A stretch of 64,000 nucleotides of DNA, taken from the NCBI GenBank assembly GCA_038058635.1, contig JBBUAP010000001.1:197190-261189 (forward strand), read 5' to 3'. The stretch comes from Patescibacteria group bacterium. GTDB lineage: Bacteria > Patescibacteriota > UBA1384 > 2-12-FULL-50-11. This document shows positions 1 through 64,000 of this stretch, in pieces. Numbering within the stretch: position 1 is the stretch's first letter; each line of letters starts with the position of its first letter. The notes beneath the pieces were generated by a model, which worked only from the letters and a program-made list of their open reading frames with translations, was not told the DNA's origin and made no database searches. Position numbers and translations under genes: made by a program.

Positions 1-147
1 TTGGCGCATCCACCGTAGTTTCAACATAGGTGGACAATTAACCCCGTTTTTCAACCTCGATTGCTTGAGGAAGCTGCGTATGTCAGTTGTTTCAACTGTT
101 GACGAATTTGTGACACAGTCGACCGCTCTACCACTGAGCTACCCCAG
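1..147 (-). other. tRNA-like 5' portion, truncated at window edge or interrupted
   Basis: Minus-strand reading from 147: TCTGGGG-TA-GCTC-AGTGGTA-GAGC-G-GTCGA-CT... gives a canonical D-arm and acceptor 5' strand, but no matching anticodon, T or acceptor 3' strand within 1-110. The layout resembles the 5' exon of the intron-containing tRNA at 9569-9893. Confidence 0.3.
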
Positions 148-307
148 AATTTAAAAAATGTAAGGTGCTTAAACTAGTTTAGCGCAAACCTGTTGTTCGA
201 GCAACGAGTTGCTTTACTTTCGGCGACCTAATCCGTAGTCTTAAAGCTAGGGAGGGAAGATTCAACACATCAAGATCGGTATTTCAGGGGCGGCGGAGGA
301 TATTTGT

Positions 308-814
308 TTGCCAGATGCGTTCAAAAAAGCCGAACTGCTTGGTTATTACTTAGCCAAACAGGGCGTGGTAGTGGTGACTGGTGACACGACTGGCATTCCG
401 CTTTCGGCGGCCAAAGGAGCAAAACGAGGCGGCGGTTTCACGGTTGGCATCTCGCCCGCTTCCAGCTACTTGGAGCATGTCAAAAAGTACAAACTCCCTC
501 ATCGTTACACCGATTTCTCGATGTACACCGGCTTTGGTTACTCTGGTCGCAACCTCCTTTTTATCCGCTCGACCGATGCTGTTATCTTTATCTGCGGTCG
601 CATTGGTACCTTGAACGAGTTTACCATCGCCTTCGAAGACAAAAAACCGATCGGCGTCTTGACAGAATCTGGCGGTATTTCTGACGAGCTCGATCATTTA
701 CTGACCATGGCTAAGCGCGGCCGCGCCAGAATCGTTTTTGACGACGACCCCAAAAAATTGGCCGATAAGGTTATAAAACTGGCCAAAATTGACATCGGTC
801 ATATTACTGATTGA
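308..814 (+). CDS. TIGR00725/LOG-like Rossmann-fold nucleotide-binding protein
   Basis: VVVTGDTTGIPLSAAKGAKRGGGFTVGISPA motif pattern. No ATG, and the reading frame is open back to 251. The likely N-terminus is (M)KIGISGAAED, starting at ATC/ATT ~260-269 after RBS GGAGGG at 251-256. Confidence 0.6.
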   Translation: MPDAFKKAELLGYYLAKQGVVVVTGDTTGIPLSAAKGAKRGGGFTVGISPASSYLEHVKKYKLPHRYTDFSMYTGFGYSGRNLLFIRSTDAVIFICGRIGTLNEFTIAFEDKKPIGVLTESGGISDELDHLLTMAKRGRARIVFDDDPKKLADKVIKLAKIDIGHITD

Positions 815-832
815 TCTGATGACAGCTAATTT

Positions 833-890
833 TCAGTTATCAATTTCCAGTTATCAATTAGTTTCCAATTATCCAGTTATCAATAGTTCC
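833..890. repeat. three direct copies of CAGTTATCAAT plus a degenerate CAATTATCCAG copy
   Basis: Read directly: cagttatcaat at ~837, ~850 and ~876, and ccaattatccag at ~866. They lie between the LOG-like gene and the beta-CASP RNase gene. Confidence 0.6.
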
Positions 891-978
891 GAACATTGTA
901 CTACCGAAAACTTACTTCGAAGCAGCGAGCAATCAGCGACATTGAAAACTGGCAACTGTAAACTGATAACTTTTTCCC

Positions 979-2337
979 ATGACTAAGGTGTCTTTTTACG
1001 GGGCCGCTGGCGAGGTGACGGGCAGTAATTTTTTAATCGAGACAGAGAGCAATAAATATATAGTCGACTGCGGCCTCTTTCAGGGACGAGATACTATCTC
1101 TGAACTAAATGACGATCCTTTGGCCTACAACGCAGCTGAGGTTAGTCATGTTATGGTTACTCACGCTCATTTAGACCACATTGGTCGCCTGCCTGTGCTG
1201 GTCCGCCACGGCTATCATGGACCGATTTTTGCGACCGAGGCGACGATTGAACTGGCGACGATCGTTCTGAAAGACGCCCTGGGTTTGGCCGAGGAGCGGA
1301 GTCGACGGGAGGGAAAACCCCAGTTGTACGAAGAAGAAGACCTCAACCGAACCCTCCAGCAATTTCAAGCGGTTCCTTACCGTAAACCGCACCGATTGAA
1401 CGGTCAGGACCAATTTACCCTTTACGACGCCGGTCATATTCTCGGATCAGCTTCAATTTTGCTGGAAGCCGGCGGTAAAAAAATTATTTTCTCGGGTGAT
1501 ATCGGCCATTGGCCGAGCCCCCTGCTGGCTATACCCGAGCCACCGCCTGCGGCGGATTTGGTCATCACCGAAGCCACTTACGGCGGCGAAGAGCATCTTG
1601 GATCCGATGACCGGGAGCAAGTCGTCAAGAAAGCCCTCGAGTGGACCAGCCAAAACAACGGGGTTCTTTTGATTCCAGCTTTCTCAATTGAACGCAGTCA
1701 AGAACTACTCTTTTTGTTACACGAGATGTTTGAAAAACACCAATTGCCGAAAATGCCGATTTTCCTCGATAGTCCGCTGGCCATAGAAGCTCTGGCGGTG
1801 TTCGAACACCACATGGAGCTTTACCGTCGGGAGGTGGTTAAAGACGAGCACGGCGGCCACAATCTGTTTGATTTTGGCTCGTTAGCGCTGACACCAACGG
1901 TTGAGGACTCAAAAGATATCAACGACGCTCCGCACCCGAAAGTGATTATTGCTGGCTCGGGCATGATGGCCGGCGGCCGAATCGTTCATCACCTGAAACA
2001 TTACTTATCACGGCCAGACACATACTTATTGATTATTGGTTTCCAGGCGCCGGGAACACTTGGTTCAGCTATTCTGGGCGGAGCCAAATCGGTTCACATT
2101 CACGGCCAAGAGGTGGCAGTCCGAGCCAAGATTGAGGTAGCCGAAGCTTTTTCCGGACACGCTGATAATTCTGAACTGATGCAATGGCTTCGTAAGATCG
2201 AAATGCCTTCAGGCGGTCGCTTGGCGATTGTCCACAGCGAACCAGACCGTGCGGAAAAGTACCTGGCTTTCGTCAAAAGTCATCTGCCCGCGGCCAATAT
2301 TGTCATTCCCAAAATCGGCACCAGTATCGAAGTATAA
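979..2337 (+). CDS. MBL-fold beta-CASP family ribonuclease (RNase J/CPSF-like)
   Basis: HAHLDHIG metallo-beta-lactamase motif. A 452-aa protein with beta-CASP layout (D..H..H motifs and an RNA-specificity C-terminal region). Confidence 0.75.
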   Translation: MTKVSFYGAAGEVTGSNFLIETESNKYIVDCGLFQGRDTISELNDDPLAYNAAEVSHVMVTHAHLDHIGRLPVLVRHGYHGPIFATEATIELATIVLKDALGLAEERSRREGKPQLYEEEDLNRTLQQFQAVPYRKPHRLNGQDQFTLYDAGHILGSASILLEAGGKKIIFSGDIGHWPSPLLAIPEPPPAADLVITEATYGGEEHLGSDDREQVVKKALEWTSQNNGVLLIPAFSIERSQELLFLLHEMFEKHQLPKMPIFLDSPLAIEALAVFEHHMELYRREVVKDEHGGHNLFDFGSLALTPTVEDSKDINDAPHPKVIIAGSGMMAGGRIVHHLKHYLSRPDTYLLIIGFQAPGTLGSAILGGAKSVHIHGQEVAVRAKIEVAEAFSGHADNSELMQWLRKIEMPSGGRLAIVHSEPDRAEKYLAFVKSHLPAANIVIPKIGTSIEV

Positions 2338-2470
2338 AGTTTCAAGTCTAAAGTCTGATTTGTCACAATCGCTCGCTTTTCACGCCGTTCAAAGTAAGTA
2401 TCAATTGACGAAGTATTAAGTACTTGGAACTTGAAAATTGTTACTTACTTTAGACTTTAGCCTTCATACT
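2338..2470. repeat. palindromic intergenic element (AAGTCTAAAGTCTGA ... TTAGACTTTAGCC)
   Basis: Imperfect inverted repeat carrying AGTCT/GACTT words with an internal AAGTACTT palindrome. Related to the element at 2817-2965. Confidence 0.5.
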
Positions 2471-2582
2471 TAGAGCTTTCCTAGTATTAATATACTAGGA
2501 GGGGGTATATTGGGGATTGAGGAGGGTATAGTGGGGAAGCAAAGAATTACTGAATTACGAAATAACTGAATTACTAAATAAA

Positions 2583-2816
2583 ATGCAGGAACAGGAAAAG
2601 AGGAAATTTGTGGCCAGGTTAAGGAGGATGATTGGGCAAGCCCAGTCGCTAGAGCGGATATTGGCCGAAAACGATCGGGTCAAATTTGTCGGCCAGCTAG
2701 AGGCGGTGATTGCGGCGAGTCGGGCGGCCTTGAGCCTGTACGCCGAAATGGAATTAATTAATTCAGACGACCCCGAGGATATACAACTCCTCTCCCGGAT
2801 ATTAAGAAAAGGCTAA
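2583..2816 (+). CDS. CsoR/RcnR-like (DUF156-fold) small regulator lacking Cys/His metal ligands
   Basis: ARLRRMIGQAQSLERIL...VGQLEAVIAASRAAL helical pattern typical of CsoR/FrmR. The 77-aa protein has no Cys or His. Confidence 0.45.
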   Translation: MQEQEKRKFVARLRRMIGQAQSLERILAENDRVKFVGQLEAVIAASRAALSLYAEMELINSDDPEDIQLLSRILRKG

Positions 2817-2965
2817 AGTGGCAAGTCTGTAGTCTAGCCATCAAGGCTAAAGTGATAAGTCTGAAGTCTGATTTAAGTATCAAATCTTAATTTTCAAGTA
2901 CTTAATACTTGCTACTTGATCATTAAATCAGACTTCAGACTTTAGCCTTGAGACTTGCCGACTTT
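2817..2965. repeat. large compound palindrome (GGCAAGTCT...AGACTTGCC; CAAGGCTAAAGT..AGTCTGAAGTCTGATTTA / TAAATCAGACTTCAGACTTTAGCCTTG)
   Basis: Nested inverted repeats read directly, with a central CAAGTActtaaTACTTG palindrome. Sits downstream of the CsoR-like gene. Confidence 0.6.
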
Positions 2966-2970
2966 GTCGG

Positions 2971-4413
2971 CTAATTGTGTATATTCACCGGTGTACCGAC
3001 CGGAGCGTTATCGTAGACCCAATCGGCGCCGGTATCTTCGATCCGAACACAGCCGTGCGAAACTGGTCGACCCAAGTGGCTGGCCGGTTCACGGGAATTA
3101 CACTGTGGATCAAAACAGGGAACACGATGCAATCCGTAGCCTTGGTATCCCCCTCCGTCCGGGGTTCGAGCAAGGGCGTTCCATTTTTCCATCCAAATCC
3201 CCGGAAACAGCCGTGATTGAGCTAAGGAGATTTTGTTTTTTATGTAGAAAACTCCTGACGGTGTTGGCGTGCCCCTTTTGCCGCTCGAGATCATATATTC
3301 GGCCTGCTTAACTTCACCGACCATTATAAAGAGTCGTTGTTTGGTTAAATTGATGTCGATGTATAAACCCGGCCAAAGGCCGGCGACATAATCGGGATAG
3401 ACTGTCTTCTCGGTGAAGGGGATAGCCCAAGTACTAATAGTGATCGGTGAATTACTGGTGTCAGTTCGTTCGGTAATTGTACGGGTAACATCCTTAGCTA
3501 AACGAGTCAGATCGGTTTCCCGACCGTCTCTCCCCTCTTGGGTTACTTGCTGGGTGTCGAACTGGGTTGTTTTGACCAACATTTTAATGTTGATCTTCGA
3601 AGCGATAGCACTGTTTAGATAGTTACTAACTTTAGTTTGCGAGATGGTATAGCTAATCCGACCATCGACAGGGGAAAAATCGAGAAATGAGTACTGACTG
3701 CTTGGGGTGATGGTGAAATTTTTATCCTCAAAATTGAGGTAGATGGGGGTGAATTTCTGTTCAACCTCGGTTTTTGTTTGGGCGGCGAGCTCGGTAGTGA
3801 TAATCGGTGAACTTTCGGTGTATTCCAGTTCGGCTGAAGCAGCAGTACCGCTTGAGAGGGCCGTTTTTATTGCCGTATCGATGGCGGTGTCCGAAATCGA
3901 AATGCCCTTTTGACCTTCGCTGACTACTAGTTGGCCGTTACTATAACTAATGACGGCGTCTTTGGCGGCGGTGGTGACGCCGAGAATTGTCTCCACTTTC
4001 TGGCGTAAGATAGAAGGATCAGCGTCGTAGGAGAGACCGAGGGTCTTGGAGCTAAACATCGACCGCCAATATTTTAGTGCCAACCAATCGAAACTGTTTG
4101 GTGGCCGAACTGCCTGCGACAAAGTCGACTGCTCGTCCACTTTTACCCCTAATTCATCGAGGGAAGCGCTGGCCGATTTGCCATTTAAGCTAAAAGATAA
4201 CTGTAATCCAGCTAACTCACCGGCCTTGAGCTGGATTTTCTCGGTCGCCGTCGTGTACGGTAGGCCACCGATATCAACGCCGGCCACCATCGTTCGGGGC
4301 AAAACTCGACCCTCGAAATTAAGCGAGGTAATCGCCCCCAGTGCCGCCACGAGTGACAGGACGGCGGTAAAACTGAATAAAGTGATTAGCCCAACTCTTT
4401 TGCGCGAAAACAT
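2971..4413 (-). CDS. L,D-transpeptidase (YkuD domain) with N-terminal TM anchor
   Basis: C-terminal SHGCVRI catalytic motif (H-G-C). N-terminal hydrophobic segment. Confidence 0.8.
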   Translation of the reverse strand: MFSRKRVGLITLFSFTAVLSLVAALGAITSLNFEGRVLPRTMVAGVDIGGLPYTTATEKIQLKAGELAGLQLSFSLNGKSASASLDELGVKVDEQSTLSQAVRPPNSFDWLALKYWRSMFSSKTLGLSYDADPSILRQKVETILGVTTAAKDAVISYSNGQLVVSEGQKGISISDTAIDTAIKTALSSGTAASAELEYTESSPIITTELAAQTKTEVEQKFTPIYLNFEDKNFTITPSSQYSFLDFSPVDGRISYTISQTKVSNYLNSAIASKINIKMLVKTTQFDTQQVTQEGRDGRETDLTRLAKDVTRTITERTDTSNSPITISTWAIPFTEKTVYPDYVAGLWPGLYIDINLTKQRLFIMVGEVKQAEYMISSGKRGTPTPSGVFYIKNKISLAQSRLFPGIWMEKWNALARTPDGGGYQGYGLHRVPCFDPQCNSREPASHLGRPVSHGCVRIEDTGADWVYDNAPVGTPVNIHN

Positions 4414-4493
4414 ATGAGGTAATTGTAGCGCTTTAGGCTTGTACTGTAACTAACCCACTAGTTTTCGTCCGAGCTCTTGTTAAAATAGATTCA

Positions 4494-4691
4494 ATGACGA
4501 CAGACTGGACTGACTTATACCGTCAATATCGTGGCCAATGGGTGGCGCTTGAGGGTGACGAGAAAACCGTTGTTGGTAGTGGCAAAACTGCTAGGCAGGC
4601 ACTTGATAAGGCCATTGCCAAGGGCGTAGCCGAGCCTATATTAACCAAATTGCCCGATCAGCTCGTTCCCTACGTCGGCTACGGCGCATGA
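4494..4691 (+). CDS. DUF5678-family small protein
   Basis: YRGQWVAL core, 65 aa. Stop overlaps the next start (ATGA). Confidence 0.55.
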   Translation: MTTDWTDLYRQYRGQWVALEGDEKTVVGSGKTARQALDKAIAKGVAEPILTKLPDQLVPYVGYGA

Positions 4692-5080
4692 AGTTTGGCT
4701 ACAAAAAATTCGATCACTTCTACCGTCCCGTCATCCCAATTAAAGTCAAATATAAGGGTCTTTCGGTCGGTTATGAAGTTCTGATCGATTCAGGTGCCGA
4801 TTTGTGTATATTTGACGCCGAAATCGGCGAGATTTTAGGGATTGATATTGAAAGTGGTCAGCCAGGAGAAGTTAGCGGTGTGGCGGGTCAAATATCAACA
4901 ATATTCGTTCACACAGTCACGATTGAAATTGGCGGACACTCAAAAGTTATCGATGTCGGATTCCTGTCCAAAGTAACCGATGGCCACAACTACGGCGTTG
5001 TTGGTCAGTACGGTTTTTTCGACCAGTTTGTGGTAGCTTTTGACTATGCGAAAAAAGAGATTGAGCTTAAGGCGCCCTAA
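4688..5080 (+). CDS. retropepsin-like (clan AA) aspartic protease
   Basis: LIDSGADLCIF, a D-S-G-A active-site motif, in a 130-aa single-domain protein. Confidence 0.65.
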   Translation: MKFGYKKFDHFYRPVIPIKVKYKGLSVGYEVLIDSGADLCIFDAEIGEILGIDIESGQPGEVSGVAGQISTIFVHTVTIEIGGHSKVIDVGFLSKVTDGHNYGVVGQYGFFDQFVVAFDYAKKEIELKAP

Positions 5081-5094
5081 CCATTTTTTAGTTG

Positions 5095-5982
5095 TTAAAA
5101 CAGGGCCCTCTTGGTCAGTAGCTCAATAAAGCTTTCGAATGAAATTCCGGCCTTGAGTAGCTCTTTGTTTATCAGAGAGTTTTTTGTTAGGCCGGGCAGC
5201 ACATTTAACTCTAGAAAATAAGGCGTTTTGTCACGCAACATCCAATCGATACGGGCATAATGCCGACAACCGAACTGACGAAATATTTCCTCGGAAAAAG
5301 ACTGGATTTGTTTGGTCATATCATCGGAAATTCTAGCTGGAACTATCTCATCACAACTTATACCGTCGTACTTGGCCTTAAAATCAAAGAACTCATTTTT
5401 TGGCACGATCTCAATAACCGGTAAAGCTTCGACCGAACCGCGCAGATCGATTACTCCGCACGACAGCTCGGTACCACCGATAAGTTCTTCAACTAGTACC
5501 TCGGGCCCAAATTTCTTGGCGGATCTAATTGCTGGCAAGAGCTGGTCATGATTTCTGACAATGGTGACGCCGAAGCTAGAGCCCTCCTGAGAGGGCTTAA
5601 CAACTACCGGCGGGTCGGGAAACTGGTTTGCGGAACCGTCTACAGACCACTTCGGAGTCTGGAACCCCAGTTTTTGAACCGCTAGCTTAGCTTCTAATTT
5701 GTTCCAAGATAACCTACACGCCATTGGCCCGCTTCCGGTGTACGGAATGCCGGCTTTTTCTAGAATCTTTTGGATTTGCCCATCTTCACCAAACTTGCCA
5801 TGAAGAGCCAGGATTACTAGTTGAGGCTGAATGTAACTGATTCTCTCCTGCCAATTATATTCGGCGCAATCTATTATCTGATGATCAAGCTTTAGCGATC
5901 GTAGGGCGGCGACAACCGTCTCGGCACTCCATAGCGCTACTGTTCTTTCGCTGGAATTTCCGCCCGTTAAGACAGCGATCAT
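5095..5982 (-). CDS. ddl: D-alanine--D-alanine ligase
   Basis: ATP-grasp layout. N-terminal IAVLTGGNSSER and HGKFGEDGQIQ are typical of Ddl. Confidence 0.85.
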   Translation of the reverse strand: MIAVLTGGNSSERTVALWSAETVVAALRSLKLDHQIIDCAEYNWQERISYIQPQLVILALHGKFGEDGQIQKILEKAGIPYTGSGPMACRLSWNKLEAKLAVQKLGFQTPKWSVDGSANQFPDPPVVVKPSQEGSSFGVTIVRNHDQLLPAIRSAKKFGPEVLVEELIGGTELSCGVIDLRGSVEALPVIEIVPKNEFFDFKAKYDGISCDEIVPARISDDMTKQIQSFSEEIFRQFGCRHYARIDWMLRDKTPYFLELNVLPGLTKNSLINKELLKAGISFESFIELLTKRALF

Positions 5983-5986
5983 ATTG

Positions 5987-6059
5987 TGGGCCCGGATGGA
6001 CTCGAACCATCGATATCTGAGACATAAGCTCAGCGCATTAGCCGCTATGCTACGGGCCC
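5987..6059 (-). tRNA. tRNA-Ile (anticodon UAU)
   Basis: Hand-folded cloverleaf: acceptor GGGCCCG/CGGGCCC, D stem GCAT/ATGC, anticodon stem CTGAG/CTCAG with loop CTTATGT, T arm GATGG-TTCGAGT-CCATC, discriminator A. No encoded CCA. Confidence 0.8.
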
Positions 6060-6313
6060 CTAAAACGGAGTAATTTTACTCAATTTACATCATAAGGTAA
6101 AGGGTCACAGGGAGCCAGATTTGACAGGTGGGTAGCATCTGCTATTTTGTTTGAGACATCTTAGGGGTTCTTCTTCTAGGGTACGGAGGGAATTATAAAT
6201 GAGGGGATTGCTCGCAACGCCAATGTCTCTCGGTGTCTAAGAACACTCGATTGAGACCTGGCGGCGCTTGAGCGTTCCTTCAATAACCTTAACAACTAGA
6301 AGGAGAATGGAAA

Positions 6314-8578
6314 ATGAATAAGATACAAATATTCTTCGTCCGTTTTCTCGTTGTCCTCCTGGCCCTGCAGGGAACAGTCGCGGCCCAATTGCTGACCATC
6401 AAATCAGCCCAGGCCGCTGATCCCGTGCCGGCAGTAGTGATCAACGAGTTAATGTGGATGGGGACATTCGAAGACTCAAATGATGAATGGATTGAACTTC
6501 GCAATACCACCGATACCGCAATTGATATCAGTGGCTGGCAACTTACCAATGCCCAGTTCGGCGGCGATGGGGTACTAGACATTCCCGCAGGGAAAACAAT
6601 TGGGGCAAACGGCCTATTCTTAATTAGTCGCAAAGACGCCGCCAACTCGAAATTAGCTATTGAGCCAGACTTCCTGGCAAATTCGACTAATTCGCCGGGT
6701 AATATTCTACAGATTGACAATAATTGCCCTGGTGGGTCAACCACCTTTATGCAATTATTGAACCCGCTTATTGGCGATCCACCAACCGTCATCGATCAAG
6801 CTGGTTGCGATAGTTCCGGTAATCCGCTTAAGGGTAGTAGTACGCCAGCGGTCAAAAAGGCGATGGAACGCAATATCCTCATTACTGACGGGTTATTAGT
6901 CACCAGTTGGCACAATTCGGCTTCTCAAATCAACCTCGATTTAGGGGCAGTTGATTTCGCTTCGCCCAAAGCCGCCAATGGAACCACCGACACGACACCA
7001 CCAACAATTGGCACAGTGACTGATGATGGTCAGTTCACCGCCAACCCAAACCAACTGAATGCCAGTTGGACAGGATTTGCCGATCCAGAATCCGGGGTTG
7101 CGAGCTACAAAGCTGGCGTGGGCACCGCGGCCGGATTAAATGATGTGGTGGCGCTAAAAGGCATGAACTTGGTAACCAGCTACACCTTCACTGTCGCTGA
7201 CAGCGCGCTCGGTTTCCCGCTTCAGGAAAACGCGATCTACTTCGTCAATGTCGTTGCGACCAACGGCGTTGGATTAACGAGCTTAATGGCCAGCAGTAGC
7301 GGCATCACTGTCAATACCGTCAATCCGCTGACACCGGCCAATCTCAAAGTAGCCGATGTCCCATCAGATAACGGCGGCAGTTTGAAAGCGACTTGGGACG
7401 CTTCGTCGGTCGATACGACCAGCTACCAACTCAACTATCGCAAGGCAGGTGATCTAACTTGGTCGCTACCGATCAATGTTGGTCTGGCCTTGGAAAAAAC
7501 CATCAGTGGCCTGCTTAACGCACCGGTCAGCTACGAGTTCACTGTCGAGGCGATTGACTTCAACGCTCAACACTCGACTCCGAGCGCTATCGTGCTCGCT
7601 ACCGCGCTTGATAACTTGGTGCCGATCATCGACGCCAACAAAGTTGTCGTCAATCAAAACAAGCCGGGCACGGCCGATACAGTGGCCGGTTTAGCGGGAG
7701 CGGCGAACGAACCAGAAGTTGCCGTCGTCCTATTATCGGCTGCGCCTGAAGATCCAACCGCCACCGTTATCGGTTCGGTGTTAAGCAATCCCGACGGATC
7801 GTGGCCGGCCATTGGCATCGAGGACAACAAGTACAGCCGAGTCTGGTTAGTGCTAGTTGACGAGGGCGACAATGTTAGTCTGCCCTTGCAGTTGAATAAC
7901 GATATTGTCGGACCAATCGCACCGGTTCTCAACAAAGTGGTGGCTAATTGCGAGTCAAGCAACTGCCGAGTCACTTTAGACTGGCAAGCCGGCTCGACTG
8001 ACACGGCTAGCTACAAAGTCACCTATACCGTCGACGGGGTGGACCATCAGACTTTTGAAGTCACCACCACCTCAATGGCGATGGACTTAGCTACTGGTAA
8101 AAGCTATCTGTTCAAGGTAGTTGGCTATGACCAGTACGGCAACCCAAGTACAGCGAGCAATATCTTCTCTGTCACCTTAAATAAGGGCGTGAAGACAACA
8201 GCCGTACTAACAAATGGCAAGCAGGTAACAACAACTGAAGCTATTTCAGGATCGTTGGAAGTAAAAACAACTCCTGTATCTGCACCGAAACCTGCTCCGG
8301 CTCAATTTGCGCCAAAAGTTAAGGCGGCCGAGCCAGTGGTGGAGACACCGACTGAACCAACTCCCCCGCTCGTCGCCGATACCGAAAACAGTCGCGATTG
8401 GGTTCGCATCTTAGTGGTAGTAGTGCTACTACTAATCATCGCTGGTAGCTTCTATGCGCTATCACGATCGGTTCAAGAGACACCGGAAGAAGAGTTTGAC
8501 CGCAACAAAGCCGAATCGAAGGCTGAGGATACTGCGGGAACAACTAAACGCCGCGGTCGTCGACGACACCGACGCTAG
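6314..8578 (+). CDS. secreted/surface protein with lamin-tail domain, Ig/FN3-like repeats, C-terminal TM and Arg-rich tail
   Basis: Signal peptide. LTD signature VVINELMWMG..DEWIELRNTTDTAIDISGWQL. C-terminal hydrophobic helix then RRGRRRHRR. Confidence 0.6.
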   Translation: MNKIQIFFVRFLVVLLALQGTVAAQLLTIKSAQAADPVPAVVINELMWMGTFEDSNDEWIELRNTTDTAIDISGWQLTNAQFGGDGVLDIPAGKTIGANGLFLISRKDAANSKLAIEPDFLANSTNSPGNILQIDNNCPGGSTTFMQLLNPLIGDPPTVIDQAGCDSSGNPLKGSSTPAVKKAMERNILITDGLLVTSWHNSASQINLDLGAVDFASPKAANGTTDTTPPTIGTVTDDGQFTANPNQLNASWTGFADPESGVASYKAGVGTAAGLNDVVALKGMNLVTSYTFTVADSALGFPLQENAIYFVNVVATNGVGLTSLMASSSGITVNTVNPLTPANLKVADVPSDNGGSLKATWDASSVDTTSYQLNYRKAGDLTWSLPINVGLALEKTISGLLNAPVSYEFTVEAIDFNAQHSTPSAIVLATALDNLVPIIDANKVVVNQNKPGTADTVAGLAGAANEPEVAVVLLSAAPEDPTATVIGSVLSNPDGSWPAIGIEDNKYSRVWLVLVDEGDNVSLPLQLNNDIVGPIAPVLNKVVANCESSNCRVTLDWQAGSTDTASYKVTYTVDGVDHQTFEVTTTSMAMDLATGKSYLFKVVGYDQYGNPSTASNIFSVTLNKGVKTTAVLTNGKQVTTTEAISGSLEVKTTPVSAPKPAPAQFAPKVKAAEPVVETPTEPTPPLVADTENSRDWVRILVVVVLLLIIAGSFYALSRSVQETPEEEFDRNKAESKAEDTAGTTKRRGRRRHRR

Positions 8579-8657
8579 TTGAGCTACTGCTCGCAAAAAC
8601 GATCTGCCATCTGGCGGATCGTTTTTGTTAGGAGCTCAATTTTGCTAGAGTCAGAGT

Positions 8658-9059
8658 GTGATGAAGGGGGCAATGTCGCGCGAATTTATGCTGAAAGTAT
8701 TGTTAGTTGGGCTATTTGTATTTGCCGTTTATTCCAATATCAATTTGATTGTTCGCAATCATAAGTTGGGAACAATTTTGCGTGAGAAGAAAATCCAGAC
8801 CGCCCAACAGGCCTTTAATAACAGCAAATTGAAATTGTTGATCGCCTACTACCAAACCCCGTCGTTTCAGGAAGTTGAAGCTCGCCGCCGCCTAGGGCTA
8901 AAAAAACCCGACGAAAATGTTTATACGATTAAAGGATTAACCACCACCACCGACCAGAGCCCGGCCTTAAGCGACAATCTATATAACGACATCCAACCCG
9001 CTCCCCCAACCACCAAAACTAATATTCAGCTGTGGTGGCAGTACTTTTTCGGTGTGTAA
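8658..9059 (+). CDS. FtsB/DivIC-like septum formation initiator
   Basis: Single N-terminal TM followed by a coiled-coil region. EVEARRRLGLKKPDENVY matches the septum-formation-initiator C-terminal motif. Confidence 0.5.
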   Translation: MMKGAMSREFMLKVLLVGLFVFAVYSNINLIVRNHKLGTILREKKIQTAQQAFNNSKLKLLIAYYQTPSFQEVEARRRLGLKKPDENVYTIKGLTTTTDQSPALSDNLYNDIQPAPPTTKTNIQLWWQYFFGV

Positions 9060-9350
9060 GTAAAAATATAAAGTTACCCTAGTTTTTACAATAAATTGGC
9101 TATGTCTAATCTGAAGTAGGGTAACTTTTCTGTAAATCCACCTATCATTTTTAATTTTTACTTACACTCTAATATAGAGTAGGCGATTTCACCCTGAAAC
9201 GACCCTCGAAACCTTTAGTAAGCTGATAGTCGCTGACCAAAAAATCAATATGCAGCTCCGATGAGAGTACTTTTTCCGCTAGTAGTGCCGGGGGCGGCGA
9301 TTTTCCGCTTCGCTTCAACCCCTCGTTTACGCTCGTGGCCGAACTTGTTT

Positions 9351-9423
9351 GTGCCGGTGGGAAGAATTGGACTTCCGACCTGACGCTTATGAAACGTCCG
9401 CTCTAACCACTGAGCTACACCGG
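9351..9423 (-). tRNA. tRNA-Met/Ile2 (anticodon CAU), elongator type
   Basis: Acceptor GCCGGTG/CACCGGC, anticodon stem GACGT/GCGTC with loop TTCATAA, T arm GGAAG-TCCAATT-CTTCC, discriminator A. Confidence 0.85.
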
Positions 9424-9453
9424 CATGCTTGTAATTTTAATGGATTAACTCAA

Positions 9454-9479
9454 GAAAAACCAGTCTTTCGACTGGTTTT
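9454..9479. terminator. bidirectional intrinsic terminator hairpin
   Basis: AAAAACCAGTCtttcGACTGGTTTTT, a perfect stem flanked by an A-run and a T-run. Confidence 0.7.
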
Positions 9480-9568
9480 TCTCTATTTCTTGCGCCCCTC
9501 GACTTCCCTCGACAAAGCTCGGGACAGGTCGCTCGGGGTTACGCAATTTCACAGTGTTCAATTGCTAG

Positions 9569-9893
9569 TAGCGGGGGTTAGATTCGAACTAACGACCTCG
9601 TGGTTATGCGTACCATTGCAACTTTCATTGCTCCAATTTCGTCGGTTGATGAAAATGGATTTTTGGTCTGGACTGTCCCTTGGCCCGTAAGGTTGTTACG
9701 GGTCTCCACCTACCAGTCTCTACACCTTTCCGCCAGTTGGCGGACTTGGCTCGGGATTGCCTCGGCTTACACCAGGGGTTTCCCCGAATTTGATGGATAA
9801 TCTTCTTAATAGTTACCTACTAAGACGCCCAAGTTCTAAAAATACTGTTGAGCCACGCGAGCTGACCACTGCTCCACCCCGCTATCAGCCAGT
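9569..9893 (-). tRNA. tRNA(CAU) interrupted by a group I intron (exons 9861-9893 and 9569-9608)
   Basis: 5' exon AGCGGGG-TG-GAGC-AGTGGTCA-GCTC-G-CGTGG-CT. 3' exon CATAA-CCACG-AGGTC-GTTAG-TTCGAAT-CTAAC-CCCCGCT-A. Acceptor and anticodon stems pair across the intron. The 1:72 pair is intact, so this is elongator Met or Ile2. Confidence 0.8.
9609..9860 (-). ncRNA. group I intron (IC3-like, Azoarcus/Anabaena tRNA-intron type), 252 nt, no ORF
   Basis: Conserved cores read on the minus strand: CAAATTCGGGGAAACC, GCCGAGGCAATCCCGAGCCAAG, GGAAAGGTGTAGAGACTGG, ACAGTCCAGACC. The exon nucleotide before the 5' splice site is U, and the intron ends in G. Confidence 0.75.
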
Positions 9894-10163
9894 ATACCCA
9901 ATCGAACCCAGTCAGTCCAGCCAAAAGAGCTAAGAGCCTGTTTAAAATCTAACCGCAACATTAAGACTAAAAAAATACTGCTTGCCGGTTAAAACAAACA
10001 CATTTCCGCTGCAAATCACTCATTCTTCCTCACCGTATCCCGATACGGTTCATCGGTCTTCGTAATTTTCGCTCGAAATGTGTTCGTTTTTCCTCGGCAC
10101 TAGATTATAAACAGGCTCTAATTAATCGTTGATTTAAGTCGAGTTTTACTCTAGAATTCAGTA

Positions 10164-11984
10164 ATGCCAACACGAAACAGATTTTCTCGACAGTTGTTTT
10201 CGGTTTTGACCGTCATTTTTGTTGTCGCCATCGTTTGGAGTCTATTTGGTTTAGGCAAAACGACACCGACTCAAGATGTTGCCATCTCGCAGATTGTTAA
10301 AGAAGTTGGCGACGGCCGAGTCGACCAAATAATTGTTGAGGGCAATAAAATCACGGCGCTGACCAAAGATAAAATTCAACTCGTTGCCTACAAAGAAGCC
10401 AGCCAGGGACTGAAAGATTACGGCATTACTGGTGATAAAGTAACGGTTAATATCAAAAATCCCGACTCTGGTGCTCTCTGGACGACATTACTGACTGTTT
10501 TTCTACCGTTCTTACTTATCGGCGGACTACTTTACTTTATGACCCGCCAAGCTCGCTCAGGCAACAATCAGGCCATGTCGTTTGGTAAAACGACCGCTCG
10601 GCTGGACGACGGCAAGAAAGGCGTTACTTTCAAGGATGTCGCCGGCATGAAGCATGTTAAGCAAGAGTTGGTCGAGGTCGTTGATTTCTTAAAAAATCCA
10701 GCCAAGTTTAAAGCGCTGGGTGCCGAAATTCCCCGAGGGGTTTTGTTGGTTGGACCGGCTGGTGTCGGTAAAACATTGCTGGCAAAAGCCGTCGCTGGTG
10801 AAGCCGGCGTACCGTTCTACTCCATCTCCGCTTCCGAATTTGTGGAAATGTTTGTCGGTGTTGGCGCTTCGCGAGTCCGTGATTTATTTACCAAAGCCAA
10901 GAAGACCGCCCCAACTGTTATTTTTATTGACGAACTTGACGCCGTTGGCCGCCAGCGCGGCACCGGTTTGGGCGGTTCGCACGACGAACGCGAACAAACC
11001 CTCAATCAAATTTTGGTGGAGATGGATGGTTTTGATACCGAAGCTAATGTCATTGTTCTGGCGGCGACAAACCGTCCCGATGTTCTTGATCCGGCCCTGC
11101 TCCGTCCGGGCCGGTTTGATCGCAAGGTTGTTTTAGATATGCCCGATCGTCCGGAACGGGCAGAGATTTTGGCTATCCACTCTAAAAACAAACCGTTAGC
11201 CAAAGACGTTAATTTAGAAGAAGTCGCCAAGAGTACCCCGGGTTTGTCCGGCGCCGATTTGCGCAATGTCGCCAATGAAGCAGCGATTTTAGCGGCTCGC
11301 GACAATCGCAAAAAAATCGAGCAAAAGGATTTCCGTAATTCGATTGAAAAAGTTTTGCTTGGCCCAGAACGAACCAGTCATTTACTGAAAGATAAAGAAA
11401 AAGAAATCGTTGCCTATCACGAAGCTGGTCACGCTATTGTCGGGCATCTGCTGGCTGATAAAGACGAGGTCCACAAAGTGTCGATTATTTCTCGCGGTAT
11501 GGCGCTCGGTTTCACTTTAAGCTTGCCCAAAGAAGACAATAAACTTATTCCAAAAAGTCAGTTTGAGCACGAGCTGGCTCGCCTGCTCGGCGGCCGGGCA
11601 GCTGAAGAGCTGATCTTTAAGGAGGTGACGACCGGTGCTTCCAACGACCTAGAGCGAGCGACCGAAATCGCCCGTAATATGGTGACGGTCTACGGTATGA
11701 GCGAGCTCGGTCCGATCAAGCTCGGTGAGCGTGAAGAGATGGTTTTCTTGGGCCGCGAAATGGGTATGCACCGAGTCCATTCGGAAAAAGTTGCTGCTAA
11801 AATTGATGAAGAGATTAGTCGCTTGATTGATATCGGCTGGAAAACGGCAGTGGCTTTGCTAAAGAAAGAAATCAAAGTTCTGCACCATATGGCCAAAGAA
11901 TTACTAGAAAAAGAAACCCTCGAAGACGACGACTTACGGGCTGTGTTTGCTACACTAAAAGTAGCAAACAATGTCGTCGCCTAA
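10164..11984 (+). CDS. ftsH: ATP-dependent zinc metalloprotease FtsH
   Basis: Walker [12 protein letters not shown]+ [12 protein letters not shown] zinc motif. Confidence 0.95.
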
Positions 11985-12513
11985 GGGATTAGAGAAACTT
12001 TTCTGGATTACCGGCTGGATCTACGATTTTTCTAAAATCGCGACGATTTTATTAATAGTTGGGTTACTGACCCACTATTTTTTCCTGTCGGTTCTGGTGG
12101 TGAGGGGCAAGAGTATGATACCTAATTTCACCGACGGCGAGGTGCTCATGATTAACAAAATTGCTTATCGGTACGCCTCGCCAGAGCGCGGTGATGTGGT
12201 GGCGATGTATTGGCCGGGCGAAACCGAAAAACGCTTCATCAAGCGAATTGTCGGTCTGCCGGGCGAAACCGTTCGGGTTAGTGCCGGGCTGGTTTACATT
12301 AACGACGCTCATTTGGAAGAAAGCTACCTCGACTCGAGCGTCACCACTTCCAACGAACTAACCCGAACCCTCCAGAGTAACGAGTATTTTGTTTTCGGAG
12401 ATAACCGCGCCAATAGCTCGGACTCCCGAGCCTGGGGACCGGTCCCCAGAAGCTTTCTAATCGGCAAAATCGGTTCAGAAATCTTCCAGCTTTCCGCCCA
12501 AGCGGCTAATTAA
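11971..12513 (+). CDS. lepB: signal peptidase I
   Basis: GKSMIP Ser motif, KRIVGLPGE, GDNRANSSDSR boxes. Confidence 0.9.
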   Translation: MSSPKGLEKLFWITGWIYDFSKIATILLIVGLLTHYFFLSVLVVRGKSMIPNFTDGEVLMINKIAYRYASPERGDVVAMYWPGETEKRFIKRIVGLPGETVRVSAGLVYINDAHLEESYLDSSVTTSNELTRTLQSNEYFVFGDNRANSSDSRAWGPVPRSFLIGKIGSEIFQLSAQAAN

Positions 12514-14113
12514 CCAGTGGGCCGCGCAGCGTGGTGAGGAGCTTGGAGGTTCTGCTAACAAATTCCACCAATTCTCCGCCGACAGTATCGGCATCGACTT
12601 CCGAATACGCCACCAGCCAATCCGGCTGGACGATCGTGCTAGATGATTGCTCAAAACGATTAACCCATTCGGCGGTTTTGCCGAGCACAATCGCATACGA
12701 TAGATACCTCTCAAAAGTTTGATTGCGCGCCATCGCCGGATCGATCGGGTCGGGCGAACCCAAGTACTGACTATATGAAAGCCAGGCCGCCCGTTGTTTC
12801 AGACCGGTCTGACTGTATCGGGTCAGCCCGGCAGTTAGGCGTAAAATTAACCACGAAAGAACGATAGTGCCGATTAACGGAATGAGTAAGTAGGGCGTGA
12901 TGTCGCTGACGGCTGTCCAAACCAAACCTGCAACGCTGGCAAAATACAACAGTAGGGCAATCAATTTGTAACGAATTCTGGTGAGGTGCGGATTCTCAAC
13001 GAAATAGTGTTGTTGGGTAATAATCTCGTAGATATCGTTGAATGCGTCATGAACCGGCAGACTAAAAAGGGCTTGTTTGTGAAAGGCGGTAATCTCGGAG
13101 GCGGATATTTTATTTTCCAACTTCGGTAAGACTTGTTCCAGAATGTTTTTTTCCCACAGTTGGAGATGTTGATCGGGCGGTTTCCTCTTACCAAAAAAAT
13201 AATCCGGCCCATTTTTTATAATCACTAAATAGCCGCGATAACAAAGATCGACCAGTAAGGCCACGATCTCCTCCGGATAAATCTTTTTATTGACCAACAC
13301 TCCAACGATCATCGGTGAGAGTTCGCTTGGCAGCAGACTAATCGTCGGGCCAAGTTTGACTCTATCCTGACGGCGCTGACGAACGATCAAAAACAATAAA
13401 ACAACCAGAGCCAGTAGCGGCAAGGAGACACCAAGAATAATCCAAGGCAAGCTGTCTAGATTCGTTAGCGCCAACTTCGCTTCCTGAAAGCGGTTGAGCT
13501 GAAGAATTGACTTGGGCCAACTAGCACTGATTGTCATTAGTCCCTTCGGACCAGCGTAATCAGCCCGGTAGGTAATCGTTTTAGCGCCGGTCACTTCGCT
13601 CGTTGCCCCCAGCACGCCGCCGATAGCATAAGCGTTCCCGGTTAGCGACTGAATTTCGGTTTGTGCCGAGTGTTCAGGCAAGCTAAAAGTCACTTCAGTG
13701 TGATTAACCGCTACGCCCGGTTCCTGGAAAACTTTGAAAAAGAACTGGTCGCGGTCGTTATGGCGAATTAGATTGCCAGCGGTTTGGTAGCTTAAATTCC
13801 AACGACTAGCGGCGGTTCCTTCGGAAATTAGTCGCTTCGTTGCTCCGTCACGAATCAAGCGCCAACTGCTATCGGGAACCGTTTGGCCGTCGGCACTGAC
13901 GATGAGCTGACGCGGACTAGAAAATAATTGCCAGTCGAGGCCGCTCGAGCCAGCCAAGACAATTTCTTGATCGACTGTCACTTTTCCATCTAACTGGAGA
14001 GTGGCCTTAACAGTTAGGCTACTGACACCAATGGCGGCCTGGGCAGAGGGAGTAACAGACATCAGCCCGGTCAGAAGTACTGCCACTAGGATTGCTCGTC
14101 GAATATTCATCAA
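12506..14113 (-). CDS. DUF2207-like membrane protein
   Basis: Signal peptide, a large extracytoplasmic domain, then several TM helices in the C-terminal half. Confidence 0.45.
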   Translation of the reverse strand: MMNIRRAILVAVLLTGLMSVTPSAQAAIGVSSLTVKATLQLDGKVTVDQEIVLAGSSGLDWQLFSSPRQLIVSADGQTVPDSSWRLIRDGATKRLISEGTAASRWNLSYQTAGNLIRHNDRDQFFFKVFQEPGVAVNHTEVTFSLPEHSAQTEIQSLTGNAYAIGGVLGATSEVTGAKTITYRADYAGPKGLMTISASWPKSILQLNRFQEAKLALTNLDSLPWIILGVSLPLLALVVLLFLIVRQRRQDRVKLGPTISLLPSELSPMIVGVLVNKKIYPEEIVALLVDLCYRGYLVIIKNGPDYFFGKRKPPDQHLQLWEKNILEQVLPKLENKISASEITAFHKQALFSLPVHDAFNDIYEIITQQHYFVENPHLTRIRYKLIALLLYFASVAGLVWTAVSDITPYLLIPLIGTIVLSWLILRLTAGLTRYSQTGLKQRAAWLSYSQYLGSPDPIDPAMARNQTFERYLSYAIVLGKTAEWVNRFEQSSSTIVQPDWLVAYSEVDADTVGGELVEFVSRTSKLLTTLRGPLVN

Positions 14114-14224
14114 CTACTAGTATCTTACATCTCTGGTCATACAGCTACTTTTGTCCGCTATCTGGCCGATCGACTTTGATCTTTGTCTCTTAGATATCTA
14201 GTTTTGACTTTTGACTTTTGAGTT

Positions 14225-14512
14225 TTGAGTTACTTTCCAGTGTATGCTGAAAGGACAATGCGTCGTTTTGCCGTTGGCTACCTCACCACCGCAGTTGTTA
14301 TTATTTTCCTAGCTAATCTAGCATTAGTCGTATTGTATGTTCGTCAATTTGGCTTGAACGCCCAGGCGCTAGCCGACTGCCTTCCCAACGACTGCCAGAC
14401 CAGCAATGTCTTGACCGACTTCGTAGTCGTCAACAGCATTCTTGTCGGGGTATTACTGACCATCTGGTGGGCGGTGAACAAATTGCACTCTCACCAATCG
14501 GCTCACCACTAG
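14225..14512 (+). CDS. hypothetical small membrane protein
   Basis: Two predicted TM helices. No recognisable motif. Confidence 0.3.
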   Translation: MSYFPVYAERTMRRFAVGYLTTAVVIIFLANLALVVLYVRQFGLNAQALADCLPNDCQTSNVLTDFVVVNSILVGVLLTIWWAVNKLHSHQSAHH

Positions 14513-14549
14513 CTCGATAGCGCCCCTAAGTGGTAATCTGAAGCTACAC

Positions 14550-15107
14550 ATGCGTAGCAAAGTGCTTGTTGTTTTGGTTGTAGTCGTATCAATATTGGCA
14601 GCGTATACGCTGTCAAAGCCGATCACGACTCAAACCCGACAAGGGACGATCGAGCTGACGCATCTACCCGATCAGTACTGTCCGCTGTCAGCCGCCGTTG
14701 TCGCCACCGACCTCGATGCCAAGACCCCAAAAATTTTGCTTGACATCGAAGTGGCTATTGATGAGTGTCGCTACATTACCCTCGCCAAATTGTCTGGTCT
14801 CGGCAGTGAGCCGCAGTTCATTTTTGTTAAAATTTCCGGCCAGCTGGCCTTCCGCGTCCAGATTGACTCGATCAAAGGTCGTTATCAATTCGCCCCGAGT
14901 TTGGGGGATGTCAACAACGACAATATTATTGATTCCAATGACGAAACCCAGGTCAGTTCGGCGCTCTTTAGCAATGATGAGACCAAAATTTCTCTCAATG
15001 ATCTCGACCGAGACAAGAAAGTCAGCGTCTTAGACTTGAGTTTGACCAGAATTAACCGTCGTGCCGGCGTTGAACGACCGGACGGCCAGAGTTGGAGCCG
15101 GTCATGA
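14550..15107 (+). CDS. secreted protein with dockerin-like Ca-binding repeats
   Basis: DVNNDNIIDSND and DLDRDKKVSVLD match the dockerin D-x-N-x-D...D loop pattern. Confidence 0.4.
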   Translation: MRSKVLVVLVVVVSILAAYTLSKPITTQTRQGTIELTHLPDQYCPLSAAVVATDLDAKTPKILLDIEVAIDECRYITLAKLSGLGSEPQFIFVKISGQLAFRVQIDSIKGRYQFAPSLGDVNNDNIIDSNDETQVSSALFSNDETKISLNDLDRDKKVSVLDLSLTRINRRAGVERPDGQSWSRS

Positions 15108-16429
15108 GCCTTCGTGCCGTCTCGACCCGAACGGCTTTTGTGCTGGTTAGTATCGTGACGATTCTGCTGATTGTCGGTTCGGCCTTCTTGAGCAGAGTTG
15201 TTTTTAAAGCCGCCTCTTCATCCGCGACGCTCTATTTTAGCCAATCATCAATTCAGGCTAAGCCCGAGACAACTTTCAAGATCGAAATTCTAGCCGATCT
15301 GTCCGCTTCGGCCGACCTGACCGGCGTCCAGCTGGAACTTAATTTTGATCCCAAAATTGTCAACCCGACCGATTTCAAGCCGGCGGTCCGGTGGAAAAAG
15401 GTTTTCTCCAAGGTAGAAAACGGTAAGCTTTTCTTGGTGATGGTGCCAGTCGAGGACCAGGTCCAATCAAACCAAGCAGCAACGGGCTTGAGTTTGGTCT
15501 CGCTGACTTTCACAACCCTGGCTGAAGGAGCGACTAATTTGACCCTGACCGCCGCCAATACTCTGCTGGCCGTCGCCAGTACTCCGGGCGCCAAAGGAGT
15601 AGAGAATGTGGTCGAATCGGTCATTGATGCTCAAGTTAGCGTCTCCAACATGGCTATTGCTACCCCGACTGACGACTCACTAAAAGTAAACGCTATTACC
15701 ACCCAAGACGAGGTGGTGTTTTCCAGCCAAAGAATTCTTTCAACTTCGTCGATCCTAACGCCCAGCTCGGCGGTAATTTTAGTCCACCTTGAACACCCGG
15801 CCAGAGTCTCAGTTGCTTTCGGTGCCACGACGGCGCTCGGCAATCGAGCCGATTACTCGACACGCGCCGATCAAGCCGCTATCAGAATCGCTGGCTTAGC
15901 AGCCTCTCAGCGCTATTACTATCAAGTGGTGGCCGAGGACGACGACGCTACCAATCGAGTATTGGGACAGATAAAAAGTTTTGAGCTACCAGCTCTGAGC
16001 TCCGCAACTACTGTCGATCGGGCCGAGTTAACCATCTTCCCGGCTCGCGCGGCGACTGGTGCTACGGCCTACGCCGTTTTCTTTGATCAGGATAATAAAG
16101 TTGTGAGCGGTCTCAACCCAGAAATAAAAGTTGATACCGATCGGGTTTCCGCCACTAAGTTCAGCGAGGTGAGCGGTTTGTATCAGTCTGTGCTCGGCTC
16201 GCTCGAAACGGAAAAACTTACAATTTTTTCGGCCGTACTGCTGGATGGTCAAGAACTAGCAGGCGCTAATGTCATGTTCGATCCCGCGCTGGCCAATACG
16301 GCGGTCAAGCCCAATCAGACTTTCTTAGCCATTAAATTCGACCAGAAAACTATCAATGTGATTTTGGCGCTAGTGGCCGGATTGTTGATGTTGGGAGTTG
16401 GTTTCTACAAATTAGCGCGTGCTCGGTAA
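15092..16429 (+). CDS. cohesin-like domain surface protein with C-terminal TM anchor
   Basis: FKIEILADLSASADLTGVQLELNFDPKIV cohesin-like beta-sandwich signature. C-terminal hydrophobic helix plus KLARAR. Confidence 0.4.
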   Translation: MEPVMSLRAVSTRTAFVLVSIVTILLIVGSAFLSRVVFKAASSSATLYFSQSSIQAKPETTFKIEILADLSASADLTGVQLELNFDPKIVNPTDFKPAVRWKKVFSKVENGKLFLVMVPVEDQVQSNQAATGLSLVSLTFTTLAEGATNLTLTAANTLLAVASTPGAKGVENVVESVIDAQVSVSNMAIATPTDDSLKVNAITTQDEVVFSSQRILSTSSILTPSSAVILVHLEHPARVSVAFGATTALGNRADYSTRADQAAIRIAGLAASQRYYYQVVAEDDDATNRVLGQIKSFELPALSSATTVDRAELTIFPARAATGATAYAVFFDQDNKVVSGLNPEIKVDTDRVSATKFSEVSGLYQSVLGSLETEKLTIFSAVLLDGQELAGANVMFDPALANTAVKPNQTFLAIKFDQKTINVILALVAGLLMLGVGFYKLARAR

Positions 16430-18043
16430 ATGTCGCCAATCAAACGCCTAAGCAGTATGTTTTGGGGTAGCCATAACCTCAAACAAGCCGTGGGCATTTT
16501 GTTTGTAACAGTTTTGATTAGCAATGTTTTGGGCTTGGCTCGTAATGTCATTATCGCCAATCGAGTTGGCCTGACTTACGGCACGATCGGGCCGCTTGAT
16601 AGCTACTACGCTGCCTTTGTTCTGCCGGACTTGTTTTACAATTTTCTGATTGTTGGTGCTTTGGCGACGGCCGTCTTGCCGATGCTGGTCAAGCTCGATA
16701 CCGACGGCGACGATCAGGAATTTTGGCGAACATTTAATGTGCTAATTTCGACTGGATTTACGGTGATTGTTGTAGCCATGATCGGGCTTTACATCGCCAT
16801 GCCATATTTATTGCCCCTACTAATCCCCGGCTTTGACCAAGCCACCCAACAGACAACTGTTGAGCTGGCTCGGGTGTTGCTGTTGAGCCCGCTCTTTTTC
16901 ACCATCTCTCAACTGGCCAGTTCGGCCCTGCAAGCCAAGCGCCACTTTGCCACTCCCGCCCTGGCCCCAATCATTTACAATCTGGCGATTATCGGTGGGG
17001 CGCTATTGATTCCCGAATACGGCTTGTCGGTGTTAGTGGCGGGGGTAATTACCGGCGCGGCCGCTCACTTTCTGATTCAATTGCCGAGTCTCTATCGGTT
17101 GGGTTGGCAGTTTCGTTTCACTTTCGGTCTAGCTCATGATCGGGTCCGTCAGGTGATGAAAGTGATGTTACCTCGAGCGATTGCCTTGACCGGCAATCAA
17201 ATGCTTTTGGTCGTCTTCTATCATTTAGCATCGAATCTTAATTCGGGTTCAATCGCCATCTATCGTCTGACCGACGATCTGCAGACGGCGCCGGTCTTGC
17301 TACTCGCCAACACTTTGGCGATGGCAGTGCTACCGGATTTTGCTCGTCAGATTGCTCGGGACGATCAGATCGAATTCAGGGAATTAATCGGCAAGACAAT
17401 CAGATTAATTATCTTTATCTTTGCCCCGATTACCCTATTCTTCTTTATTTTTAGCCGCCCGATTATTAATCTCTATATCAGCATTGGTCACAGCATTAGT
17501 CCGCTGGAAACCGAATGGGCGGTCGATACTTTCCGGTTGTTTATCGTTTCCCTGCCGTTCCAGGGCTCAATCTTAATTTTGGCCCGATCGTATTTTGCTC
17601 GTTCCGATACTGTCCGGCCGACTATCTTTAGCTTAATATCAATCGGGATGGCCTGGTTGGCCGCAGTGCTACTAGTAAAAAATACCGAGCTCGGTCCGGC
17701 TGGGTTAGCGTTGGCTTTCTCGATCGGCTCGACAATTAACGCTTTACTGCTTTGGTCGAGTTTAAAGCTACCGTTCTCGGTCCTTTGGCGCGATAGCGAG
17801 TTGCGCTCCAATTTCCCGCCGATCTTTTTTGGCGCCGCCCTCTCTGGCGCAGTGATGTTCGTTAGTTACAAACTTTTTACGCCCCTGTCGATTATGGCTC
17901 TGGCCGGTCCATCGGCTCAAAACTTGTTTGTCATTTTGGCTAGTCTCTTCTGTGGCTTAGCGGTTTACGGTTACTGGGCCAAAATAAATAAATTAGAACA
18001 ATGGCAACTGATCAGACCAAACAATCATTCTACGGAGAAGTAG
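16430..18043 (+). CDS. murJ: lipid II flippase MurJ/MviN
   Basis: 14-TM MOP-family layout with N-terminal NVLGLARNVIIANRVG. Confidence 0.8.
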   Translation: MSPIKRLSSMFWGSHNLKQAVGILFVTVLISNVLGLARNVIIANRVGLTYGTIGPLDSYYAAFVLPDLFYNFLIVGALATAVLPMLVKLDTDGDDQEFWRTFNVLISTGFTVIVVAMIGLYIAMPYLLPLLIPGFDQATQQTTVELARVLLLSPLFFTISQLASSALQAKRHFATPALAPIIYNLAIIGGALLIPEYGLSVLVAGVITGAAAHFLIQLPSLYRLGWQFRFTFGLAHDRVRQVMKVMLPRAIALTGNQMLLVVFYHLASNLNSGSIAIYRLTDDLQTAPVLLLANTLAMAVLPDFARQIARDDQIEFRELIGKTIRLIIFIFAPITLFFFIFSRPIINLYISIGHSISPLETEWAVDTFRLFIVSLPFQGSILILARSYFARSDTVRPTIFSLISIGMAWLAAVLLVKNTELGPAGLALAFSIGSTINALLLWSSLKLPFSVLWRDSELRSNFPPIFFGAALSGAVMFVSYKLFTPLSIMALAGPSAQNLFVILASLFCGLAVYGYWAKINKLEQWQLIRPNNHSTEK

Positions 18044-18250
18044 ATAAGTTTCGCTATCGGACCAATTGGGGCTGTTTGGGCTGGGCATTGGTGATTGTTG
18101 CTGTGGTGGCACTAGCGGTTTGGTGGATTTGGAAAAAGCTCTAATTCTCGACCTGTTACCGGTTTTCGGGTAGAATAACAGGGATGCAGATCCGAAATTT
18201 CGCTATCATTTCGACCGAGCGATTGCGAGGAAAAAAGATGGCAAAGTAAA

Positions 18251-19957
18251 ATGGAAATTAGAAACTTTGCTATCATCGCTCATGTTGATCACGGTAAGTC
18301 GACGCTTGCCGATCGAATGCTAGAAAAAACTGGAACAGTTAAGGTTGGCTCAGGCAATCAACTGCTCGACACGATGGAGCTCGAACGGGAAAAGGGGATC
18401 ACAATTAAGCTCAATCCGGCGCGTATGTTTTACGAGCACAGCGGTGTCAAGTATCAATTGAATCTGATCGACACTCCCGGCCATGTGGACTTTGGCTATG
18501 AAGTTTCGCGTTCGCTGGCGGCGGTCGAAGGGGTTTTATTGCTGGTCGATGCCAGCCAAGGCATTCAGGCCCAGACTCTAACCAACCTTCAGCTCGCCAA
18601 ACAAAACCATTTAGTCATCATTCCAGTCGTCAATAAAATCGACCTGCCTCACGCTCAAAGCGAAGAGACCGCTCAACAGCTCGTTAAAGTATTGCAGTGC
18701 GCTGAAGACGATATTTGCTTTGTTTCCGGCAAAACCGGCGAAGGAGTTGACGAGCTATTAGAGGCGATTGCCACCCGAATTCCTCCGCCAACATCGAAGC
18801 CAGATGAACCGTTGCAAGCCTTAGTTTTCGACTCTTTTTTTGATGTTTTTCTGGGGGTCGTCGCTTATGTCAAAGTTGTTAGCGGCTCATTGAAGAAAAA
18901 CCAGCCGCTAATGATGCGAGTGACTGGCGTCAATTTTGATTGCTTGCAAGCCGGCTATTTGCAAATCAAACGGATAGATAATGGCACATTGGCCAACGGT
19001 GAAATTGGCTATGTCGCCACCGGCTTAAAAACGGTGCATGACTGTCGGGTCGGCGACACGATTGTCACAACGGCCGCCACCAACGCCTTACCGGGCTATC
19101 AAATTTCAAAGCCGATGATTTTTGCTTCGTTTTTTCCCGAGCCGGGCAAAGAACGGGAGCTGACGGTGGCGCTCGACAAACTCAAGCTTTCTGATGCCTC
19201 GCTGTCTTACGAGCCGGTTAGCTCGAAGGCCCTGGGACCGGGTTACAGCATCGGATTTTTAGGCCTGCTTCATTTAGAGATAATCAAAGAGCGGCTCAAT
19301 CGGGAATTTGATATTAATATTTTAGTGACCACGCCATCAGTGGCCTACAAACAAGAGAGCGACCAATGGCTCGAGCCGTGGGTGGAACTGGAAGTGGTCT
19401 GTCCGCAGGAGCATTACGGCGCCGTCAGCGATTTGGTGTCTCAAAACCGAGCGGTGTTCATCAATGTTGAGTATGTCGCCGATCGGGTCATTTGCCATTA
19501 CGAAGCGCCGCTCTCGGAAGTCATTAGCGATTTTTACGACAAACTCAAATCCGTCACTTCTGGCTACGCCTCGATGGATTACCAGCTCAAAGACTACCGT
19601 CCGGCCGATCTAGTCGCAGTTGATCTGCTGGTGGCCGGCGACAAGATTGATGCCCTAACCCAACATATGGTGCGGAGTAAAGCTGAGAGCTACGGCCGCC
19701 GGTTGGTTGAAAAACTAAAAGAATTAATTCCTCGTCAGAATTTTGAGGTCACCTTACAAGCGGCGATCGGCGGTAAAATAATTGCCCGAAGTGATATCTC
19801 GGCTGTGCGCAAAGATGTCATCGCCAAGCTTTACGGCGGCGATGTCACTCGCAAAAATAAGCTCTTAGATAAACAGCGCAAAGGTAAAAAGCGGATGCGC
19901 CAACTCGGCCGGGTTGAAGTCCCCAGCGAAGTGTTTGTGGAATTGCTGAAGAAGTAA
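18251..19957 (+). CDS. lepA: translation elongation factor 4 (LepA)
   Basis: IIAHVDHGKSTL, DTPGHVDF, NKIDLP GTPase motifs and the LepA C-terminal domain. Confidence 0.9.
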   Translation: MEIRNFAIIAHVDHGKSTLADRMLEKTGTVKVGSGNQLLDTMELEREKGITIKLNPARMFYEHSGVKYQLNLIDTPGHVDFGYEVSRSLAAVEGVLLLVDASQGIQAQTLTNLQLAKQNHLVIIPVVNKIDLPHAQSEETAQQLVKVLQCAEDDICFVSGKTGEGVDELLEAIATRIPPPTSKPDEPLQALVFDSFFDVFLGVVAYVKVVSGSLKKNQPLMMRVTGVNFDCLQAGYLQIKRIDNGTLANGEIGYVATGLKTVHDCRVGDTIVTTAATNALPGYQISKPMIFASFFPEPGKERELTVALDKLKLSDASLSYEPVSSKALGPGYSIGFLGLLHLEIIKERLNREFDINILVTTPSVAYKQESDQWLEPWVELEVVCPQEHYGAVSDLVSQNRAVFINVEYVADRVICHYEAPLSEVISDFYDKLKSVTSGYASMDYQLKDYRPADLVAVDLLVAGDKIDALTQHMVRSKAESYGRRLVEKLKELIPRQNFEVTLQAAIGGKIIARSDISAVRKDVIAKLYGGDVTRKNKLLDKQRKGKKRMRQLGRVEVPSEVFVELLKK

Positions 19958-19964
19958 AAAAATT

Positions 19965-19985
19965 CCCCCACCTGGCAGATGGGGG
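19965..19985 (-). terminator. intrinsic terminator for the convergent gene pair
   Basis: CCCCCAcctggcagaTGGGGG hairpin. The minus strand follows it with a T-run. Confidence 0.55.
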
Positions 19986-20006
19986 CACTGGGCAAAGGTC
20001 GACTCG

Positions 20007-20612
20007 TTACCGGCTTGTTGCCGGCTCGTCTTTGTAGACAATGCTTCGGTACTTCGCAATCCGGACATCTCGAAGCTTGATCCCGTCTTCGAAGCACAGT
20101 CTCTTGAGAGTTGGCATGTGAGCAAAATACTCGACCTGGCGATCGAACGGCTTGATCTGAACGCCGAGGGGTTCGACTTGAATCATAAGATCACTCAATA
20201 CCTCTTCCCGATTTCCACCCGAGTAGGTTGCTACAAAACGACCTGGAGCACCTCGTCGGAGGCACTGCTCGTAAATGTCGGGACGACCGACCTCAGTTAA
20301 TTGCTCTCTGAGCTTATCCAAATCGATCTCCCAATCGCAGTATACCCCGATGGTCTTGAGTCTCGGAATGCGTCCGTGCGTCTTTTTGATGTAGCGAATG
20401 CCGTCGCCGGCTAACTCAATCATCTTTTCTTGCGCCAATCGCCGCTTTTCTTCGAGGGTCTTGATAAGCGACTCCAAACCCAGATAATCGGCCGTAGCTC
20501 TCGCCAGGTCGAATTGATCTTCGTCGATGGTCGGGGGAGGGCTGGCGTCAGCATCGTAAACCAACTTTATCCCCACTTCCGGTAGCTTCAAAGTGAAAGT
20601 TTCATTTGCCAA
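20007..20612 (-). CDS. hypothetical protein (coiled-coil N-terminus, possible nuclease-like C-terminus)
   Basis: No confident family. A DWEID acidic cluster is present. Confidence 0.3.
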   Translation of the reverse strand: MANETFTLKLPEVGIKLVYDADASPPPTIDEDQFDLARATADYLGLESLIKTLEEKRRLAQEKMIELAGDGIRYIKKTHGRIPRLKTIGVYCDWEIDLDKLREQLTEVGRPDIYEQCLRRGAPGRFVATYSGGNREEVLSDLMIQVEPLGVQIKPFDRQVEYFAHMPTLKRLCFEDGIKLRDVRIAKYRSIVYKDEPATSR

Positions 20613-20705
20613 AGGTCTTCTCCTGTGAGGTACAAATAGTCAGCCAAAGCTGACGCTAAAGTCGAATTACTTCGGCCCTAGCGCAGCAGGAGCTGATCGC
20701 TATTC

Positions 20706-21056
20706 TTACTCGGCGTGAGCTTCGGCCCAAGCGGAACCGTCAGTATTCGTGCCGGCGGAGGCCCAGGCGCTGGCCGAAACTTCGTCGGTCGTTTCTTCAA
20801 CAAAAACGACTCGGTATCTTGGTGTGACTTTTTTGGTGGCTGGCTTTGAGGCCGGTGTCGCCGGTGCTGGCGTTGTGGCTGGAGTCGTCACAGCCGGAGT
20901 AGCTGTTGAGCTTGGTGTGCCAACTAGCGTCGGCGTATTGGCGGTTTCGGGAGTGGCGTCTTTTTTATTGTTGCGCGTCGCCACAATCGCCCAAACAATG
21001 CCAGCGACAAAAATGGCAAAGGCAATACTTAATATGATTCGAACTGTTTTAGACAT
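20706..21056 (-). CDS. membrane-anchored Thr/Pro/Ala-rich low-complexity protein
   Basis: N-terminal TM helix then a TPATTPAPATPASKPA low-complexity region. Confidence 0.4.
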   Translation of the reverse strand: MSKTVRIILSIAFAIFVAGIVWAIVATRNNKKDATPETANTPTLVGTPSSTATPAVTTPATTPAPATPASKPATKKVTPRYRVVFVEETTDEVSASAWASAGTNTDGSAWAEAHAE

Positions 21057-21075
21057 GCATTTCAGTATATCGAAA

Positions 21076-21681
21076 TTATTTCTTTTGTCGAGTCTTCCAG
21101 TCGCCAGAATTGTGACGATTGCGTCCTAAGAAGTGCCAGGCGTGTGGATCGGACTTCTCAATTTGGTCCCACATCTTTTTAGCGGTCTTGGTATATATTT
21201 TATGCTGACGAATATCGCGCCGTCGTGAAGCGCCCCATAATTTTTTCAACACTACGCCATTGGCCTGCTGTTCTCGAAGTTCGATCTCAACATCTAGATT
21301 GTCAGCGTCTTTAACGATTTGGGCTTCAATACAATCATATTTTTCGTACTCGCGCCAAATCTCAATAAATTCTTTAAGCGAAGTTTTCTCCAAGATATCG
21401 ACTATCGCTAGATCTTCATTGCGTTTGGTGTATTGGCGGGAGAGATAGTCGACGTCACCAGTGCGAGATTCGGTAATGTCGTGGACCAGTGCCATTTTCA
21501 TTAGCTTCTCGATATCAACGCCTTTCTCTTTGCTGGCTATCAATAATGCGGTCCAAGTAATTCGAAAAGTGTGTTCGGTGACATTTGCAAAATCAGCGTT
21601 TAAGAAATGTCGCCAGGTCCGCTGGACATAGCGGAGTGCGCCTAACTCAAAAATCAAATTAATGTCAGCAGAAGCACTCAT
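21076..21681 (-). CDS. HD-domain phosphohydrolase (YfbR-like 5'-deoxynucleotidase family)
   Basis: H..HD (ALVHDITE) metal-binding motif. About 200 aa. Confidence 0.7.
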   Translation of the reverse strand: MSASADINLIFELGALRYVQRTWRHFLNADFANVTEHTFRITWTALLIASKEKGVDIEKLMKMALVHDITESRTGDVDYLSRQYTKRNEDLAIVDILEKTSLKEFIEIWREYEKYDCIEAQIVKDADNLDVEIELREQQANGVVLKKLWGASRRRDIRQHKIYTKTAKKMWDQIEKSDPHAWHFLGRNRHNSGDWKTRQKK

Positions 21682-21721
21682 AACTCGACACTAGCATTTG
21701 GCTCGGAAATGGCAACGCGTT

Positions 21722-21955
21722 TCAAAAAAGGATTTTCCAAAGGCCATAGCTGGCGACTAATAGCCAGGCAATGTTTAACGCCACTGGTTGATAATCCTTC
21801 TTAGACAATGCCTCAATGATAATACTGATTGAACCGGTGATATTAAGTAGCTGATAAGCGAGACTGTCGGTGCCAAGAACACTAAAATTCAACAACGCAA
21901 AAGCAACGATAATCGCCGTGACTCCGTACCAGCCGATGATCTGCTTAACTTTCAT
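21722..21955 (-). CDS. hypothetical small membrane protein
   Basis: Two TM helices. Confidence 0.3.
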   Translation of the reverse strand: MKVKQIIGWYGVTAIIVAFALLNFSVLGTDSLAYQLLNITGSISIIIEALSKKDYQPVALNIAWLLVASYGLWKILF

Positions 21956-21957
21956 TG

Positions 21958-22028
21958 AGCGGGAAACGGGAATCGAACCCGTGCCGAAAGATTGGAAATC
22001 TCTCGTTCTACCATTAAACTATTCCCGC
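21958..22028 (-). tRNA. tRNA-Gly (anticodon UCC)
   Basis: Acceptor GCGGGAA/TTCCCGC, anticodon stem AGAGA/TCTTT with loop TTTCCAA, T arm ACGGG-TTCGATT-CCCGT. Confidence 0.85.
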
Positions 22029-22735
22029 ATGTCAGAGAAAACTTGTTCGGCCCAAAACATGATCTTCCTGAAAAGAAAGATACCGTGTCTTTTCTCGCCT
22101 CTAGCAAGTATCACAATGTGAAGTGTACCATATGGGAGGCTGTTATGTCGCTTCTGGAGCTTGTTTTTTCTGGTGTCAAATTGTGTCTTACCAAACTGAT
22201 GGTTGGGTAATCCGGCTAACTTAGACCAATAATTCTTTGCTGAAACCTCGTCATTATCTGGGTAGAGATGGACACGAAGACGAAAGTTATCATTCTTCAG
22301 GTCCAACACTTCACGAAACCACCTCATCATCAACCTGATAGTTTCAGGATCGGAGTTAGCGAAACGGACAGCCCCAGTAGTTTTAGACCCCTCGCCCATA
22401 TAAAGAGCTAATCCCAGCATCCATAAGTCCCTTTTTGTAATTGCCGGTAATTCTTTTTGTGCTTCTTGTTTTGCGATGGCCAGTGACTGAAAACGGTCTC
22501 TCTTACGAGCCATTGTCATCTGCTTGGTAGCCTTCGCTATCCTGCGCACCACCATTTCGTTTGGACGGTAAGGCAGATCTTTGAGCCAATCACTTAAGGT
22601 GCTTTTAGATACCCCAATTTCTTTTTGTATTAAGCTATACGAGTAACCTAACCCCCTCAAATCTATTGCTTGTTGCTTGAGAATTGCCAGAGTCATTATA
22701 GTACTAGCGTATCGTACACTACGATATATAGTCAA
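22019..22735 (-). CDS. HTH + single-LAGLIDADG-like domain protein (paralog A), probable homing-endonuclease-like
   Basis: N-terminal resolvase-type HTH (IQKEIGVSKSTLSDWLKD). LWMLGLALYMGEGSKT..VRFANSDPETIRLMMRWF resembles the I-DmoI motif-2 region (GLYVAEGDKT...LRIW). Paralogous to 31972-32631. The stop overlaps the tRNA-Gly 5' end. The true start is likely M14 (~22696). Confidence 0.5.
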   Translation of the reverse strand: MTIYRSVRYASTIMTLAILKQQAIDLRGLGYSYSLIQKEIGVSKSTLSDWLKDLPYRPNEMVVRRIAKATKQMTMARKRDRFQSLAIAKQEAQKELPAITKRDLWMLGLALYMGEGSKTTGAVRFANSDPETIRLMMRWFREVLDLKNDNFRLRVHLYPDNDEVSAKNYWSKLAGLPNHQFGKTQFDTRKNKLQKRHNSLPYGTLHIVILARGEKRHGIFLFRKIMFWAEQVFSDMRE

Positions 22736-22796
22736 GGGTACGATAAACTATAACTCAATCTCTCTCAAATAGTGCTAGCCCTATTTTCCTTGCTCG

Positions 22797-23207
22797 CTAG
22801 CTGTTTTTGGCCAGGTCGATAACAGTTTTGAAGGCAACGATCATCGCGGCTGGAGCCACGAAATGACTGATATTGATGAAGGCCGTACCCAGCCAGTCGC
22901 CGATATAAGGCAGAAAATCGAGCCCGGCACTACCGACCAACAGCAAGACAATAGCCGCCACCAGGAAGCTACTGGTTTCTTTGTAGGTGATGTTGAAGAA
23001 GCCAACAAACAAGCCAAGGACGGCCAGAACCAGTCCGGGCGTCGTTCGATCGGAAGTATCAGGGAAGAAACTCAAGACTATTGCCAACGCGATTCCAAAC
23101 AAGAATGCTAACTCACCCCAAGATTTTTGCTTTGTGTTTGTCATTAACTTAAGTCTAACTAGGGCGCAGGGGTTGTCAAATCTGCCAGAGGTATCGGTCC
23201 AAATCAA
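22797..23207 (-). CDS. hypothetical membrane protein
   Basis: Three TM helices. The likely start is the internal MTNTKQK (~23141), since the annotated 5' end overlaps the next gene. Confidence 0.3.
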   Translation of the reverse strand: MIWTDTSGRFDNPCALVRLKLMTNTKQKSWGELAFLFGIALAIVLSFFPDTSDRTTPGLVLAVLGLFVGFFNITYKETSSFLVAAIVLLLVGSAGLDFLPYIGDWLGTAFINISHFVAPAAMIVAFKTVIDLAKNS

Positions 23208-23490
23208 TGTAGTAGCTGCCAGCTCGTTCCTCGACTTTTATTCCCTCACCACGAAGCAATTGGGCCTGTAATTCGGCTGGAAAGGCCATATTAATAATCG
23301 ATATGCGACCCTGCGAGTTGATGACTCTCTGCCACGGCAATTGCTCACTTTCGCTGGATTGACGCAAGATACGCCCAACCATTAAAGCCGCTCGAGGACT
23401 ACCGGCCAAAGCGGCAATCTGTCCGTAAGTGGCGACTTTCCCCTGCGGAATTTGTTTAATCTGACTAATTACTTGCTCCTTGAAGGTCAT
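23176..23490 (-). CDS. alkyltransferase-like protein (ATL; MGMT DNA-binding domain without active-site Cys)
   Basis: YGQIAALAGSPRAALMVG helix-turn-helix and LPWQRV in place of the PCHRV active site, matching the ATL PWHRV class. Confidence 0.65.
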   Translation of the reverse strand: MTFKEQVISQIKQIPQGKVATYGQIAALAGSPRAALMVGRILRQSSESEQLPWQRVINSQGRISIINMAFPAELQAQLLRGEGIKVEERAGSYYIDLDRYLWQI

Positions 23491-24262
23491 CGCTGTTAAT
23501 ATACCCTATATGACGGAGGTCTGGTTCTATAGTTTATTGAGTGTCGTACTCGTCAGTCTAATCTCCTTGGTCGGGGTGATCGTTTTGGCGATCAAGCAAG
23601 ATATTCTCAATCGAATCGTTTTTATCCTTGTTAGTTTAGCGGTCGGCGCCTTGTTTGGAGACGCCTTAATCCATCTACTCCCAGAAGCTTACAAGTCTTT
23701 TGACAGCGAGCTAACAGTATCGTATCTGGTCATGGCTGGATTCCTGTTATTTTTCTTGGTTGAAAAGTACCTTCATTGGCATCACCACCACGACGAAGAT
23801 TCCGGCGTTCATATTCACCCGGTTGGTTACATCAATCTCGTCTCTGATGGTATGCACAACTTTATTGACGGAGTCCTGATCGGAGTTTCATACTTAGTTT
23901 CAATTCCACTCGGGCTAGCGACAACTTTTGCGGTAGTGTTGCACGAAATTCCCCAAGAGATTGGGGATTTTGGGGTCTTGATCAGCGCTGGCTTTACTCG
24001 CCAGAAAGCCCTTTGGCTTAACTTTGCCATCGGCTTGACGGCGGTTTTGGGGACGGTGCTGGCCTTAGTATTTGGCAGTCGGCTGGAGACATTGGCGCAA
24101 CTGGCCATCCCACTAACTGCGGGGGGATTTCTGTATATCGCCGCGGTTGATTTACTCCCCCCACTACATAAAGAAACCCGACCTTTTCGATCGCTGATAC
24201 AGCTACTGGCGATTATTGCTGGCGTCGCCATCATGGCCTGGCTGAAAATTCACGAAGGCTAG
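23480..24262 (+). CDS. ZIP-family zinc/metal transporter (ZupT-like)
   Basis: HEIPQEIGDFGVL signature. His-rich loop HWHHHHDED. Confidence 0.8.
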   Translation: MKVIAVNIPYMTEVWFYSLLSVVLVSLISLVGVIVLAIKQDILNRIVFILVSLAVGALFGDALIHLLPEAYKSFDSELTVSYLVMAGFLLFFLVEKYLHWHHHHDEDSGVHIHPVGYINLVSDGMHNFIDGVLIGVSYLVSIPLGLATTFAVVLHEIPQEIGDFGVLISAGFTRQKALWLNFAIGLTAVLGTVLALVFGSRLETLAQLAIPLTAGGFLYIAAVDLLPPLHKETRPFRSLIQLLAIIAGVAIMAWLKIHEG

Positions 24263-24783
24263 ACTTGGGACGAGTTGACAATCTCTACGCGGTCGCCGAT
24301 TTTTATGCTGTCGGCGGCGCCAGAATTAACTTCCAGCACATAATCAATCTGAATTTTCGGCGAGTAGGTTGGCAAATTCTGGGGCAAAGCATCAGAATTT
24401 GGTGCGGGAACATGGCGCGAGAGATCGACGACTTTGCCGTCAAAGATCCAGACGATATCTAGGTCAAAGCGCATATCTTTCATCCAAAACGCCGGCGTCT
24501 GGGCTGGTTCAAAGACAAACAACATCCCAGCGTTTGTTGCTAATGAATCGCGCTCACCCAAGCCAAGCGCCTGTTGTTCGTCGGTCAGCGCCAGTTCGAC
24601 ACTGAAAGTTTTCTCGCCGATCCGGACACCGCTCCGAGCGTATTGGCTTATCCCAAGTTCGGTTGCGGGAGCTGTCTCGGCGCTAAGCGTGGTTTTGGAG
24701 CTAGTCTTAATTTGGTTAACACCAAACCCGGCTACTATCACTAGTGCCGCTAAAATCCCAAAACTAATCAACTTAGTTTTCAT
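24259..24783 (-). CDS. DUF192 domain protein
   Basis: Signal/TM then GMLFVF..AFWMKDMRFDLDIVWI matches the DUF192 (COG1430) core. Confidence 0.65.
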   Translation of the reverse strand: MKTKLISFGILAALVIVAGFGVNQIKTSSKTTLSAETAPATELGISQYARSGVRIGEKTFSVELALTDEQQALGLGERDSLATNAGMLFVFEPAQTPAFWMKDMRFDLDIVWIFDGKVVDLSRHVPAPNSDALPQNLPTYSPKIQIDYVLEVNSGAADSIKIGDRVEIVNSSQV

Positions 24784-24789
24784 ACTCGG

Positions 24790-24862
24790 TCGGGCTGGTG
24801 AGACTCGAACTCACGGCCTCCGCGTCCCAAACGCGGCACGCTACCAACTGCGCCACAGCCCG
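24790..24862 (-). tRNA. tRNA-Pro (anticodon UGG)
   Basis: Acceptor CGGGCTG/CAGCCCG, anticodon stem CCGCG/CGCGG with loop TTTGGGA, T arm GTGAG-TTCGAGT-CTCAC. Confidence 0.85.
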
Positions 24863-25000
24863 TAGAGGTAATTTTACCCCATTGAAGAAGATTAATGAAT
24901 ATCCCCGAGGCAAGCCGACGGGGGTATTTTTAAACGAGATACTATAAATGTTCCCGTGGCAGAGACCACGGGGTATCTCGTTCAATGAAGAGCTTTGGCG

Positions 25001-25408
25001 CTACAAATAGATTCGGCCAATTACGAAGATGGCAATAAAGGCAATAAAAGAACTCCAAGTCAGTACGGTCAGGCCACGGGTTGAATTGAGGTCACCCGAC
25101 AGTCCTGATGCCACCTTGGCGTTAATGAGACGAACGGCGATAAAGTAATCAAGTCCGATAAGAGCTATCTTGACCCAGAATATCGGGCTGGAGTTCAACT
25201 CGTCCCAATTACGGTAGGCCATATATATCCCGGCAATCACCGTCAAACTCATGGCGTGAAGGCCAAACTTTCGAATGAAGCTAATTGCCTTGAGCTTGAC
25301 CTCGTCTAGGGGCTTACTGACAGAGAAGACGAGCGAGAAAAATACTATCCCCATCACTACGCTGGCAGAGATCAGATGCACTAAGAGTGCGAAGCGAAAT
25401 ATAGTCAT
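25001..25408 (-). CDS. hypothetical membrane protein (4 TM)
   Basis: Hydrophobicity pattern only. Confidence 0.3.
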   Translation of the reverse strand: MTIFRFALLVHLISASVVMGIVFFSLVFSVSKPLDEVKLKAISFIRKFGLHAMSLTVIAGIYMAYRNWDELNSSPIFWVKIALIGLDYFIAVRLINAKVASGLSGDLNSTRGLTVLTWSSFIAFIAIFVIGRIYL

Positions 25409-25454
25409 GTACGTTTACCCGCTTATTATGAGAATGGCGGCACGATATCCATGG

Positions 25455-26102
25455 CTACTCCTCAAATGTAATGGTCGATATTATCTGGTCAACAATCTTT
25501 AGATTTGCAGTTTCTTCGACCGAAGCAACATCACTTCCCGTCCAGGGACCACTGATTGAATATGTGTACCCGCCAGTCAGGATGTAATAACTAACATTCG
25601 TACCCCCGACAAAAGTATAGGTTACTTTTGTGGCCTTAACACCATTGATCGTAACATCCTCACTTTTACTCGAGGTAGTGCTCGGATACTCGCTAGCACC
25701 GAGTTGCGTGACGGTTTTTTTGCTAATCCCAATGTAGCCAAAGTGATCGCTAGCACCTGGGGGAGTATAGTCAACATAGAAGGTATAGCTTTTCCAGGGC
25801 TCGGCCAATGCTGTGGGGTCTGAATTTTCACGGGCGATCCAATCCTGGGGATGCTTAAAGCTAAAACCGTAGCTTGAGTTCGTGTATGACTGCCAGTCGG
25901 CAATACCCGTTGCTGTAGTAATGGCTGTAGTTTTTTTCGTCACGACAGCAGAATTATCAGTCGTGTCTGGTGCAGTATTCTGGGCCCAAACTAAGTAGCC
26001 TAGAGCAATTACCAGAACAACCCCAAAAACAGCTAGCCATAGTTTCAAACCGGTTGGGGCGTGATGCGGTGGCAATTGATTCTCTGGCGGCATAATATCC
26101 AT
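25455..26102 (-). CDS. membrane-anchored secreted protein, tandem paralog 1
   Basis: About 90% identical to the protein at 26105-26746. N-terminal TM then a Thr-rich linker and a beta-rich domain. Confidence 0.45.
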   Translation of the reverse strand: MDIMPPENQLPPHHAPTGLKLWLAVFGVVLVIALGYLVWAQNTAPDTTDNSAVVTKKTTAITTATGIADWQSYTNSSYGFSFKHPQDWIARENSDPTALAEPWKSYTFYVDYTPPGASDHFGYIGISKKTVTQLGASEYPSTTSSKSEDVTINGVKATKVTYTFVGGTNVSYYILTGGYTYSISGPWTGSDVASVEETANLKIVDQIISTITFEE

Positions 26103-26104
26103 GG

Positions 26105-26746
26105 CTACTTCTCAAAAGTAATGGTCGATATTATCTGGTCAACAATCTTTAGATTTGCAATTTCTTCGACCGAAGCAACATCACTTCCCGTCCAAGGACC
26201 GCTGATTGAATATGTGTACCCTCTAGTCACGATGTAATAATTAACATTCGTACCCCCGACAAAGGTATACGATATTTTTGTGGCCTTGACGCCATTTATC
26301 GTGACATCCTCACTTTTACTCGAGGTAGTGCTGGGATACTCGCTAGCACCGAGTTGCGTTACGGTTTTTTTGCTAATCCCGATGTAGCCAAAGTGATCGC
26401 TAGCACCTGGGGGAGTATAGTCAACATAGAAAGTGTAGCTTTTCCAAGGCTCTGCCAATGCTGTGGGGTCTGAATTTTCACGGGCAATCCAATCCTGGGG
26501 ATGCTTAAAGTTAAAACCGTAGCTTGAGTTCGTGTATGACTGCCAGTCCGCAATACCCGTTGCTGTTGTAATGGCTGTAGTTTTTTTTGTTACCGCTGCT
26601 GAGTTATCGGTCGTGTCTGGGGCGGTGTTTGAAGCCCAGACTAGGTACGACAAGGCTCCAATCAAAACAATGGCAAAAACCAGCAAGACTACTTTCAAGC
26701 TCGTGGTGGCGTGTTCGTGTTCGGTGTGTACTTCATTTAATTGCAT
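26105..26746 (-). CDS. membrane-anchored secreted protein, tandem paralog 2
   Basis: Near-identical to the protein at 25455-26102 at both DNA and protein level. Confidence 0.45.
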   Translation of the reverse strand: MQLNEVHTEHEHATTSLKVVLLVFAIVLIGALSYLVWASNTAPDTTDNSAAVTKKTTAITTATGIADWQSYTNSSYGFNFKHPQDWIARENSDPTALAEPWKSYTFYVDYTPPGASDHFGYIGISKKTVTQLGASEYPSTTSSKSEDVTINGVKATKISYTFVGGTNVNYYIVTRGYTYSISGPWTGSDVASVEEIANLKIVDQIISTITFEK

Positions 26747-26769
26747 AGTAATCTCCTCCTATAATTACT

Positions 26770-26970
26770 CTATGGGGCAGGTTGAGTATTGTCAACTTTA
26801 ACTGGCACGGCATGACGGACAATAACGCCGTCGACATCCTGGGCGGCGTAGATCAAGCCCAGCTCTTCGTTTTGTTGGACGACAAAGTAAACGAGAGTCC
26901 CAACCAGCATTAAGACAAATACTAAGAGCGACGCCTTCAAGCCCAAACCAACTTCGCTATGAACCTCCAT
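26770..26970 (-). CDS. hypothetical small membrane protein
   Basis: Single TM. Directly upstream of the paralog pair. Confidence 0.3.
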   Translation of the reverse strand: MEVHSEVGLGLKASLLVFVLMLVGTLVYFVVQQNEELGLIYAAQDVDGVIVRHAVPVKVDNTQPAP

Positions 26971-27195
26971 AGCTTTCAGCGTAGCCGAAAGCCAGCTATG
27001 TCGCTAGCGCTCGCTCCTCGTTAGAGACTCGTAGTCAGCAAACAGCCAAATGGAAAAGCCGAAAGCTGAAAGCTGACAGCCGAAAGCGATATTTGACTGC
27101 CCAGGCAGTCAGGCCTATACTGCGAGGAGCAAACAAAACAATAAAAGTTACGACAATTTTACTCGTAATGACTAACCATATGAAAGGACTAACAC

Positions 27196-28683
27196 ATGAC
27201 ACCAACAACGATCGGCGCTTTAGCCGCGGGAATTGGCTTGGCCGCTGGATATATCGTCCGTCAGATACTACTAACACGCACGCAAGAGGATCAAGAGGGC
27301 AAGTATAAAGAATTAATTCTCCAGGGTAAAGAAGAAGCGCTCAAACTCAAAGAAGAAGTCAAAAAAGAAGAGAACGACCGTCGGAAAGAACTCGAGAAAG
27401 TCGAGTCGCAATTGCGTGAACGAGAAGTTTCAATTGAGCGTCGGATGGAAAAGATTGAGGGCGAGAAAACGGAGTTGGAAGGCAGAACCCAGCAACTAGA
27501 ACTGGCCAAAGCCGACATCACGGCCCTACACGACCAGCAGGAAAAAGAGCTGGCCAAAATCGCCAAGCTAACCAAAGACGAAGCTCGGGAGAATCTGCTC
27601 AAAGAAGTGGAGAAGGATTACGCCGAAGACATCATCCGCAAAATTCGCTCGATGAAAGAGCAGATGAAATCGCATTGGGACACCGTCGCTCGAGAGTTAA
27701 TCACAACCGCGATCGAACGACTGGCAACTGACCAAACCGCCGAGATGACGATTTTCGCTTTCCACCTACCTAACGACGAGATCAAGGGCAAAATTATTGG
27801 CAAGGAAGGTCGCAACATTCAGGCCTTTGAGAAAGCCACAGGAGTCGATTTGATTGTCGACGAAACGCCGGAAACGGTTTTGATCTCCAGTTTCGACCCA
27901 ATTCGCCGCGCCGTTGCTAGTAAAGCTCTGGGAATGCTAATTAAAGACGGTCGAATTCAGCCGGCCAAAATCGAAGAATTAGTGCTTAAAGCCCAATCGC
28001 AAGTTGAGGACGAAATCAAAGACGCAGGCGAAGCAGCCGTGGAAGAAGTGAACTTGGTCGGTATCCACCCGGAATTGGTTAAGCTACTTGGCTCGATGAA
28101 GTTCCGGACATCTTACGGCCAAAACCAACTTCAACACGCCATCGAAGTTACGCATATTGCTGCGCTTCTGGCGGAAGAAGTCGGGGCAGATATTAATATC
28201 ACTAAAAAAGGCGCTCTCCTGCACGATATCGGCAAGGCCGTTTCGCACGAGGTGCCCGGCTCGCATGTTGATGTCGGTGTCGAGCTGGCTCGCAAATACG
28301 GCATGAGCGAGGAGGTTATCCATTGTATCGAGGCCAGTCACGAGGATACCGACGCCAAAACCGTTGAAGCCATTTTATCGCGCACGGCCGATGCCATCTC
28401 TTCGGCTCGCCCTGGCGCTCGTCGTGAATCGACCGAGCAGTTTATCAAGAGGATGACGGAGCTGGAGAATGTTGCTAACTCGTTTACAGGTGTTGCTAAA
28501 TCGTTCGCCATTCAAGCCGGTCGTGAAGTGCGAATTTTGGTCAAGCCAGAGATGATTGACGATCTGACGGCGATGAAACTGTCGCGCGATATTGCGAACA
28601 AAATCGAGGCGGACTTGCAGTACCCGGGTACGGTCAAAGTTAACGTTATTCGCGAAACACGGTTTGCGGAAATAGCGAGATAA
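27196..28683 (+). CDS. rny: ribonuclease Y
   Basis: N-terminal TM, coiled coil, KH domain (GKEGRNIQAFEKATGVDL), HD domain (LLHDIGKA). Confidence 0.9.
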   Translation: MTPTTIGALAAGIGLAAGYIVRQILLTRTQEDQEGKYKELILQGKEEALKLKEEVKKEENDRRKELEKVESQLREREVSIERRMEKIEGEKTELEGRTQQLELAKADITALHDQQEKELAKIAKLTKDEARENLLKEVEKDYAEDIIRKIRSMKEQMKSHWDTVARELITTAIERLATDQTAEMTIFAFHLPNDEIKGKIIGKEGRNIQAFEKATGVDLIVDETPETVLISSFDPIRRAVASKALGMLIKDGRIQPAKIEELVLKAQSQVEDEIKDAGEAAVEEVNLVGIHPELVKLLGSMKFRTSYGQNQLQHAIEVTHIAALLAEEVGADINITKKGALLHDIGKAVSHEVPGSHVDVGVELARKYGMSEEVIHCIEASHEDTDAKTVEAILSRTADAISSARPGARRESTEQFIKRMTELENVANSFTGVAKSFAIQAGREVRILVKPEMIDDLTAMKLSRDIANKIEADLQYPGTVKVNVIRETRFAEIAR

Positions 28684-28870
28684 ATCTCGGCTTTTCAGCT
28701 GTCAGCCATCAGCTTTCAGCAGAAATAGCCCGCTAGCTCACAAATCCCAAACAAGTTCCAAATATCAAGCCACAAAGTTCGGAACAGTAAAGTCTGAGGA
28801 ATTGAGATTTGTTTAGACTTTGGGGTTTCGAGATTGGGATTTCCATTACTTTTCGGCTACGCTGAATATA

Positions 28871-29086
28871 ATGGATCGAAGTGGGTTAGCGAAAAAGTTA
28901 GCCGAAAAAAGCCAGCTTTCGGAAGAGGAGGCGGGTAAATTCGTCGAGGCCTTAACGGAAACTTTGGCTGAATACTTCAAAAAAGGCGAAAAAGTTGTGA
29001 TCGCTGACTTCGGCAGTTTTTATGTTCGGGACGACAAAACTGTTCAATTCAACCCCTCGGCAAAACTCAAAGACCAGGTCGGGTAG
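28871..29086 (+). CDS. HU/IHF-like DNA-binding protein with shortened beta-arm
   Basis: GLAKKLAEKSQLSEEEAGKFVEALTETL..VVIADFGSF HU fold, but the R-N-P-x-T arm tip is missing. The start was taken at the internal ATG. Confidence 0.45.
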   Translation: MDRSGLAKKLAEKSQLSEEEAGKFVEALTETLAEYFKKGEKVVIADFGSFYVRDDKTVQFNPSAKLKDQVG

Positions 29087-29125
29087 TCCCCACAGTTTCG
29101 ACTTTTGACCTTTGAGTTATTTCTG

Positions 29126-29198
29126 TGCCCTCGGCAGGAGTTGCACCTGCGACCATTTCCTTAGGACGGAACTGCTCTATCTACTGAGCTACGAGGGC
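29126..29198 (-). tRNA. tRNA-Arg (anticodon CCU)
   Basis: Acceptor GCCCTCG/CGAGGGC, D arm GCTC-AGTAGATA-GAGC, anticodon loop GTCCTAA, T arm GCAGG-TGCAACT-CCTGC. Confidence 0.8.
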
Positions 29199-29249
29199 GA
29201 ACGAAGTGAGCCCTAGTAGTGTAAGTAGAATTAGACTGAAAGTCGAATA

Positions 29250-29268
29250 TCCACTGAGCTACGAGGGC
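29250..29268 (-). pseudogene. truncated duplicate of tRNA-Arg 5' end (acceptor + D stem/loop only)
   Basis: GCCCTCGTAGCTCAGTGGA matches the first 19 nt of the tRNA-Arg downstream. It has no D-stem return, anticodon or T arm. Confidence 0.5.
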
Positions 29269-29295
29269 TTGAGTCTAGCTTAAACTAAAGTTCTG

Positions 29296-29325
29296 GGTGG
29301 CGGGGGAATCCCCGCCACCCTGGTT
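29296..29325 (-). terminator. perfect GC hairpin GGTGGCGGGG-gaat-CCCCGCCACC
   Basis: Read directly. Lies downstream of the small minus-strand ORF. Confidence 0.5.
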
Positions 29326-29339
29326 CGTTCGACAGATGC

Positions 29340-29537
29340 CTACTCGTCTTCGAGAAGGTCTATACCCATCGCTCGGAAGCACCCTCTGATCGTTTCGCAC
29401 CCTTGCTGATCGCGACTCTCCGGTTGTTCCAAAGTTTCCCGAGGAGCCTCAACAGCTGGTTCGATCTTGTTCTTAGGGTCTTCAAAGCGCGCCTGGCGAA
29501 CTGCTGACGATAATGCGGTCAGGACCGCTGTTAGCAT
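29340..29537 (-). CDS. hypothetical small protein
   Basis: 65-aa ORF followed by the GC hairpin. No family recognised. Confidence 0.25.
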   Translation of the reverse strand: MLTAVLTALSSAVRQARFEDPKNKIEPAVEAPRETLEQPESRDQQGCETIRGCFRAMGIDLLEDE

Positions 29538-29622
29538 TCCTTGCTCCTGCTGTCAGTCTAAACGCCGCTTGCTGCGTTCAATTAAAGAACGTTACAGGTT
29601 ATAATGTCGGAAGTCAAGTTAA

Positions 29623-29695
29623 CGGGCTGTAGCGCAGTTGGTAGCGCGCGTCGTTCGGGACGACGAGGTCGTGAGTTCGAGTCTCATCAGCCCGA
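29623..29695 (+). tRNA. tRNA-Pro (anticodon CGG)
   Basis: Acceptor CGGGCTG/CAGCCCG, anticodon stem CGTCG/CGACG with loop TTCGGGA, T arm GTGAG-TTCGAGT-CTCAT. Confidence 0.85.
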
Positions 29696-29772
29696 CTAAA
29701 AAAGTGCGTGGTCACCCCGACCATTCAAAAATGGTATTTTCGCCGAGGATATATTTTGTTACTCTTGAGTTA

Positions 29773-30795
29773 ATGCCTCAAAAGATCGACATCACCAACT
29801 CCACCCTCATCCGTTTCATCCTCATTCTGCTGTCCCTGTGGTTTGTCTATTATATTCGCGATGTTTTTGTCCTGCTTTTCCTAGTTCTAATCATCGTCGC
29901 CGGACTTTCGCCAACCGTGGATCGGTGGGCCAAGAACATCACTCGACCCGGAGCAGTTATCTCGGTCTTTTTACTGATTTTCGTGGTGCTGGCGGCAATC
30001 TTTTCACTGCTGGTGCCGCCGCTGATCGAACAGATGCAGGAGTTTAGCGTTAATCTACCCACCTATGCCGAGTCACTTGACCGTCAAGGCGATGGGTTTT
30101 TACCTCAATTAACCGACCTGATTGTCAAAAATATCAACCAACTATCTGGCTCGCTCGGTAACATTGGCCAGCTGCTATTTTCTAAAACCGTCGGTGTTAT
30201 CAGCGGGGTGGTAGCGGTTATCACCGTTCTCGTGTTGACCTTCTATCTTCTGCTCGAAGAAGAGGGCTTGAAGAAAATCTATCGCGGTCTACTGCCGGCT
30301 GGCCATCACGAAGCTTTGAGCGAAACAACGCGCAAAATCGCTTCCAAACTTGGCGCCTGGTTGCGCGGTCAACTATTCCTGATGTTTGTCGTGGGCGCTT
30401 TCAGCACTATCGGTCTCTTTATCGTCGGCTCTCCTTACGCCCTCACTTTGGGTTTGTGGTCGGGCTTGACCGAAGTCATTCCAATTCTCGGCCCCTGGAT
30501 TGGCGCCATTCCTGGAGTTGTTGTAGGCCTAGCGGAGTCACCGCTCCAAGGTTTTCTAACCCTAATGGTTTATGTTGTGGTTCAGCAACTTGAGGGCAAT
30601 GTCTTGGTCCCACGCATCATGTCCAAAGCCGTTGGTCTCAACCCCTTTATTGTTATTCTGGCCATTCTCATTGGCGGCAAGCTTTACGGCTTGATGGGGG
30701 TGCTACTTTCGGTACCGCTGGCGGCGGCAATTTCGGTTGTAGCTGAAGACTGGCCTTTAATCCGCGACACATTCTCCGGTCGGCAAAAGAACTGA
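29773..30795 (+). CDS. AI-2E family transporter (PerM/YhhT, UPF0118)
   Basis: 8-TM layout with the conserved C-terminal LSVPLAAAISVV region. The start was set at the first Met after the tRNA. Confidence 0.75.
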   Translation: MPQKIDITNSTLIRFILILLSLWFVYYIRDVFVLLFLVLIIVAGLSPTVDRWAKNITRPGAVISVFLLIFVVLAAIFSLLVPPLIEQMQEFSVNLPTYAESLDRQGDGFLPQLTDLIVKNINQLSGSLGNIGQLLFSKTVGVISGVVAVITVLVLTFYLLLEEEGLKKIYRGLLPAGHHEALSETTRKIASKLGAWLRGQLFLMFVVGAFSTIGLFIVGSPYALTLGLWSGLTEVIPILGPWIGAIPGVVVGLAESPLQGFLTLMVYVVVQQLEGNVLVPRIMSKAVGLNPFIVILAILIGGKLYGLMGVLLSVPLAAAISVVAEDWPLIRDTFSGRQKN

Positions 30796-30814
30796 CCTCG
30801 GTCACTCCTGACTG

Positions 30815-31954
30815 ATGAACATCCTCATCGGCTCCGTCACTTACCCGCTAGCCAACGGCGTCACTACCTCGATCAATACTAGTGTTGATGGATTTCTGGC
30901 GGCCGGACACCAGGTGGCGATAATTGCCCCGCGCTACGACGATATTGGCAAGGCTCGACCCGAACACCATCCAATCACTTCTTCGGAAATTGGTCGCTGG
31001 TTTATGTCGGCACTCCATAAAAAGGAACGCCTTTTTTCGGTCACTAGCGCCGGTGACGAGATTGAAAAAATTGTCGAAGATTTCCAGCCGGACGCTTTTT
31101 GGCTTCATACCCTGACTTGGGCGCCCAACGCTTTCGAAAAAGCGATGCAGAAATCGGACCGGCCGAGCGTCCTGACTTATCACACCCTCGTTGAAGATTA
31201 CGGCCGGGCTTACGCCGGCGAGATCGGCGCTTGGCGAATGCGAACTCGCTCTCGAGATGTCGCCAGCGAGATGGACGCGGTTATTGTGCCAAGCTCGGTC
31301 ATTGCCAAGCGTTTGTCGCTCTACGGCGTCAGGAAAGATATGGATGTCATTCCAACAGGCATTCATATTCCCAAGACTTCCTACACCAAGCATGAGATCG
31401 CCGAACGATTTCATTTTCCAGCCGATGCCACCCTACTATTATATGTCGGCCGAGTCTCTCGAGAGAAGAATATTACTAAACTGATTCAAATGACCCAGCC
31501 ACTCCTGCAGGATCAGAAAACTGTCCTAATGTTGGTTGGCCCGGGAGATTTAGTCGAGACACAGACTCAAGCCCAAAAATGGGGCGTTGGTCGACAAGTG
31601 ATTTGTGCTGGCGCCCTGCCTAAAGAGGACACTCAAAAAATTTACGGCGCCGCCGATGCCTTTGTCTTTGCTTCGCAGACCGAAACCCAAGGACTGGTCA
31701 TCGGCGAAGCGATGCTGGCCGAGACGCCGGTTGTTGCTCTTTACTCACCGATTCAACCAGAGATCTACCCTGATCATGTTGCCGTCGTCGTTCACGATCC
31801 GCGACAGTTTGCTAATTCAGCCAAAGAGATATTGGCAGACGATGCGGGCCGAAAAATCTTAACCACCACGGCCAAAAAATTTGTCGAAGACAATTTTTCC
31901 ATCGACGGTATGATCACCAAACAAATCGCCCTGTTCGAGCGACTAATCGGCTGA
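30815..31954 (+). CDS. GT4-family glycosyltransferase
   Basis: GT-B fold with the C-terminal E-x7-E region (FASQTETQGLVIGEAM). Confidence 0.7.
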   Translation: MNILIGSVTYPLANGVTTSINTSVDGFLAAGHQVAIIAPRYDDIGKARPEHHPITSSEIGRWFMSALHKKERLFSVTSAGDEIEKIVEDFQPDAFWLHTLTWAPNAFEKAMQKSDRPSVLTYHTLVEDYGRAYAGEIGAWRMRTRSRDVASEMDAVIVPSSVIAKRLSLYGVRKDMDVIPTGIHIPKTSYTKHEIAERFHFPADATLLLYVGRVSREKNITKLIQMTQPLLQDQKTVLMLVGPGDLVETQTQAQKWGVGRQVICAGALPKEDTQKIYGAADAFVFASQTETQGLVIGEAMLAETPVVALYSPIQPEIYPDHVAVVVHDPRQFANSAKEILADDAGRKILTTTAKKFVEDNFSIDGMITKQIALFERLIG

Positions 31955-31971
31955 ATGTGGACAGGATAGTC

Positions 31972-32631
31972 CTATTGATAGTTGCTGAAAATTCCTCTGG
32001 TCCAGCCAGTTATTTTTAACAAAAGATTGGCGTCGCACACATATATATCAAAAGTCCCGAGAGGCAAGCTATCTCTTTTGCCTCGACTTGATACAATCAT
32101 TTTTCGGTAGGTTTTATAGAATTTGTCTAAACTGATACCGCTAACTTTCGACCAGTGTTTTTCAGCCAATTTGTAGTCTAAATGGGGATGGATATGAAGA
32201 TATCCGCGAAACTTATCTTTAGGAACTTTGCATATCTTTTTAAAAAATACCATCATTATCTTTATCATTTCAGGGTCACCATTTGAGAATCTAACCATGC
32301 TTTGAGTTTTGCCTCCTTCTGCCCAGTAGAGCATTGTTCCGACCAACCACAACTCCTTGTTGCTGAGTCTAGAAATCTCATTCTGGGCATTAGAGATCAC
32401 TAAGTTTCTCTTGCCCAATTCATTGCGTAGTCGAGTTGCCCTCCTCCTCTCGACTACTTCAGCATTGGTGTGGTTCGCGATTAATCGCATCTTCTGCTCG
32501 CTCGTTAGCTCGATGTCTCTAACCCAGAGGCTTATGCTACTTTTGGCAACTCCTAGTCTCTTGGTAATTTCCTTGAGAGAGTGACCTTGCCGTCTCAATT
32601 CCTGAGCTTTTAGTTTTTCAATCTTCTTCAT
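31972..32631 (-). CDS. HTH + single-LAGLIDADG-like domain protein (paralog B)
   Basis: HTH LKEITKRLGVAKSSISLWVRD. LWLVGTMLYWAEGGKTQSMVRFSNGDPEMIKIMMVFFKKI closely resembles I-DmoI motif 2. About 35% identical to the protein at 22019-22735. Confidence 0.5.
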   Translation of the reverse strand: MKKIEKLKAQELRRQGHSLKEITKRLGVAKSSISLWVRDIELTSEQKMRLIANHTNAEVVERRRATRLRNELGKRNLVISNAQNEISRLSNKELWLVGTMLYWAEGGKTQSMVRFSNGDPEMIKIMMVFFKKICKVPKDKFRGYLHIHPHLDYKLAEKHWSKVSGISLDKFYKTYRKMIVSSRGKRDSLPLGTFDIYVCDANLLLKITGWTRGIFSNYQ

Positions 32632-32691
32632 CTACAAAACCGCTGAGTACATTACTACTTAAGCGTAACTCAGGAGTTCGAAATGTCAATG

Positions 32692-32764
32692 TGGGTGGTA
32701 GAGGGCTCGAACCTCTGACCCCTTGAGTGTAAATCAAGTGCTCTACCAACTGAGCTAACCACCC
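32692..32764 (-). tRNA. tRNA-Val (anticodon UAC)
   Basis: Acceptor GGGTGGT/ACCACCC, anticodon stem CTTGA/TCAAG with loop TTTACAC, T arm AGAGG-TTCGAGC-CCTCT. Confidence 0.85.
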
Positions 32765-32768
32765 ATCG

Positions 32769-32851
32769 TGCCGGGGGCGGGAGTCGAACCCGCACGCCCT
32801 TTCGAGCAGAGAATTTTAAGTCCTCCGTGGCTGCCATTACACCACCCCGGC
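32769..32851 (-). tRNA. tRNA-Leu (anticodon UAA), long variable arm
   Basis: Acceptor GCCGGGG/CCCCGGC, anticodon loop CTTAAAA, a ~15-nt variable arm, T arm GCGGG-TTCGACT-CCCGC. Confidence 0.8.
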
Positions 32852-32855
32852 ATTT

Positions 32856-33824
32856 TTACTTTTTTTCTGCTTTCTTGACTGCAGTTTTGCGTACGACGCC
32901 CCCTATTGTACCGGAAACCAGCGCCTCTGTCGCTAAGAAACCGGCCACTTTTCGGCCGCCGTTGCCACCCAAAAGTTTAGCTAAACGACCAACATTGAAG
33001 GTCCGGCTTCGGGTTCGTAAACTTCCGCGCCAACCGTCATCAGTTTCCACTAGCACCAGCGTTGCCTTAGTGCCTTCGATTGAACATAGATATTTCGCCA
33101 AACCAGCTAGGTCGGTTTCGGTGGCGCTGGTTTTGGCGAGCGTCGCTTTACTAACCCGGGCGACGGCGATGCCGAGCGAATTAATCGAAACTGATCCCAA
33201 CACTTCTCCCCACAATCGCATCTTTTTCAGTTCCCGATGCGGCTCCAAAGTTGAGCGCAGGCGTTGATAATCGGCGCCTTGACGAACCAATCTTGCCGCC
33301 AATCGGAGCGTGTCGCTGGAAGTATTGGCGTACTGAAAACCGCCGGTATCGGTATGAATTCCCAGCAACAAGGCCGTTGCGACACCAGAGGTAATCGGCA
33401 GACGCAATTCATCGATAATATTGGCGACCATTTCGCAGGTCGATGACGCCTTAGGATCACGATAATACTCGTTGGCGATTGTCGCTAAATCACCCATTTG
33501 ATGATGATCAATGACGATGATCTTATGGCGCTTGGCTAACCGCGTCAGCTCTGACGCAAAACCGGTCCGTTTAAGGTCAGGGCAGTCGAGCACGACAAAT
33601 AGACCGGCGCTCGGCGACAACGATGAATCGATCGAAAATGGACCAAGCGCCTCGGTAAAGACGCCGGCGATCGGACTGACGCAAGCCAGTTTTATCTTTT
33701 TTTCGGGCAGGGCTCGTACTAGCGCCAAAGCCGAACCGATAGCGTCGCCGTCGGGATGTTGATGGAGAATCAAGACGAGCGAGTGTGCGAGGCGAAGCGA
33801 TCCGGCAATCGACTTCGCTGACAT
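32856..33824 (-). CDS. DHH-family phosphoesterase (NrnA-like oligoribonuclease/pAp phosphatase)
   Basis: HQHPDGDAIGS (DHH motif I), VIDHHQ (DHH) and GGH region. Confidence 0.75.
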   Translation of the reverse strand: MSAKSIAGSLRLAHSLVLILHQHPDGDAIGSALALVRALPEKKIKLACVSPIAGVFTEALGPFSIDSSLSPSAGLFVVLDCPDLKRTGFASELTRLAKRHKIIVIDHHQMGDLATIANEYYRDPKASSTCEMVANIIDELRLPITSGVATALLLGIHTDTGGFQYANTSSDTLRLAARLVRQGADYQRLRSTLEPHRELKKMRLWGEVLGSVSINSLGIAVARVSKATLAKTSATETDLAGLAKYLCSIEGTKATLVLVETDDGWRGSLRTRSRTFNVGRLAKLLGGNGGRKVAGFLATEALVSGTIGGVVRKTAVKKAEKK

Positions 33825-34285
33825 CAGGCGAGAACAATGTACTCTCGGCCCTCCTCTGGCATGGTAGTATCGGATATTTTTGCGCTCTCAACAGGGTCAG
33901 ATTTAATCGATCCCTTAACTTCTTCGACATCAGACTTGGCGCTGACGATAACTAAATTCGGGTCGTACTTTTCGAGCGTCTCATTAAAGAAAGTTTTGTT
34001 TAAGATCGGCAAGGATTGGCTGAAAATGACGACATCGCTGGGAGAAAATTGGGCTTTTTCAAAGGCGGTTGGTTTGTCGGCGCCAAAGACATAAACAATT
34101 TGAAGTTTGTCCCAGACGATTAGAGCGGCCGACTGGCCGTAAACAATTTCGACGCCATCGGCTTCATATTCGCCTGGCTCGTCGACGGTGAGCTCACCAA
34201 GCTCAATCTTTCGTTCAGCCAACGTTAATTTTTGCTGGGTATTCTTCAGCTCGAAACCGGTTGCGTTTGTTTTGGCTTGGAGCAT
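33824..34285 (-). CDS. hypothetical protein
   Basis: No His residues, so it is unlikely to be MBL-fold. No family assigned. Confidence 0.3.
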   Translation of the reverse strand: MLQAKTNATGFELKNTQQKLTLAERKIELGELTVDEPGEYEADGVEIVYGQSAALIVWDKLQIVYVFGADKPTAFEKAQFSPSDVVIFSQSLPILNKTFFNETLEKYDPNLVIVSAKSDVEEVKGSIKSDPVESAKISDTTMPEEGREYIVLA

Positions 34286-34294
34286 TTCTGTTGA

Positions 34295-35374
34295 TTACTT
34301 TTTAGTGGAGTCGGCCAGTTTCAGGGAGATTTTGCGGAGCTCTGGCTCAATCGTCACGACTTCAAACGAATAGGTCTGGCCGTCTTTAATAACGCTGTCC
34401 GGCTTGGCGCCTTCTGGCATTTGACTGACATGGAACAAGCCCTCGAGATTGTCGCTCAAACGAACGAACGCGCCATAAGGAGTAACGCGAGTAATTTGGC
34501 CGTCAATGATTTGGCCGACGGTTAGATTTTTGATCTCGCTCTGCCATGGATCTGGTTGAAGTTTCTTCATCGATAGCGAGACGCGTCCACCTTCGACGCT
34601 CACAACTTCCGCTTCGACTTCCTGACCGGCTGTGAAGTGGTCACGCAAATTGCTAATTCTCTGCCAGGAAACTTGGGAAATGTGCACTAGTGCCTCTAGG
34701 CCGCCGATGTCGACGAACAAGCCGAAATCGACAATGCCAGTAACTTTGCCTTTGACCTGCTGGCCAACTTCAAAGCTTAGGGCTTTCTCTTCTAAATCAG
34801 CATCGCCAGCCGCTTTTTCGGAAAAGACGATTTTATTGGTTGGTTTGTCGTAAGACATAATCTTAACATCGATGGTCTGACCGATTAGCTCCATCAGTTT
34901 GGTTTGAATCTGGCTGCGGTCGCCGTTAACGCGCGGGTAGTGTTTGGCCGAAAGTTGGCTGACAGGAATAAAACCTTGCATATCGCCGTACTGGGCGACG
35001 AGGCCGCCTTTGTTGGCTTGAATAACCTTAACGCTGATTGCTTCGCCTTCGGTATTGCGCTTTTCGAGCATGCCCCAAAGCTTTTCCTTCTCGGCTTTTT
35101 TGAGCGATAGAATGACATAGCCGTTATCGTTTTCGGTCGTTAGCACATAGGCACGGATCGTGTCGCCGGCTTTAAAACGGGCGGCGTCGGCCGAAAGCTC
35201 TTTTTCCGGAATGATGCCGGTTGCCAGTCCCGCGACATCAACCAGGATATGGTCTTTGGTCGTGGAGATAACCGTTACATCAATAACTTCACCGTCGGTA
35301 AACGGTACGAGTGTGTCGCCGAGTAATTCGACGAGTGCATCCATGGTAGTTGGGCTGGCTAGTGTTTTAGGCAT
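34295..35374 (-). CDS. rpsA: S1 RNA-binding domain protein (ribosomal protein S1-like, 4 S1 repeats)
   Basis: Four repeated OB/S1 motifs (e.g. GQIIDGQITRVTPYGAFVRL and GQQVKGKVTGIVDFGLFVDIG). Confidence 0.7.
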   Translation of the reverse strand: MPKTLASPTTMDALVELLGDTLVPFTDGEVIDVTVISTTKDHILVDVAGLATGIIPEKELSADAARFKAGDTIRAYVLTTENDNGYVILSLKKAEKEKLWGMLEKRNTEGEAISVKVIQANKGGLVAQYGDMQGFIPVSQLSAKHYPRVNGDRSQIQTKLMELIGQTIDVKIMSYDKPTNKIVFSEKAAGDADLEEKALSFEVGQQVKGKVTGIVDFGLFVDIGGLEALVHISQVSWQRISNLRDHFTAGQEVEAEVVSVEGGRVSLSMKKLQPDPWQSEIKNLTVGQIIDGQITRVTPYGAFVRLSDNLEGLFHVSQMPEGAKPDSVIKDGQTYSFEVVTIEPELRKISLKLADSTKK

Positions 35375-35376
35375 AA

Positions 35377-35883
35377 TTAATTCTTCTTTTTGTTGGGAGA
35401 CTTTTCTTTGCTCTTTGGAATATACCTGAAGAAGCGTTCTCTTTCAAGGTAGTCACGGCGTTTAGCGGGGGCGACGCGTCGTTGATAGAAGGCGACCCAA
35501 CCAATCCAGACGATAATTACCACCAGACTGGCCAGAATGACCAGCCGACTTGAAAGATAAGTAATTGCTTGGGAGCGGAAAAAGGCGTAGCTGATGGCGA
35601 TAATAATAATGAAAGCGACGATGTTGGCGAGTTGATTGATCGGGGCCTCGTAGATCGGCACGGACGCTTGGGCGAGCTTGAGTCGTCGGCGCCAAATGCT
35701 TAATCCGACGATTAGCGCGATTACTAACAAGATGGTTGTCAGGCCGTACGAGGTTTGCGGCGACAGCCCTGTTTCGCTCCAGTAGCTCCAACTGAAGAGA
35801 TTCTTTAAATCAGCCCAAGCAAAGCGTTGGGAATCGAGATAGTTACCGATGGTGGCGAAACGGCTGGTGAAAAAATTGCTCAT
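35377..35883 (-). CDS. hypothetical membrane protein
   Basis: Three or four TM helices and a basic C-terminus. Confidence 0.3.
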   Translation of the reverse strand: MSNFFTSRFATIGNYLDSQRFAWADLKNLFSWSYWSETGLSPQTSYGLTTILLVIALIVGLSIWRRRLKLAQASVPIYEAPINQLANIVAFIIIIAISYAFFRSQAITYLSSRLVILASLVVIIVWIGWVAFYQRRVAPAKRRDYLERERFFRYIPKSKEKSPNKKKN

Positions 35884-36209
35884 CAGCTGATTTTACCCCC
35901 CGGTTCCACTTTTGTCACTGGTGTCAGCATTACCGGAGCATCTTCGTTCGAAGCGCAGAGCATCATCCCCTGGCTCGTCACGCCGGCCAATTCTTTTGGC
36001 TCGAGATTAGTTAAGAACGGCGCCTGCTCGCCAACGAGTGTGGCCGGATCTTCGATGGTTTTGCCGATGCCAGCCAAAATGGTTCGAGATTCATCGCCAA
36101 AATCCACTGTTAGTTTCAGCAGTTTTTTAGAGTCCTCTAACCGCTCGGCCTGCGTGATGGTGCCGATACGAATGTCTAGTTTTTGGAAATCTTCGATGGA
36201 GATAATCAT
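35883..36209 (-). CDS. tRNA-binding protein (CsaA/Trbp111-like OB-fold)
   Basis: FQKLDIRIGTITQAE..KKLLKLTVDFG matches the MetRS C-terminal tRNA-binding domain family. Confidence 0.7.
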   Translation of the reverse strand: MIISIEDFQKLDIRIGTITQAERLEDSKKLLKLTVDFGDESRTILAGIGKTIEDPATLVGEQAPFLTNLEPKELAGVTSQGMMLCASNEDAPVMLTPVTKVEPGGKIS

Positions 36210-36769
36210 CTTACTTTTGGCATATTAACAGGATTTACGTAGGTTTCCTCAACATTTTGGGTGAAAGACTTCAGCTCGTCGTTGTTCATAATCTCGACTC
36301 CGAGATCACTGGCGGTACCTCTAATCAAGCTTTCGGCTCCGGATTCCTCGTCTTTTGAGCTAACCATCACTTCGAACTCAAGATGGTATCCCCAAGTTTT
36401 ACTGTATTTAACCGCGACTTCCACTCCCTTGTATTTGAAATCGTGACGAAGAATTATCGGCTCAACTAAATACTTATGGCCCAGCTCTTCAAAAAGTTTA
36501 ATTGCTTTTTGGGTGTCTGTTTCGGCGATTGGAAATTCTATCTCTTCAAAGGAGTGTCCGTAGCCAATCTTTGTTAGCTTTAAGGTTATTTTTCCGGTTC
36601 TTTTAGTAATGTTGTTCGTCACTTTGAGCAGGCGATCAGGCATAACGAAGAACCAAACTCTCTTATCGTCGGCGCCTAGATCCTTCCCGTGTTTCAACAG
36701 GAACTTCAAAACGCGGTCGTAAATTTTTCTGTCAATTTGAGATCGGAATTCAACTTCAATATTTTTCAT
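36206..36769 (-). CDS. CYTH-domain (triphosphate tunnel metalloenzyme) protein
   Basis: N-terminal IEVEFRS (the ExExK motif) and later E-x-E pairs (EIEFPI, HLEFEV). The start was set at the internal Met to avoid overlap with tRNA-Phe. Confidence 0.55.
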   Translation of the reverse strand: MKNIEVEFRSQIDRKIYDRVLKFLLKHGKDLGADDKRVWFFVMPDRLLKVTNNITKRTGKITLKLTKIGYGHSFEEIEFPIAETDTQKAIKLFEELGHKYLVEPIILRHDFKYKGVEVAVKYSKTWGYHLEFEVMVSSKDEESGAESLIRGTASDLGVEIMNNDELKSFTQNVEETYVNPVNMPKVR

Positions 36770-36772
36770 CCG

Positions 36773-36844
36773 TGCCGAAGGGGTGAATCGAACACCCGAC
36801 ACCACGTGCTTCAAACGCGTGCTCTACCACTGAGCTACTTCGGC
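36773..36844 (-). tRNA. tRNA-Phe (anticodon GAA)
   Basis: Acceptor GCCGAAG/CTTCGGC, anticodon stem CGCGT/ACGTG with loop TTGAAGC, T arm GGGTG-TTCGATT-CACCC. Confidence 0.85.
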
Positions 36845-36860
36845 AAATTTTATAATGTAC

Positions 36861-36917
36861 GGCTCTACCACTGCTTGCCCACCGAAGCCTTGGCGAAGGT
36901 GGGAGCTACTTCGGCTA
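36861..36917 (-). pseudogene. truncated duplicate of tRNA-Phe 5' end with a 29-nt hairpin inserted in the D-loop
   Basis: GCCGAAGTAGCTC-[CCACCTTCGCCAAGGCTTCGGTGGGCAAG]-CAGTGGTAGAGCC. It lies 17 nt upstream of the intact tRNA-Phe. No anticodon or T arm. Confidence 0.5.
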
Positions 36918-36950
36918 ATTACAAACCATATTTTATCTCACTTTAAGGAT

Positions 36951-36988
36951 AAGAAAAAGGCGGTGGGAGTTGTACAGCTCCAACCGCC
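36951..36988 (-). terminator. intrinsic terminator (minus strand)
   Basis: GGCGGTGGGAG-ttgtaca-GCTCCAACCGCC hairpin. The minus strand follows it with TTTTTCTT. Confidence 0.6.
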
Positions 36989-37002
36989 TTCCGGGTCTCG
37001 GG

Positions 37003-37215
37003 TCAGCTGATTGAGATCGCTCCCAAGCAGGTGAACGAAAGCTCATTGTCGGGGATTCTCCATCGATCCAGCAACTTCGCTTGCTGGGGAGAGGAAACCA
37101 AGTTCAGAAGCTTGTTTCGCGCCTCGAGGCTACCCTCATTGGCAGGGCGAGCCAGGGCTTGAATCAACCTCATTTGTTGCATGCAAGACAAGAACTCAAG
37201 ATGCGGTCGTCTCAT
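37003..37215 (-). CDS. hypothetical small protein in GC-rich islet
   Basis: 70-aa ORF ending just upstream of the minus-strand terminator. Divergent from the XRE gene. Confidence 0.3.
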   Translation of the reverse strand: MRRPHLEFLSCMQQMRLIQALARPANEGSLEARNKLLNLVSSPQQAKLLDRWRIPDNELSFTCLGAISIS

Positions 37216-37406
37216 ATACCACCCTCCTCGATCGTGGAAGTATGGACTAATAATACTATTTTTTCAAGGGTTTACAGCCCTATTTTTTGGTGGAGACGAC
37301 TGAACGCCATTCGCACTCAGATCATATCTGGAAAATACTACTTCGAAAAGTTTCGTCTACCGAAGGAATAAGCTACCGCATGTACCTACGATAGCCCCTT
37401 CCCCTA

Positions 37407-37435
37407 TTGACTAGCGCATCGCTCTTAGCTACAAT
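37407..37435 (+). promoter_or_regulatory. sigma70-type promoter TTGACT-N17-TACAAT
   Basis: Near-consensus -35 and -10 with 17-bp spacing, ~30 nt upstream of the GGGAGG RBS and GTG start of the XRE gene. Confidence 0.6.
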
Positions 37436-37465
37436 GTCGCAAGTTCATTCATAGGGAGGTAACGA

Positions 37466-37942
37466 GTGGGTTCAGATCAGAAAGACCAGCTTCGTATCTT
37501 GGAAGAAGGGCATGAGATAACCGACACAGAGGTCGCACGACAAGTACTCAGAGCCGCTCGAACGCGATTCGGCGTAGAGCAGAAGGAGATGGCGGCATTT
37601 CTCGGCGTCGGCAGTCGAACCTATCAGCGGTGGGAGCAAGAAGGCACGCTTTTCAAGACTCCTGGCAAAAGGCGAAAGCTCTGTTTATTGCAGTCTGTCG
37701 CCCGCATGGGCCTTGAGGATGCCGTTTCAACGATACGTCAAGCAGCACCCTCCGAGTCATTCAATCTTGAGGTCAGCGAGATTCCTGCGGGAATCATGCA
37801 AGCCTTTGCGTCTCACGGGCTGTCGGCCAATATCGACATCCTTCAGCGACTCGCTACAGTGGAGAAGGTTCTGGGGTTCAAACTCCAAGAAGAGAGCTGG
37901 GCGATGCTTGTCACCGACTATCGCAACGCATCACTCTCCTAG
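37466..37942 (+). CDS. XRE-family helix-turn-helix transcriptional regulator
   Basis: EMAAFLGVGSRTYQRWEQEG HTH. GTG start preceded by GGGAGG. Confidence 0.55.
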   Translation: MGSDQKDQLRILEEGHEITDTEVARQVLRAARTRFGVEQKEMAAFLGVGSRTYQRWEQEGTLFKTPGKRRKLCLLQSVARMGLEDAVSTIRQAAPSESFNLEVSEIPAGIMQAFASHGLSANIDILQRLATVEKVLGFKLQEESWAMLVTDYRNASLS

Positions 37943-38082
37943 ACCGCGCTTAGACCAAAGAGCCCAGACTGCAATTGCAGGCTGGGCCCTAGTTCTGCCC
38001 ACAAAATCTCATTTGCGCGTGGGTGCAGTAGTAGCTCGCCTTGCCTATCAATATGTGGTTTCCGAAAATGGAATCGTTTTTG

Positions 38083-38163
38083 TGGGCGAGGTGGGACTCG
38101 AACCCACATGCCTTTCGGCGCTGGTTCCTAAAACCAGTGCGTAAACCATTTCGCCACTCGCCC
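38083..38163 (-). tRNA. tRNA-Leu (anticodon UAG), long variable arm
   Basis: Acceptor GGGCGAG/CTCGCCC, anticodon stem CTGGT/ACCAG with loop TTTAGGA, T arm GTGGG-TTCGAGT-CCCAC. Confidence 0.8.
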
Positions 38164-38209
38164 GAAATACACCTTCAATTCTACGTTATTTTGGAGTGAA
38201 AATCGAGTC

Positions 38210-38653
38210 CTAGATCGTGATTCGGCTTTTCATTTTCTCAAACGTCTTTGGGCCGATGCCTTTGACTTTTTCGATATCTTCAATGCGAATGAACGGGCCG
38301 TTGGTGGTGCGATAGTTGATTATCGCGTTGGCGTAAGCTGGGCCGATGCCAGGCAAGGTATCGAGCTCGCTAACTGAAGCGGTGTTGATATTAACAATCC
38401 CCGTAGTCGGCGTCGCGGTTGCGGTGGTATCGCTTGATGCCGTCGAAGAGGTTGGCGTAGGGTTTTGTAAAGTACTACTAATATCACTAATGACCGATTG
38501 GGTTGGAGTATCTGACTCAACGATCGTCGATTGCTGGCCAGTTTTGTTATTAACTGATGTTCCGAGCAAAAAACTCGACCCGGCCACCACCAGCATCACC
38601 AAAACCCAGCCGATATTACCGCCGAGCTGGTTCTCAAGAGCGCGTTTTGCCAT
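38210..38653 (-). CDS. comEA: ComEA-family helix-hairpin-helix DNA-binding competence protein
   Basis: N-terminal TM and C-terminal tandem HhH (LDTLPGIGPAYANAII...IEKVKGIGPKTFEKM). Confidence 0.8.
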   Translation of the reverse strand: MAKRALENQLGGNIGWVLVMLVVAGSSFLLGTSVNNKTGQQSTIVESDTPTQSVISDISSTLQNPTPTSSTASSDTTATATPTTGIVNINTASVSELDTLPGIGPAYANAIINYRTTNGPFIRIEDIEKVKGIGPKTFEKMKSRITI

Positions 38654-40658
38654 CCTTATGTTGTAGCACAACTTTTTTTAATTCGGGATAACTGTCGAGT
38701 CCGGTGGCCAGAATTTGCTCGGCCGCGCCAAAAGCCGTCTTAATCGCCGGGGCGTCGGATAGAGTCGCGTACTTTAGTTGCGGCAGACCGCTTTGTTCGA
38801 TGCCTACTAACTCACCGGGGCCGCGCAGTTCCAAATCGGCTTCGGCTATTTTTAAACCGTCACTGGTTTCGGCCAAGACCGCCAGGCGTTTTTTGGCGAG
38901 CTCTGTTTCGACTGATTGAGCCAGATAGCAAACGGACTCTCGTTCACCGCGACCGACTCGACCGCGCAACTGATGCAAAGTCGCCAGTCCAAACCGATCG
39001 GCCTCTTCAATCAAAATCCAGCTCGCCAGCGGATTGTCGATACCAACCTCAACCACCGTTGTGGATAGCAAAATATCTATTCCACCAGTTTTGAACTGTT
39101 TAATAATCTTCTCCCGCGCCTCACTTTTGATCTTGCCGTGAACGACACCGATCCTTGCAGTTGGAAATCTGGCTGTTAATCGATGCTCTTCGGCGGTTAC
39201 CGCTTTTCGCTCGGCTGTGAACAGCGTCGCCGAGCTGACGGCCGATTCGTTAATCAGCGGACAGATGACAAATCCCGGCTGACCAGCGTTGATTCTTTTC
39301 TCAATTTCTTTCTCAGCTTCTGACCGACCATTTTCATCAAACACGACGGTCGTGACCGGTTTTTGATGAACAGGTTTGTCGAGCAAGTAAGTAATATCCA
39401 AATAGCCGAACAAACTTTGGGCAAGAGAACGGGGGATCGGGGTGGCGCTCATCATTAATAAGTGAGTGGTGGGGTATCGAGCCAAAACGGTCTGCCGCTG
39501 TTCGACGCCAAAACGATGTTGCTCGTCAATAATAATTAGCCCCAAATTGTTGAATTTAATTTTTGGCTCCAACAGAGCGTGAGTGCCGACAACAACATCG
39601 GCCTCGAGGTGGTTTTCTTTGGTCGCACTCGTGACCAGGGCAACTTTCAGGCCCAATGGAGCGAGAATATCTCGGAGCGTCTCGGCCTGCTGGATGGCTA
39701 AGATAGCGGTTGGATTTAACCAAATTACCTGTCGCTGGTTCTGGCAAATAGCCGCGGCGGCGATCATCGCTACCGCCGTTTTGCCGCTACCCACTTCGCC
39801 ATAAAGCAGGCGATACATTGGGTGGTCGAGCGCTAAATCTTGGACAATCTGCCAGCTGGCGCGGCGCTGGCCGTCAGTTAATTTGAAGGGCAGAGCCCCG
39901 ACAACTTTCTTCAATTCTTCAGTATTGATATCAAACTTTTCTGCTCGGAGAGCTAGGCGCTCTTTTTTGGCGAGCAAGACTTGGGTCGATAAGACTAACA
40001 GCTCCTCGAGCCCTAGTAACTGCCTCGCTCCCTCTAGAGCAGCAGTGTCGGTGGCAAAGTGAACGGCGTCAATCGCTTCGGCGCGGCTAGGTAATATTTG
40101 GTCGCGACGAAATGCTTCGGGGACGATGTCTTGAAATTGACTAATCAGCCCTCGGGCGGTTGTAATCAGTCGCCGAATTGTCGCTTGATACAAACCAGCG
40201 GTCGCCGGATAGATTGGCGTTACTTCCAAATTGTTAATCAATTTTTTGACAAAAAATGGATTGCCCAAGCTTGGGGCGATTCGCTTTTCGCCGTAAAGCA
40301 TCACCTCTGTCCCCACTCGTAGTTGGCCCATTAGATAGCGCTGATTAAACCACAAGGCGTTGATTGTTCCCGATTCGTCACGAATTTTGGCTTGAACAAT
40401 CATCACCCCGCGCTGGCTGCGGCGGCTGTGGACAGATTCGATGGTGCCGGCAATGACGCTCGGCATTTTGACTGACAACCGACTAATCGGCACTAGTTGC
40501 GACCGATCTTCTAGACGGTTTGGAATCAATTCGAGCAAGTCTTTGATTGTGATGACGCCAAGATTTCCCAACTTTTTGCCCAAAAACTCGCCGACACCAG
40601 GCAATTTTTCAATCGGGTCGGTTAATTTGAGAGGATTAGACTTGGTTATAACCATCAC
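38634..40658 (-). CDS. recG: ATP-dependent DNA helicase RecG
   Basis: Wedge/OB domain, SF2 helicase Walker A GEVGSGKT, DEQHRFG, and the C-terminal helicase domain. Confidence 0.9.
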   Translation of the reverse strand: MMVITKSNPLKLTDPIEKLPGVGEFLGKKLGNLGVITIKDLLELIPNRLEDRSQLVPISRLSVKMPSVIAGTIESVHSRRSQRGVMIVQAKIRDESGTINALWFNQRYLMGQLRVGTEVMLYGEKRIAPSLGNPFFVKKLINNLEVTPIYPATAGLYQATIRRLITTARGLISQFQDIVPEAFRRDQILPSRAEAIDAVHFATDTAALEGARQLLGLEELLVLSTQVLLAKKERLALRAEKFDINTEELKKVVGALPFKLTDGQRRASWQIVQDLALDHPMYRLLYGEVGSGKTAVAMIAAAAICQNQRQVIWLNPTAILAIQQAETLRDILAPLGLKVALVTSATKENHLEADVVVGTHALLEPKIKFNNLGLIIIDEQHRFGVEQRQTVLARYPTTHLLMMSATPIPRSLAQSLFGYLDITYLLDKPVHQKPVTTVVFDENGRSEAEKEIEKRINAGQPGFVICPLINESAVSSATLFTAERKAVTAEEHRLTARFPTARIGVVHGKIKSEAREKIIKQFKTGGIDILLSTTVVEVGIDNPLASWILIEEADRFGLATLHQLRGRVGRGERESVCYLAQSVETELAKKRLAVLAETSDGLKIAEADLELRGPGELVGIEQSGLPQLKYATLSDAPAIKTAFGAAEQILATGLDSYPELKKVVLQHKDGKTRS

Positions 40659-40680
40659 TTGCTGTAGTCTAGTTCTTGTG

Positions 40681-40860
40681 ATGATTCAAGACAAGGAACA
40701 CCCAGCTTTGTTGTGGTACGCATTTGGCTTTTTTCTGTTACTCGCCATCGTTGGCTATCTAATACTGTCAAACGTTGATAATACCCCAGCTCTTAGTGAC
40801 AGCTCGGCTGTTCTGAAAGTTCCTAGCTACCAAAACCTCTTCGGCGACACTACGAATTAA
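40681..40860 (+). CDS. hypothetical small membrane protein
   Basis: 59-aa ORF with one TM helix. An intrinsic terminator follows immediately. Confidence 0.3.
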   Translation: MIQDKEHPALLWYAFGFFLLLAIVGYLILSNVDNTPALSDSSAVLKVPSYQNLFGDTTN

Positions 40861-40867
40861 CAAAACC

Positions 40868-40914
40868 GAGAGTTTGAACAGCGACCCTTCCGGTTCAAAC
40901 CTCTTGGTTTTCTC
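40868..40914 (+). terminator. intrinsic terminator
   Basis: GAGAGTTTGAAC-loop-GTTCAAACCTCT followed by TGGTTTTCTC. Confidence 0.55.
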
Positions 40915-41043
40915 AACACCCCTGTGGGAAGCGTGCGGGGTAGGGAGTGTGAGGGTGTAGGGGCTGCTTCGCAACTAAGCCCCTCACCCTCACAAAAAAG
41001 CCGCGACGCAGTCGAAAACTACTTAATTGGTCAATTAATTTCG

Positions 41044-43170
41044 TCACCCTAAAGTAACTTCGACGAAGTGTGTTCCTCCGGCGAAGGGGCGGATGACATT
41101 GCCGGTCAGGCGGACGCCGTCGACGATAATTCGATCAATGCCCTTCGAAACCCGAAACGGATTTTGGATTCGAATATGATAATCCGCCCCTCGAAATTGT
41201 CGTGTCACTTCGACCTGTCGCCAATCTTTTGGTAGACACGGATCGATCTTCAACCCACCCAGAACTGGTTGGACCCCGAGAATCTGCTCGAGCATAGCTA
41301 TCCAGAGCATGCCCGCTCCGGTACTACCCCAACCAGAAGACCCTCGCCCGAAATGATGATGCGGAGGTCCATTGATACTATCAGCTACAATGTATGGTTC
41401 GACTCGATAGATGGTCGGTTCGGCCGCTCTTACTTGCGGATTGATCTGCTTCCAAACTCGCTGTGCCTCGTCGCCTTGGCCGATCGAAGCTTTAGCCCAG
41501 ACTAATCTAGCCGAAACACTAGTTACAATGGCGCAGTTGCGACCGCTTCCCGGACTATCAACCGACTCGCAATAATCATCGTTTGCGAGTGGATAGACCG
41601 GTGTGAAATTCAGTGTCCCGTATTTGGTGCCCAGCTTCTGATCGACCGATCGAAGCGCTCCCTTGGCTCGCTCAAGCGTGACTAAACCACCGATAATCAA
41701 CCAAGCTTGGGCCTCGGCGTCGATCTGTCGGGGTTTATTTTTTTGACCAATCTTGCCGTGCGCTGAGTGGATGCCGGCGCTGTAACATCGACCCGATCGA
41801 AGGTGCTGATCGACAGCACTCTTAAGTCTCTCAAGTAATCGGGTGTACCGATCGACGAGTTGATGCTCGCCAAAATGCTCCAGAATTGGGATAGCTTCCC
41901 GCCAATAGTAAGCCACTTCCCCCGTCAACGCCGCTGATTCTAGTGAATCCTCGCCAACCCTATTTTTTATTAGACCCCTCACCGACAGCTGGTCTTGGCA
42001 GTAGTTTAGGGCGCGAATAAAATGATGCAAGACTGTGCCGTCGCCACCGTCGCGGTATTCGACGCGGCGATGAAATAAATCGTAGTCGCCAGTTTCTTTG
42101 AGATAAGCGATAAGCAGTCGACAGAGAGTAGTGGTTGGTTTGACATTATCGAGCTCACCATTTTTGGTTTGGGTTGAAAGGACCGATTCGATGTCAGCGG
42201 CGGTGGTTTGTCCAAGCGACAGACCGGTGATTAGGCGATCTAGATGTGCCTGCTGATTGTGGTCAAGCGAGTTTAAGCTCTGAAACTTCCAAAATTTATT
42301 GAATAACTTGTTCGTGTCCGAATCGGGCGTCTTGATCGTGACGCGACTAAGCCATTCTTGTTGTAGCTCCTCTGTCCGCGCTAAGGATTTAGCAACCGCT
42401 CCGGGATGTTTGAGTAGGGTGATGGATTGTCGGGTGGAGCTCAGATCAAATGTCCGGCCAGTAAACACATTCAAGTGAGTCGTAACATTTTTCCCCAAGG
42501 TCAAATGGTAGCTGATCGTCATCAGAGCATTCTCTCCTGCCGCCGTGCTTCTACCACCCTTCCCTTCGATGACGGCTTGCGGAGCTGAAAAGCTGCCGTA
42601 TTGGCCCAAAAAAGCTTCTTGACTACAATCAAAACTATCAAGAGCGCGGTCACTAGCACAGAAGAAAGTTACGGTTGGGTCGAGGCGATTCTGGCCGACC
42701 AGCATGCCTTTTTCCATCTCAGCTTCATTGACCTTTTCTGGTAAGCCAGCAACAAAGTAAACTGCCAAACGGCGTTTTTTATCCCCGATGTTCTGCAAGC
42801 GTATTTGCCAGACTTCGCCGTCGAATTTGTCAGGCACAAAAACGCTAGCGAAAGCATCGATCTGATCATATTTATAATGGAAATCCGTCACCCCAACTCT
42901 ATGTCGACACTCAAAGGCGTCAAAACGCCCACCGACCGGTTGCCAAGTTAGTGACCAGAACTTATCTGAGTCTAAATCGCGGATATAGACATAGCGTGTC
43001 GTCGGGCTGGTTGGGCCGTCGTAACCAAGGGTTTGGGTAGCTTGGCCGTCTTGCGCAATCTCAAGTCGATAATGCCCATTAGTCAGTAAATTGAACCACG
43101 GTTGTGGCGTATCGGGTCGCCCTATTACAAACTCCTCGCCGTTAGGCGCCAATTCTCCAAATCCCTCCAT
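41044..43170 (-). CDS. GH94-family glycoside phosphorylase-like protein (cellobiose/chitobiose phosphorylase type)
   Basis: The N-terminus EEFVIGRPDTPQPWFNLLTNG...YVYIRDLDSDKFWSLTWQP parallels the cellobiose phosphorylase N-terminus (EYVITTPHTPYPWINYL...YLYVNDGGDVW). 708 aa with an (alpha/alpha)6-type C-terminus. Confidence 0.6.
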   Translation of the reverse strand: MEGFGELAPNGEEFVIGRPDTPQPWFNLLTNGHYRLEIAQDGQATQTLGYDGPTSPTTRYVYIRDLDSDKFWSLTWQPVGGRFDAFECRHRVGVTDFHYKYDQIDAFASVFVPDKFDGEVWQIRLQNIGDKKRRLAVYFVAGLPEKVNEAEMEKGMLVGQNRLDPTVTFFCASDRALDSFDCSQEAFLGQYGSFSAPQAVIEGKGGRSTAAGENALMTISYHLTLGKNVTTHLNVFTGRTFDLSSTRQSITLLKHPGAVAKSLARTEELQQEWLSRVTIKTPDSDTNKLFNKFWKFQSLNSLDHNQQAHLDRLITGLSLGQTTAADIESVLSTQTKNGELDNVKPTTTLCRLLIAYLKETGDYDLFHRRVEYRDGGDGTVLHHFIRALNYCQDQLSVRGLIKNRVGEDSLESAALTGEVAYYWREAIPILEHFGEHQLVDRYTRLLERLKSAVDQHLRSGRCYSAGIHSAHGKIGQKNKPRQIDAEAQAWLIIGGLVTLERAKGALRSVDQKLGTKYGTLNFTPVYPLANDDYCESVDSPGSGRNCAIVTSVSARLVWAKASIGQGDEAQRVWKQINPQVRAAEPTIYRVEPYIVADSINGPPHHHFGRGSSGWGSTGAGMLWIAMLEQILGVQPVLGGLKIDPCLPKDWRQVEVTRQFRGADYHIRIQNPFRVSKGIDRIIVDGVRLTGNVIRPFAGGTHFVEVTLG

Positions 43171-43225
43171 AAACTAATCTTAACCCACTTTTTCCCAGAG
43201 GGGTAATTACTGTTACAATCTTAAT

Positions 43226-44218
43226 ATGCCTCAATTGCGTCAGAATATTGTTACTGGTGAGTGGGTGGTAATTGCGCCCGAGCGATCGAAGCGACCGACT
43301 GATTTTGTTGCCGCTGAATCAATTAAGCCCCAGCTAAAGGCAGAATGCCCATTCTGTACTACTAACGCGTCCGGCGCCTACAATACTCGTCAAAAAGAAT
43401 ACGAATCCAACCTTATCTACGTAGCCCCAAACAAGTTTCCAGCTTTTGTTGAAGATGTTGAGCATTGCAGTCCCCGAACCTTCAAGCTTGAGAATAACTT
43501 TTATAACGCCCGGCCGTCAACAGGGGGACACGATCTAATTGTAGCCAAGGATCACGATCACCAAATTTACGACTTTTCCGAGGAAACTTGGTTTGAGATG
43601 TTGGAAATGGCCCGTCACCGTTACATCTACTGGCGTCAAGATTGCAATACTCGCTACTCAATGCTTATTTACAATCAGGGCGTCAGAGCCGGTGCCTCAA
43701 TCTACCACCCCCACGCCCAACTTTTTGCCAGCAATATCATCCCGAACCAAATCTCACGTGAATTAGACGGGGCGTTGGATTATTTCAGCGACAACGGGTC
43801 GTGTGTCTTCTGCGATCTTGTATCTCACGAACGAGAAGAGAAGGTCCGGGTTCTAACCGAAACTGATGATTTGATTGTCTTCACTTTCTATGCCGCTCGC
43901 TTCCCATTTGAAATTTGGGTTTTGCCAAAAGAGCATCTTGCCAACTTCGCCACCGTTAAACCTGAACTCATTAAATCATTAGCAACTGTGATGAAGGGAG
44001 TTGTTAGTCAGCTGGGCACAACTCTCCAAAATCCATCATTCAATCTTTATTTACACGACCTACCAACTGGCGTTGAACGAGCTGATTATTACCACTGGCA
44101 TATTGAAATTGCGCCACGCGTCTCTACCTACGGCGGTTACGAACTTGGCTCGGGCACGATCATCGATGTTATGAGTCCGGAAGACGCCGCCGACTATTTG
44201 CGGCAGAATAAGGTCTAG
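43226..44218 (+). CDS. GalT-like HIT-superfamily hexose-1-phosphate nucleotidyltransferase / NDP-sugar phosphorylase
   Basis: N-terminal CPFC zinc motif and the HPHAQ HIT-like motif (H-x-H-x-Q). Confidence 0.7.
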   Translation: MPQLRQNIVTGEWVVIAPERSKRPTDFVAAESIKPQLKAECPFCTTNASGAYNTRQKEYESNLIYVAPNKFPAFVEDVEHCSPRTFKLENNFYNARPSTGGHDLIVAKDHDHQIYDFSEETWFEMLEMARHRYIYWRQDCNTRYSMLIYNQGVRAGASIYHPHAQLFASNIIPNQISRELDGALDYFSDNGSCVFCDLVSHEREEKVRVLTETDDLIVFTFYAARFPFEIWVLPKEHLANFATVKPELIKSLATVMKGVVSQLGTTLQNPSFNLYLHDLPTGVERADYYHWHIEIAPRVSTYGGYELGSGTIIDVMSPEDAADYLRQNKV

Positions 44219-44303
44219 AACGGCTTGCTTGTCACCCCTAATTCATCTAAACTTTTGGCAAACGATTAATGATATCTAAAAGCGCTCCAGTAACGAATCT
44301 CGG

Positions 44304-45740
44304 ATGAAAATATTATTTGTTGTTTCGGAAGTGGCGCCCTATGTTAAAACCGGCGGTTTGGGCGAAGTTATGAATGCCTTACCCAAAGAATTACACCGTC
44401 TCGGCCATGATGTCGCAATCTTTATGCCCTTGCACGGTAAGATTGATCGTCAACGCTTTCCGTTACTGCCAATCGGACGGGCAAAAACACTCCGTCTCGG
44501 CCGAAGTAAAATTCCCCATCGATTCATGGCTAGTCTCCTCTCCCAAGTGGTGCCGGTATATTTTTTCGACCAGCCGAAATTGTTTGGACAGCGCGACCAA
44601 GTTTACGGGGGGATTGACGGTAATTATCGCTACCTAGTTTTTAATCAGGCCGTCTTTTCTCTGCTGGAAACTCTCGACTGGACGCCGGATATTATCCATT
44701 GCCACGACTGGCCGTCGGGATTAATCCCGAACTACTTTGCCAACCTACCGGCTCGCTCGAAGCTCAACAATATTAAGACGGTTTTTACTATCCACAACCC
44801 AGCGTTTACCGGTACGACCAATGCCTGGCAGATTGCCCCGGAATTCAAAGATAATGTCGAAACTCCGGTACCGACCGACCGTAATAAAATGAGCTACCTC
44901 AACTTTTTAGAGCGAGGCATCCGTTATGCCGATGTCGTAACAACGGTTTCCGAACCACACGCCGAAGAACTGAAGGAGCCATTAACCGATCATGGCTTGA
45001 GTGATCTTCTCAAGGCCAAGAAGAGACGGTTCTTTGGTATCCGCAACGGCATCGATTACAACATTTTCAACCCGCGGATCGACAAACACTTACCGGTCAA
45101 CTACGACGAAGGCATTCTCCATCGTAAATACGACAATAAACGAGCCCTCCAGCACAGACTTGGTTTGACGGTTGACGATCAGATTCCAATGATTGGTATG
45201 AATACTCGTATCTCCGAGCAGAAAGGTTTTAATTTGCTCTTTGAAGTATTGCCCAATATCTTGGATCTTGGCGTTCAGTTCGTGATAGTCGGTACCGACC
45301 AGGGCGGCTATGTCAAAACCCTGAATGAATTCGCTAAAAAGTATCCAGCCCAATTTGCTTACCGTCCGTATTCAGAGGAGTTGGGGAGTCTGGTATACGC
45401 CGGGTCGGATTTGTTTCTAATGCCGTCTCGCTACGAACCGTCGGGCTTGGGGCAGATGGTCTCGCTTCGTTACGGATCGATTCCATTAGTTCGTCGAACC
45501 GGTGGCTTGGCTAGCACAATCACAAATTACAACCCGAAAAATAATACTGGCATCGGTTTTGTTTTCGATGCTTACACGAGCTCAGCCCTTTTTGTTTCTG
45601 TTAAGCGGGCGTTGCGAGTTTTCCAGAACAAAAAGCGTTGGTGGGAACTGATGCGTCGGGCGATGAACACATCCTATTCTTGGGAGCTACCGGCCAAGAA
45701 ATACATTAAGGCTTACCAACTCGCGGTCAAAAAGTTTTGA
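44304..45740 (+). CDS. glgA: glycogen synthase (GT5)
   Basis: KTGGLGEV N-terminal motif and a GT-B C-terminal domain. Confidence 0.85.
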   Translation: MKILFVVSEVAPYVKTGGLGEVMNALPKELHRLGHDVAIFMPLHGKIDRQRFPLLPIGRAKTLRLGRSKIPHRFMASLLSQVVPVYFFDQPKLFGQRDQVYGGIDGNYRYLVFNQAVFSLLETLDWTPDIIHCHDWPSGLIPNYFANLPARSKLNNIKTVFTIHNPAFTGTTNAWQIAPEFKDNVETPVPTDRNKMSYLNFLERGIRYADVVTTVSEPHAEELKEPLTDHGLSDLLKAKKRRFFGIRNGIDYNIFNPRIDKHLPVNYDEGILHRKYDNKRALQHRLGLTVDDQIPMIGMNTRISEQKGFNLLFEVLPNILDLGVQFVIVGTDQGGYVKTLNEFAKKYPAQFAYRPYSEELGSLVYAGSDLFLMPSRYEPSGLGQMVSLRYGSIPLVRRTGGLASTITNYNPKNNTGIGFVFDAYTSSALFVSVKRALRVFQNKKRWWELMRRAMNTSYSWELPAKKYIKAYQLAVKKF

Positions 45741-45772
45741 CTCTGACTGGCTAAATTGAGAGAATCGTATTA

Positions 45773-47266
45773 ATGCGCTGGGCGAACTTTCTCCACATCT
45801 ACCAACCGGCCGATCAGCAGCCCGATATTCTTGAAGCCATTGTCACCCAAAGTTACCGTCCTTTACTCGAAGGAATTCGTCGCCATCCTCGTGTTCGTCT
45901 GACTTTAAATGTCAGCGCCGCCTTGCTCGAACTTTTTGACCACTTCGGTTATTCAGATCTCATTGACGACCTCCGCACACTTGGTCGAGAAGGCCGAGTG
46001 GAATTCACTGGCACCGCCAAGTATCATACTTTCTTGCCACTATTGGAGGAAGATGAGATTCGTCGCCAGATAATTATCAACAATGAGGCAACAAAACATT
46101 TTCTGGGTGACGCGTATCAGCCGAAGGGATTTTTTCCACCAGAGATGGGCTATCAGGCTAACCTGCCGAAAATCTTGGCAGAGTTGGGATTCGAATGGGT
46201 GATCCTTGATGAAATTGCCCTCGGGACTCAGCCGGATATGGTAGATTACACAAAAACTTACACTATCGAGGGGACTAAATTGGGTGTTTTCTTCCGTCAG
46301 CGCCGAACCAGCAATATGATTATGAGCGCTTTAGTCCGCTCACCCGAGTCATTTGCGGAGGCGATGGAAGAAGATCTGAAATCTGATCGTTACTTGCTTA
46401 CCGGTATGGATGGCGAGACTCTCGGTCATCACCGTCCGGGGATGGAAAAAATATTCTTCGAGTTATTGGAGATTCCTGCTATTGAGCCGGTAACGGTCTC
46501 TGACTTACTGCGAATCTATCCCGAAACGGTTGCCGTTACGCCGGTGGCGTCGACTTGGGCATCAAGCCCCGAAGACATTAAGAGAAATGTCCAATTTTTG
46601 TCTTGGCACGATCCGGAAAACCCGATTCACGGCTGGCAGTGGGAATTTGTCGCCCTAGTTTTGAAGGAATTTAGGATGCTCGACCAGAGTAACCCCGCTT
46701 GGACAACCGTTCGTCAGAAGCTCGATCAAGCTCTGGCGTCTGACCACTTTTGGTGGGCGTCGGCTAAGCCCTGGTGGGGATTGGAGATGATTGAGGTTGG
46801 CGCTTATCATTTGCTCGATATAATCGAAACTATTCCCGATGTTGACACGAGTACAATTGATCAAGCCCGTCATTACTACGACCAGATTGTTTCGACGGCC
46901 TTTCAGTGGCAACGATCAGGAAAGATTCGCCAAATGACCAAAGAGCAACAACTCTCCCACCGGATTCCCCTTAAAGATCGGACCGTAGGCAAAGGCGGGG
47001 CCGAAGCTGGTGTGTATGAAGCTTTTGTAGCGATGATGCGGGAACGTGAAAAAGTCGCCACTACTGCTGGGGAGTATGAGAAGGCGATATTGTGGCGAGA
47101 TGCCGTCTATAAACTCGAGAATGGCTGGGATATTTACGATTCGATCAATGTCATTGACTTACTCCGGATCGAAATACCTAACCAAGAAGTCGAGAAGACT
47201 ATTCGGGCCTATAAAGACCGTTACTACCAAATCCGTGGCGGCCAACCAGAGCAACGCGGGAGCTAG
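45773..47266 (+). CDS. GH57-family alpha-glucan-active enzyme (amylopullulanase/branching-enzyme type)
   Basis: LHIYQP (GH57 region I, the H-Q-P motif), YHTFLP, and PPEMGY acidic catalytic-region candidates. Confidence 0.7.
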   Translation: MRWANFLHIYQPADQQPDILEAIVTQSYRPLLEGIRRHPRVRLTLNVSAALLELFDHFGYSDLIDDLRTLGREGRVEFTGTAKYHTFLPLLEEDEIRRQIIINNEATKHFLGDAYQPKGFFPPEMGYQANLPKILAELGFEWVILDEIALGTQPDMVDYTKTYTIEGTKLGVFFRQRRTSNMIMSALVRSPESFAEAMEEDLKSDRYLLTGMDGETLGHHRPGMEKIFFELLEIPAIEPVTVSDLLRIYPETVAVTPVASTWASSPEDIKRNVQFLSWHDPENPIHGWQWEFVALVLKEFRMLDQSNPAWTTVRQKLDQALASDHFWWASAKPWWGLEMIEVGAYHLLDIIETIPDVDTSTIDQARHYYDQIVSTAFQWQRSGKIRQMTKEQQLSHRIPLKDRTVGKGGAEAGVYEAFVAMMREREKVATTAGEYEKAILWRDAVYKLENGWDIYDSINVIDLLRIEIPNQEVEKTIRAYKDRYYQIRGGQPEQRGS

Positions 47267-47272
47267 GAAGTT

Positions 47273-48133
47273 ATGACTAAGTTGGTTTTTACGCCGGGCT
47301 TGAAATCTAAGCTGAAGGACCTTCTTGGGAGCAACATCGTCAAGGTCGATTACGAGTCTCCAGTTACTGATACGGCGCTGGTTGCAAAGCTGACATTAGC
47401 AGACGGTCGGAAGGTACGATACAATTCTCGTCCCGGACAATCTGGAGTTACCACCTACGAATTGCCAAAATACCTAAGTCAGTTCAACCTTACTAGGGAC
47501 AAAACAGCAATTCTCGAGCCTATAGCTTTCATGTCTGACGAGCAAGCCATCATTTACCCACACATCGAAGGTAATACCTTAAAAAAATTATTTCCCGATG
47601 TAGCAGTAGATCCTTGGTTCGTTAGAATGGGTCAGTTACTGCGCGCGATTCACAATGCTCCGCCACCCGAATTTCTAGATAGAGTTTCCGCGGAAGATAT
47701 ACTGAAGCCGCTGATAGCTAAGGGTTTTGAGACTGCAAATACAGCACAATTAGTTAAACTGCTTGAAGGGGTGCCTCTTGATAACGTCTGCCATGGCGAT
47801 CCTGACCCATGCAATTGGCTGGTAGACGAAGATTCCGACCTTCTAACACTGATCGATTTTTCAGACGCCGGAAGATCAAGTGCAATGCACGATATCGCTA
47901 TTCTCTTATGCCACTCACGTCTTTCTGGCGCACCGGCTAACTTTGAGGAAGCTTTTTGGTCCGGCTACGGTCCAATTGATCAAGATGTGCAACACTATTT
48001 GAAGCTTTGGTTGGGTGTGGTTTACTTACGTAATGCTTACTACATTGAAACCTGGATTCCAGCTGGTGATCCCAAAAAGCCGAAGTTGATGAGCGAGCGC
48101 CTGGGTATGGCAGAAGAGTTAATGAAACAATGA
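47273..48133 (+). CDS. APH/ChoK-fold phosphotransferase (sugar kinase-like, possible maltokinase)
   Basis: Brenner motif HGDPDPCN and IDFSDAG (DFx). Positioned inside the alpha-glucan cluster. Confidence 0.55.
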   Translation: MTKLVFTPGLKSKLKDLLGSNIVKVDYESPVTDTALVAKLTLADGRKVRYNSRPGQSGVTTYELPKYLSQFNLTRDKTAILEPIAFMSDEQAIIYPHIEGNTLKKLFPDVAVDPWFVRMGQLLRAIHNAPPPEFLDRVSAEDILKPLIAKGFETANTAQLVKLLEGVPLDNVCHGDPDPCNWLVDEDSDLLTLIDFSDAGRSSAMHDIAILLCHSRLSGAPANFEEAFWSGYGPIDQDVQHYLKLWLGVVYLRNAYYIETWIPAGDPKKPKLMSERLGMAEELMKQ

Positions 48134-49509
48134 AAGTCGCTTTTATCGCCAGTGAATGCACCCCGCTAGCTAAGGTTGGTGGCTTGGGTGATGTCATCGG
48201 CGCTTTGCCAAAAGCTTTGGCTGAATTAGAGGTTGAGCCAATTATTCTGCTGCCCTACTACCGATCGATCGAAAAATACAAACCAACCAAGACCGATATA
48301 GAGCTCGAAACTACTGACGGTGATGGCAAAATAATTTGGTCGGTTTTCGAAACTGTTTTGCCGGAAACTGCCATCAGAGTCTTACTTTTACGACATCCTG
48401 ATTTTTGGATTGACGAAGTTTATGACTCGCCTAACGACCCCTTTCGTTTCGCGTCTTTCAGTATCGCCGCCGCCGCCCTTGCCCAGAAACTCAAGGTTAA
48501 TGTTGTCCACTGCCACGACTGGCACACGGCTTTGGCGTCGGTCGTACTCAAGGGTCGAGGGATTCCGACAGTAATTACCATTCATAATGTCCATCCAGGT
48601 ACGGGTCTAGACCAGATCTCCTCCGAACAACTCGGCACTCTAGGCATCGATACGACCAAGCTCGCCGCCGCTAAAGATGATCGGTCGAACTCATTTAGTT
48701 TGCTTGCCCAAGGTGTTGCCGCCGCCAATTTTATTACCACTGTCAGCCCGACCCACGCTGAAGAAATCAAAGCCGAAGCATTTGGCGGATCGCTGGCTGA
48801 ACTTTTTCGCCGACGATCAAAAGATCTCGAGGGCATCGTTAACGGCATCGATGTTGAAGTTTTTAATCCGGTCACCGATTCCAACATCGCTGAGAACTAT
48901 TCAGCCGAAAATCTTACTGGCAAGACGGCTTGTCGACAGGATTTGGAGCGCGCTGTTGGTTGGGAGCACTCCGACGCTCCGATCCTTGGTGTCGTCACCC
49001 GACTAACCAACCAGAAGGGGTTGGATCTAATTGCCTCAATCCTCCCAGATTTGGCGGCTGCCGGAACGAGGGTGATTATTCTTGGCACCGGAGAAGAGGC
49101 GATCGAAAGTAAGCTGACCAATTTAGCGGCGAAGTATGCCGATAATCTGAAAGCCCTGCTGCGCTTCGATGCCGTTTTAGCTCAAAAAATTTACGCCGGG
49201 TCAGACATGTTTTTGATGCCGTCGCGTTTTGAGCCTTGCGGATTAGGCCAGATGATCGCTATGCGCTACGGTACTCTGCCCGTCGTTAATAAAACCGGTG
49301 GTCTGGCCGATACTGTCATCGATAACCAAACGGGGTTCGTCTTAGAGCCGTTGTCGGCGAAGAATTTACTTACAACTATTGAGCGCGCTCTGGCTGTCTG
49401 GCACGACCACTCTAGCTGGCGAACGATGCAACTGACGGCGATGAAACAGGATTTTTCCTGGACCAAATCAGCCAAGCGCTATATCGAGATCTACAAAAAG
49501 TTGGTCTAG
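48130..49509 (+). CDS. second GlgA-like glycosyltransferase (GT5/GT4 glycogen synthase paralog)
   Basis: KVGGLGDV motif. Start overlaps the upstream stop (ATGA). Confidence 0.8.
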   Translation: MKVAFIASECTPLAKVGGLGDVIGALPKALAELEVEPIILLPYYRSIEKYKPTKTDIELETTDGDGKIIWSVFETVLPETAIRVLLLRHPDFWIDEVYDSPNDPFRFASFSIAAAALAQKLKVNVVHCHDWHTALASVVLKGRGIPTVITIHNVHPGTGLDQISSEQLGTLGIDTTKLAAAKDDRSNSFSLLAQGVAAANFITTVSPTHAEEIKAEAFGGSLAELFRRRSKDLEGIVNGIDVEVFNPVTDSNIAENYSAENLTGKTACRQDLERAVGWEHSDAPILGVVTRLTNQKGLDLIASILPDLAAAGTRVIILGTGEEAIESKLTNLAAKYADNLKALLRFDAVLAQKIYAGSDMFLMPSRFEPCGLGQMIAMRYGTLPVVNKTGGLADTVIDNQTGFVLEPLSAKNLLTTIERALAVWHDHSSWRTMQLTAMKQDFSWTKSAKRYIEIYKKLV

Positions 49510-49991
49510 GCCGGAAGCATAAAGACTTGGCTTAAAGCGATTGCCACCGCGTCGGCGGCGTCGTCGCCGAGTTTCTTTTTTTCGTCGACACTAAAATAGT
49601 GACGAACGAAATTCTGAACATCTTTTTTCTTGGCTTTGCCGTTGCCGAGCAAGACTTTTTTTAAGCGCAGCGGGGCAATTTCCACAATCTCAATGTTGGC
49701 CTGTTGGGCGGCCAGCAGGACCACCCCGCGGGCCTGACCAACGGCAAATGCCGTCTTAGCGTTGTTGGCAAAGAAAATCATCTCGATGGCAATCAGATCC
49801 GGCTTAATTTCGTTAAAGCGCTTGACCATCTCGTAGTATATAAAGGAAAGCTTCTGCGGCTCCGGCGAATTGGGCGTGGTGACGATGCAGTCGTAATGAA
49901 TTAGATTCGGCTTGCCGCCGATAATCTCAATCAACCCCAAGCCCAGTCTCCCCGACCCCGGGTCAATCCCCAAAATTCTTTTCCCCCTCAT
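49506..49991 (-). CDS. ruvC: crossover junction endodeoxyribonuclease RuvC
   Basis: ILGIDPGSGRLGLGL N-terminal motif and RNase H-like fold. Confidence 0.9.
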   Translation of the reverse strand: MRGKRILGIDPGSGRLGLGLIEIIGGKPNLIHYDCIVTTPNSPEPQKLSFIYYEMVKRFNEIKPDLIAIEMIFFANNAKTAFAVGQARGVVLLAAQQANIEIVEIAPLRLKKVLLGNGKAKKKDVQNFVRHYFSVDEKKKLGDDAADAVAIALSQVFMLPA

Positions 49992-49998
49992 CGTTTAC

Positions 49999-50727
49999 TC
50001 ACCCTAACAGGTTTTCGGCGATTTCGAAGTTGCTGGCGACTCGCGTCACATCATCAAGCTCTTCCAACGCTTCCGCCAATTTGATAATTTTTTCCGCTAA
50101 TTTCTCATCGGTAATTGGGACGCTGGCGATGGGATGATACACAAAGCTAATGTCGTGACTCTCAAATCCAGTTTCCGCCAATTGGCGCCGAACATGCTCG
50201 AGCTCTTTCGGGTCGGTGTAAACAAAAACTTTTCCATCAGCGGTTTCAAAATCTTGGGCTCCGGCATCAATCGCCGCCAACTCCAACTCGTCTGGTCGGT
50301 CAGTTTCAAAGACAATTTGGCCTCGTCGTTTAAATAGATAGCCAACCGAACCCGATTCAGCCAATTTGCCGCCGTTCTTATTTAAGACCGCCCGAATGTC
50401 GCCAGTTGATCGATTATGATTGTCGGTGGCGGCCTCAATCAAAAAACCGGTTCCGCCCGGGCCGTAGGCCTCGAAGACAATCTCTTCCAGGTTGGCGGCG
50501 TCGCTACCCCTAGCTTTGTCAATCGCCCGTTCGATATTGTCCTTAGGCATATTAGCCCCGTGGGCTTGGTCGACGGCCACCCGTAATTGAAAATTCATAC
50601 CAGGGTCAGTACCGTGCCGAGCAGCCACCGTAATTGCTCGAGATAATTTACTAAAAACCGCCCCTCGTTTGGCGTCGGCCGCCCCCTTCTGATGTTTTAT
50701 TGAACTCCACTTGGAATGACCGCTCAT
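49999..50727 (-). CDS. yebC: YebC/PmpR family DNA-binding transcriptional regulator
   Basis: MSGHSKWSSIKHQKG N-terminus and the rest of the protein match the family closely. Confidence 0.9.
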   Translation of the reverse strand: MSGHSKWSSIKHQKGAADAKRGAVFSKLSRAITVAARHGTDPGMNFQLRVAVDQAHGANMPKDNIERAIDKARGSDAANLEEIVFEAYGPGGTGFLIEAATDNHNRSTGDIRAVLNKNGGKLAESGSVGYLFKRRGQIVFETDRPDELELAAIDAGAQDFETADGKVFVYTDPKELEHVRRQLAETGFESHDISFVYHPIASVPITDEKLAEKIIKLAEALEELDDVTRVASNFEIAENLLG

Positions 50728-50885
50728 TGTCTCGATTCTACTCTGAAAATCTCAGCCTAACCACCCCCAAATCCCGATTTCAAAACTAATCAGCTCCCAC
50801 TGTACCGTATGGGTTTAAACCCATACGAGAGACTATAATGTATCTCCGTGTGCGGAAGGATAGTGCGTTGTCAGACTGTCTACTA

Positions 50886-51785
50886 TCACAGGCTGGTTTG
50901 GTAGGAATAGCCCTCGGGGGTGATGTCGAAACGGATCGTGCCGGATTGGTCGGTGCGTAAGACCGGAATGCCGAGTTGCTGGAGATGTTCGAGCGTGATT
51001 TGGTGAGGGTGGCCGTAGCGATTATTCTGGCCGGCCGAGATAATAGCGACTTTCGGCGAGACCGCCTGCAAAAACGGTACCGACGAGCTGGTATTACTGC
51101 CGTGATGGCCAACTTTCAAGATATCGGCGTGTTTAACAATCCCCCGCGCTAGCATATTGGCTTCGTGTTCGCTTTCGGCGTCGCCTGTTAACATGGCGGT
51201 CGTTGGGCCGTACTGCCAGTAAGTGACGACGCTAGCGTCGTGAGGATTTTCCGGCGCCCGAGCGGCAAAACTTTCCAGCGGATAAAGGGTGATGCCAGTT
51301 AAACCACTGACAGTAAATGTTTTGCCGGCAGTGACATCGATGATTTTAATCTTTTTTTCCGCTACTAACGCCACAAATTTTTTATAGGTCGCCGAGTCGT
51401 AAGTAGCGCCCGAAATCCAAATTTCATCCACTTTATAGCGCTCCAACACGCTGTATATTCCCGAAAGATGGTCGGCGTGGTTGTGGGTGACGATGATCAG
51501 ATCAATCTCTTTGTCGGTCAGCGGCATTGCTTTGGAGAGTTGCGACAGAACCGAGGTGTTCGGTCCGCCGTCGATTAAAACTTGGTGTCCGTCGCTAGTG
51601 TCAAACAGAGCTGAATCGCCCTGGCCGACATCGAAAAACCATAGTCTTAAAGCGCTATCGCGCTCGGCCGCTTGAAATTGGGAGGTGCCAAAAGTAATAA
51701 GAAGCAAGGCGATAACGGCCAGAACAAATTGTAGCGCTTTGTTCTTCCCGAGAAAGCGGAGGTAGCCAGTGTCGCTAGCTGGCAT
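50886..51785 (-). CDS. comEC: ComEC C-terminal MBL-fold domain protein, encoded as a separate ORF
   Basis: HNHADHLSG metallo-beta-lactamase motif with its own N-terminal TM. The start was taken at the internal MPASD. Confidence 0.65.
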   Translation of the reverse strand: MPASDTGYLRFLGKNKALQFVLAVIALLLITFGTSQFQAAERDSALRLWFFDVGQGDSALFDTSDGHQVLIDGGPNTSVLSQLSKAMPLTDKEIDLIIVTHNHADHLSGIYSVLERYKVDEIWISGATYDSATYKKFVALVAEKKIKIIDVTAGKTFTVSGLTGITLYPLESFAARAPENPHDASVVTYWQYGPTTAMLTGDAESEHEANMLARGIVKHADILKVGHHGSNTSSSVPFLQAVSPKVAIISAGQNNRYGHPHQITLEHLQQLGIPVLRTDQSGTIRFDITPEGYSYQTSL

Positions 51786-52974
51786 CTTTTTCTTCGACGG
51801 CGAGTCGGTCAAACAAATCGTATTGCAGAGGCCGTCGGACATTGAGCCACTCCAACCCGCCGACAATAACGATCATCAATCCGGCAACAATCCACACCGG
51901 TAAAGTTAAATTAGTTGAAGCGAATTGCCAGCTTGCCAGTTTTTCGCTCGAAAAAATAATCCAAGTCAAAAGCGGCCAGCTGGCCAACATGATCGCATTG
52001 CCGATGACGGGAATAACCATCAACAGCGCGCCGATAATGCCGATCGTCATCACCAGCGGAACTAGCGGTAAAACCAAGATATTGGACAGCGGTGAAATCA
52101 CCGATAGTCGCTCAAAGTGAGCGATAATCAGCGGTGCGGTTAATAAAATCGCCGAGAAAGTTTCCGCTAATATATGTCGCAAAATCACTGGCAATTTTGT
52201 TCGCATCAGCAGGCGGTTTAGGTACGGCGAGAGGCGAACCAGCCCGTAAGTGGCGGCGACCGAAAGCTGGAAGCCAACATCGAAGATAATCTTCGGCTCG
52301 AACATCACCAAAACCGCCGCTGCAAATATCAAGATGTTGACCGCACGGCTGGGGCGACCCAAGTATTTCGCTAAAATGACCGTCAAGGCCATCGCCGCCG
52401 CCCGCAAGATCGAGGCCGGGGCACCGGTAATAATAACAAAGAGCAGAATCAGCGCTGACGATACCCAGAGAGCTTTACGGCCGATGAGCGGCCAGAAAAT
52501 ACTGGTAGTGTTGGCAGTCAAAATCGTTAAATTGTAGCCAGAGACGGCGATGATATGGGTTAAGCCGACGGCGCGGAAGATGTCGATCAAATCTTTATCG
52601 AGTTTAATTCGGTTGCCCAATAGGATGCCAGACATCAGTGAGCCGTGCGGCTCGGGCAGAGCCAGAGAAATTTTGTCGACGATCAGATCCCGCAAATTAC
52701 CCAGCGCACCTGCCAACTGGCCGATAACGGTTAGATTGAGCCAGACTTCGCCGGTAGTCACTTGCCACAGAAATGCCCCGAACGACAAGCCAAAAAGAGT
52801 AAAGGCGATGGTTTCGATCGGTTCGTCTTGGCCGCTCAAGGCAACTATTAGCCAGATGGCGGTGACCCAGCCGATAATTAAGCGATCGATTTCAAAGTAC
52901 GATCCGATCACCGCCCCAGCAATTACTGCCAGGCAAGTCAGAGCAAATTTTCGGGAAGGGGTTAGCCACTCCAT
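51775..52974 (-). CDS. comEC: ComEC/Rec2 competence-channel domain protein (membrane part)
   Basis: Multi-TM with HIIAVSGYNLTIL, the competence-domain signature. Confidence 0.7.
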   Translation of the reverse strand: MEWLTPSRKFALTCLAVIAGAVIGSYFEIDRLIIGWVTAIWLIVALSGQDEPIETIAFTLFGLSFGAFLWQVTTGEVWLNLTVIGQLAGALGNLRDLIVDKISLALPEPHGSLMSGILLGNRIKLDKDLIDIFRAVGLTHIIAVSGYNLTILTANTTSIFWPLIGRKALWVSSALILLFVIITGAPASILRAAAMALTVILAKYLGRPSRAVNILIFAAAVLVMFEPKIIFDVGFQLSVAATYGLVRLSPYLNRLLMRTKLPVILRHILAETFSAILLTAPLIIAHFERLSVISPLSNILVLPLVPLVMTIGIIGALLMVIPVIGNAIMLASWPLLTWIIFSSEKLASWQFASTNLTLPVWIVAGLMIVIVGGLEWLNVRRPLQYDLFDRLAVEEKDAS

Positions 52975-53037
52975 GGTCGAAACTTAACAGAATTTAACCT
53001 GGACGCAAACCTTGTTTGGCGGTAAACTGGTGTCAAT

Positions 53038-53547
53038 ATGGCCAAGAAACCAACCAGTCCAAAACTAACCCACTTCGAAAAAGAACTAGCCGCGGAGCAC
53101 GAGGCCAAGCTGCGCCTGGCGGCGGAGTACGCTAACTACCAAAAACGAGTTGAGGTTGAAAAGGATGCCTTAAGAAAGCACGCCAGTCGCGACTTGCTGG
53201 AAAAACTTTTCCCCATTTTTGATAATTTTTACCGGGCCAGTACACATGCGCCGGAAGTCAGTTTGGAAGATCTGCCAAATCTGACCGAAAGCGATTACCA
53301 GAAAATCTTTAACTATTTTTCTGGCCTGCGTTTGATTGAAAAACAGCTCGAACAAGTTTTGGGCGAAGCCGGACTAAAGCGGATTCCGACTGCTGACCAA
53401 CCATTTGATCACAATCTCCACGAAGCCATCTCTCACGAACCCAGCGTCGAAGTCCCGGCCGATCATATCATTGCTGAAATCGAAGCCGGCTGGACAATCG
53501 ACGACACGGTTATTAAACCCGCTAAAGTCCGGGTTTCCAAAGGGTAG
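53038..53547 (+). CDS. grpE: nucleotide exchange factor GrpE
   Basis: Coiled-coil N-terminus and the C-terminal beta domain PFDHNLHEAI...IKPAKVRV. Confidence 0.85.
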   Translation: MAKKPTSPKLTHFEKELAAEHEAKLRLAAEYANYQKRVEVEKDALRKHASRDLLEKLFPIFDNFYRASTHAPEVSLEDLPNLTESDYQKIFNYFSGLRLIEKQLEQVLGEAGLKRIPTADQPFDHNLHEAISHEPSVEVPADHIIAEIEAGWTIDDTVIKPAKVRVSKG

Positions 53548-53809
53548 GGTAGTTTTGGCCCGGCGGATGCCGGGCCGTTCGGGATGTGACCGGAGATCGG
53601 AAAGGCTGGGTCGTGGATGCAGGTTGGATCGTTCGGTTAGCTCGCGAGCGAAGCGATCAGCTTCTTCCATTGCCGCCAGTAACTTAGTGACATTTTCCGG
53701 CACTTCCAGCCAGGCCTTCACCCGAGTCACTACTTCTTCGGTCGATAGCTTCGTTGGTTCATTGGGCATGATCTGCCTCCTCGTGTCCTAGACTAGCACT
53801 TTCCCGTCC

Positions 53810-53849
53810 TTGACAAAATGTAAAGCGTCCTTTACATTTGTTGTATGAT
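53810..53849 (+). promoter_or_regulatory. dnaK promoter (TTGACA-N17-TACATT) overlapped by palindromic operator AATGTAAAG-cgtc-CTTTACATT
   Basis: Read directly. A perfect 9-bp inverted repeat with a 4-bp spacer sits between the -35 and across the -10. It is not CIRCE and not HAIR. Confidence 0.55.
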
Positions 53850-53875
53850 ATTCAAAACAAAGGAGGAACTCTAAT

Positions 53876-55804
53876 ATGGCAAAAATTATTGGAATTGATC
53901 TAGGTACAACTAACTCGGCTTCAGCTGTTATTGAAGGCGGCAAAGCCAAAATGATCCCGACCGCTGAAGGCGGCAATCTGGTGCCGTCGATTGTGGCGGT
54001 CAACAAAAAAGGCGAACGCCTCGTCGGCACGCTGGCCAAGCGCCAGTCTGTTACCAACCCCGAAAACACTGTTTACTCCATCAAGCGCGTCATGGGTCGC
54101 AAGTTCGAGGACGAAGAAGTCCAGCGCGACATCAAGCTGATGCCGTACAAAATCGTCAAAGCTAACGGCGGCGTCAAAGTCACCATTGGCGATAAAGATC
54201 AAACCCCCCAGGAAATCTCCTCAATGATCCTCGCCAAGATCAAAGCCGATGCCGAAGCCTACCTCGGCGAAAAAGTCGACGGCGCTGTCATTACCGTCCC
54301 GGCCTACTTCAACGACTCCCAGCGCCAGGCCACCAAAGACGCGGGCACAATCGCCGGCCTCGACGTCAAACGCATTATCAACGAACCAACCGCCGCCGCT
54401 CTGGCTTACGGAATCAACAAAGAAGACAAAAAAGATCAGAAAGTCGCCGTTTACGACTTTGGTGGTGGAACATTTGACATCACCATCATCGAAATCGGCG
54501 AAGACAAAGGCGAATCCAGCTTCGAAGTCCTCTCCACTAACGGCGACACGCACTTAGGCGGTGACGATATCGACATTCAAGTCATGAACTGGATTGTCGA
54601 TGAATTCAAAACCAAAGAAGGGGTTGATTTGAAGGGTGACGCCATGGCGATGCAGCGCGTTAAAGAAGCAGCGGAAAAAGCCAAGATCGAACTCTCGCAA
54701 ACCCAAGAAGCCGAGATTAACCTGCCGTTTATCTCTGCTGATGCTGATGGTCCAAAGAACCTTCAGATGAATCTCTCCCGCGCCAAGTTGGAAAATTTGG
54801 TTGGCGATCTAGTCAAAAAAACCCAGGGCATCTCCGAGGCCGCCCTCAAAGATGCCAAACTGACCAAAGCTGACATCGACGAAGTAATTCTCGTTGGTGG
54901 TATGACTCGCATGCCGTTAATCCAGCAAATTGTCAAAGATGTTTTTGGCAAAGATCCGAGTAAAGGTGTCAACCCAGACGAAGCCGTTGCCTTAGGTGCG
55001 GCCATTAACGGCGGCGTGCTTTCCGGTGAAGTCAAAGACATTCTCTTGCTCGATGTCACCCCGCTGACACTGGGCTTGGAAACATTGGGTGGAGTAATGA
55101 CGCCGTTAATTGAGCGCAACACCACTATCCCCGCCTCCAAAACCGAAACCTTCTCGACTGCTAGCGACAATCAGCCTTCAGTTGAAATTCATGTTTTGCA
55201 GGGCGAACGACCGATGGCCGGCGACAACCGTACTCTGGGTAAATTCCATCTCGATGGTATTCCACCGGCTCCGCGTGGCGTCCCGCAAGTCGAAGTCACC
55301 TTCGATATCGACGCCAACGGCATTCTCAATGTCAAAGCCAAAGACAAAGCGACTTCCAAAGAGCAACACATCACCATTACCGCCAGCTCTGGTTTGTCCA
55401 AAGAAGAGATCGAAAAGATGAAAACCGAGGCCGAGGCCCATGCCGCCGACGACGCTAAGAAAAAGGAACTCGTCGAAGAGCGCAACGCTGCCGAAAACCT
55501 CATTCACCTCTCCGAAAAAACCCTCAAAGACGCTGGCGACAAGGTCAAGCCAGACGACAAGCGCGAAGTCGAAGACGCTGTTACCGCCGTCAAAGCCGTC
55601 ATCCACAACGACGACAAAGACAAAATCAAAGAGGGAGCGGAAAAACTAAGCGCCGCCCTCCAAAAAGTTGGCGCCGCGATGTATAAACAGAACGCTGCCG
55701 ACGCGCCAAAACCGGAAGAAGAGCTGCCAAAGGACGACGGCACCCCGGACACAAATGTGCCGGAAGAACCAAAGTCGGACGAGCCGAAAGAAGAAGCAAA
55801 GTAA
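53876..55804 (+). CDS. dnaK: molecular chaperone DnaK (Hsp70)
   Basis: [18 protein letters not shown], and the full-length Hsp70. Confidence 0.95.
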
Positions 55805-55826
55805 AAGCTCGGGAGTAGCGTAGAAA

Positions 55827-55856
55827 GCGGCGGGCTTATCAGCCCGCCGCTTTTGT
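55827..55856 (+). terminator. intrinsic terminator of dnaK
   Basis: GCGGCGGGCT-tatc-AGCCCGCCGC followed by TTTTGT. Confidence 0.75.
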
Positions 55857-55988
55857 AAGCACTGTTCGGTTAACCTGGGAAAGAGTAAAATATGAGCAAT
55901 GTCTGACGATCAAAATAACCAACTTCGAACTCAATTTTGGGAGGCTGCCAGAGGGTTAGTAGCAAGCCCTAGAAACATATAACAAATC

Positions 55989-57050
55989 ATGCGCGTAATT
56001 ACTTGGAATGTGAGAAGGGCAACGGAAACAAGTGCTGTCTGGAAAATTTTAACTGATATGAATCCAGATATTGCATTGCTCCAGGAGGTAACGAGCATCC
56101 CAGAAGTTATCAAGGAATCATTTAAAGACGGTATCAAATTTCACAAAGCCATCGGTAAAACTGGAAAACCTCAACAGTTTGGTACTGCAGTTCTGGTGAA
56201 GGGGAAAATCATTGACGAGCTACCCCTATCTTCCGAATATGATTGGGTAAATCACGAGCTTGAGTACTTCGCTGGGAACCTCGTAGCTTGTGTTGTCCAG
56301 CCTACCGGATATCCAAAACTCAATGTCGTTTCTATTCATAGCCCTGCTTGGCCAATAGACACTTCTAAACATCAGAATATTGATATTGAAACAATAAAGC
56401 TGAAACAAAATCCGAAGCTATGGGTTACTGAAATTCTTTGGTCTGCTCTGAAGAATGCGAATTTAGTAGATGTTCCATGGATTGCGGGTGGCGACCTAAA
56501 CAGTTCAGAAACTTTTGACTCAACTTTTGGTGGAGGAAACAGGGAATTTCTCGATAGGATGGGAGCATTAGGTTTTACTGAATGTCTTAGAAAACACCAC
56601 GGTAAGTTGGTCCCGACATTTAAAAATCCGAGGGATAAAAGAATAACTCATCAAATAGACCACCTCTTTGTGACTAGTCCACTCAACTCAACACTAGAAG
56701 CATGTAGCATAGGAGACGAATCGGCTATTTTCGGGGGATCGGTCAGCGACCATTTACCAATAATCGCGGACTTTAAGTACTCACAAGACATACCACCCTC
56801 TATAGAAAATTTCATCGCTAAGAATAACTGGGTCTTTGCCAAAACCATGGCCGAGATACCTCACTATTATATTGTGAGAGATAATTTATCGGAAAATGAT
56901 AAGAAACTATTTGATGAATTTGATGTGTTTATAAAAAACAATGGCTACACAAAAGAATTCTACTCCAAGCAATACACCTATTTTGATGTAGGGAAATTCA
57001 GATATTGGGTAATAGAGAACATTCTAAACAGAGCCGAGTTAGAAATTTAA
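55989..57050 (+). CDS. endonuclease/exonuclease/phosphatase (EEP) family nuclease with ~85-aa C-terminal extension
   Basis: VITWNVR start, GGDLNS, SDHLPI: the EEP catalytic motifs. AT-rich codon usage. First gene of the island. Confidence 0.7.
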   Translation: MRVITWNVRRATETSAVWKILTDMNPDIALLQEVTSIPEVIKESFKDGIKFHKAIGKTGKPQQFGTAVLVKGKIIDELPLSSEYDWVNHELEYFAGNLVACVVQPTGYPKLNVVSIHSPAWPIDTSKHQNIDIETIKLKQNPKLWVTEILWSALKNANLVDVPWIAGGDLNSSETFDSTFGGGNREFLDRMGALGFTECLRKHHGKLVPTFKNPRDKRITHQIDHLFVTSPLNSTLEACSIGDESAIFGGSVSDHLPIIADFKYSQDIPPSIENFIAKNNWVFAKTMAEIPHYYIVRDNLSENDKKLFDEFDVFIKNNGYTKEFYSKQYTYFDVGKFRYWVIENILNRAELEI

Positions 57051-57133
57051 AGGCGCGCAAGTAACGACTACTGATAGGACCGACGATTTTTCTATGAATT
57101 GAACCTGTTTTACGATACAATCTAGTCAAGACA

Positions 57134-58831
57134 ATGCCAAAAACAGATATTTCGGTCAGAGAATTAGTAGACAAAGTTCAACATAACGATCTAATCCTTC
57201 CGGAAATGCAGCGTCGTTACGTCTGGACCGGTACTCGTGTCAGAGATTTGCTCGACTCGCTATATCGATGTTACCCGTCGGGTACGATCTTAGTTTGGGA
57301 AACAGACGATAGTATCAAGACTAGAAGTCTGGCTGTTGGCATCAGCGGGAACCCGACCACATCTCAGAAGCTGCTACTTCTAGATGGTCAGCAACGCCTA
57401 ACTTCTCTTACCGCTGTTCTTAACGGTCAACCAATTATTATCCGGAATCGTAAAAGACCTATCGATATCTTGTTCAACCTAGAGCACCCGGAGGGTCCGC
57501 CAGTCGAAATAGACGAAGTGTACGAAAACGGTAATTCGGAGGCACCCCAAGAAGATTCGCAGGAAGTACAAAGAGATCTCCAGGAAGAATTGAAAAAACG
57601 TACATTTGTTGTCTCTTCACCTGTATTAAGAAATGATCCCCACTGGGTTAATGTGTCCGATATATTCACTAAGACTGACAGGGAGATTCTAAAACCAATT
57701 GGAATTAATTCCGATGATGAAATTTGGGAGAAGTATTCAGACCGACTGAAGAAGGTCCGAGATATTAAGGACTACCAGTATGTGATGCAGGTACTTCAGA
57801 AGAATATGTCGTATGAAGAAGTTACTGAAATCTTTGTTCGGGTTAACTCGCTCGGTGCGAAATTGCGTAGCTCTGATCTTGCCCTAGCCCAGATAACCTC
57901 AAAGTGGCGTGGATTTATGGACCTGCTTGAAAAGTTTGCTGACGAATTTGGCGATGATTCAGAATATGTCGCCGAATGGGTAGCAATCAGAATGTTAACT
58001 GTATGCGCAACCAAGCAATGTAAGTTCAAATCTATTAACCGAGTTAGTAAGGAAAATCTGGAAGTGGCTTGGACACAAGCCAAGGCCGGAATGCATTTTG
58101 CCATCAACTTTTTGCGAAACAATGCTGGCATAGAATGCCTAAACCATATATCCGCATCGATGCTGATAATTCCAATAGCAGTATATGCATCGCTTAAAAA
58201 CGAAAAGCTAAGTCCACTTGAGGAAAAACAATTACTGAAATGGTTTTATTATGCCCATATGCGCGGCCACTACGGCATGGGATCATCGGAAAGCATTTTG
58301 AATGCAGACTTAGCGGTACTTTATAAAACCAAAAGTGTCGAGGAGCTGCTTAAGAGCTTATTTGCTCATGTAAAACAATTTGAAGTCACACCTCAAGAAA
58401 TTGCAAAAAAAGGTACTAATAGCCCGTTCTTCACCATGCTTTACTATATTTTGAAGCATGGGGGTGCCAAGGATTGGTTTACTGGAATAAAAATCTCTGA
58501 GAAATCCACTGGCTCATCTCACACCATCCAATACCACCATATTTTCCCTAAGTCACTCTTGCAGAGACTGAATGTCGATTCCCAAGAGATAAACGAGATA
58601 TCCAACCTCGCTTTCATAAGCGGAAGTACTAACAGAGAGATAACGAACAAAGAGCCCAAGGTCTATCTCCAAAAACAAGTAATCGAAAGAAATGGTGAAG
58701 AAACACTAGTGTCCCAACTAATTCCGCTAGATAAAGATATGTGGGAACTCAGTAATTATAATCAGTTCCTAGATTACCGACGCGAAGCCATCACGAAGGC
58801 AATAAATAAATTTATGAAAACTTTCGAATAA
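57134..58831 (+). CDS. GmrSD-like type IV restriction protein (DUF262 ParB-like NTPase/nuclease + DUF1524 HNH-like)
   Basis: DGQQRLTSL (the DGQQR motif) in the N-terminus. C-terminal IQYHHIFPKS (DUF1524 His-Me finger). Confidence 0.75.
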   Translation: MPKTDISVRELVDKVQHNDLILPEMQRRYVWTGTRVRDLLDSLYRCYPSGTILVWETDDSIKTRSLAVGISGNPTTSQKLLLLDGQQRLTSLTAVLNGQPIIIRNRKRPIDILFNLEHPEGPPVEIDEVYENGNSEAPQEDSQEVQRDLQEELKKRTFVVSSPVLRNDPHWVNVSDIFTKTDREILKPIGINSDDEIWEKYSDRLKKVRDIKDYQYVMQVLQKNMSYEEVTEIFVRVNSLGAKLRSSDLALAQITSKWRGFMDLLEKFADEFGDDSEYVAEWVAIRMLTVCATKQCKFKSINRVSKENLEVAWTQAKAGMHFAINFLRNNAGIECLNHISASMLIIPIAVYASLKNEKLSPLEEKQLLKWFYYAHMRGHYGMGSSESILNADLAVLYKTKSVEELLKSLFAHVKQFEVTPQEIAKKGTNSPFFTMLYYILKHGGAKDWFTGIKISEKSTGSSHTIQYHHIFPKSLLQRLNVDSQEINEISNLAFISGSTNREITNKEPKVYLQKQVIERNGEETLVSQLIPLDKDMWELSNYNQFLDYRREAITKAINKFMKTFE

Positions 58832-58920
58832 GCACGATGGGGAATAACAATTTGCTGGGACCCAGCGACCGTAAAAACTTTCCTGTAACTCAAGTCCTGT
58901 TGGTAGTAAAATCGGACTAG

Positions 58921-59103
58921 ATGGACGTGGGCAAGTACGAAGCATTCAGGGAGGGTTTCTCGAAAATGACAAATGAGGAACTGGTAGAAGCTCTCCGAGA
59001 TGATAACAGAAAGGCCGGCTGGACAAGTTCTAGGGATATGTTTCTAGGGGCGCTTAAAGAAGAATTCAAGCAAAGGGGTCTACATTATCCTCCGAATCAA
59101 TGA
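58921..59103 (+). CDS. hypothetical small protein flanked by direct repeats
   Basis: 60-aa ORF. Flanked by degenerate direct repeats AATTTGCTGG(G/C)ACC(C/T)AGC at ~58847 and ~59119. Confidence 0.3.
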   Translation: MDVGKYEAFREGFSKMTNEELVEALRDDNRKAGWTSSRDMFLGALKEEFKQRGLHYPPNQ

Positions 59104-59243
59104 ACAGTAACAATGACTGAATTTGCTGGCACCTAGCCCGCTGTTTGCTACCCGAACATTTCCCGTAAAATATGCTCTTGACAGTGTAATAGACTGCAGT
59201 GGTAGGGTGAGGATGCAGTTTACTGCCTAGAAAGGAGAAGAGA

Positions 59244-59393
59244 TGGCAAAAAACGAAAAAACTGGTAAAAAGCCCGGGACGATTGCTTCGGAACTGCTTA
59301 GATCTAAGGCAATCCCAAAGAGAATCAAGACTGTAGCAGCAAGTGACCTAACCCAGCGACCAGACAAGCGTAAAATGATACGCAAAAAGTAAC
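59244..59393 (+). CDS. hypothetical small basic protein (49 aa)
   Basis: AAAGGAGAAGAG RBS then ATG. MAKNEKTGKKPG...KRKMIRKK is Lys/Arg-rich. Not in the supplied ORF track because it is under 60 aa. Confidence 0.35.
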
Positions 59394-59492
59394 TTCTCGA
59401 GGGTAGAGCCAGCGGGCGTAAGACCCACTCATGACTCAATTCGTGGAAGGTAGGGCGTTACCAACGGCGACCATTAGACAGAAGTTCGCAAG

Positions 59493-59515
59493 AACCCGCT
59501 TTATGCGGGTTTTTG
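59493..59515 (+). terminator. intrinsic terminator
   Basis: AACCCGC-tttat-GCGGGTT followed by TTTTT. Confidence 0.7.
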
Positions 59516-59557
59516 CTATGAATCCAACCTGTTTAGCAGTACAATTTGGGCAGATTA

Positions 59558-60226
59558 ATGAAAATAAAGGATTTGCCAAAAGTTGAACGCCCAAGAGAGA
59601 AGCTTATCACCAAAGGCGCAGAGAATCTTAAGGACTCGGAGCTATTGGCTATTCTTTTGCGTACGGGTAAGGCCGGCAAAAATGTGGTTGAAATTGCTTC
59701 GCAGATTTTAACCAAGTATTCCAAAAAGCGACTTTTACAAATGACCTATCAGGACTTCTTGAATGTAAGCGGAATTGATTCGGCAAAGGCCACAACGCTT
59801 CTCGCCGCCTTCGAGCTCTCAAAACGGGCGCTGGAAGTTGACGATACAAATTTGCCAATAGTTGCCACTCCCAAAGATGTTGTCGCCCACCTGACAGATT
59901 TGTGCGACAAGCAAAAGGAGCATTTCGTGGCGTTGTATCTTAATGCCCGTAATCAAATAATCCATAAAGAAACAATTTCGGTTGGCACGCTAACTGCTTC
60001 CCTAGTGCATCCGCGCGAAGTTTTCGAACCAGCGATACGACATTTCGCCTCATCGATAGTTGTCGCCCACAACCACCCTTCCGGCGATCCCGCACCATCA
60101 GAGGAAGATATTAAGCTGACGAAAAATCTAGTCCAAGCCGGTAAAATACTGGACATAGATTTGTTTGATCATATTATTGTGACCAAGAACGTATTTTTTA
60201 GCTTTAAAGAAAAAGAACTAATTTAA
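59558..60226 (+). CDS. radC: RadC-like JAB/MPN domain protein
   Basis: LPKVERPREKL N-terminus, HhH, and the HNHPSGDPAPSEED JAMM motif. Confidence 0.85.
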   Translation: MKIKDLPKVERPREKLITKGAENLKDSELLAILLRTGKAGKNVVEIASQILTKYSKKRLLQMTYQDFLNVSGIDSAKATTLLAAFELSKRALEVDDTNLPIVATPKDVVAHLTDLCDKQKEHFVALYLNARNQIIHKETISVGTLTASLVHPREVFEPAIRHFASSIVVAHNHPSGDPAPSEEDIKLTKNLVQAGKILDIDLFDHIIVTKNVFFSFKEKELI

Positions 60227-60236
60227 TTAAATAACT

Positions 60237-61826
60237 ATGAAAACTAATCGAAAACAATTACACGAGAGACTCTGGTCAGCGGCGGTACAACTCCGAGCAA
60301 ATTCTGGGTTGAAGCTCAACGAAATATCCGAGCCAATATTGGGTCTGATTTTTCTTAAGTTTGCCGATGTTCGTTTTAAGAAAGTTCAGACGGGAATCGT
60401 GTCAGAGAGAAAGGCCGAGTATTCTACTTCCACCCGCGTGCGCCCCGTCAGCCCGGATGACTATAAGTCAAAAGGCGTGTTGTATCTGCCTAAAATCGCT
60501 TCGTACTCATATTTAATGAACCTGGCGGAAAGTAGCAATATTGGCAAAGCCATCAACGAGGCAATGCAAGCGATTGAAGAGGCCAATACCGACCTAGCTG
60601 GTGTTTTGCCACAGGACTACACCTCTTTGCACAAAAAGGCCGATGAAAACAGTCAAATTTTGATAACGCTTCTCAAAAATTTCAACCAAATTCCCGACGA
60701 TATTGAGGGCGACGCCTTCGGTGGAATCTATGAATACTTTCTGGGTGAGTTTGCCCGTGCCGAAGGAGCCAAAGGTGGCGAGTTCTTTACACCGCAATCA
60801 ATCGTCAAACTATTAGTAGAGATTATTGAGCCGTATCACGGGAAGATACTTGATCCGGCCTGTGGAAGTGGCGGAATGTTTGTGCAATCGGCTAATTTTG
60901 TTAAATCTCACACTAACGGCAAGTCGCAAGTAATGAACGAAGTAGCGCTTTACGGTCAAGAGAAAGGTAGCAGTAATATTCGAACCGCCAAAATGAATCT
61001 GGCGATTCATGGCTTGTCTGGAAAAATTGCCGAGGTTAACTCTTTTTACGAAGACGCCTTTCAAAGCGTGGGTAAGTTTGATTTTGTGCTGGCCAACCCA
61101 CCGTTTAATGTCAAAGGTAAAGATAAAAACGGCCAGATCGTCATTGATCCAGCTCGTCTTCAGGGCGATCCGCGCTATTATCTCGGTTTGCCACTCACAG
61201 GCAAAAAAGAAATCAGCAATGCCAATTATCTCTGGATGCAAATGTTTGCCAGTGCCTTAAATCCGCAAGGGCGAGCGGGGTTTGTGATGTCCAATGCTTC
61301 TGGGGACGCTGGCAATGCGGAAAAAGAAATCCGCAAAAAAATGATTGATGCCGGAATGGTGGATGTGATTGTGTCGGTTGGAAACAATATGTTTATGAAT
61401 GCGACGCTCTCCTGCACGCTTTGGTTTTTCGACAAACGCAAAGCAAATTCAGACAGGAAGAACAATATTCTCTTCATCAACGCTCAAGATATTTTCACGC
61501 CAGTTCCGGATGAGCGTGTCGATAGATATTGGACCGATGAGCAAATTCAAGAGATTTCCTCTATTGTTCGACGGTATCGCGCCGAAGAAGGCGAAGTTAA
61601 CTACCAAGACAGTAAGGGACAATGCAAAGTGGCGACGCTTGATGAAGTCCGCACCAATGACTACTCGCTCAATCCGGGGCGGTATGTCGAGATCGTAGAA
61701 AAAGAAATGAGCGATGTGGACTTTGACGCTAGTATGAAAGAATTGATGGGCGAATTTACCGGTCTCACCACGCAAGCGCACAAGCTAGAAAATAAAATCC
61801 AGGAGGATTGGAAAAAGATTTTATAA
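60237..61826 (+). CDS. hsdM: type I restriction-modification system DNA methyltransferase subunit M
   Basis: HsdM N-terminal domain, the AdoMet motif DPACGSGGM, and the NPPF motif LANPPFN. Confidence 0.9.
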   Translation: MKTNRKQLHERLWSAAVQLRANSGLKLNEISEPILGLIFLKFADVRFKKVQTGIVSERKAEYSTSTRVRPVSPDDYKSKGVLYLPKIASYSYLMNLAESSNIGKAINEAMQAIEEANTDLAGVLPQDYTSLHKKADENSQILITLLKNFNQIPDDIEGDAFGGIYEYFLGEFARAEGAKGGEFFTPQSIVKLLVEIIEPYHGKILDPACGSGGMFVQSANFVKSHTNGKSQVMNEVALYGQEKGSSNIRTAKMNLAIHGLSGKIAEVNSFYEDAFQSVGKFDFVLANPPFNVKGKDKNGQIVIDPARLQGDPRYYLGLPLTGKKEISNANYLWMQMFASALNPQGRAGFVMSNASGDAGNAEKEIRKKMIDAGMVDVIVSVGNNMFMNATLSCTLWFFDKRKANSDRKNNILFINAQDIFTPVPDERVDRYWTDEQIQEISSIVRRYRAEEGEVNYQDSKGQCKVATLDEVRTNDYSLNPGRYVEIVEKEMSDVDFDASMKELMGEFTGLTTQAHKLENKIQEDWKKIL

Positions 61827-61829
61827 GTA

Positions 61830-61874
61830 GTTTACATTAGACTTGCTAATGTAAACGAAAACATGTAATATGTT
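61830..61874. promoter_or_regulatory. tandem palindromes upstream of fic: GTTTACATTAG-acttg-CTAATGTAAAC and AAACAT-gtaat-ATGTTT
   Basis: Perfect 11-bp and 6-bp inverted repeats read directly. A TAATAT -10-like hexamer sits 12 nt before the fic ATG. Confidence 0.5.
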
Positions 61875-61883
61875 TATATCTAA

Positions 61884-63062
61884 ATGAGCAATGTAAACAA
61901 AGCAAAAATAGGCCGATATACAACTCAGAAAGAGGGTTTTAAAGCCTTTACGCCTTTTCCATTCCCCCCAAAGGACAGTTTTGAGATAAGCCCACATCTG
62001 CATAAAAAACACGAAGAAGCCATCAGATTGGTCGGCAAGCTCGATGGCATTACGCATCTTTTGCCAGACAAAGATTTCTTTCTTTTGATGTTTATTAAAA
62101 AGGATGCGGCATATTCAAGCCAAATCGAAGGTACAAAAGCCACTTTGCAAGATGCAGTCGCGGCTCCTGTAACCGAAGAAAAATCTCGTATGCATCCGGA
62201 TGTAGATGACATCACCCATTATGTTAATGCAGTCAATTACGGGATTGAGAGAACAAAAACATTGCCCATTTCTCTGCGACTGATAAAAGAAATACACGCT
62301 CGCCTTATGACAGGCGCACGGTCAACCCAGCATGCCTATCCGGGAGAATTTCGGCGTAGCCAAAATTGGATTGGCGGGAAATCGCCGATGGATGCATCTT
62401 TCGTACCTCCAGCACCGAATGATATGCAGAATTCTTTGGACGATTTGGAAAAATTTATTCACGCAAAAGACGACCCACCTTCTTTGATAAAAGCAGGTTT
62501 ACTTCACGCGCAATTTGAGACGATCCATCCATTTACAGACGGTAATGGTAGAACAGGGCGAATGCTTATTGCCATGTATATGCATAGTGCCGAGCTTTTG
62601 GAGTTGCCGATTCTGTATCTTTCAAGCTATTTCAAAAAGCACCAGAAACTGTATTACCAAAAACTACAGGAATACCATGACGAAGACGCAAACATCAACG
62701 GATGGTTGGAATTTTTCCTTGAAGGCGTGGCGGAAATAGCCGACTCTTCTGTTGAAACATGCGCAAAAATTACCGCCCTACGAGACAAAGATTTTGCCAA
62801 AATGCAAAAACTCGGCAAAAAATCCGCGGAGTCCACGCTGGAAATAGTCCGCAAATTATATGGCCAGCCAATCGTTGGCGTGGCGGAAATTATGAAGTGG
62901 ACGGGTTTTACCGCGCCCGGCGCATACAAAATTATTGAACGCCTCAAGAATCTGGGAATTCTTGATGCTCTTGGTGATGCTCAATATGGCCAAAAATACA
63001 TCTATGCTGATTATTATGAAATTTTCGACGACTCTTTCAGAGATGCAAGGGCGAAAAAATAA
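61884..63062 (+). CDS. fic: Fic/DOC family protein
   Basis: HPFTDGNGRTGR matches the canonical Fic motif HxFx(D/E)GNGRxxR. Confidence 0.9.
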   Translation: MSNVNKAKIGRYTTQKEGFKAFTPFPFPPKDSFEISPHLHKKHEEAIRLVGKLDGITHLLPDKDFFLLMFIKKDAAYSSQIEGTKATLQDAVAAPVTEEKSRMHPDVDDITHYVNAVNYGIERTKTLPISLRLIKEIHARLMTGARSTQHAYPGEFRRSQNWIGGKSPMDASFVPPAPNDMQNSLDDLEKFIHAKDDPPSLIKAGLLHAQFETIHPFTDGNGRTGRMLIAMYMHSAELLELPILYLSSYFKKHQKLYYQKLQEYHDEDANINGWLEFFLEGVAEIADSSVETCAKITALRDKDFAKMQKLGKKSAESTLEIVRKLYGQPIVGVAEIMKWTGFTAPGAYKIIERLKNLGILDALGDAQYGQKYIYADYYEIFDDSFRDARAKK

Positions 63063-63064
63063 CA

Positions 63065-64000
63065 ATGGCAACTTTTCAGAAAGTAAGAATTAAAGATATT
63101 TGTAAAATTAACCCCGATTCAATAGGGCGTAATTTTAACCATAAGATGATAGAATACGTGGATATTTCAAGCGTGGGTATTGGTAACTTAGCCGAAACTC
63201 AAGAGGTAGATATTCAAAATTCACCCAGTCGAGCTAAACGGTTAGTAAAATCAGGAGATATAATTATTTCAACCGTCAGACCAAACAGAAGATCGTTTTT
63301 CTACTTCAAAAATCCAAAAGAAAATACTGTTGTTTCTACGGGATTTGCTGTTTTGAGGGCGTTGGAAAACAACAACCCAAGATATTTATACTACTCTGTC
63401 ACAGATCAATCATTTACGGCTTATTTAACCAAAAATGCTAAGGGTTCTGCTTATCCTGCGGTGGATGCGGATATAATTTATGATGGTGAGGTTTTTGTTC
63501 CTGAAAATATTGAAACTCAAACCTGCATTGCCTCTGTCCTTTCTGCCTACGACGACCTGATTGAAAACAACGAAAAGCGCATCAAGCGCTTGGAAGAAAT
63601 GGCACAACTTCTATATACCGAATGGTTTGCTTTGCCGTCCGTAGCTCATAGCGATAGCGAAGATGTAAAGGAGGGTGAACTACCAGAAGGATGGGAGGTG
63701 AAGAAATTGGGAGATTTAATAAAAATAAAAAGGGGAAAGAATATAACCCTTGAAACAGCTAGACCCGGTAATATTCCTGTCGTTGCCGGAGGTTTAGAGC
63801 CAGCTTATTTTCACGATACGCCAAATGCCAGTGGTCCTGTGGTTACAGTAAGTGCGTCGGGTGCAAATGCGGGATTCATGCGATTATACTTTGAAAAAAT
63901 TTGGGCCTCAGATTGCTCCTTCATCGATTCAAGTGTTACGCCGCACGTTTACTTTTACTACTTATTTTTGAAAAGCAAAAAGGATACCGTTTCTCGTTTG
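63065..64000 (+). CDS. hsdS: type I restriction-modification specificity subunit S (partial, runs off the window)
   Basis: Target-recognition-domain layout. Conserved central helix region NEKRIKRLEEMAQLLYTEWF. No stop codon before the window end. Confidence 0.8.
   Translation, partial: MATFQKVRIKDICKINPDSIGRNFNHKMIEYVDISSVGIGNLAETQEVDIQNSPSRAKRLVKSGDIIISTVRPNRRSFFYFKNPKENTVVSTGFAVLRALENNNPRYLYYSVTDQSFTAYLTKNAKGSAYPAVDADIIYDGEVFVPENIETQTCIASVLSAYDDLIENNEKRIKRLEEMAQLLYTEWFALPSVAHSDSEDVKEGELPEGWEVKKLGDLIKIKRGKNITLETARPGNIPVVAGGLEPAYFHDTPNASGPVVTVSASGANAGFMRLYFEKIWASDCSFIDSSVTPHVYFYYLFLKSKKDTVSRL

Follow-up and report, generated by a model that had tools for sequence, protein, structure and literature searches.

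A conserved pair of genes for a DUF5678 protein and a retropepsin-like aspartic protease in Patescibacteria: a candidate toxin-antitoxin-like cassette

Introduction

We describe a two-gene unit in which a gene for a small protein of the DUF5678 family directly precedes, on the same strand, a gene for a single-domain retropepsin-like aspartic protease. The unit recurs across bacteria of the candidate phyla radiation (CPR), with copies found in uncultivated Patescibacteria, and the adjacency of the two genes is far beyond what chance would produce. Our preferred reading, to which we would give a probability of roughly 45%, is that the two genes, translated together, form a self-contained cassette of toxin-antitoxin (TA) or abortive-defence type, in which the DUF5678 protein restrains, via its tail, a potentially harmful cytoplasmic aspartic protease. 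Below we lay out the evidence on conservation, protein architecture and gene decay that bears on this reading, and weigh it against several explanations that would account for parts of the same evidence.

Results

The gene pair and its junction

The window, by which we mean the whole stretch of 64,000 nucleotides that was analysed, contains such a pair. An earlier note on this DNA had described a 65-aa DUF5678 frame with a YRGQWVAL core, an ATGA overlap and a 130-aa protease frame, lying between an L,D-transpeptidase and ddl; both frames exist exactly as described there, and Pfam identifies the flanking genes as YkuD and Ddl. The features, in window coordinates, are these:

2971 to 4413, reverse strand: YkuD L,D-transpeptidase, flanking gene (Pfam)
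4478 to 4486, forward strand: possible extended -10 promoter element TGTTAAAAT, picked out by eye, low confidence
4494 to 4691, forward strand: DUF5678 gene, encoding the 65-aa partner protein (ORF list; MTTDW...YRGQWVAL...PYVGYGA)
4653 to 4688, forward strand: C-terminal tail of DUF5678, P54-x-x-L57-x-x-Y60-V61-G62-YGA, conserved and predicted to be unstructured, the proposed protease-contacting motif
4688 to 4691, forward strand: ATGA stop/start overlap seen in the sequence, putative translational coupling site; the same 4-nt overlap occurs in 104 of 136 intact pairs
4688 to 5080, forward strand: gene for a single-domain, retropepsin-like (clan AA) aspartic protease of 130 aa (ORF list; contains VLIDSGADLCIF)
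4787 to 4801, forward strand: catalytic motif D34-S35-G36-A37-D38, invariant in an alignment of 26 sequences
4859 to 4912, forward strand: flap hairpin, residues 58-75, with G64 and H75 invariant and G67 nearly so; strands 58-63 and 69-81 in the model
4997 to 5020, forward strand: second retropepsin signature (hydrophobic-hydrophobic-Gly), V104-V105-G106-Q-x-G-F-F, with G106 invariant
5095 to 5982, reverse strand: Ddl, flanking gene (Pfam)

At the junction, the stop codon of the DUF5678 gene (TGA, 4689-4691) shares bases with the start codon of the protease gene (ATG, 4688-4690). Across the 136 intact pairs the offset between the two genes takes 13 distinct values, from -11 to +17 nt (an 11-nt gap to a 17-nt overlap), and a Shine-Dalgarno-like motif lies 5' of the protease start in just 13 of 123 pairs. 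Because the protease gene thus lacks a ribosome-binding site of its own and overlaps the DUF5678 stop, its translation would depend on ribosomes that have just translated DUF5678. Upstream, the candidate -10 element is conserved in two syntenic relatives, reading CGTTAATAT in L001 and TGTTAGAAT in L002. A consensus scan called no two-hexamer promoter at this site. The DUF5678 start codon follows the candidate element at a distance of 7 nt, and an mRNA initiated by this element would be leaderless or near-leaderless.

The pair is conserved while its surroundings are not

In all 80 protease-centred loci, which come from different species-level genomes, a DUF5678 gene sits directly upstream on the same strand, although in one of them (L018) that gene is cut by the end of the contig. 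Approached from the other side, with a narrower DUF5678 alignment as the query for a metagenome census, a protease homologue lies directly downstream in 67 of the 71 evaluable DUF5678-centred loci. Even proteases with only 36-45% identity retain a DUF5678-like partner. The earlier note had tied its reading of the pair to conserved co-occurrence of the two families in other genomes, and the neighbourhood survey finds that co-occurrence to be strong.

The genes on either side, by contrast, are not conserved: 290 flanking ORFs fall into 251 clusters, and 137 immediate neighbours match 137 Pfam families, none of which is seen more than six times, which points to an autonomous cassette. Most neighbours in the 80 loci are housekeeping genes, and many copies lie within operons of such genes, downstream of rplE or between secY and adk; in occasional loci, toxin-antitoxin or defence genes adjoin the cassette. 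A functional tie to the flanking YkuD and ddl genes, which the earlier note had likewise found no reason to propose, can be rejected, as this context is common only to close relatives (to L001 in part, and to L002) and not to the family. The distribution of the cassette is patchy, and it is usually carried as a single chromosomal copy per genome. Searching with tblastn, we found no match to either of the window's two proteins in plasmid records and none to the window protease in phage records; a distant DUF5678 variant (P0272) had no match in plasmids either. Among viral contigs the cassette is almost absent, with one match in 2.9 million.

The downstream gene encodes a retropepsin-like protease

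Judged by profile, catalytic motifs and the flap-bearing fold of its structural model, all of which agree, the window protease is a retropepsin-like member of clan AA. It matches Asp_protease_2 (PF13650) with 30.2 bits against a gathering cut-off of 24.3, so that both ORFs of the pair score above gathering in the Pfam check that had been called for (for DUF5678 see below). The AlphaFold2 (AF2) model of the monomer has a pLDDT of 92.9 and a pTM of 0.86, and its top Foldseek matches are HIV-1 protease, Rickettsia APRc, the RVP domain of Ddi1 and XMRV protease, with HTLV also among the matches and E-values down to 3.5e-5. The protein is predicted to be soluble and has no membrane segment (maximum 19-residue hydropathy 1.12).

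Of 123 non-redundant intact homologues, 117 have DSGAD as their catalytic motif and 6 have DSGSD, and all 123 carry the motif [ILVM][ILVM]GQ..FF. The concern, raised in the earlier note, that the catalytic Asp might vanish on accurate alignment is thus laid to rest by D-S-G-[AS]-D in every homologue together with a confident retropepsin fold. Like other members of its family, the protease should act as a homodimer.

The partner protein and its conserved tail

The window DUF5678 protein matches PF18929 over residues 8-55 (34.7 bits, gathering cut-off 23.2), as do all 28 aligned homologues. The family is large, with about 970 clusters at 50% identity, and is found in bacteria and even in pandoraviruses. 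According to its AF2 model (pLDDT 83.9), the protein folds into a small domain of alpha/beta type, with helices at 5-12 and 33-42 and strands at 16-19, 26-30 and 49-52, and ends in an unstructured C-terminal tail, the last block having a pLDDT of about 54 and no secondary structure. We recognised no DNA-binding domain in it and no Pfam match besides DUF5678; Foldseek returned no structural match of the model below E = 1 to PDB folds, known antitoxins included, and a search of PDB sequences with the DUF5678 profile gave only noise. Neither the predicted alpha-beta-beta-alpha-beta topology nor Foldseek supports taking the C-terminal Gly as the mark of a beta-grasp or ubiquitin-like protein.

Lack of structure in the tail does not mean lack of constraint. 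Across 123 non-redundant pairs, P54 and G62 never change, position 60 is always Y or F, and position 61 is V or I in 121. Between none and ten variable residues follow the invariant Gly, and several DUF5678 proteins end exactly there. One might suspect that such conservation so close to the next gene is a by-product of a Shine-Dalgarno site for the protease. This we reject: third codon positions are free, the spacing to the protease start ranges from 4 to 34 nt among homologues, and motifs of that kind are as rare as described above. Synonymous variation and variable spacing instead argue for selection on the amino acids of the tail rather than on a ribosome-binding site.

Covariation between the two proteins is as strong as covariation within them, with the caveat that the signal is confounded by a two-clade phylogeny. 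On the protease side, the flap tip (66, 68) and the 93-101 loop are the partners of tail positions 56, 58, 64 and 65, and two subtypes of tail track two subtypes of flap and loop.

Decay affects the protease gene but not its partner

Where the pair is broken, it is broken on one side. None of 79 protease-centred loci has an intact protease without DUF5678, whereas 13 of the 71 metagenome loci have an intact DUF5678 gene beside a protease that is dead or missing (4 absent, 9 disrupted). This asymmetry is significant (Fisher p = 3e-5), keeping in mind that the two censuses differ in source, one drawing on species-representative genomes and the other on raw metagenome contigs. The nine disrupted genes comprise three with nonsense codons (TAG/TGA), two truncations, one frameshift, one deletion of the catalytic Asp and two C-terminal truncations. 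Among the protease-centred genome loci, L002 and L029 likewise have nonsense codons (TAA and TAG) in the protease and an intact DUF5678 gene. Recoding under genetic code 25 does not account for the in-frame stops, which are a mixture of TAG, TAA and TGA at non-equivalent positions. Deletion-fusion remnants also occur.

Taken across the two data sources, the pattern is the one expected of type II TA systems, where orphan antitoxins are found and orphan toxins are not.

Discussion

A restrained protease?

How might such a pair work? We propose that the effector is the soluble, single-domain retropepsin-like aspartic protease encoded downstream and that DUF5678, encoded upstream, would be made first and would keep the protease in check by binding it directly. 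The conserved, disordered C-terminal tail of DUF5678 (P-x-x-L-x-x-[YF]-[VI]-G) would make this contact, most probably by lying beneath the flap in the substrate cleft. If the partner were lost, degraded or displaced, for instance when a phage infects the cell or the locus is lost, the freed protease might cleave proteins of the cell or of an invader and so bring about growth arrest. Binding, inhibition rather than activation, toxicity, trigger and substrates are all elements that we infer. The earlier note had suggested a regulator/protease or TA-like module, and the one-sided decay, the conserved tail and the homology to PADLOC candidates described below lend weight to that suggestion, which stays at the level of a model. 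Some aspects of the cassette sit less comfortably with a textbook TA system. With neither a recognisable DNA-binding domain nor a structural match to known antitoxins in DUF5678, classical autoregulation is unsupported; and placement in housekeeping operons, which suggests constitutive expression, is unusual for a toxin. The lack of matches in plasmid and phage records, the near-absence from viral contigs and the usual single copy per genome likewise count against this reading, as does the want of any aspartic protease among known TA or defence effectors.

Not all of the evidence discriminates between restraint and its opposite. Imagine that DUF5678 were an obligate activating cofactor or a substrate adaptor of a non-toxic protease, and that the pair carried out some specialised, benign proteolysis. 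DUF5678 might, for example, donate a C-terminal strand that completes or dimerises the protease fold, much as NS2B and NS4A cofactors serve flaviviral proteases and the pVIc peptide serves the adenovirus protease. Strict co-occurrence, co-translation, a conserved tail and flap/loop covariation would fit such a cofactor as well as they fit an inhibitor, and location in housekeeping operons and single-copy chromosomal carriage suit a benign function. What does not fit is the direction of decay: an orphan protease that is inactive without its cofactor would be harmless and should turn up as often as the reverse, but the counts are 0 of 79 against 13 of 71. Patchy distribution and non-conserved context also speak against a benign role, as do relatives that are embedded in defence loci and related proteases that swap partners. 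We hold activation to be unlikely, while regarding it as the most probable of the alternatives. A reversal of roles, in which DUF5678 is the physiological substrate and the protease trims its tail to mature or inactivate a protein that carries the real function of the module, seems to us improbable. Its appeal is that the tail is hydrophobic and aromatic, like the substrates of retropepsins, and is followed by up to ten variable residues after the Gly; moreover, DUF5678 persists where the protease does not and may therefore have a function of its own. However, cleavage would free a few residues at most, and nothing at all in those DUF5678 proteins that end at the Gly, which is in any case a poor P1 residue for retropepsins. 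If processing were required, DUF5678 would be useless at loci where the protease is dead, yet its sequence is intact there, and the absence of lone proteases would be left unexplained.

Finally, at the ATGA the protease is read in the -1 frame with respect to DUF5678, as in retroviral gag-pro, which raises the thought that ribosomes shifting by -1 within the overlap join DUF5678 to a protease that then frees itself. This we reject as having next to no chance of being right: the window junction contains no slippery heptamer, homologues differ in the geometry of the junction and in relative frame, as the distinct offsets attest, and there are no fused proteins, deletion remnants aside, in 2096 and 969 family matches.

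Returning to restraint by DUF5678, we found no report on the DUF5678-retropepsin pair when searching the literature for DUF5678, PF13650, and retropepsin or aspartyl protease with antitoxin or phage defence, and in the literature searched no aspartic protease is known as a TA or defence effector. We would venture, tentatively and with rather more doubt than attaches to the cassette model itself, that this is the first TA or abortive-defence system with an aspartic (retropepsin-fold) effector, that DUF5678 is the first protein known from nature to inhibit a retropepsin, its [YF]-[VI]-G tail plugging the cleft, and that, across bacteria, PADLOC's candidates PDC-M08 and PDC-M52 work on the same principle with swapped partners. 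Were this true, aspartic proteolysis would be added to the chemistries of TA and anti-phage systems, the DUF5678 family would acquire a function, and the protease fold used by retroviruses would turn out to have a peptide-tail inhibitor. The model offers a testable mechanism for PDC-M08 and PDC-M52, and bears both on how minimal-genome CPR organisms carry accessory or selfish cassettes in core operons and on the prokaryotic ancestry of single-domain retropepsins and the origin of retroviral proteases.

Comparison with known systems

As in type II TA systems, the two genes are small, adjacent, co-oriented and overlapping, with the putatively protective gene first; they form an autonomous cassette of variable context and patchy distribution, whose co-expression is predicted here from sequence. 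The tolerance of orphan "antitoxins" but not orphan "toxins", the swapping of partners and the unstructured C-terminal segment of the small protein extend the likeness. Unlike an autoregulating, DNA-binding antitoxin, DUF5678 shows no sign of a DNA-binding domain, and many copies of the cassette sit within other operons; the putative effector, moreover, is an aspartic protease.

The protease itself resembles Rickettsia APRc (PDB 5c9d), the RVP domain of Ddi1 (7d66) and HIV-1 protease in its predicted fold (Foldseek probability 1.0, target-normalised TM-score 0.57-0.70) and shares with them the D-[ST]-G-A motif, the flap hairpin and the hydrophobic-hydrophobic-Gly motif, although sequence identity is just 15-25%. 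APRc is membrane-anchored, Ddi1 is a multidomain protein and retroviral proteases are released from polyproteins by cleavage; we know of no dedicated small partner gene for any of them. By description, an analogue in setting is Saci_1895 of the Sulfolobales, which at about 100 aa consists of little more than a retropepsin domain and is associated with immunity loci of prokaryotes, specifically type III-D CRISPR loci (Vestergaard et al. 2014, PMC3973734).

The nearest relatives are found among PADLOC's phage-defence candidates, which are explicitly presented as candidates without experimental test (Payne et al. 2024, bioRxiv 10.1101/2024.01.29.577857). PDC-M08 is a two-gene cassette (FAM_03167>>FAM_00414), defined from RefSeq genomes with 381 occurrences, where BREX, DISARM or type I RM loci enclose it. 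Its gene order is the same, with a small A gene ahead of the B gene (about 127 aa), and PDC-M08B models are matched by 24 of 26 family proteases (best E = 1.9e-10), including the window copy (2.1e-5). Similarity of PDC-M08A to DUF5678 is weak, with matches in 1 of 28 homologues (E = 0.052) and 2 of 149 (best 0.0011), and the window DUF5678 gives no match to it; PDC-M08A is nonetheless the sole PADLOC model that DUF5678 proteins match more than once. In genomic setting the two differ: the RefSeq copies sit inside defence loci, whereas the window copy has YkuD and ddl as its neighbours, away from known defence systems, and its family mostly among housekeeping genes.

PDC-M52B is matched by 12 of the 26 family proteases, the distant L082 copy included. 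In the PDC-M52 pair of Pseudanabaena galeata plasmid pPg_02 (WP_281009728/WP_281009727), a retropepsin-like B gene (131 aa, with LLDSGST) and the 72-aa partner upstream of it share 8 nt, an arrangement much like that of the window. This pair is plasmid-borne and cyanobacterial, however, and its partner, PDC-M52A, is unrelated to DUF5678, having no Pfam match and no YVG tail. Going by sequence, then, related proteases appear with different small upstream partners, that is, partners have been swapped, and partner swapping is typical of toxin-antitoxin modules.

The gene pair and its surroundings

The earlier note had read window 4494-5080 as a 65-aa DUF5678 ORF joined by an ATGA overlap to a 130-aa retropepsin-like aspartic protease ORF, the two lying between an L,D-transpeptidase gene and ddl. 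Every element of that description is confirmed: the stop codon (TGA) of the DUF5678 gene shares bases with the ATG that starts the protease gene, both products exceed their Pfam cut-offs, and the flanking genes are as described. The protease ORF has weaker Pfam matches to gag-asp_proteas and RVP, and the window holds a single copy of each gene.

Features of the window around the pair
4494..4691, + strand: DUF5678 gene, ORF of 65 aa (Pfam PF18929, 34.7 bits; cut-off 23.2)
4688..5080, + strand: protease gene, ORF of 130 aa (Pfam Asp_protease_2, PF13650, 30.2 bits; cut-off 24.3)
2971..4413, opposite to the pair: YkuD L,D-transpeptidase with PG_binding_4 domain (Pfam)
5095..5982, opposite to the pair: D-Ala-D-Ala ligase (Pfam)
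308-814: neighbouring gene for a SLOG cluster-4 protein
979-2337: neighbouring gene for a beta-CASP metallo-beta-lactamase (RNase J-like)
2583-2816: gene for a CsoR/RcnR-type metal-sensitive repressor (score barely over the Pfam threshold)
6314-8578: neighbouring gene for a 754-aa lamin-tail-domain and fibronectin-III protein

A lamin-tail-domain protein is also encoded directly upstream of the pair in the distant relative L082, probably by coincidence. Within the window's lineage the pair keeps a syntenic position (nucleotide identity over the two genes 88% in L001 and 72.5% in L002), so that inheritance there is vertical. L001 is the closest relative, with a protease 97% identical to that of the window. 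When its segments 1050-3700 and 4424-6220 are compared with window 4360-5982, a 2.6-kb insertion separates the YkuD gene from the pair and an ABC-transporter gene sits at the ddl position, only the last 36 nt matching the ddl start region. Alignment of the three syntenic relatives also reveals a common block, TGTAAC...CCCACTAG(T/C)TTT, at window 4446-4467, which lies upstream of a putative -10 element and includes the palindrome ACTAGT.

Conserved pairing in variable surroundings

The association of the two families is conserved from either side. With each of 185,579 species represented by a single genome, scanning gave 328 tblastn-confirmed protease relatives. The best 80 of these loci come from 80 different assemblies, almost all of them Patescibacteria (CPR) MAGs; in 79 the protease gene is immediately preceded by a co-oriented DUF5678-like ORF, and in the 80th (L018) the contig end cuts the DUF5678 gene. 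Conversely, a protease homologue follows immediately downstream in 67 of 71 DUF5678-centred metagenome loci with enough downstream sequence. Even where protease identity to the window copy falls to 36-45% (L082, L081), the partner is still of DUF5678 type and its C-terminus aromatic-aliphatic. One metagenome contig, L096, carries two pairs in tandem within 3001-4442. The first consists of 3001-3195 and 3195-3578; in the second (3833-4018 and 4164-4442) the protease aligns from residue 36 only.

In 136 intact pairs the two genes are at most 11 nt apart and overlap by at most 17 nt; 104 of these pairs share the 4-nt overlap. An exhaustive HMMER search of 1.84 billion representatives returned 969 DUF5678 clusters, 219 of them at E <= 1e-10. 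Stand-alone proteins of 50-90 aa make up nearly the whole set, which contains no genuine DUF5678-protease fusion. Given this variable junction and the lack of genuine fusions, we reject a model in which the two frames are joined by frameshifting.

What surrounds the pair is not conserved. The 290 flanking ORFs fall into 251 clusters, and 137 immediate neighbours match 137 different Pfam families, the commonest being ribosomal protein L5 (6 loci). This bears out the earlier view that the pair has no obvious functional link to the L,D-transpeptidase or ddl: the connection to cell-wall genes is local and incidental, and the pair behaves as an autonomous unit. In some lineages it is inserted in the conserved spc ribosomal-protein operon, a striking site for an accessory cassette: it directly follows rplE in six loci (L024, L038, L049, L050, L069, L078), and the flanking genes of three further loci (L012, L031, L044) include secY and adk, between which the pair sits in some lineages. 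In other loci the pair adjoins unrelated metabolic or transport genes. Toxin-antitoxin or defence genes are neighbours in a few cases: L083 has DpnI, SLFN/AlbA_2 and a T4SS pilin and, by eye, L124 has a BrnA-like ORF and L130 DUF4258 and DUF2283-like ORFs. Using tblastn, neither window protein matched the plasmid collection and the window protease did not match the phage collection; 2.9 million viral contigs contained one relative only.

A retropepsin fold and a conserved C-terminal tail

The protease appears catalytically competent as judged from its sequence and predicted fold. The catalytic Asp, which the earlier note had placed in an IDSGAD active site, withstands accurate alignment: D34 is invariant in a 26-sequence alignment, along with L32, S35, G36, A37, D38, F42, G57, G64, H75, F92, G106, F111 and F118, and the motifs DSG[AS]D and [ILVM][ILVM]GQ..FF occur in 123/123 non-redundant intact homologues. 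The AlphaFold2 model is confident (pLDDT 92.9, pTM 0.86), and its strands follow the retropepsin order; a flap hairpin spans roughly residues 58-81, and the hydrophobic-hydrophobic-Gly motif is followed by a short helix. A Foldseek search of the PDB places HIV-1 protease at the top (E = 3.5e-5), followed by HTLV-1 and XMRV proteases, the RVP domain of Ddi1 and Rickettsia APRc; a profile search of PDB sequences gives just weak FIV and HIV protease matches. Because the protein has no hydrophobic segment it is soluble and presumably cytoplasmic, and homodimerisation is expected from the family. Across the family C40 (window 4805-4807) is nearly invariant and H75 (window 4910-4912) invariant. The canonical retropepsin signature includes neither position.

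The partner is modelled (AlphaFold2, pLDDT 83.9) as a compact alpha-beta-beta-alpha-beta domain (residues 5-52); residues 53-65 form a tail that lacks secondary structure and has a pLDDT of about 54. This tail holds some of the protein's most conserved residues: in 123 non-redundant sequences P54 and G62 are invariant, Y60 is Y/F in all, and L57 (L/I/M) and V61 (V/I) are each conserved in 121. Beyond G62 a variable 0 to about 10 residues follow, and several proteins stop precisely there. A constraint on nucleotides, for instance the need for a protease ribosome-binding site, does not explain the conservation, since the third positions of the G62 codon are free (GGT 52, GGC 40, GGA 18, GGG 13), the distance from this codon to the protease start varies from 4 to 34 nt, and a Shine-Dalgarno-like motif precedes that start in only 13/123 loci; selection thus acts on amino acids. 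It also follows that the protease gene normally lacks its own ribosome-binding site, which, together with the overlap, argues for coupled translation, the protease probably being translated by ribosomes that have just finished DUF5678.

No PDB fold match to the DUF5678 model falls below E = 1, no Pfam family other than DUF5678 matches the partner proteins, and there is no sign of a DNA-binding domain. The best viral structure matches (BFVD A0A2U7UG46 and A0A2U7UD66; rmsd ~2 A over 53 columns) are DUF5678-annotated proteins of Pandoravirus macleodensis and P. neocaledonia. In one 169-aa protein (P0271) a C-terminal DUF5678 domain follows a region that is PIN-toxin-like by eye only, either a fusion or a mis-called start beside a VapC-like gene.

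The two proteins have correlated pairwise distances (r = 0.50), and in mutual information with average-product correction the scores between proteins are as high as the best within one protein. Protease positions 66 and 68 at the flap tip, and 93 and 98-101 in the loop preceding the hydrophobic-hydrophobic-Gly motif, covary with tail positions 56, 58, 64 and 65; by position we take that loop to be the counterpart of the S1/S1'-lining loop of retroviral proteases. One subtype combines a YVG-x-G-x tail with an '-ITG-' flap and a short loop, the other a YVG-x-x tail with a '-VGG-KAS-' flap and a longer 'AGRVMPYG' loop (36/39). This pattern fits, without proving, co-adaptation of tail and substrate cleft, the two-clade phylogeny being a confounder of covariation.

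One-sided decay and its explanation

Among the 71 evaluable DUF5678-centred loci, four have no protease at all (L122, L124, L127, L130) and nine have a disrupted protease beside an intact DUF5678 gene. Nonsense codons interrupt the protease in L085 (TGA), L100 (TAG) and L121 (TAG), L104 and L116 have truncated copies, L112 is frameshifted, L152 has lost the catalytic Asp through an internal deletion, and in L128 and L151 the protease is truncated at the C-terminus. The mixture of stop codons rules out recoding. The protease of L029 likewise carries a TAG, and in L002 the protease start codon has become ATA and codon 19 TAA, DUF5678 being intact. By contrast, a missing or broken DUF5678 gene occurs in 0/79 evaluable protease-centred loci (0/79 versus 13/71, Fisher's exact test, p = 3e-5, for sets from different sources, genomes and metagenome contigs, under a symmetrical sampling design). 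Allowing for a two-fold smaller target, about 7 broken DUF5678 genes would be expected; the probability of zero is ~6e-4. Three short proteins (P0191, P0225, P0246), in which the start of DUF5678 is joined directly to a protease fragment (GFFEFFKIGFDY..., GHGLLGQNGFF... and ILKPIIPIKI...), look like deletion remnants of the pair.

This asymmetry discriminates best between models. A protease never kept without its partner, when the partner often persists without the protease, is the pattern that a harmful free protease would leave. The best-supported reading, to which we assign a probability of roughly 0.45, is a toxin-antitoxin or abortive-defence-like cassette in which DUF5678 binds and silences the protease through its tail. 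As regards binding, direction of effect, toxicity, trigger and substrates, we infer a course of events in which DUF5678 would be translated first and the protease then by coupling; the conserved tail would hold the protease inactive, most likely by occupying its substrate cleft; and a protease freed when DUF5678 is lost or displaced would harm the cell or an invader. The regulator/protease or toxin-antitoxin-like reading of the earlier note therefore holds as far as computation reaches, on the strength of the one-sided decay, the conserved tail and the PADLOC homology described below. Against it stand the lack of a DNA-binding domain in DUF5678, the frequent residence of the pair in housekeeping operons, its single chromosomal copy per genome and the lack of precedent for aspartic-protease toxins.

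The main rival, that DUF5678 is an activating cofactor or adaptor, accounts equally well for pairing and covariation; it leaves the one-sided decay unexplained, a pattern not expected from a mere activator, and we consider it rather unlikely. That DUF5678 is a substrate or pro-protein seems more improbable still, as some DUF5678 proteins end at the invariant Gly and a mere substrate would not be expected to produce such decay either.

Relation to candidate defence cassettes

In PADLOC-DB, 24/26 family proteases match PDC-M08B (best 1.9e-10, window 2.1e-5) and 12/26 match PDC-M52B, the second genes of two-gene phage-defence candidates. PDC-M08A, the cognate partner of PDC-M08B, is the sole model matched repeatedly by DUF5678 proteins (1/28, E = 0.052; 2/149, best E = 0.0011), remaining matches being weaker singletons. 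PDC-M08 (FAM_03167>>FAM_00414; 381 occurrences in the supplementary cassette table) belongs to a set of 145 candidates identified through 'guilt by embedding' within BREX, DISARM and type I RM loci (Payne et al. 2024, bioRxiv 10.1101/2024.01.29.577857). Full-text literature searches found nothing on DUF5678, retropepsin toxins or retropepsins in phage defence, the only adjacent report being a retropepsin-domain protein tied to type III-D CRISPR loci in Sulfolobales (Vestergaard et al. 2014, PMC3973734). Existing catalogues list the module only under a DUF and, at a distance, under a PADLOC candidate.

A distant protease query also led to a pair on Pseudanabaena galeata plasmid pPg_02 (L164:3745-4351, NZ_CP112876.1), annotated as two hypothetical proteins, in which genes for 72 and 131 aa overlap by 8 nt. 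Matches to both models (A 5.4e-6, B 1.3e-44) identify it as a genuine PDC-M52; like the window pair it encodes a retropepsin-like protease, but its small partner is unrelated to DUF5678. The L082 protease, in turn, is nearer to PDC-M52B, yet its partner is DUF5678-type. Related retropepsin-like proteases thus take different small upstream partners. Within the toxin-antitoxin and defence theme, the combination of an aspartic-protease effector and a protein partner bearing a tail would be a novel form; the exchange of partners among related proteases resembles that between toxin and antitoxin families.

What the first reader, a model, noticed from the sequence alone, without database searches (positions are those of the whole stretch)
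9569..9893. Group I intron (Azoarcus/Anabaena IC3 type) splitting a tRNA(CAU) gene
The minus strand holds a complete cloverleaf tRNA only if 252 nt (9609-9860) are removed from the anticodon loop, between U33 and C34. The intervening sequence carries the diagnostic group I cores CAAATTCGGGGAAACC, GCCGAGGCAATCCCGAGCCAAG, GGAAAGGTGTAGAGACTGG and ACAGTCCAGACC. These closely match the Azoarcus pre-tRNA-Ile and Anabaena pre-tRNA-Leu introns. The exon nucleotide before the 5' splice site is U and the intron ends in G. No ORF is present, so it is presumably self-splicing. tRNA group I introns are classically cyanobacterial/proteobacterial, so one in this CPR-like genome, adjacent to a second uninterrupted CAU tRNA, is notable. 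I initially suspected tmRNA here.
Basis: partly seen in the sequence, partly recalled or inferred. Interest (0 to 1): 0.7.

Follow-up and report, generated by a model that had tools for sequence, protein, structure and literature searches.

The report
Self-splicing intron in initiator tRNA
A 242-base group I (self-splicing) intron sits in the anticodon loop of what looks like the initiator methionine tRNA gene of a groundwater Patescibacteria (CPR) bacterium; it is real, but it belongs to an intron class and host group already described.

Summary
On the minus strand, exon 1 is 9883..9851, the intron is 9850..9609 (242 nt, not 252) and exon 2 is 9608..9569.

Evidence that it is a group I intron:
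- Rfam Intron_gpI hits at 50.3 bits (cut-off 50).
- A model built only from 11 other introns at this tRNA site hits at 103.6 bits.
- All helices P1-P9a are present, and covariation across 10 homologues supports them.
- The splice sites are U(-1), wobble-paired to G in P1, and a terminal G.
- Five uninterrupted genes in related metagenome contigs are identical (73/73) to the predicted ligated exons.

The host tRNA is initiator-type: it has A11:U24, and sister genes carry C1xA72. It is unusual in having A1:U72 and only two G:C pairs in the anticodon stem. The organism is a Patescibacteria bacterium near Berkelbacteria.

The intron has no ORF. It is present only in the window and one close relative, and absent from five of the six syntenic relatives checked.

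Site 33/34 of tRNA-fMet is a classical intron site. tRNA group I introns in Patescibacteria, including Met(CAU) 33/34, are published (Nakagawa 2026; Williams 2020). One nuance: this intron has an IC3-type core, whereas the complete-genome survey found no IC introns in the phylum.

This is a new member of a known kind, of low interest.

The parts
9851..9883 (-). tRNA(CAU) exon 1 (positions 1-33: acceptor 5' strand, D arm, anticodon-stem 5' strand, C32, U33)
   Evidence: ARAGORN intron mode. Identical to the first 33 nt of uninterrupted genes in L122, L125, L129, L130 and L134.
9609..9850 (-). Group I intron, 242 nt, IC3-type core, no ORF. Starts CAACAG and ends GGUACG, with the terminal G at 9609.
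   Evidence: Rfam RF00028 50.3 bits over 9848..9649. Model R1 103.6 bits over 9800..9662. Exactly this stretch is missing from the intron-less alleles.
9569..9608 (-). tRNA(CAU) exon 2 (anticodon CAU through acceptor 3' strand; discriminator A at 9569; no encoded CCA)
   Evidence: The identical uninterrupted gene in L122 scores 68.9 bits with Rfam tRNA.
9848..9853 (-). P1 5' strand: exon GCU (9853..9851) plus intron CAA (9850..9848). U9851 is the 5' splice-site U.
   Evidence: Pairs with UUGGGC. The G-C, C-G, U.G and C-G pairs are invariant in 10/10 homologues. Recovered in the MFE fold.
9827..9832 (-). Internal guide sequence UUGGGC (P1 3' strand). Its UG can also pair with the CA that starts exon 2 (P10).
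   Evidence: P10 is inferred.
9805..9824 (-). P2 hairpin CUUAGUAG-GUAA-CUAUUAAG (GNRA loop)
   Evidence: All 8 pairs show compensatory changes among homologues. Present in the MFE fold.
9792..9797 (-). P3 5' strand UCCAUC
   Evidence: Pairs with GGUGGA at 9710..9705. 100% of cells paired; 3 of 6 pairs have double changes.
9750..9788 (-). P4-P5 domain: P4 UUCGGGG/UCCCGAG, J4/5 AAA, P5 9778..9760, J5/4 CAA
   Evidence: Rfam alignment, R1 alignment. The P5 tip is weakly defined.
9729..9744 (-). P6 hairpin UCCGCC-AACU-GGCGGA
   Evidence: 5 of 6 pairs with double changes
9714..9718 (-). P7 5' strand GACUG within GUAGAGACUGG (guanosine-binding helix)
   Evidence: Pairs with CAGUC at 9675..9671. 100% paired; the fifth pair covaries (GC, UA, AU, CG).
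9705..9710 (-). P3 3' strand GGUGGA (forms the P3/P7 pseudoknot)
9684..9702 (-). P8 hairpin CCCGUAA-CAACC-UUACGGG
   Evidence: 4 of 7 pairs with double changes
9671..9675 (-). P7 3' strand CAGUC within GGGACAGUCCAGACC
9632..9659 (-). P9 hairpin
   Evidence: All 8 pairs show double changes among homologues.
9618..9631 (-). P9a hairpin GCAAU-GAAA-GUUGC (GNRA loop)
   Evidence: 100% paired; 3 of 5 pairs with double changes
9612..9614 (-). P9.0 3' strand GGU, pairing with ACC at 9667..9665, just upstream of the terminal G
   Evidence: 93% paired, but nearly invariant, so little covariation evidence
9891..9919 (-). Promoter-like site TGGACT-17 nt-TATACT, ending 7 nt before the tRNA 5' end
   Evidence: Consensus scan. 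The same motif sits in front of the intron-less genes in L130 and L135. Its function is inferred.
9351..9424 (-). Second, uninterrupted tRNA(CAU), elongator-type (C11:G24). Context, not part of the intron.

Best explanation
Window 9883..9569 (minus strand) is a tRNA(CAU) gene, most likely the initiator tRNA of a Berkelbacteria-related Patescibacteria bacterium. A 242-nt ORF-less group I intron with an IC3-type core interrupts it between U33 and C34.

Inferred mechanism (from the established chemistry of the family):
- The precursor is transcribed from a promoter directly upstream of the tRNA.
- The intron folds into P1-P9a, including the P3/P7 pseudoknot.
- P1 pairs exon GCU and intron CAA with the guide UUGGGC, placing the U.G wobble at the 5' splice site.
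- A free guanosine bound in P7 attacks that site.
- The terminal G (9609) then takes the same pocket. The CA that starts exon 2 takes over the guide's UG (P10), and the exons are ligated.
- The product is a 73-nt tRNA.

The intron carries no endonuclease gene. It occurs only in this lineage and one close relative, so it is most simply a recent gain, or a rarely retained element, that now persists passively.

Shown here: the sequence, the structure, the covariation, the exact boundaries and the patchy distribution.

Inferred: the catalysis, in vivo splicing, the promoter, the initiator role and the direction of gain or loss.
For: 1. Rfam RF00028 scores 50.3 bits against a cut-off of 50, E = 8e-10.

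2. Model R1 was built from the cores of 11 other 33/34 tRNA(CAU) introns, with the window and L126 left out. It hits 9800..9662 at 103.6 bits. That is on a par with a Bartonella tRNA-Arg(CCU) intron (108.9 bits) and above the Azoarcus-type introns (72-85 bits).

3. Covariation over 68 pairs in 10 homologues from five phyla:
- 89.8% of cells are paired, against 31-46% when the partners are slid.
- 34 pairs have double-sided changes, against 7-15 in the slid controls.
- The covariation score is 0.375, against 0.075 or less.
- 0 of 500 shuffles reach the observed values.

4. The predicted ligated exons are identical (73/73) to uninterrupted genes in L122, L125, L129, L130 and L134. FtsH lies next to the gene in L122, L129 and L134, and DivIC in L122, L125, L130 and L134. 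That identical sequence scores 68.9 bits as a tRNA.

5. U(-1) and the terminal G fit only the 33/34 register.

6. A diverged copy (L126: 273 nt; 83% identity over a 395-nt match that includes both exons) sits at the same site in another sample and keeps the helices.

7. Initiator features: A11:U24, and an acceptor stem and D arm close to E. coli tRNA-fMet (that sequence is from my own knowledge). Sister genes with the same D arm and anticodon arm carry C1xA72 or C1xU72. The neighbouring CAU tRNA has the elongator-type C11:G24.

8. Taxon.

9. Distribution against FtsH identity: present in the window and in L126 (about 92%). Absent at 90% (L135), 85% (L122), 76% (L129) and 73% (L134).
Against: - The Rfam score is only just above its cut-off. 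Williams 2020 notes that this model has no bacterial seed sequences, which may explain it.
- No splicing experiment or transcript data were available.
- The P5 tip and P10 are weakly defined.
- The tRNA departs from the bacterial initiator rule at two places. Position 1:72 is a Watson-Crick A:U pair instead of a mismatch, and 29:41 is U:A, so only two of the three G:C pairs are present. The initiator assignment is therefore not certain.
- Only 64 kb of the genome was seen, so a second, intron-less initiator gene cannot be excluded.
- The subgroup label IC3 rests on core similarity and architecture, not on the subgroup covariance models.
Confidence: 0.9

Rival explanations
1. The interrupted gene is an elongator tRNA-Met or a tRNA-Ile2(CAU, lysidine), not the initiator.
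For: - A1:U72 is a Watson-Crick pair, and only two of the three anticodon-stem G:C pairs are present.
- Nakagawa 2026 labels the two Patescibacteria 33/34 cases 'Met', not 'fMet'.
- Non-initiator CAU tRNAs can carry 33/34 introns (L066, L069).
Against: - A11:U24 is initiator-specific. The adjacent CAU tRNA has C11:G24.
- The same D arm and anticodon arm occur with C1xA72 (L131) and C1xU72 (L121, L123, L133).
- Position 1:72 in this family is never G:C or C:G.
- A tRNA-Ile(UAU) is present, which lessens the need for an Ile2(CAU) tRNA.
Confidence: 0.13
2. The intron is decaying or inactive, and the split gene is a pseudogene. A functional copy lies elsewhere in the genome.
For: - Only 64 kb of the genome was inspected.
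- The Rfam score is borderline.
- No experimental data exist.
Against: - Every core helix and junction is intact.
- The exons are 100% identical to working-looking genes in relatives.
- The promoter-like site is kept.
- The diverged L126 copy keeps the pairings.
- In relatives the syntenic gene is the only initiator-like gene seen near ftsH.
- Nakagawa 2026 reports that split and unsplit copies with the same anticodon rarely coexist in one genome.
Confidence: 0.06
3. The element is a true group I intron, but it needs a host protein (a chaperone or maturase-like factor) to splice in vivo rather than being fully autocatalytic.
For: - Many group I introns are helped by proteins in vivo (Hausner et al. 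2014, PMC3984707).
- The P5 tip is short and lacks an obvious 11-nt tetraloop receptor.
Against: - Small IC3 tRNA introns (Azoarcus, Anabaena, Synechococcus) self-splice efficiently in vitro. This is established knowledge (Reinhold-Hurek & Shub 1992; Zaug et al. 1993; Ikawa et al. 2000, as listed).
- The Patescibacteria tRNA introns tested by Nakagawa 2026 self-spliced in vitro.
- L2 and L9a are GNRA loops, as in Azoarcus.
Confidence: 0.12
4. The intron is ancient in this lineage and was lost precisely and repeatedly in relatives, rather than recently gained.
For: - Precise loss is known for group I introns.
- The same site is occupied in many phyla.
- L124, a more distant sister gene with C1, carries a different-looking intron at the same site.
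Against: - Among the six syntenic relatives checked at 73-92% FtsH identity, only L126 has it.
- No close relative turned up among 119 GTDB loci.
- The short core does not allow a reliable tree, so direction is unresolved.
Confidence: 0.3

Closest known systems
Group I intron of cyanobacterial tRNA-fMet(CAU), site 33/34 (Biniszkiewicz et al. 1994 and Paquin et al. 1997, from my own knowledge; the site is listed as classical in PMC13011429)
   Same: - Same insertion site (GGCU|CA...G|CAUAAC).
- Same guide GGGC, P2 with a GNRA loop, same P3-P9.0 core, P9a with a GAAA loop, and a 3' end GGUAxG.
- Sporadic distribution.
   Different: - The host is a Patescibacteria bacterium.
- P3 (UCCAUC/GGUGGA against CCUGUC/GGCAGG) and P8 are rebuilt by compensatory changes.
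- The P1 loop is short and has no hairpin.
- There is no PD-(D/E)XK endonuclease ORF, which some cyanobacterial copies carry.
- Core identity is only about 70%.
[quoted passage not shown] Represented here by Burkholderiales homologues L008, L058 and L112.
   Same: - Small ORF-less IC3 architecture.
- Near-identical J3/4-P4, J6/7-P7 and J8/7 cores.
- GNRA loops on P2 and P9.
- A short 3-bp exon part in P1.
   Different: - Inserted at 36/37, after the anticodon, in tRNA-Ile2.
- Different guide sequence.
- These homologues score 72-85 bits with the 33/34-class model, against 103.6 for the window.
Anabaena/plastid tRNA-Leu(UAA) intron (IC3, site 34/35)
   Same: Same subgroup and general core. Splicing depends on the anticodon-stem context (Zaug et al. 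1993, cited).
   Different: - Different tRNA and site.
- By my recollection the cyanobacterial core reads GGUGCAGAGACU. I kept that variant out of the search pattern and did not compare it directly.
Patescibacteria tRNA group I introns (Nakagawa et al. 2026, PMC13011429; Williams 2020)
   Same: - Same phylum.
- No ORF, same size range.
- Two published cases are Met(CAU) at 33/34 (Microgenomatia).
   Different: - The published Patescibacteria introns were nearly all IA and none IC.
- Their Met(CAU) introns have a different core (GAGGGAAG...CCCUAGAGACU) and share only about 15-21 nt of local similarity with the window's core.
- The window's intron aligns over 142 nt with an intron that the paper labels IC3.
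- It scores like bona fide IC3 introns.

Membership tests
Group I intron (Rfam RF00028) | Covariance-model match at or above the curated threshold | tested here: met
   50.3 bits against a gathering score of 50, E = 8e-10, so borderline. The independent model R1 gives 103.6 bits.
Group I intron (Rfam RF00028) | Conserved helices P3-P9 with the P3/P7 pseudoknot, supported by covariation | tested here: met
   89.8% of cells paired, 34 of 68 pairs with double changes, slid controls 31-46% paired
Group I intron (Rfam RF00028) | U.G wobble at the 5' splice site within P1, and a terminal G at the 3' end | tested here: met
   U9851 pairs with G of UUGGGC; the U.G pair is invariant in 10/10 homologues. 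The intron ends in G9609.
Group I intron (Rfam RF00028) | Guanosine-dependent self-splicing | not testable with these tools
   Needs an in vitro transcript with GTP and Mg, or RNA data
Subgroup IC3 | Compact architecture: P2 present, no P5abc, no P2.1, P9.0/P9, GNRA loops on P2 and P9. Core sequence shared with the Azoarcus and Anabaena introns. | tested here: met
   Helix map. Scores like the Bartonella Arg(CCU) and Azoarcus-type introns. Aligns over 142 nt with an intron labelled IC3 in PMC13011429.
Subgroup IC3 | Best score with the IC3 subgroup covariance model (GISSD / Group1IntronDatabase) | not tested
   The subgroup models are not available in this tool set
tRNA-fMet 33/34 intron class | Insertion between U33 and C34 of a tRNA(CAU) | tested here: met
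tRNA-fMet 33/34 intron class | Host is the bacterial initiator tRNA: A11:U24 | tested here: met
   G10 A11 G12 C13 / G22 C23 U24 C25. The neighbouring tRNA has C11:G24.
tRNA-fMet 33/34 intron class | Host is the bacterial initiator tRNA: mismatch at 1:72 | tested here: not met
   A1:U72 is a Watson-Crick pair. Sister genes with the same D arm and anticodon arm have C1xA72, C1xU72 or U1:A72.
tRNA-fMet 33/34 intron class | Host is the bacterial initiator tRNA: three consecutive G:C pairs at 29-31:39-41 | tested here: not met
   U29:A41, G30:C40, G31:C39, so two of three. The same holds in the whole sister group.
Mobile group I intron with homing endonuclease | Endonuclease ORF inside the intron | tested here: not met
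   242 nt with no ORF on the intron strand. The antisense ORFs have no Pfam hit.
   No tmRNA from ARAGORN or Rfam

The most novel reading that the evidence does not exclude
This would be an IC3-type intron in a phylum whose tRNA introns were reported to be exclusively non-IC. It would have been acquired recently by lateral transfer into the only initiator tRNA gene of a reduced-genome bacterium. That initiator also carries an archaeal/eukaryotic-style A1:U72 pair. On this reading, all translation initiation in the cell depends on a guanosine-requiring ribozyme, which could act as a checkpoint coupling initiator supply to the GTP/guanosine pool.
Probability: 0.1. Interest if true: 0.5.

Novelty: new member of a known kind. 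Interest (0 to 1): 0.25.

Why it matters
It mainly matters for annotation. Standard tRNA callers miss this gene: ARAGORN's default mode and the Rfam tRNA model both skipped it. The genome would then appear to lack an initiator-type tRNA.

It adds one data point to two published surveys. It shows that IC3-type tRNA introns do occur in Patescibacteria draft genomes: at least six GTDB CPR genomes, plus this window and two metagenome contigs (L124, L126) of unassigned taxonomy, score above 97 bits with the 33/34-class model. That qualifies the 'no IC introns' statement, which was drawn from 95 complete genomes.

The presence/absence pattern among relatives with 73-92% identical FtsH gives a natural system for studying gain or loss of an ORF-less intron.

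None of this changes current understanding of group I introns.

Tried and rejected
- **tmRNA:** no call from ARAGORN or Rfam.
- **Homing endonuclease:** there is no room in 242 nt, and the antisense ORFs have no Pfam hit.
- **Close relatives in GTDB species genomes:** None is closer than about 70-80% over the core, so no tree was attempted; the core is too short and too conserved.
- **Other copies of the intron in the window:** none.
- **Is the P6 hairpin UCCGCC-NNNN-GGCGGA a dispersed repeat?** There are 3 loose matches against 0.13 expected, but the two others are 1-mismatch matches, at 8603-8618 and 53111-53126. I did not inspect them, so I dropped the idea.
- **def/fmt in the window, to judge formylation:** no hit. 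This is uninformative for a 64-kb piece.
- **Pfam on the 93-aa antisense reading frame in the 481-nt L124 intron:** no hit.
- **Subgroup labels from the paper's supplement for the two Microgenomatia Met introns:** the stored table is cut, so only the main-text statement could be used.
- **Paquin 1997 (PMC179611):** not held in the library.

Full report
**1. The observation**

The minus strand between 9883 and 9569 reads AGCGGGGUGGAGCAGUGGUCAGCUCGCGUGGCU | 242 nt | CAUAACCACGAGGUCGUUAGUUCGAAUCUAACCCCCGCUA.

- ARAGORN in its default mode does not see a tRNA here, and neither does the Rfam tRNA model.
- ARAGORN in intron mode calls tRNA-Met(cat) with an intron of 242 nt at position 34. The joined exons give a clean 7/4/5/5 cloverleaf.
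The tRNA 5' end is 9883, not 9893. The intron is 9850..9609, 242 nt, not 9609-9860 and 252 nt. This is a slip of 10 bases.
- All four quoted motifs are present.
- Both junctions share CA, so three registers would yield the same mature RNA. Only 33/34 puts a U before the 5' splice site and a G at the intron's end.

**2. It is a group I intron**

Rfam Intron_gpI matches 9848..9649 at 50.3 bits against a gathering score of 50, with E = 8e-10 for the whole window. That is borderline. Williams (bioRxiv 10.1101/2020.01.27.920355) notes that this model has no bacterial seed sequences.

I therefore built an independent test. ARAGORN placed most of the matches inside split tRNA genes, ten of them tRNA(CAU) genes split at 33/34.

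I built a covariance model (R1) from the P3-to-P9.0 cores of 11 such introns, leaving out the window and its closest relative. It hits 9800..9662 at 103.6 bits, E about 2e-23, and nothing else in the 64 kb scores better than E = 0.34.

For scale, on other loci R1 gives:

| Intron | R1 score (bits) |
|---|---|
| Bartonella tRNA-Arg(CCU) | 108.9 |
| Azoarcus-type tRNA-Ile2 introns of Burkholderiales (L008, L058, L112) | 72-85 |
| A tRNA-Leu(UAA) intron (L004) | 76.7 |

**3. Structure**

By eye, and in the minimum-free-energy fold, the intron forms these helices:

| Helix | Sequence |
|---|---|
| P1 | exon GCU + intron CAA with UUGGGC |
| P2 | 8 bp, GUAA loop |
| P3 | UCCAUC/GGUGGA |
| P4 | UUCGGGG/UCCCGAG |
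| P5 | short |
| P6 | UCCGCC-AACU-GGCGGA |
| P7 | GACUG/CAGUC |
| P8 | CCCGUAA-CAACC-UUACGGG |
| P9.0 | ACC/GGU |
| P9 | hairpin at 9659..9632 |
| P9a | GCAAU-GAAA-GUUGC |

I projected this map onto an alignment of ten 33/34 introns from Patescibacteria, Cyanobacteria, Nitrospirota and Actinomycetota and counted the pairs:

| Measure | Observed | Controls |
|---|---|---|
| Cells forming standard pairs | 89.8% | 31-46% with partners slid 1-3 columns |
| Pairs (of 68) with changes on both sides | 34 | 7-15 (slid) |
| Covariation score | 0.375 | 0.075 or less (slid) |
| Shuffles reaching the observed values | 0 of 500 | |

Pairs with compensatory changes: P2 8/8, P9 8/8, P6 5/6, P8 4/7, P3 3/6, P9a 3/5. 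The P1 pairs G-C, C-G, U.G and C-G are invariant, so they give no covariation evidence, but they are as expected for a conserved splice site.

The structure was derived from the window's own sequence. That favours it over the slid versions on percent paired. The counts of double changes do not suffer from this in the same way.

**4. The boundaries are independently confirmed**

An exon-1 pattern scan of metagenomes returned 14 loci.

- Five of them (L122, L125, L129, L130, L134) hold an uninterrupted gene identical at 73 of 73 positions to the predicted ligated exons. That sequence scores 68.9 bits as a tRNA with every pair standard.
- L130 comes from the same sample as the window. Its flanks match at 93-100% and exactly the 242 nt are missing. 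Its DivIC is only 74% identical, so it is a related organism, not the same population.
- Two loci carry an intron at the same site. L126 (another Hainich well) has a 273-nt intron; its 395-nt match to the window, which includes both exons, is 83% identical. L124 has a 481-nt intron with about 290 extra nt in the P1 loop.

**5. Host and context**

The contig is Hain_H43_01um_R2_51 from ENA ERZ1292632. By its name it comes from the Hainich groundwater project, 0.1-um fraction.

The adjacent FtsH is 100% identical to an NCBI protein of a 'Patescibacteria group bacterium'. The nearest named relatives, at 72-74%, are Candidatus Berkelbacteria. The arrangement divIC - tRNA(CAU) - tRNA(CAU) - ftsH recurs in relatives, with intervening genes in some.

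Intron status tracked against FtsH identity:

| Locus | FtsH identity to window | Intron |
|---|---|---|
| Window | - | present |
| L126 | about 92% | present |
| L135 | 90% | absent |
| L122 | 85% | absent |
| L129 | 76% | absent |
| L134 | 73% | absent |

The simplest reading is a recent gain in a narrow lineage. Repeated precise loss is not excluded.

A promoter-like TGGACT-17-TATACT ends 7 nt before the tRNA 5' end and recurs in front of the intron-less genes. A terminator-like hairpin lies between the two tRNAs.

**6. Which tRNA?**

The split gene has A11:U24. Its acceptor stem and D arm are close to those of E. coli tRNA-fMet (that sequence is from my own knowledge).

Sister genes sharing the D arm and anticodon arm carry C1xA72 (L131), C1xU72 (L121, L123, L133) or U1:A72 (L128), never G:C or C:G. 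The neighbouring CAU tRNA has the elongator-type C11:G24. A tRNA-Ile(UAU) is also present.

I therefore read the split gene as the initiator, at about 0.8. Two classical initiator marks are not met: 1:72 is a Watson-Crick A:U pair, and 29:41 is U:A.

**7. Mechanism (inferred from the family's established chemistry)**

- The U.G wobble in P1 marks the 5' splice site.
- An exogenous guanosine bound in P7 attacks it.
- The terminal G9609 then occupies the same site.
- The CA that opens exon 2 can replace the intron's own CA on the guide's UG (P10), and the exons are ligated.
- GNRA loops on P2 and P9a probably make the tertiary clamps seen in the Azoarcus intron.

None of this was tested here.

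**8. Comparison with what is known**

Site 33/34 of tRNA-fMet is listed as one of the well-characterised sites (PMC13011429).

Williams 2020 mapped 5,292 tRNA group I introns in 21 tRNA/site classes. Metagenome assemblies of unnamed phyla were second only to cyanobacteria in frequency.

Nakagawa et al. 2026 found 22 intron-split tRNA genes in 19 of 95 complete Patescibacteria genomes, two of them Met(CAU) at 33/34. They showed self-splicing for two of the 35/36 introns.

A tRNA group I intron in a CPR genome is therefore no longer notable in itself.

One nuance remains. That paper reports that none of the Patescibacteria tRNA introns were IC.

- The window's intron has the canonical IC3 core.
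- It aligns over 142 nt with an intron the paper labels IC3, but over only 15-21 nt with the paper's two Microgenomatia Met introns.
- With R1, the CPR loci fall into two groups. One scores 109-128 bits full-length (L116, L106, L069, L054, L002, L061). The other scores 39-60 bits, often as partial matches, and is probably the published IA-like class.

IC3-type tRNA introns are thus present in CPR draft genomes, and the window's is one of several. I could not run the subgroup models, so the label is by homology.

**9. Verdict**

It is a new member of a known kind. Interest is low (0.25): useful for annotation and as a small qualification of a recent survey, but not surprising to a specialist.

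Noticed in passing
window 9883 and 9570 (tRNA positions 1 and 72); loci L121-L135: The initiator-type tRNA has a Watson-Crick A1:U72 pair, the archaeal/eukaryotic initiator mark. It has only two of the three anticodon-stem G:C pairs (U29:A41). In sister genes sharing the D arm and anticodon arm, 1:72 is C x A, C x U, U:A or A:U, never G:C. A full-text search found no paper linking initiator tRNA 1:72 identity with the Candidate Phyla Radiation.
   Followed up: partly
window 9931-10119 (between ftsH and the tRNA promoter): A roughly 190-nt near-perfect palindromic hairpin with terminal inverted repeats TTAGAGCCTGTTTAWAATCTA (MFE -73.5 kcal/mol, z = -7.8). It is absent from the same spacer in L126 and L135, has no Rfam match and has no second copy in the window. 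It may be a MITE-like insertion or a structured RNA.
   Followed up: partly
window 9729-9744 versus the L126 intron: The 16-nt hairpin UCCGCC-ARCU-GGCGGA forms P6 in the window's intron but forms the tip of P5 in the 273-nt L126 intron. L126's P6 is a different, long hairpin. This looks like a module swap between peripheral helices of two closely related introns.
   Followed up: partly
L126; proteins P0002 and P0004: The FtsH genes of the nearest relatives (88-94% identical) carry an intein of about 430-450 aa (PF14890, PF14528) after residue 236. The window's FtsH has none. In L126 the split tRNA and the intein-bearing ftsH lie side by side.
   Followed up: no
L130, downstream of the intron-less tRNA (about 120-400 nt into the extract): The second tRNA(CAU) looks broken up. 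Its 5' half ends in the anticodon loop. It is followed by a spacer, a complete different tRNA(CAU), another spacer, part of the 3' half, a further 35-nt insert and the acceptor end. This is either nested insertions or an assembly chimera (contig coverage 6).
   Followed up: no
window 9351-9424: The uninterrupted tRNA(CAU) has the T-loop UCCAAUU, that is, C at position 55 where U (pseudouridine) is nearly universal. Relatives have UUCAAUU.
   Followed up: no
window 9484-9568: About 85 nt lie between the split tRNA's 3' end and the terminator-like hairpin. Relatives L130, L125 and L122 lack them; there a hairpin follows the tRNA almost at once. No Rfam match.
   Followed up: no
L124 intron (481 nt), P1 loop: The roughly 290-nt insertion holds a 93-aa open frame on the antisense strand (KAVIHCHDTLPYKSCLAYWSKITGIPVSRFTKPYIKVDKGGNRKYPYGIVRI...). 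It has no Pfam hit and may be a homing-endonuclease remnant.
   Followed up: partly
L080 (Methanosarcinaceae archaeon MAG, JAIPUR010000020.1): The IC3 core motif also matches a contig binned as an archaeon, and ARAGORN found no split tRNA there. Williams 2020 suspected mis-binning for a similar case.
   Followed up: no
window 5986-6059: A tRNA-Ile(UAU) gene, also present in L122. It suggests that AUA is read without a lysidine tRNA-Ile2(CAU) in this lineage.
   Followed up: no

What the first reader, a model, noticed from the sequence alone, without database searches (positions are those of the whole stretch)
41044..49509. Alpha-glucan/glycogen cluster containing a GalT-like HIT transferase and an APH-fold kinase between two GlgA paralogs
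The gene order is GH94-like phosphorylase (divergent), GalT-like HIT nucleotidyltransferase (CPFC, HPHAQ), GlgA, GH57, APH/ChoK-fold kinase (HGDxxxxN, DFS), then a second GlgA-like GT with ATGA coupling. No glgC (ADP-glucose pyrophosphorylase) is present in the cluster. A sugar kinase plus a GalT-type NDP-sugar:sugar-1-P exchange enzyme could supply the NDP-glucose or maltose-1-P donor instead. The second GlgA could be GlgM-like. Together this would be a Leloir-like or maltokinase-type route into glycogen not described for this lineage.
Basis: inference. Interest (0 to 1): 0.55.

Follow-up and report, generated by a model that had tools for sequence, protein, structure and literature searches.

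The report
CPR glycogen operon with ADP-glucose-phosphorylase-like gene
A tiny groundwater bacterium (Patescibacteria) carries a glycogen-making operon in which the usual ATP-consuming activating enzyme (GlgC) is missing and a relative of plant ADP-glucose phosphorylase, a sugar phosphorylase and an unusual kinase sit in its place, hinting at a cheaper or reversible way to feed glucose into storage polymer.

Summary
The gene order is confirmed: GH94-like phosphorylase (-), then GalT-like HIT enzyme, GlgA1, GH57, APH-fold kinase and GlgA2 on the + strand, in a Patescibacteria MAG. There is no GlgC, PGM, GH13 or GT35 in the window or 10 kb either side.

- **GalT-like protein.** It scores higher against Arabidopsis ADP-glucose phosphorylase At5g18200 than against true GalT. 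In 23 of 40 non-CPR genome loci its homologues lie directly beside glgA, and in one beside GlgE and GlgM. In CPR it heads a variable glycan island next to RuvC, often with GH94 or GH130 phosphorylases.
- **GlgA paralogs.** Both are intact GT5 GlgA, not GlgM.
- **Kinase.** It is a near-orphan APH-fold small-molecule kinase, not Mak-like. It recurs after GH57 in diverged CPR clusters.
- **GH57.** It resembles 4-alpha-glucanotransferase or amylopullulanase types more than canonical branching enzymes.

Best reading (inferred): glucose-1-phosphate from phosphorolysis is exchanged with ADP-glucose by the HIT enzyme and polymerised by the GlgAs. The direction of that exchange and the kinase substrate are unresolved. 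The maltokinase and GlgM idea is not.

The parts
41044..43170 (-). GH94-like glycoside phosphorylase, 708 aa, transcribed divergently from the operon
   Evidence: Pfam GH94_b-supersand and Glyco_hydro_94 match. The best solved relatives are chitobiose and cellobiose phosphorylases, E 1e-64. The catalytic Asp492 of 1V7V aligns to an Asp in 'EDSLE'. The protein is about 100 aa shorter than characterised GH94 enzymes. No NCBIfam equivalog matches. GH94 homologues lie within 10 kb of the GalT-like gene in 6 of 40 CPR loci.
43192..43219 (+). Promoter-like site (TTCCCA-16-TACAAT with TG) in the 55-bp divergent intergenic region
   Evidence: Consensus scan only, with the sequence checked. Promoter-like sites in the region are not enriched over shuffles, so this is weak evidence.
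43226..44218 (+). GalT-like HIT nucleotidyltransferase, 330 aa, of the At5g18200 (ADP-glucose phosphorylase) type
   Evidence: Pfam GalP_UDP_transf N and C domains plus HIT match. The best PDB hits are 1Z84/2H39 (At5g18200), E 1.6e-48 and 169 bits, against E. coli GalT at 1e-24 and 91 bits. Identity is 30% to At5g18200 and 25% to E. coli GalT. C41-P-F-C44, H102 and H161-P-H163-A-Q165 are kept. Family invariants are listed. All 85 homologous ORFs in fetched loci score higher against At5g18200 than against EcGalT.
44304..45740 (+). GlgA1, GT5 glycogen/starch synthase, 478 aa
   Evidence: TIGR02095 scores 462.6 bits against a cutoff of 328. KTGGL, H161, R300, K305 and E377 (E. coli numbering) are invariant in alignment A3.
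45773..47266 (+). GH57 alpha-glucan-active enzyme, 497 aa, of a CPR-wide subfamily
   Evidence: Pfam GH57 matches. E124 and D213 align to the catalytic E123 and D214 of the T. litoralis 4-alpha-glucanotransferase. Foldseek ranks 1K1W/1K1X and the S. marinus amylopullulanase above GH57 branching enzymes. There is no BE_C domain. Homologues at 60-67% identity occur across Patescibacteria. GlgA is immediately upstream in 50 of 55 testable loci.
47273..48133 (+). APH-fold small-molecule kinase, 286 aa, near-orphan
   Evidence: Pfam APH matches. H174-G-D176...N181 and D195-F-S are kept, and the beta-3 Lys is replaced by Arg49. The AF2 model has pLDDT 91. Foldseek and the PDB profile search give APH, Mph, PsiK and ChoK-type kinases, not Mak or NahK. 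Only 3 representative clusters score below 1e-30 among 1.84 billion proteins. Those orthologues occupy the same position in L085 and L086. More distant APH genes follow GH57 in L090, L098, L104, L165 and L169.
48130..49509 (+). GlgA2, second GT5 glycogen synthase, 459 aa, start overlapping the kinase stop (ATGA)
   Evidence: TIGR02095 scores 477 bits, while TIGR02149 (GlgM type) scores 72.7 bits against a cutoff of 302. It is 33% identical to GlgA1. Catalytic residues are intact. The overlap is read directly.
49552..49580 (+). Terminator-like hairpin (8-bp GC-rich stem plus T run), 43 nt after the GlgA2 stop
   Evidence: Consensus scan. Its position fits the end of a 43226-49509 operon, but such sites are not enriched over shuffles.

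Best explanation
This is a self-contained alpha-glucan (glycogen-like) operon of a Patescibacteria bacterium. It was assembled from two modules that are usually separate in CPR genomes.

**Module 1.** This is the head of a CPR 'glycan island'. It comprises an At5g18200-type HIT enzyme with a divergently transcribed GH94 phosphorylase.

**Module 2.** This is the CPR-wide GlgA-GH57 pair, here extended by an APH-fold kinase that is translationally coupled to a second GlgA.

**Proposed flow**
1. GH94 phosphorolyses a beta-glucoside to alpha-glucose-1-phosphate. This step is inferred from family membership.
2. The HIT enzyme interconverts glucose-1-phosphate + ADP and ADP-glucose + Pi through a His163-AMP intermediate. 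The activity is inferred from the nearest characterised relative and from gene neighbourhoods. The nucleotide specificity is not shown.
3. GlgA1 and GlgA2 polymerise ADP-glucose into alpha-1,4-glucan and regenerate ADP. Family membership and catalytic residues are shown.
4. GH57 transfers, trims or branches chains. The fold and the catalytic pair are shown. The activity is unknown.

In this scheme ADP is catalytic and no ATP is spent, so the route replaces GlgC.

**Kinase.** It phosphorylates a hydroxyl of a sugar or oligoglucan tied to the GlgA-GH57 module. My best guess is that it produces a sugar-1-phosphate such as glucose-1-phosphate, which would also push the glucose-1-phosphate/Pi ratio towards synthesis. 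This is speculation.
For: - **Local content.** The gene content and the lack of GlgC, PGM and GT35 nearby are established.
- **HIT enzyme family.** It is nearer to At5g18200 than to GalT: 169 against 91 bits, and 30% against 25% identity. It shares the N-x-F/Y-P-A and GG(Y/F)E(L/I)G(S/T)G motifs. All 85 homologous ORFs behave the same way.
- **Published activity.** At5g18200 is described as an ADP-glucose phosphorylase with high affinity for ADP-glucose (PMC6329318; PMC4136846).
- **Neighbourhood outside CPR.** Homologues are directly adjacent to bona fide glgA in 23 of 40 non-CPR loci. The named groups are Thermotogota, Elusimicrobia, Zixibacteria, Eisenbacteria, Planctomycetota, Caldisericota, Latescibacterota, Leptospirillia and Clostridiales. 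One locus places it beside GlgE and GlgM, and GlgM also uses ADP-glucose plus glucose-1-phosphate.
- **No classical glgC.** No ORF in the 80 GalT-like-centred loci scored above 62 bits against E. coli GlgC. The four NTP_transferases scanned against TIGR02091 scored 64-124 bits against its cutoff of 425. The 82 GH57-centred loci gave no GlgC or NTP_transferase hit at all.
- **Phosphorylases nearby.** Glycoside phosphorylases that make sugar-1-phosphates sit near the HIT gene in CPR: GH94 in 6 of 40 loci and GH130 in 3 of 40.
- **Conserved order.** The same gene order is kept in L085 and L086, although the kinase is only 33-35% identical.
- **No galactokinase.** No GalK homologue appears in any fetched locus.
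Against: - **Thermodynamics (established knowledge).** Because ADP is recycled, the net reaction glucose-1-phosphate + glucan(n) -> glucan(n+1) + Pi is the reverse of glycogen phosphorylase. It needs a glucose-1-phosphate/Pi ratio above roughly 0.3, which is unusual in cells. The plant enzyme's equilibrium favours ADP + glucose-1-phosphate (recalled from McCoy et al. 2006, which I could not read here).
- **Weak linkage within CPR.** True GlgA lies within 10 kb of the HIT gene in only 5 of 40 loci. The HIT gene lies near GH57 in only 2 of 82 loci, and those two have identical maps. Its most constant neighbour is RuvC, in 32 of 40 loci.
- **Coexistence with a pyrophosphorylase.** In L048 and L058 a sugar-1-phosphate nucleotidyltransferase-PGM fusion sits beside the HIT-GlgA pair, so the HIT enzyme does not always replace a pyrophosphorylase.
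- **GalE nearby.** GalE is present in the orthologous cluster L085 and in 5 of 40 CPR islands.
- **Limited identity.** Identity to the characterised enzyme is only 30%.
- **Untested.** Whether glgC is absent from the whole genome was not checked.
Confidence: 0.42

Rival explanations
1. ADP-glucose is made by a GlgC or another pyrophosphorylase encoded elsewhere. The HIT enzyme runs in its favoured direction, ADP-glucose + Pi -> ADP + glucose-1-phosphate. It could act as a safety valve or recycler of ADP-glucose. With a pyrophosphorylase it could form an ATP + Pi -> ADP + PPi cycle. With a GlgA running backwards it could form a two-step phosphorolytic route for mobilising the glucan, since this cluster has no GT35 phosphorylase.
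For: Plant ADP-glucose phosphorylase is regarded as degradative and was used to deplete ADP-glucose (PMC4136846). Thermodynamics favours phosphorolysis (established knowledge). L048 and L058 carry an NTP_transferase-PGM fusion next to the HIT-GlgA pair. The window has no GT35, whereas 20 of 82 related GlgA-GH57 loci do. Two GlgA paralogs only 33% identical could have opposite roles.
Against: No pyrophosphorylase lies within the window or 10 kb either side, nor in any of the 82 GH57-centred CPR loci. Co-transcribing an ADP-glucose-destroying enzyme with two synthases is wasteful for a very small genome. Physiological reversal of GT5 synthases has not been described.
Confidence: 0.3
2. The HIT protein is a genuine Leloir-type hexose-1-phosphate uridylyltransferase, or a general NDP-hexose exchange enzyme. 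It serves the GT4 and GT2 surface-glycan transferases of the CPR glycan island. Its position next to GlgA here is a by-product of conserved synteny (RuvC-GalT-like ... RecG).
For: It passes the TIGR00209 galT cutoff (116.2 against 102.1 bits). In CPR it is adjacent to RuvC in 32 of 40 loci, to GT4 in 16 of 40, and GalE is in the island in 5 of 40 and in L085. Public annotations call it GalT.
Against: No galactokinase or GalM homologue was found in the window or in any fetched locus. It is closer to At5g18200, which is reported not to act as a GalT (PMC6329318). Outside CPR the only recurrent neighbour is GlgA, in 23 of 40 loci. It scores far below the PRK11720 cutoff (135 against 448 bits).
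Confidence: 0.18
3. The kinase makes maltose-1-phosphate as Mak does, and GlgA2 acts like GlgM.
For: An APH-fold kinase lies inside an alpha-glucan cluster. Mak also has the APH fold (established knowledge).
Against: GlgA2 is GT5, with TIGR02149 at 73 bits against a cutoff of 302. The kinase is 286 aa, gives no maltokinase family hit, and no Mak appears among the top 60 PDB profile hits or the top 50 Foldseek hits. No GlgE, TreS or GH13 gene is in the window. A real GlgE-GlgM pair looks different (L053).
Confidence: 0.04

Closest known systems
Arabidopsis At5g18200 ADP-glucose phosphorylase (PDB 1Z84, 2H39), class I GalT branch of the HIT superfamily
   Same: It has the same two-half HIT fold, the same HxHxQ motif with a nucleophilic His, and the same Cys-x-x-Cys/His metal site. 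It is the best solved match (E 1.6e-48, 30% identity). Both share the GG(Y/F)E(L/I)G(S/T)G loop, which differs in E. coli GalT.
   Different: The window gene is bacterial and operonic with two GlgA genes and next to a GH94 phosphorylase. The plant enzyme is cytosolic, has no known partner and is viewed as degradative. Activity and nucleotide specificity of the CPR protein are untested.
Classical bacterial GlgC-GlgA-GlgB glycogen pathway
   Same: It uses GT5 GlgA synthases with all catalytic residues and has a glucan-remodelling enzyme in the operon.
   Different: There is no GlgC and no GH13 GlgB locally. A GH57 of a non-canonical subfamily takes the GlgB position, and a HIT enzyme takes the position glgC often occupies. 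There are two GlgA paralogs and an embedded kinase.
Bifidobacterial GNB/LNB pathway (GH112 phosphorylase + NahK APH-fold anomeric kinase + GalT + GalE)
   Same: The same logic of parts applies: a glycoside phosphorylase, an APH-fold kinase and a HIT/GalT-type nucleotidyltransferase, with GalE in the orthologous cluster L085.
   Different: The families differ: GH94 rather than GH112, a class I At5g18200-like enzyme rather than class II GalT, and a kinase not detectably related to NahK. The output here is a storage glucan rather than catabolism. The analogy is a lead, not a tested relationship.
GlgE pathway (TreS-Mak-GlgE, GlgM)
   Same: It is also an alpha-glucan route that bypasses direct GlgA elongation and uses an APH-fold kinase. 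A GalT-like homologue sits beside GlgE and GlgM in Ignavibacteria locus L053.
   Different: The window has no GlgE or TreS. GlgA2 is not GlgM, and the kinase is not Mak-like.
Two GlgA isoenzymes of Synechocystis (GlgA1/GlgA2)
   Same: Two diverged GT5 synthases occur in one organism. In Synechocystis the isoenzymes have different activities and roles in glycogen synthesis (abstracts of PMC3956634 and PMC13456619).
   Different: Here the two are in one operon, separated by GH57 and a kinase, and GlgA2 is translationally coupled to the kinase.
GH57 4-alpha-glucanotransferase of Thermococcus litoralis (1K1W) and GH57 branching enzymes (3N8T, 1UFA, 5WU7)
   Same: It has the GH57 fold with the Glu/Asp catalytic pair.
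   Different: It is 497 aa and lacks both the BE_C and the AmyA C-terminal domains. Its CSR-1 reads H-I-Y-Q-P. The Glu-to-Asp spacing of about 90 residues is like the transferase and amylopullulanase types. Its activity is uncharacterised.

Membership tests
At5g18200-type ADP-glucose phosphorylase (class I GalT branch, HIT superfamily) | Tandem GalT N- and C-terminal HIT-like half domains | tested here: met
   PF01087, PF02744 and PF01230 all match above their cutoffs.
At5g18200-type ADP-glucose phosphorylase (class I GalT branch, HIT superfamily) | HxHxQ motif with a nucleophilic second His, and a Cys-x-x-Cys/His zinc site | tested here: met
   H161-P-H163-A-Q165, C41-P-F-C44 and H102 align to HSHSQ, CPFC and GFHD of 1Z84. 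H161, H163 and Q165 are invariant in 25 homologues.
At5g18200-type ADP-glucose phosphorylase (class I GalT branch, HIT superfamily) | Closer to At5g18200 than to bona fide GalT enzymes | tested here: met
   It scores 169 bits against At5g18200, compared with 91 (E. coli), 89 (P. aerophilum) and 65 (human). All 85 homologous ORFs score higher against At5g18200.
At5g18200-type ADP-glucose phosphorylase (class I GalT branch, HIT superfamily) | Catalyses ADP-glucose + Pi <-> ADP + glucose-1-phosphate and lacks GalT activity | not testable with these tools
   This needs an enzyme assay. Only gene-neighbourhood support is available: adjacency to glgA in 23 of 40 non-CPR loci.
Leloir GalT (EC 2.7.7.12) | Scores above the curated equivalog cutoffs | tested here: inconclusive
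   TIGR00209 scores 116.2 against 102.1 and passes. PRK11720 scores 134.6 against 448 and fails.
Leloir GalT (EC 2.7.7.12) | Genomic partnership with galactokinase (and GalE, GalM) | tested here: not met
   No GalK or GalM homologue was found in the window or in any fetched locus. GalE occurs in only some CPR islands, not in this window.
GlgA, GT5 ADP-glucose-type glycogen synthase (both paralogs) | TIGR02095 above cutoff, K-x-G-G-L motif, and catalytic E377, R300, K305 and H161 | tested here: met
   Scores are 462.6 and 477 bits against a cutoff of 328. The residues are invariant in alignment A3 with E. coli GlgA. Donor specificity is not testable here.
GlgM (GT4 maltose-1-phosphate synthase, TIGR02149) | TIGR02149 above its cutoff of 302 bits | tested here: not met
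   GlgA2 scores 72.7 bits and GlgA1 scores 21.3 bits. A true GlgM from L053 scores 492 bits.
Maltokinase Mak/Pep2 | Mak-specific N-terminal cap domain, a length of about 440 aa, and sequence or fold affinity to Mak structures | tested here: not met
   The protein is 286 aa and matches only PF01636. No maltokinase NCBIfam hit was found. Mak is absent from the top 60 PDB profile hits and the top 50 Foldseek hits.
APH/ChoK-fold small-molecule kinase (PF01636) | Bilobal kinase fold with the HxDxxxxN catalytic loop and a DF(G/S) metal-binding Asp | tested here: met
   H174-G-D176, N181 and D195-F are invariant across 7 GH57-linked homologues. The AF2 model has pLDDT 91, and Foldseek gives probability 1.0 to APH(9), Mph(2'), PsiK and ChoK-family kinases. 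The beta-3 Lys is replaced by Arg49.
GH57 glycogen branching enzyme | BE_C C-terminal domain, the branching-enzyme equivalog, and Glu-to-Asp spacing of about 170 residues | tested here: not met
   No PF09210 hit was found. NF041133 scores 25 bits against a cutoff of 1000. E124 and D213 are about 90 residues apart and align to the E123 and D214 of the 4-alpha-glucanotransferase. Foldseek ranks the transferase and the amylopullulanase first. The spacing rule is recalled from the GH57 literature.
GH57 (family level) | GH57 catalytic domain with a Glu nucleophile and an Asp acid/base | tested here: met
   PF03065 scores 107.8 bits. E124 and D213 are invariant in 24 homologues and align to the catalytic residues.
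GH94 glycoside phosphorylase | N-terminal supersandwich plus (alpha/alpha)6 catalytic domain with a catalytic Asp | tested here: met
   Both Pfam domains match. An Asp aligns to Asp492 of chitobiose phosphorylase 1V7V. Substrate and phosphorolytic activity are not testable here. The preceding Trp of the 'DWND' motif is deleted.
GlgC (ADP-glucose pyrophosphorylase) in the cluster | NTP_transferase plus LbH protein matching TIGR02091 | tested here: not met
   None is present in the window or 10 kb either side. The rest of the genome was not examined.

The most novel reading that the evidence does not exclude
Many bacteria, including genome-reduced Patescibacteria, may make ADP-glucose without ATP or GlgC. 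They would run a HIT-family ADP-glucose phosphorylase in reverse on glucose-1-phosphate delivered by glycoside phosphorylases (GH94, GH130). In this lineage a new APH-fold kinase may also supply glucose-1-phosphate and ADP directly from glucose and ATP. This would be a previously unrecognised entry into glycogen synthesis, and the first physiological role for the ADP-glucose phosphorylase family.
Probability: 0.25. Interest if true: 0.78.

Novelty: new variant of a known kind. Interest (0 to 1): 0.55.

Why it matters
**Open question.** Where ADP-glucose comes from when GlgC is absent or deleted has long been argued for plants (PMC4136846), and, as I recall, for bacteria too. The physiological role of the ADP-glucose phosphorylase family is also unknown.

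**What this adds.** The glgA/HIT gene pairing recurs across many phyla. This compact CPR operon lacks glgC locally. Together they give a concrete hypothesis that can be tested genetically and biochemically. Neither the 2024 Chem Rev review of prokaryotic alpha-glucan enzymes nor any other paper found in the searches mentions it.

**Consequences if the HIT enzyme links glucose-1-phosphate and ADP-glucose**
- Many 'GalT' annotations in CPR and other phyla would need correcting.
- Energy budgets for storage-polymer synthesis in ultra-small symbionts would change.
- A new kinase family tied to glucan metabolism would be defined.

**If it is only a degradative safety valve.** The cluster would then be an ordinary glycogen operon with unusual accessories.

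Tried and rejected
**Ideas rejected**
1. GlgA2 as GlgM. NCBIfam scores rule it out.
2. Kinase as Mak/Pep2 or NahK. There is no sequence, profile or fold preference for them.
3. GH57 as a canonical branching enzyme. This is not supported, although a branching role cannot be excluded.
4. Kinase as a widespread family. It is not. The word-indexed search found only the protein itself. The exhaustive search found 3 clusters below 1e-30.

**Checks that could not be completed**

5. Genome-wide glgC.
7. McCoy et al. 2006 was not held. Its kinetic and equilibrium values are quoted from memory only.

**Literature searches that found nothing useful**

8. Searches for a bacterial ADP-glucose phosphorylase, for TM0895/TM0896, for DUF4921/DUF4931 and for CPR glycogen found nothing relevant. 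Several hits for 'ADP-glucose phosphorylase' were misnomers for GlgC.

**Weak supporting scan**

9. The promoter/terminator scan is not enriched over shuffles. Only the positions of two sites are suggestive.

Full report
**Observation**

The six ORFs are real and intact at the reported coordinates. Pfam and NCBIfam give the following:

| Coordinates | Strand | Assignment |
|---|---|---|
| 41044-43170 | - | GH94-like protein, 708 aa |
| 43226-44218 | + | GalT-like two-half HIT protein |
| 44304-45740 | + | GT5 GlgA (TIGR02095 463 bits, cutoff 328) |
| 45773-47266 | + | GH57 protein |
| 47273-48133 | + | APH-fold kinase |
| 48130-49509 | + | second GT5 GlgA (477 bits) |

The quoted motifs are present: CPFC, HPHAQ, HGDxxxxN and DFS, plus the ATGA overlap. 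Spacing along the + strand is tight:
- GalT-like to GlgA1: 85 nt.
- GlgA1 to GH57: 32 nt.
- GH57 to kinase: 6 nt.
- Kinase to GlgA2: a 4-nt overlap.

A promoter-like site lies just upstream of the GalT-like start and a hairpin plus T-run lies 43 nt after GlgA2. This fits one operon, but the scans themselves are not above chance.

The organism is a Patescibacteria (CPR) MAG. The records carrying it are named Hain_H43_01um.

**Surroundings**

Precomputed Pfam hits for every called gene from about 10 kb left of the window to 10 kb right of it show no NTP_transferase/GlgC, PGM, GH13 or GT35. E. coli GlgC, GlgB, GlgX and GlgP find nothing in the window. The cluster is bounded by RecG on one side and by RuvC-YebC-MBL-ComEC on the other.

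**The GalT-like protein**

Its best solved relative is Arabidopsis At5g18200, at E 1.6e-48, 169 bits and 30% identity. It is well ahead of E. coli GalT (91 bits, 25% identity), P. aerophilum GalT and human GALT. At5g18200 is reported to act as an ADP-glucose phosphorylase rather than a GalT (PMC6329318; PMC4136846).

The zinc-site residues and the H161-x-H163-x-Q165 motif are conserved. The window protein shares with At5g18200 the GG(Y/F)E(L/I)G(S/T)G loop, where E. coli GalT has VGYEMLAE.

A scan of one genome per GTDB species returned 557 confirmed relatives, and I examined the best 80. All 85 homologous ORFs in fetched loci score higher against At5g18200 (median 195 bits) than against E. 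coli GalT (median 92 bits).

In the 40 non-CPR loci:
- The gene is directly adjacent to a bona fide glgA in 23. The named groups are Thermotogota including the cultured Fervidobacterium thailandense, Elusimicrobia, Zixibacteria, Eisenbacteria, Planctomycetota, Caldisericota, Latescibacterota, Leptospirillia and Clostridiales.
- In an Ignavibacteria locus it is followed by a GlgE-like gene and a true GlgM (TIGR02149, 492 bits).
- No ORF in the 80 GalT-like-centred loci scored above 62 bits against E. coli GlgC. The NTP_transferases scanned stay far below the glgC cutoff.
- No locus has a GalK or GalM homologue.

The recurrent partners are therefore enzymes that consume ADP-glucose, and for GlgM also glucose-1-phosphate. 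This is the strongest evidence that the family handles ADP-glucose and glucose-1-phosphate in bacteria.

**Context within CPR**

In CPR the context differs. The gene is adjacent to RuvC in 32 of 40 loci, within a conserved ComEC-MBL-YebC-RuvC-GalT-like block. It opens a variable glycan island that runs up to RecG. That island contains:
- GT4, adjacent in 16 of 40 loci, and GT2 and a pyruvyl transferase in L037, the one island scanned in detail.
- GalE, in 5 of 40.
- GlgA-like genes, in 5 of 40.
- GH94 phosphorylases, in 6 of 40.
- GH130 phosphorylases similar to beta-1,2-mannobiose phosphorylase, in 3 of 40.

The neighbouring glycoside phosphorylases all release sugar-1-phosphates. This suits an enzyme that converts sugar-1-phosphate plus NDP into NDP-sugar.

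**The GlgA-GH57 core**

The GH57 protein belongs to a strongly conserved 497-aa family, 60-67% identical across Patescibacteria and annotated as hypothetical. In 82 GH57-centred loci:

| Feature | Count |
|---|---|
| GlgA immediately upstream | 50 of 55 testable |
| Short GT35-like phosphorylase nearby | 20 of 82 |
| Second GlgA downstream | 8 of 58 |
| APH-fold gene downstream | 5 of 58 |
| GalT-like gene nearby | 2 of 82 (identical gene maps) |
| GlgC or NTP_transferase nearby | 0 of 82 |

The window therefore fuses two modules that are usually separate. Its relatives L085, L086 and L036 do the same.

The GH57 keeps the catalytic pair E124 and D213, which align to E123 and D214 of the T. litoralis 4-alpha-glucanotransferase. 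By fold it is nearest that enzyme and an amylopullulanase, ahead of GH57 branching enzymes. It lacks the BE_C domain. Calling it a branching enzyme is unproven.

**The two GlgAs**

They are 33% identical to each other and 33% and 36% identical to E. coli GlgA. Both keep KxGGL, H161, R300, K305, E377 and an aromatic residue at the adenine-stacking position. Neither is GlgM-like.

**The kinase**

It is almost an orphan:
- The word-indexed search of 5.8 billion proteins found only the protein itself.
- The exhaustive search of 1.84 billion representatives found three clusters below 1e-30.
- Those two relatives, 33-35% identical, lie between GH57 and a second GlgA with the same 4-bp overlap.
- More distant APH genes (22% identity to L090) follow GH57 in L090, L098, L104, L165 and L169.

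The AF2 model is confident, with pLDDT 91. Foldseek and a PDB profile search both place it among small-molecule APH kinases: corramycin, aminoglycoside, macrolide, hygromycin, PsiK and LicA. Neither Mak nor NahK appears among the top hits.

The catalytic HGD...N and DF motifs are invariant. The beta-3 lysine is replaced by Arg49 in the three orthologues and is not conserved in the wider group. The substrate cannot be assigned. The constant partner of the kinase is the GlgA-GH57 pair, not the GalT-like gene.

**Mechanism**

The best-supported reading is this:
1. GH94 delivers alpha-glucose-1-phosphate by phosphorolysis.
2. The HIT enzyme equilibrates glucose-1-phosphate + ADP with ADP-glucose + Pi through a histidyl-AMP intermediate.
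3. The two GlgAs consume ADP-glucose.
4. GH57 remodels the chains.

Shown: gene content, family membership, catalytic residues and conserved neighbourhoods. Inferred: every activity, the nucleotide specificity and the direction of flux.

The main objection is thermodynamic. With ADP recycled, the net reaction is the reverse of glycogen phosphorylase. It needs an unusually high glucose-1-phosphate/Pi ratio, and the plant enzyme favours phosphorolysis (recalled from McCoy et al. 2006, not readable here). Hence a serious rival: glgC lies elsewhere, and the HIT enzyme recycles or limits ADP-glucose, or forms a two-step phosphorolytic route with a reversible GlgA. In support, two non-CPR loci carry a nucleotidyltransferase-PGM fusion beside the HIT-GlgA pair.

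A kinase making glucose-1-phosphate from glucose and ATP would supply both substrates of the HIT enzyme and ease the thermodynamic problem. The bifidobacterial pathway of phosphorylase, NahK, GalT and GalE is a functional analogy. Nothing here tests this idea.

**Novelty**

The enzyme families are known. The following are not described in the papers I could search, including a comprehensive 2024 review of prokaryotic alpha-glucan enzymes:
- The recurrent pairing of an At5g18200-type gene with glgA.
- The role of that gene as the head of a CPR glycan island.
- An APH-fold kinase family embedded in GlgA-GH57 modules.

I rate this a new variant of a known kind, of moderate interest. The novel part rests on comparative genomics only.

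Noticed in passing
window 55989-64000 (continues beyond the window; L089): This is a lower-GC stretch (0.41-0.44 against about 0.49). It holds Exo_endo_phos, GmrSD_N, RadC, a type I R-M HsdM, a Fic protein and HsdS, with HsdR just past the window end. It looks like a defence island.
   Followed up: partly
L005-L044 (CPR genome loci); window 49506-52974: The block ComEC-MBL-YebC-RuvC-GalT-like is conserved across Patescibacteria. RuvC is adjacent to the GalT-like gene in 32 of 40 loci. In the window and in L005-L009 the glycan island is inverted relative to this block.
   Followed up: yes
L106, L114, L115, L119, L120, L125, L129, L135, L137, L142, L145, L150, L153-L155, L160, L164, L166-L168; P0208 locus: A short 'Phosphorylase' (PF00343) gene flanks the GlgA-GH57 pair in 20 of 82 CPR loci. 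It is 496 aa at the one locus with called genes (P0208), much shorter than the 815-aa E. coli GlgP. It is absent from the window.
   Followed up: no
L053:9887-14525 (Ignavibacteria MAG): A GalT-like gene is followed by a GlgE-like gene (GLGE_C, GlgE_dom_N_S) and a true GlgM (TIGR02149, 492 bits). This is a second kind of ADP-glucose-using context for the family.
   Followed up: partly
L058:536-13328 (Caldisericota) and L048:5990-12502 (Clostridiales): Proteins of 837-840 aa fuse a sugar-1-phosphate nucleotidyltransferase (with an LbH domain) to a PGM/PMM. They lie next to GalT-like-GlgA. L058 also has three GH57 genes (one with BE_C, one of the 4-alpha-glucanotransferase type), a PGM and a PGI in a row.
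   Followed up: partly
window 47273-48133 (residue 49); L085, L086: The canonical ATP-binding beta-3 lysine of the kinase fold is replaced by arginine in all three orthologues. It is His, Ala or Arg in the more distant GH57-linked APH genes. The catalytic loop and the metal-binding Asp stay invariant.
   Followed up: partly
window 45773-47266 (residues 8-12) and homologues P0139-P0258: The first GH57 conserved region reads H-I-Y-Q-P, with an invariant Tyr10, instead of the usual HxHQP. Several JGI records name members of this family 'ribosome-associated translation inhibitor RaiA', which looks like a misannotation.
   Followed up: no
L091:11582-12733, L112, L123: A conserved 383-aa protein with no Pfam or NCBIfam hit lies directly downstream of GH57 in several CPR loci, in the position the kinase occupies in the window.
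   Followed up: no
L090:7938-8429: A NUDIX hydrolase gene lies immediately upstream of GlgA-GH57-APH-GlgA in a Patescibacteria MAG. Some NUDIX enzymes hydrolyse ADP-sugars (EcASPP acts on ADP-glucose), so it may be another ADP-glucose-controlling accessory.
   Followed up: no
L007, L017, L031 (adjacent to the GalT-like gene); L086:8531-9493: GH130 genes similar to beta-1,2-mannobiose phosphorylase (274 bits, below the equivalog cutoff) sit next to the GalT-like gene in some CPR. This suggests the HIT enzyme may also take mannose-1-phosphate.
   Followed up: partly
window 30815-31954: An isolated GT4 glycosyltransferase lies 12 kb from the cluster, next to an AI-2E transporter-family gene. Its weak best match is N-acetylglucosaminyl phosphatidylglycerol synthase, at 100 bits against a cutoff of 480.
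   Followed up: no
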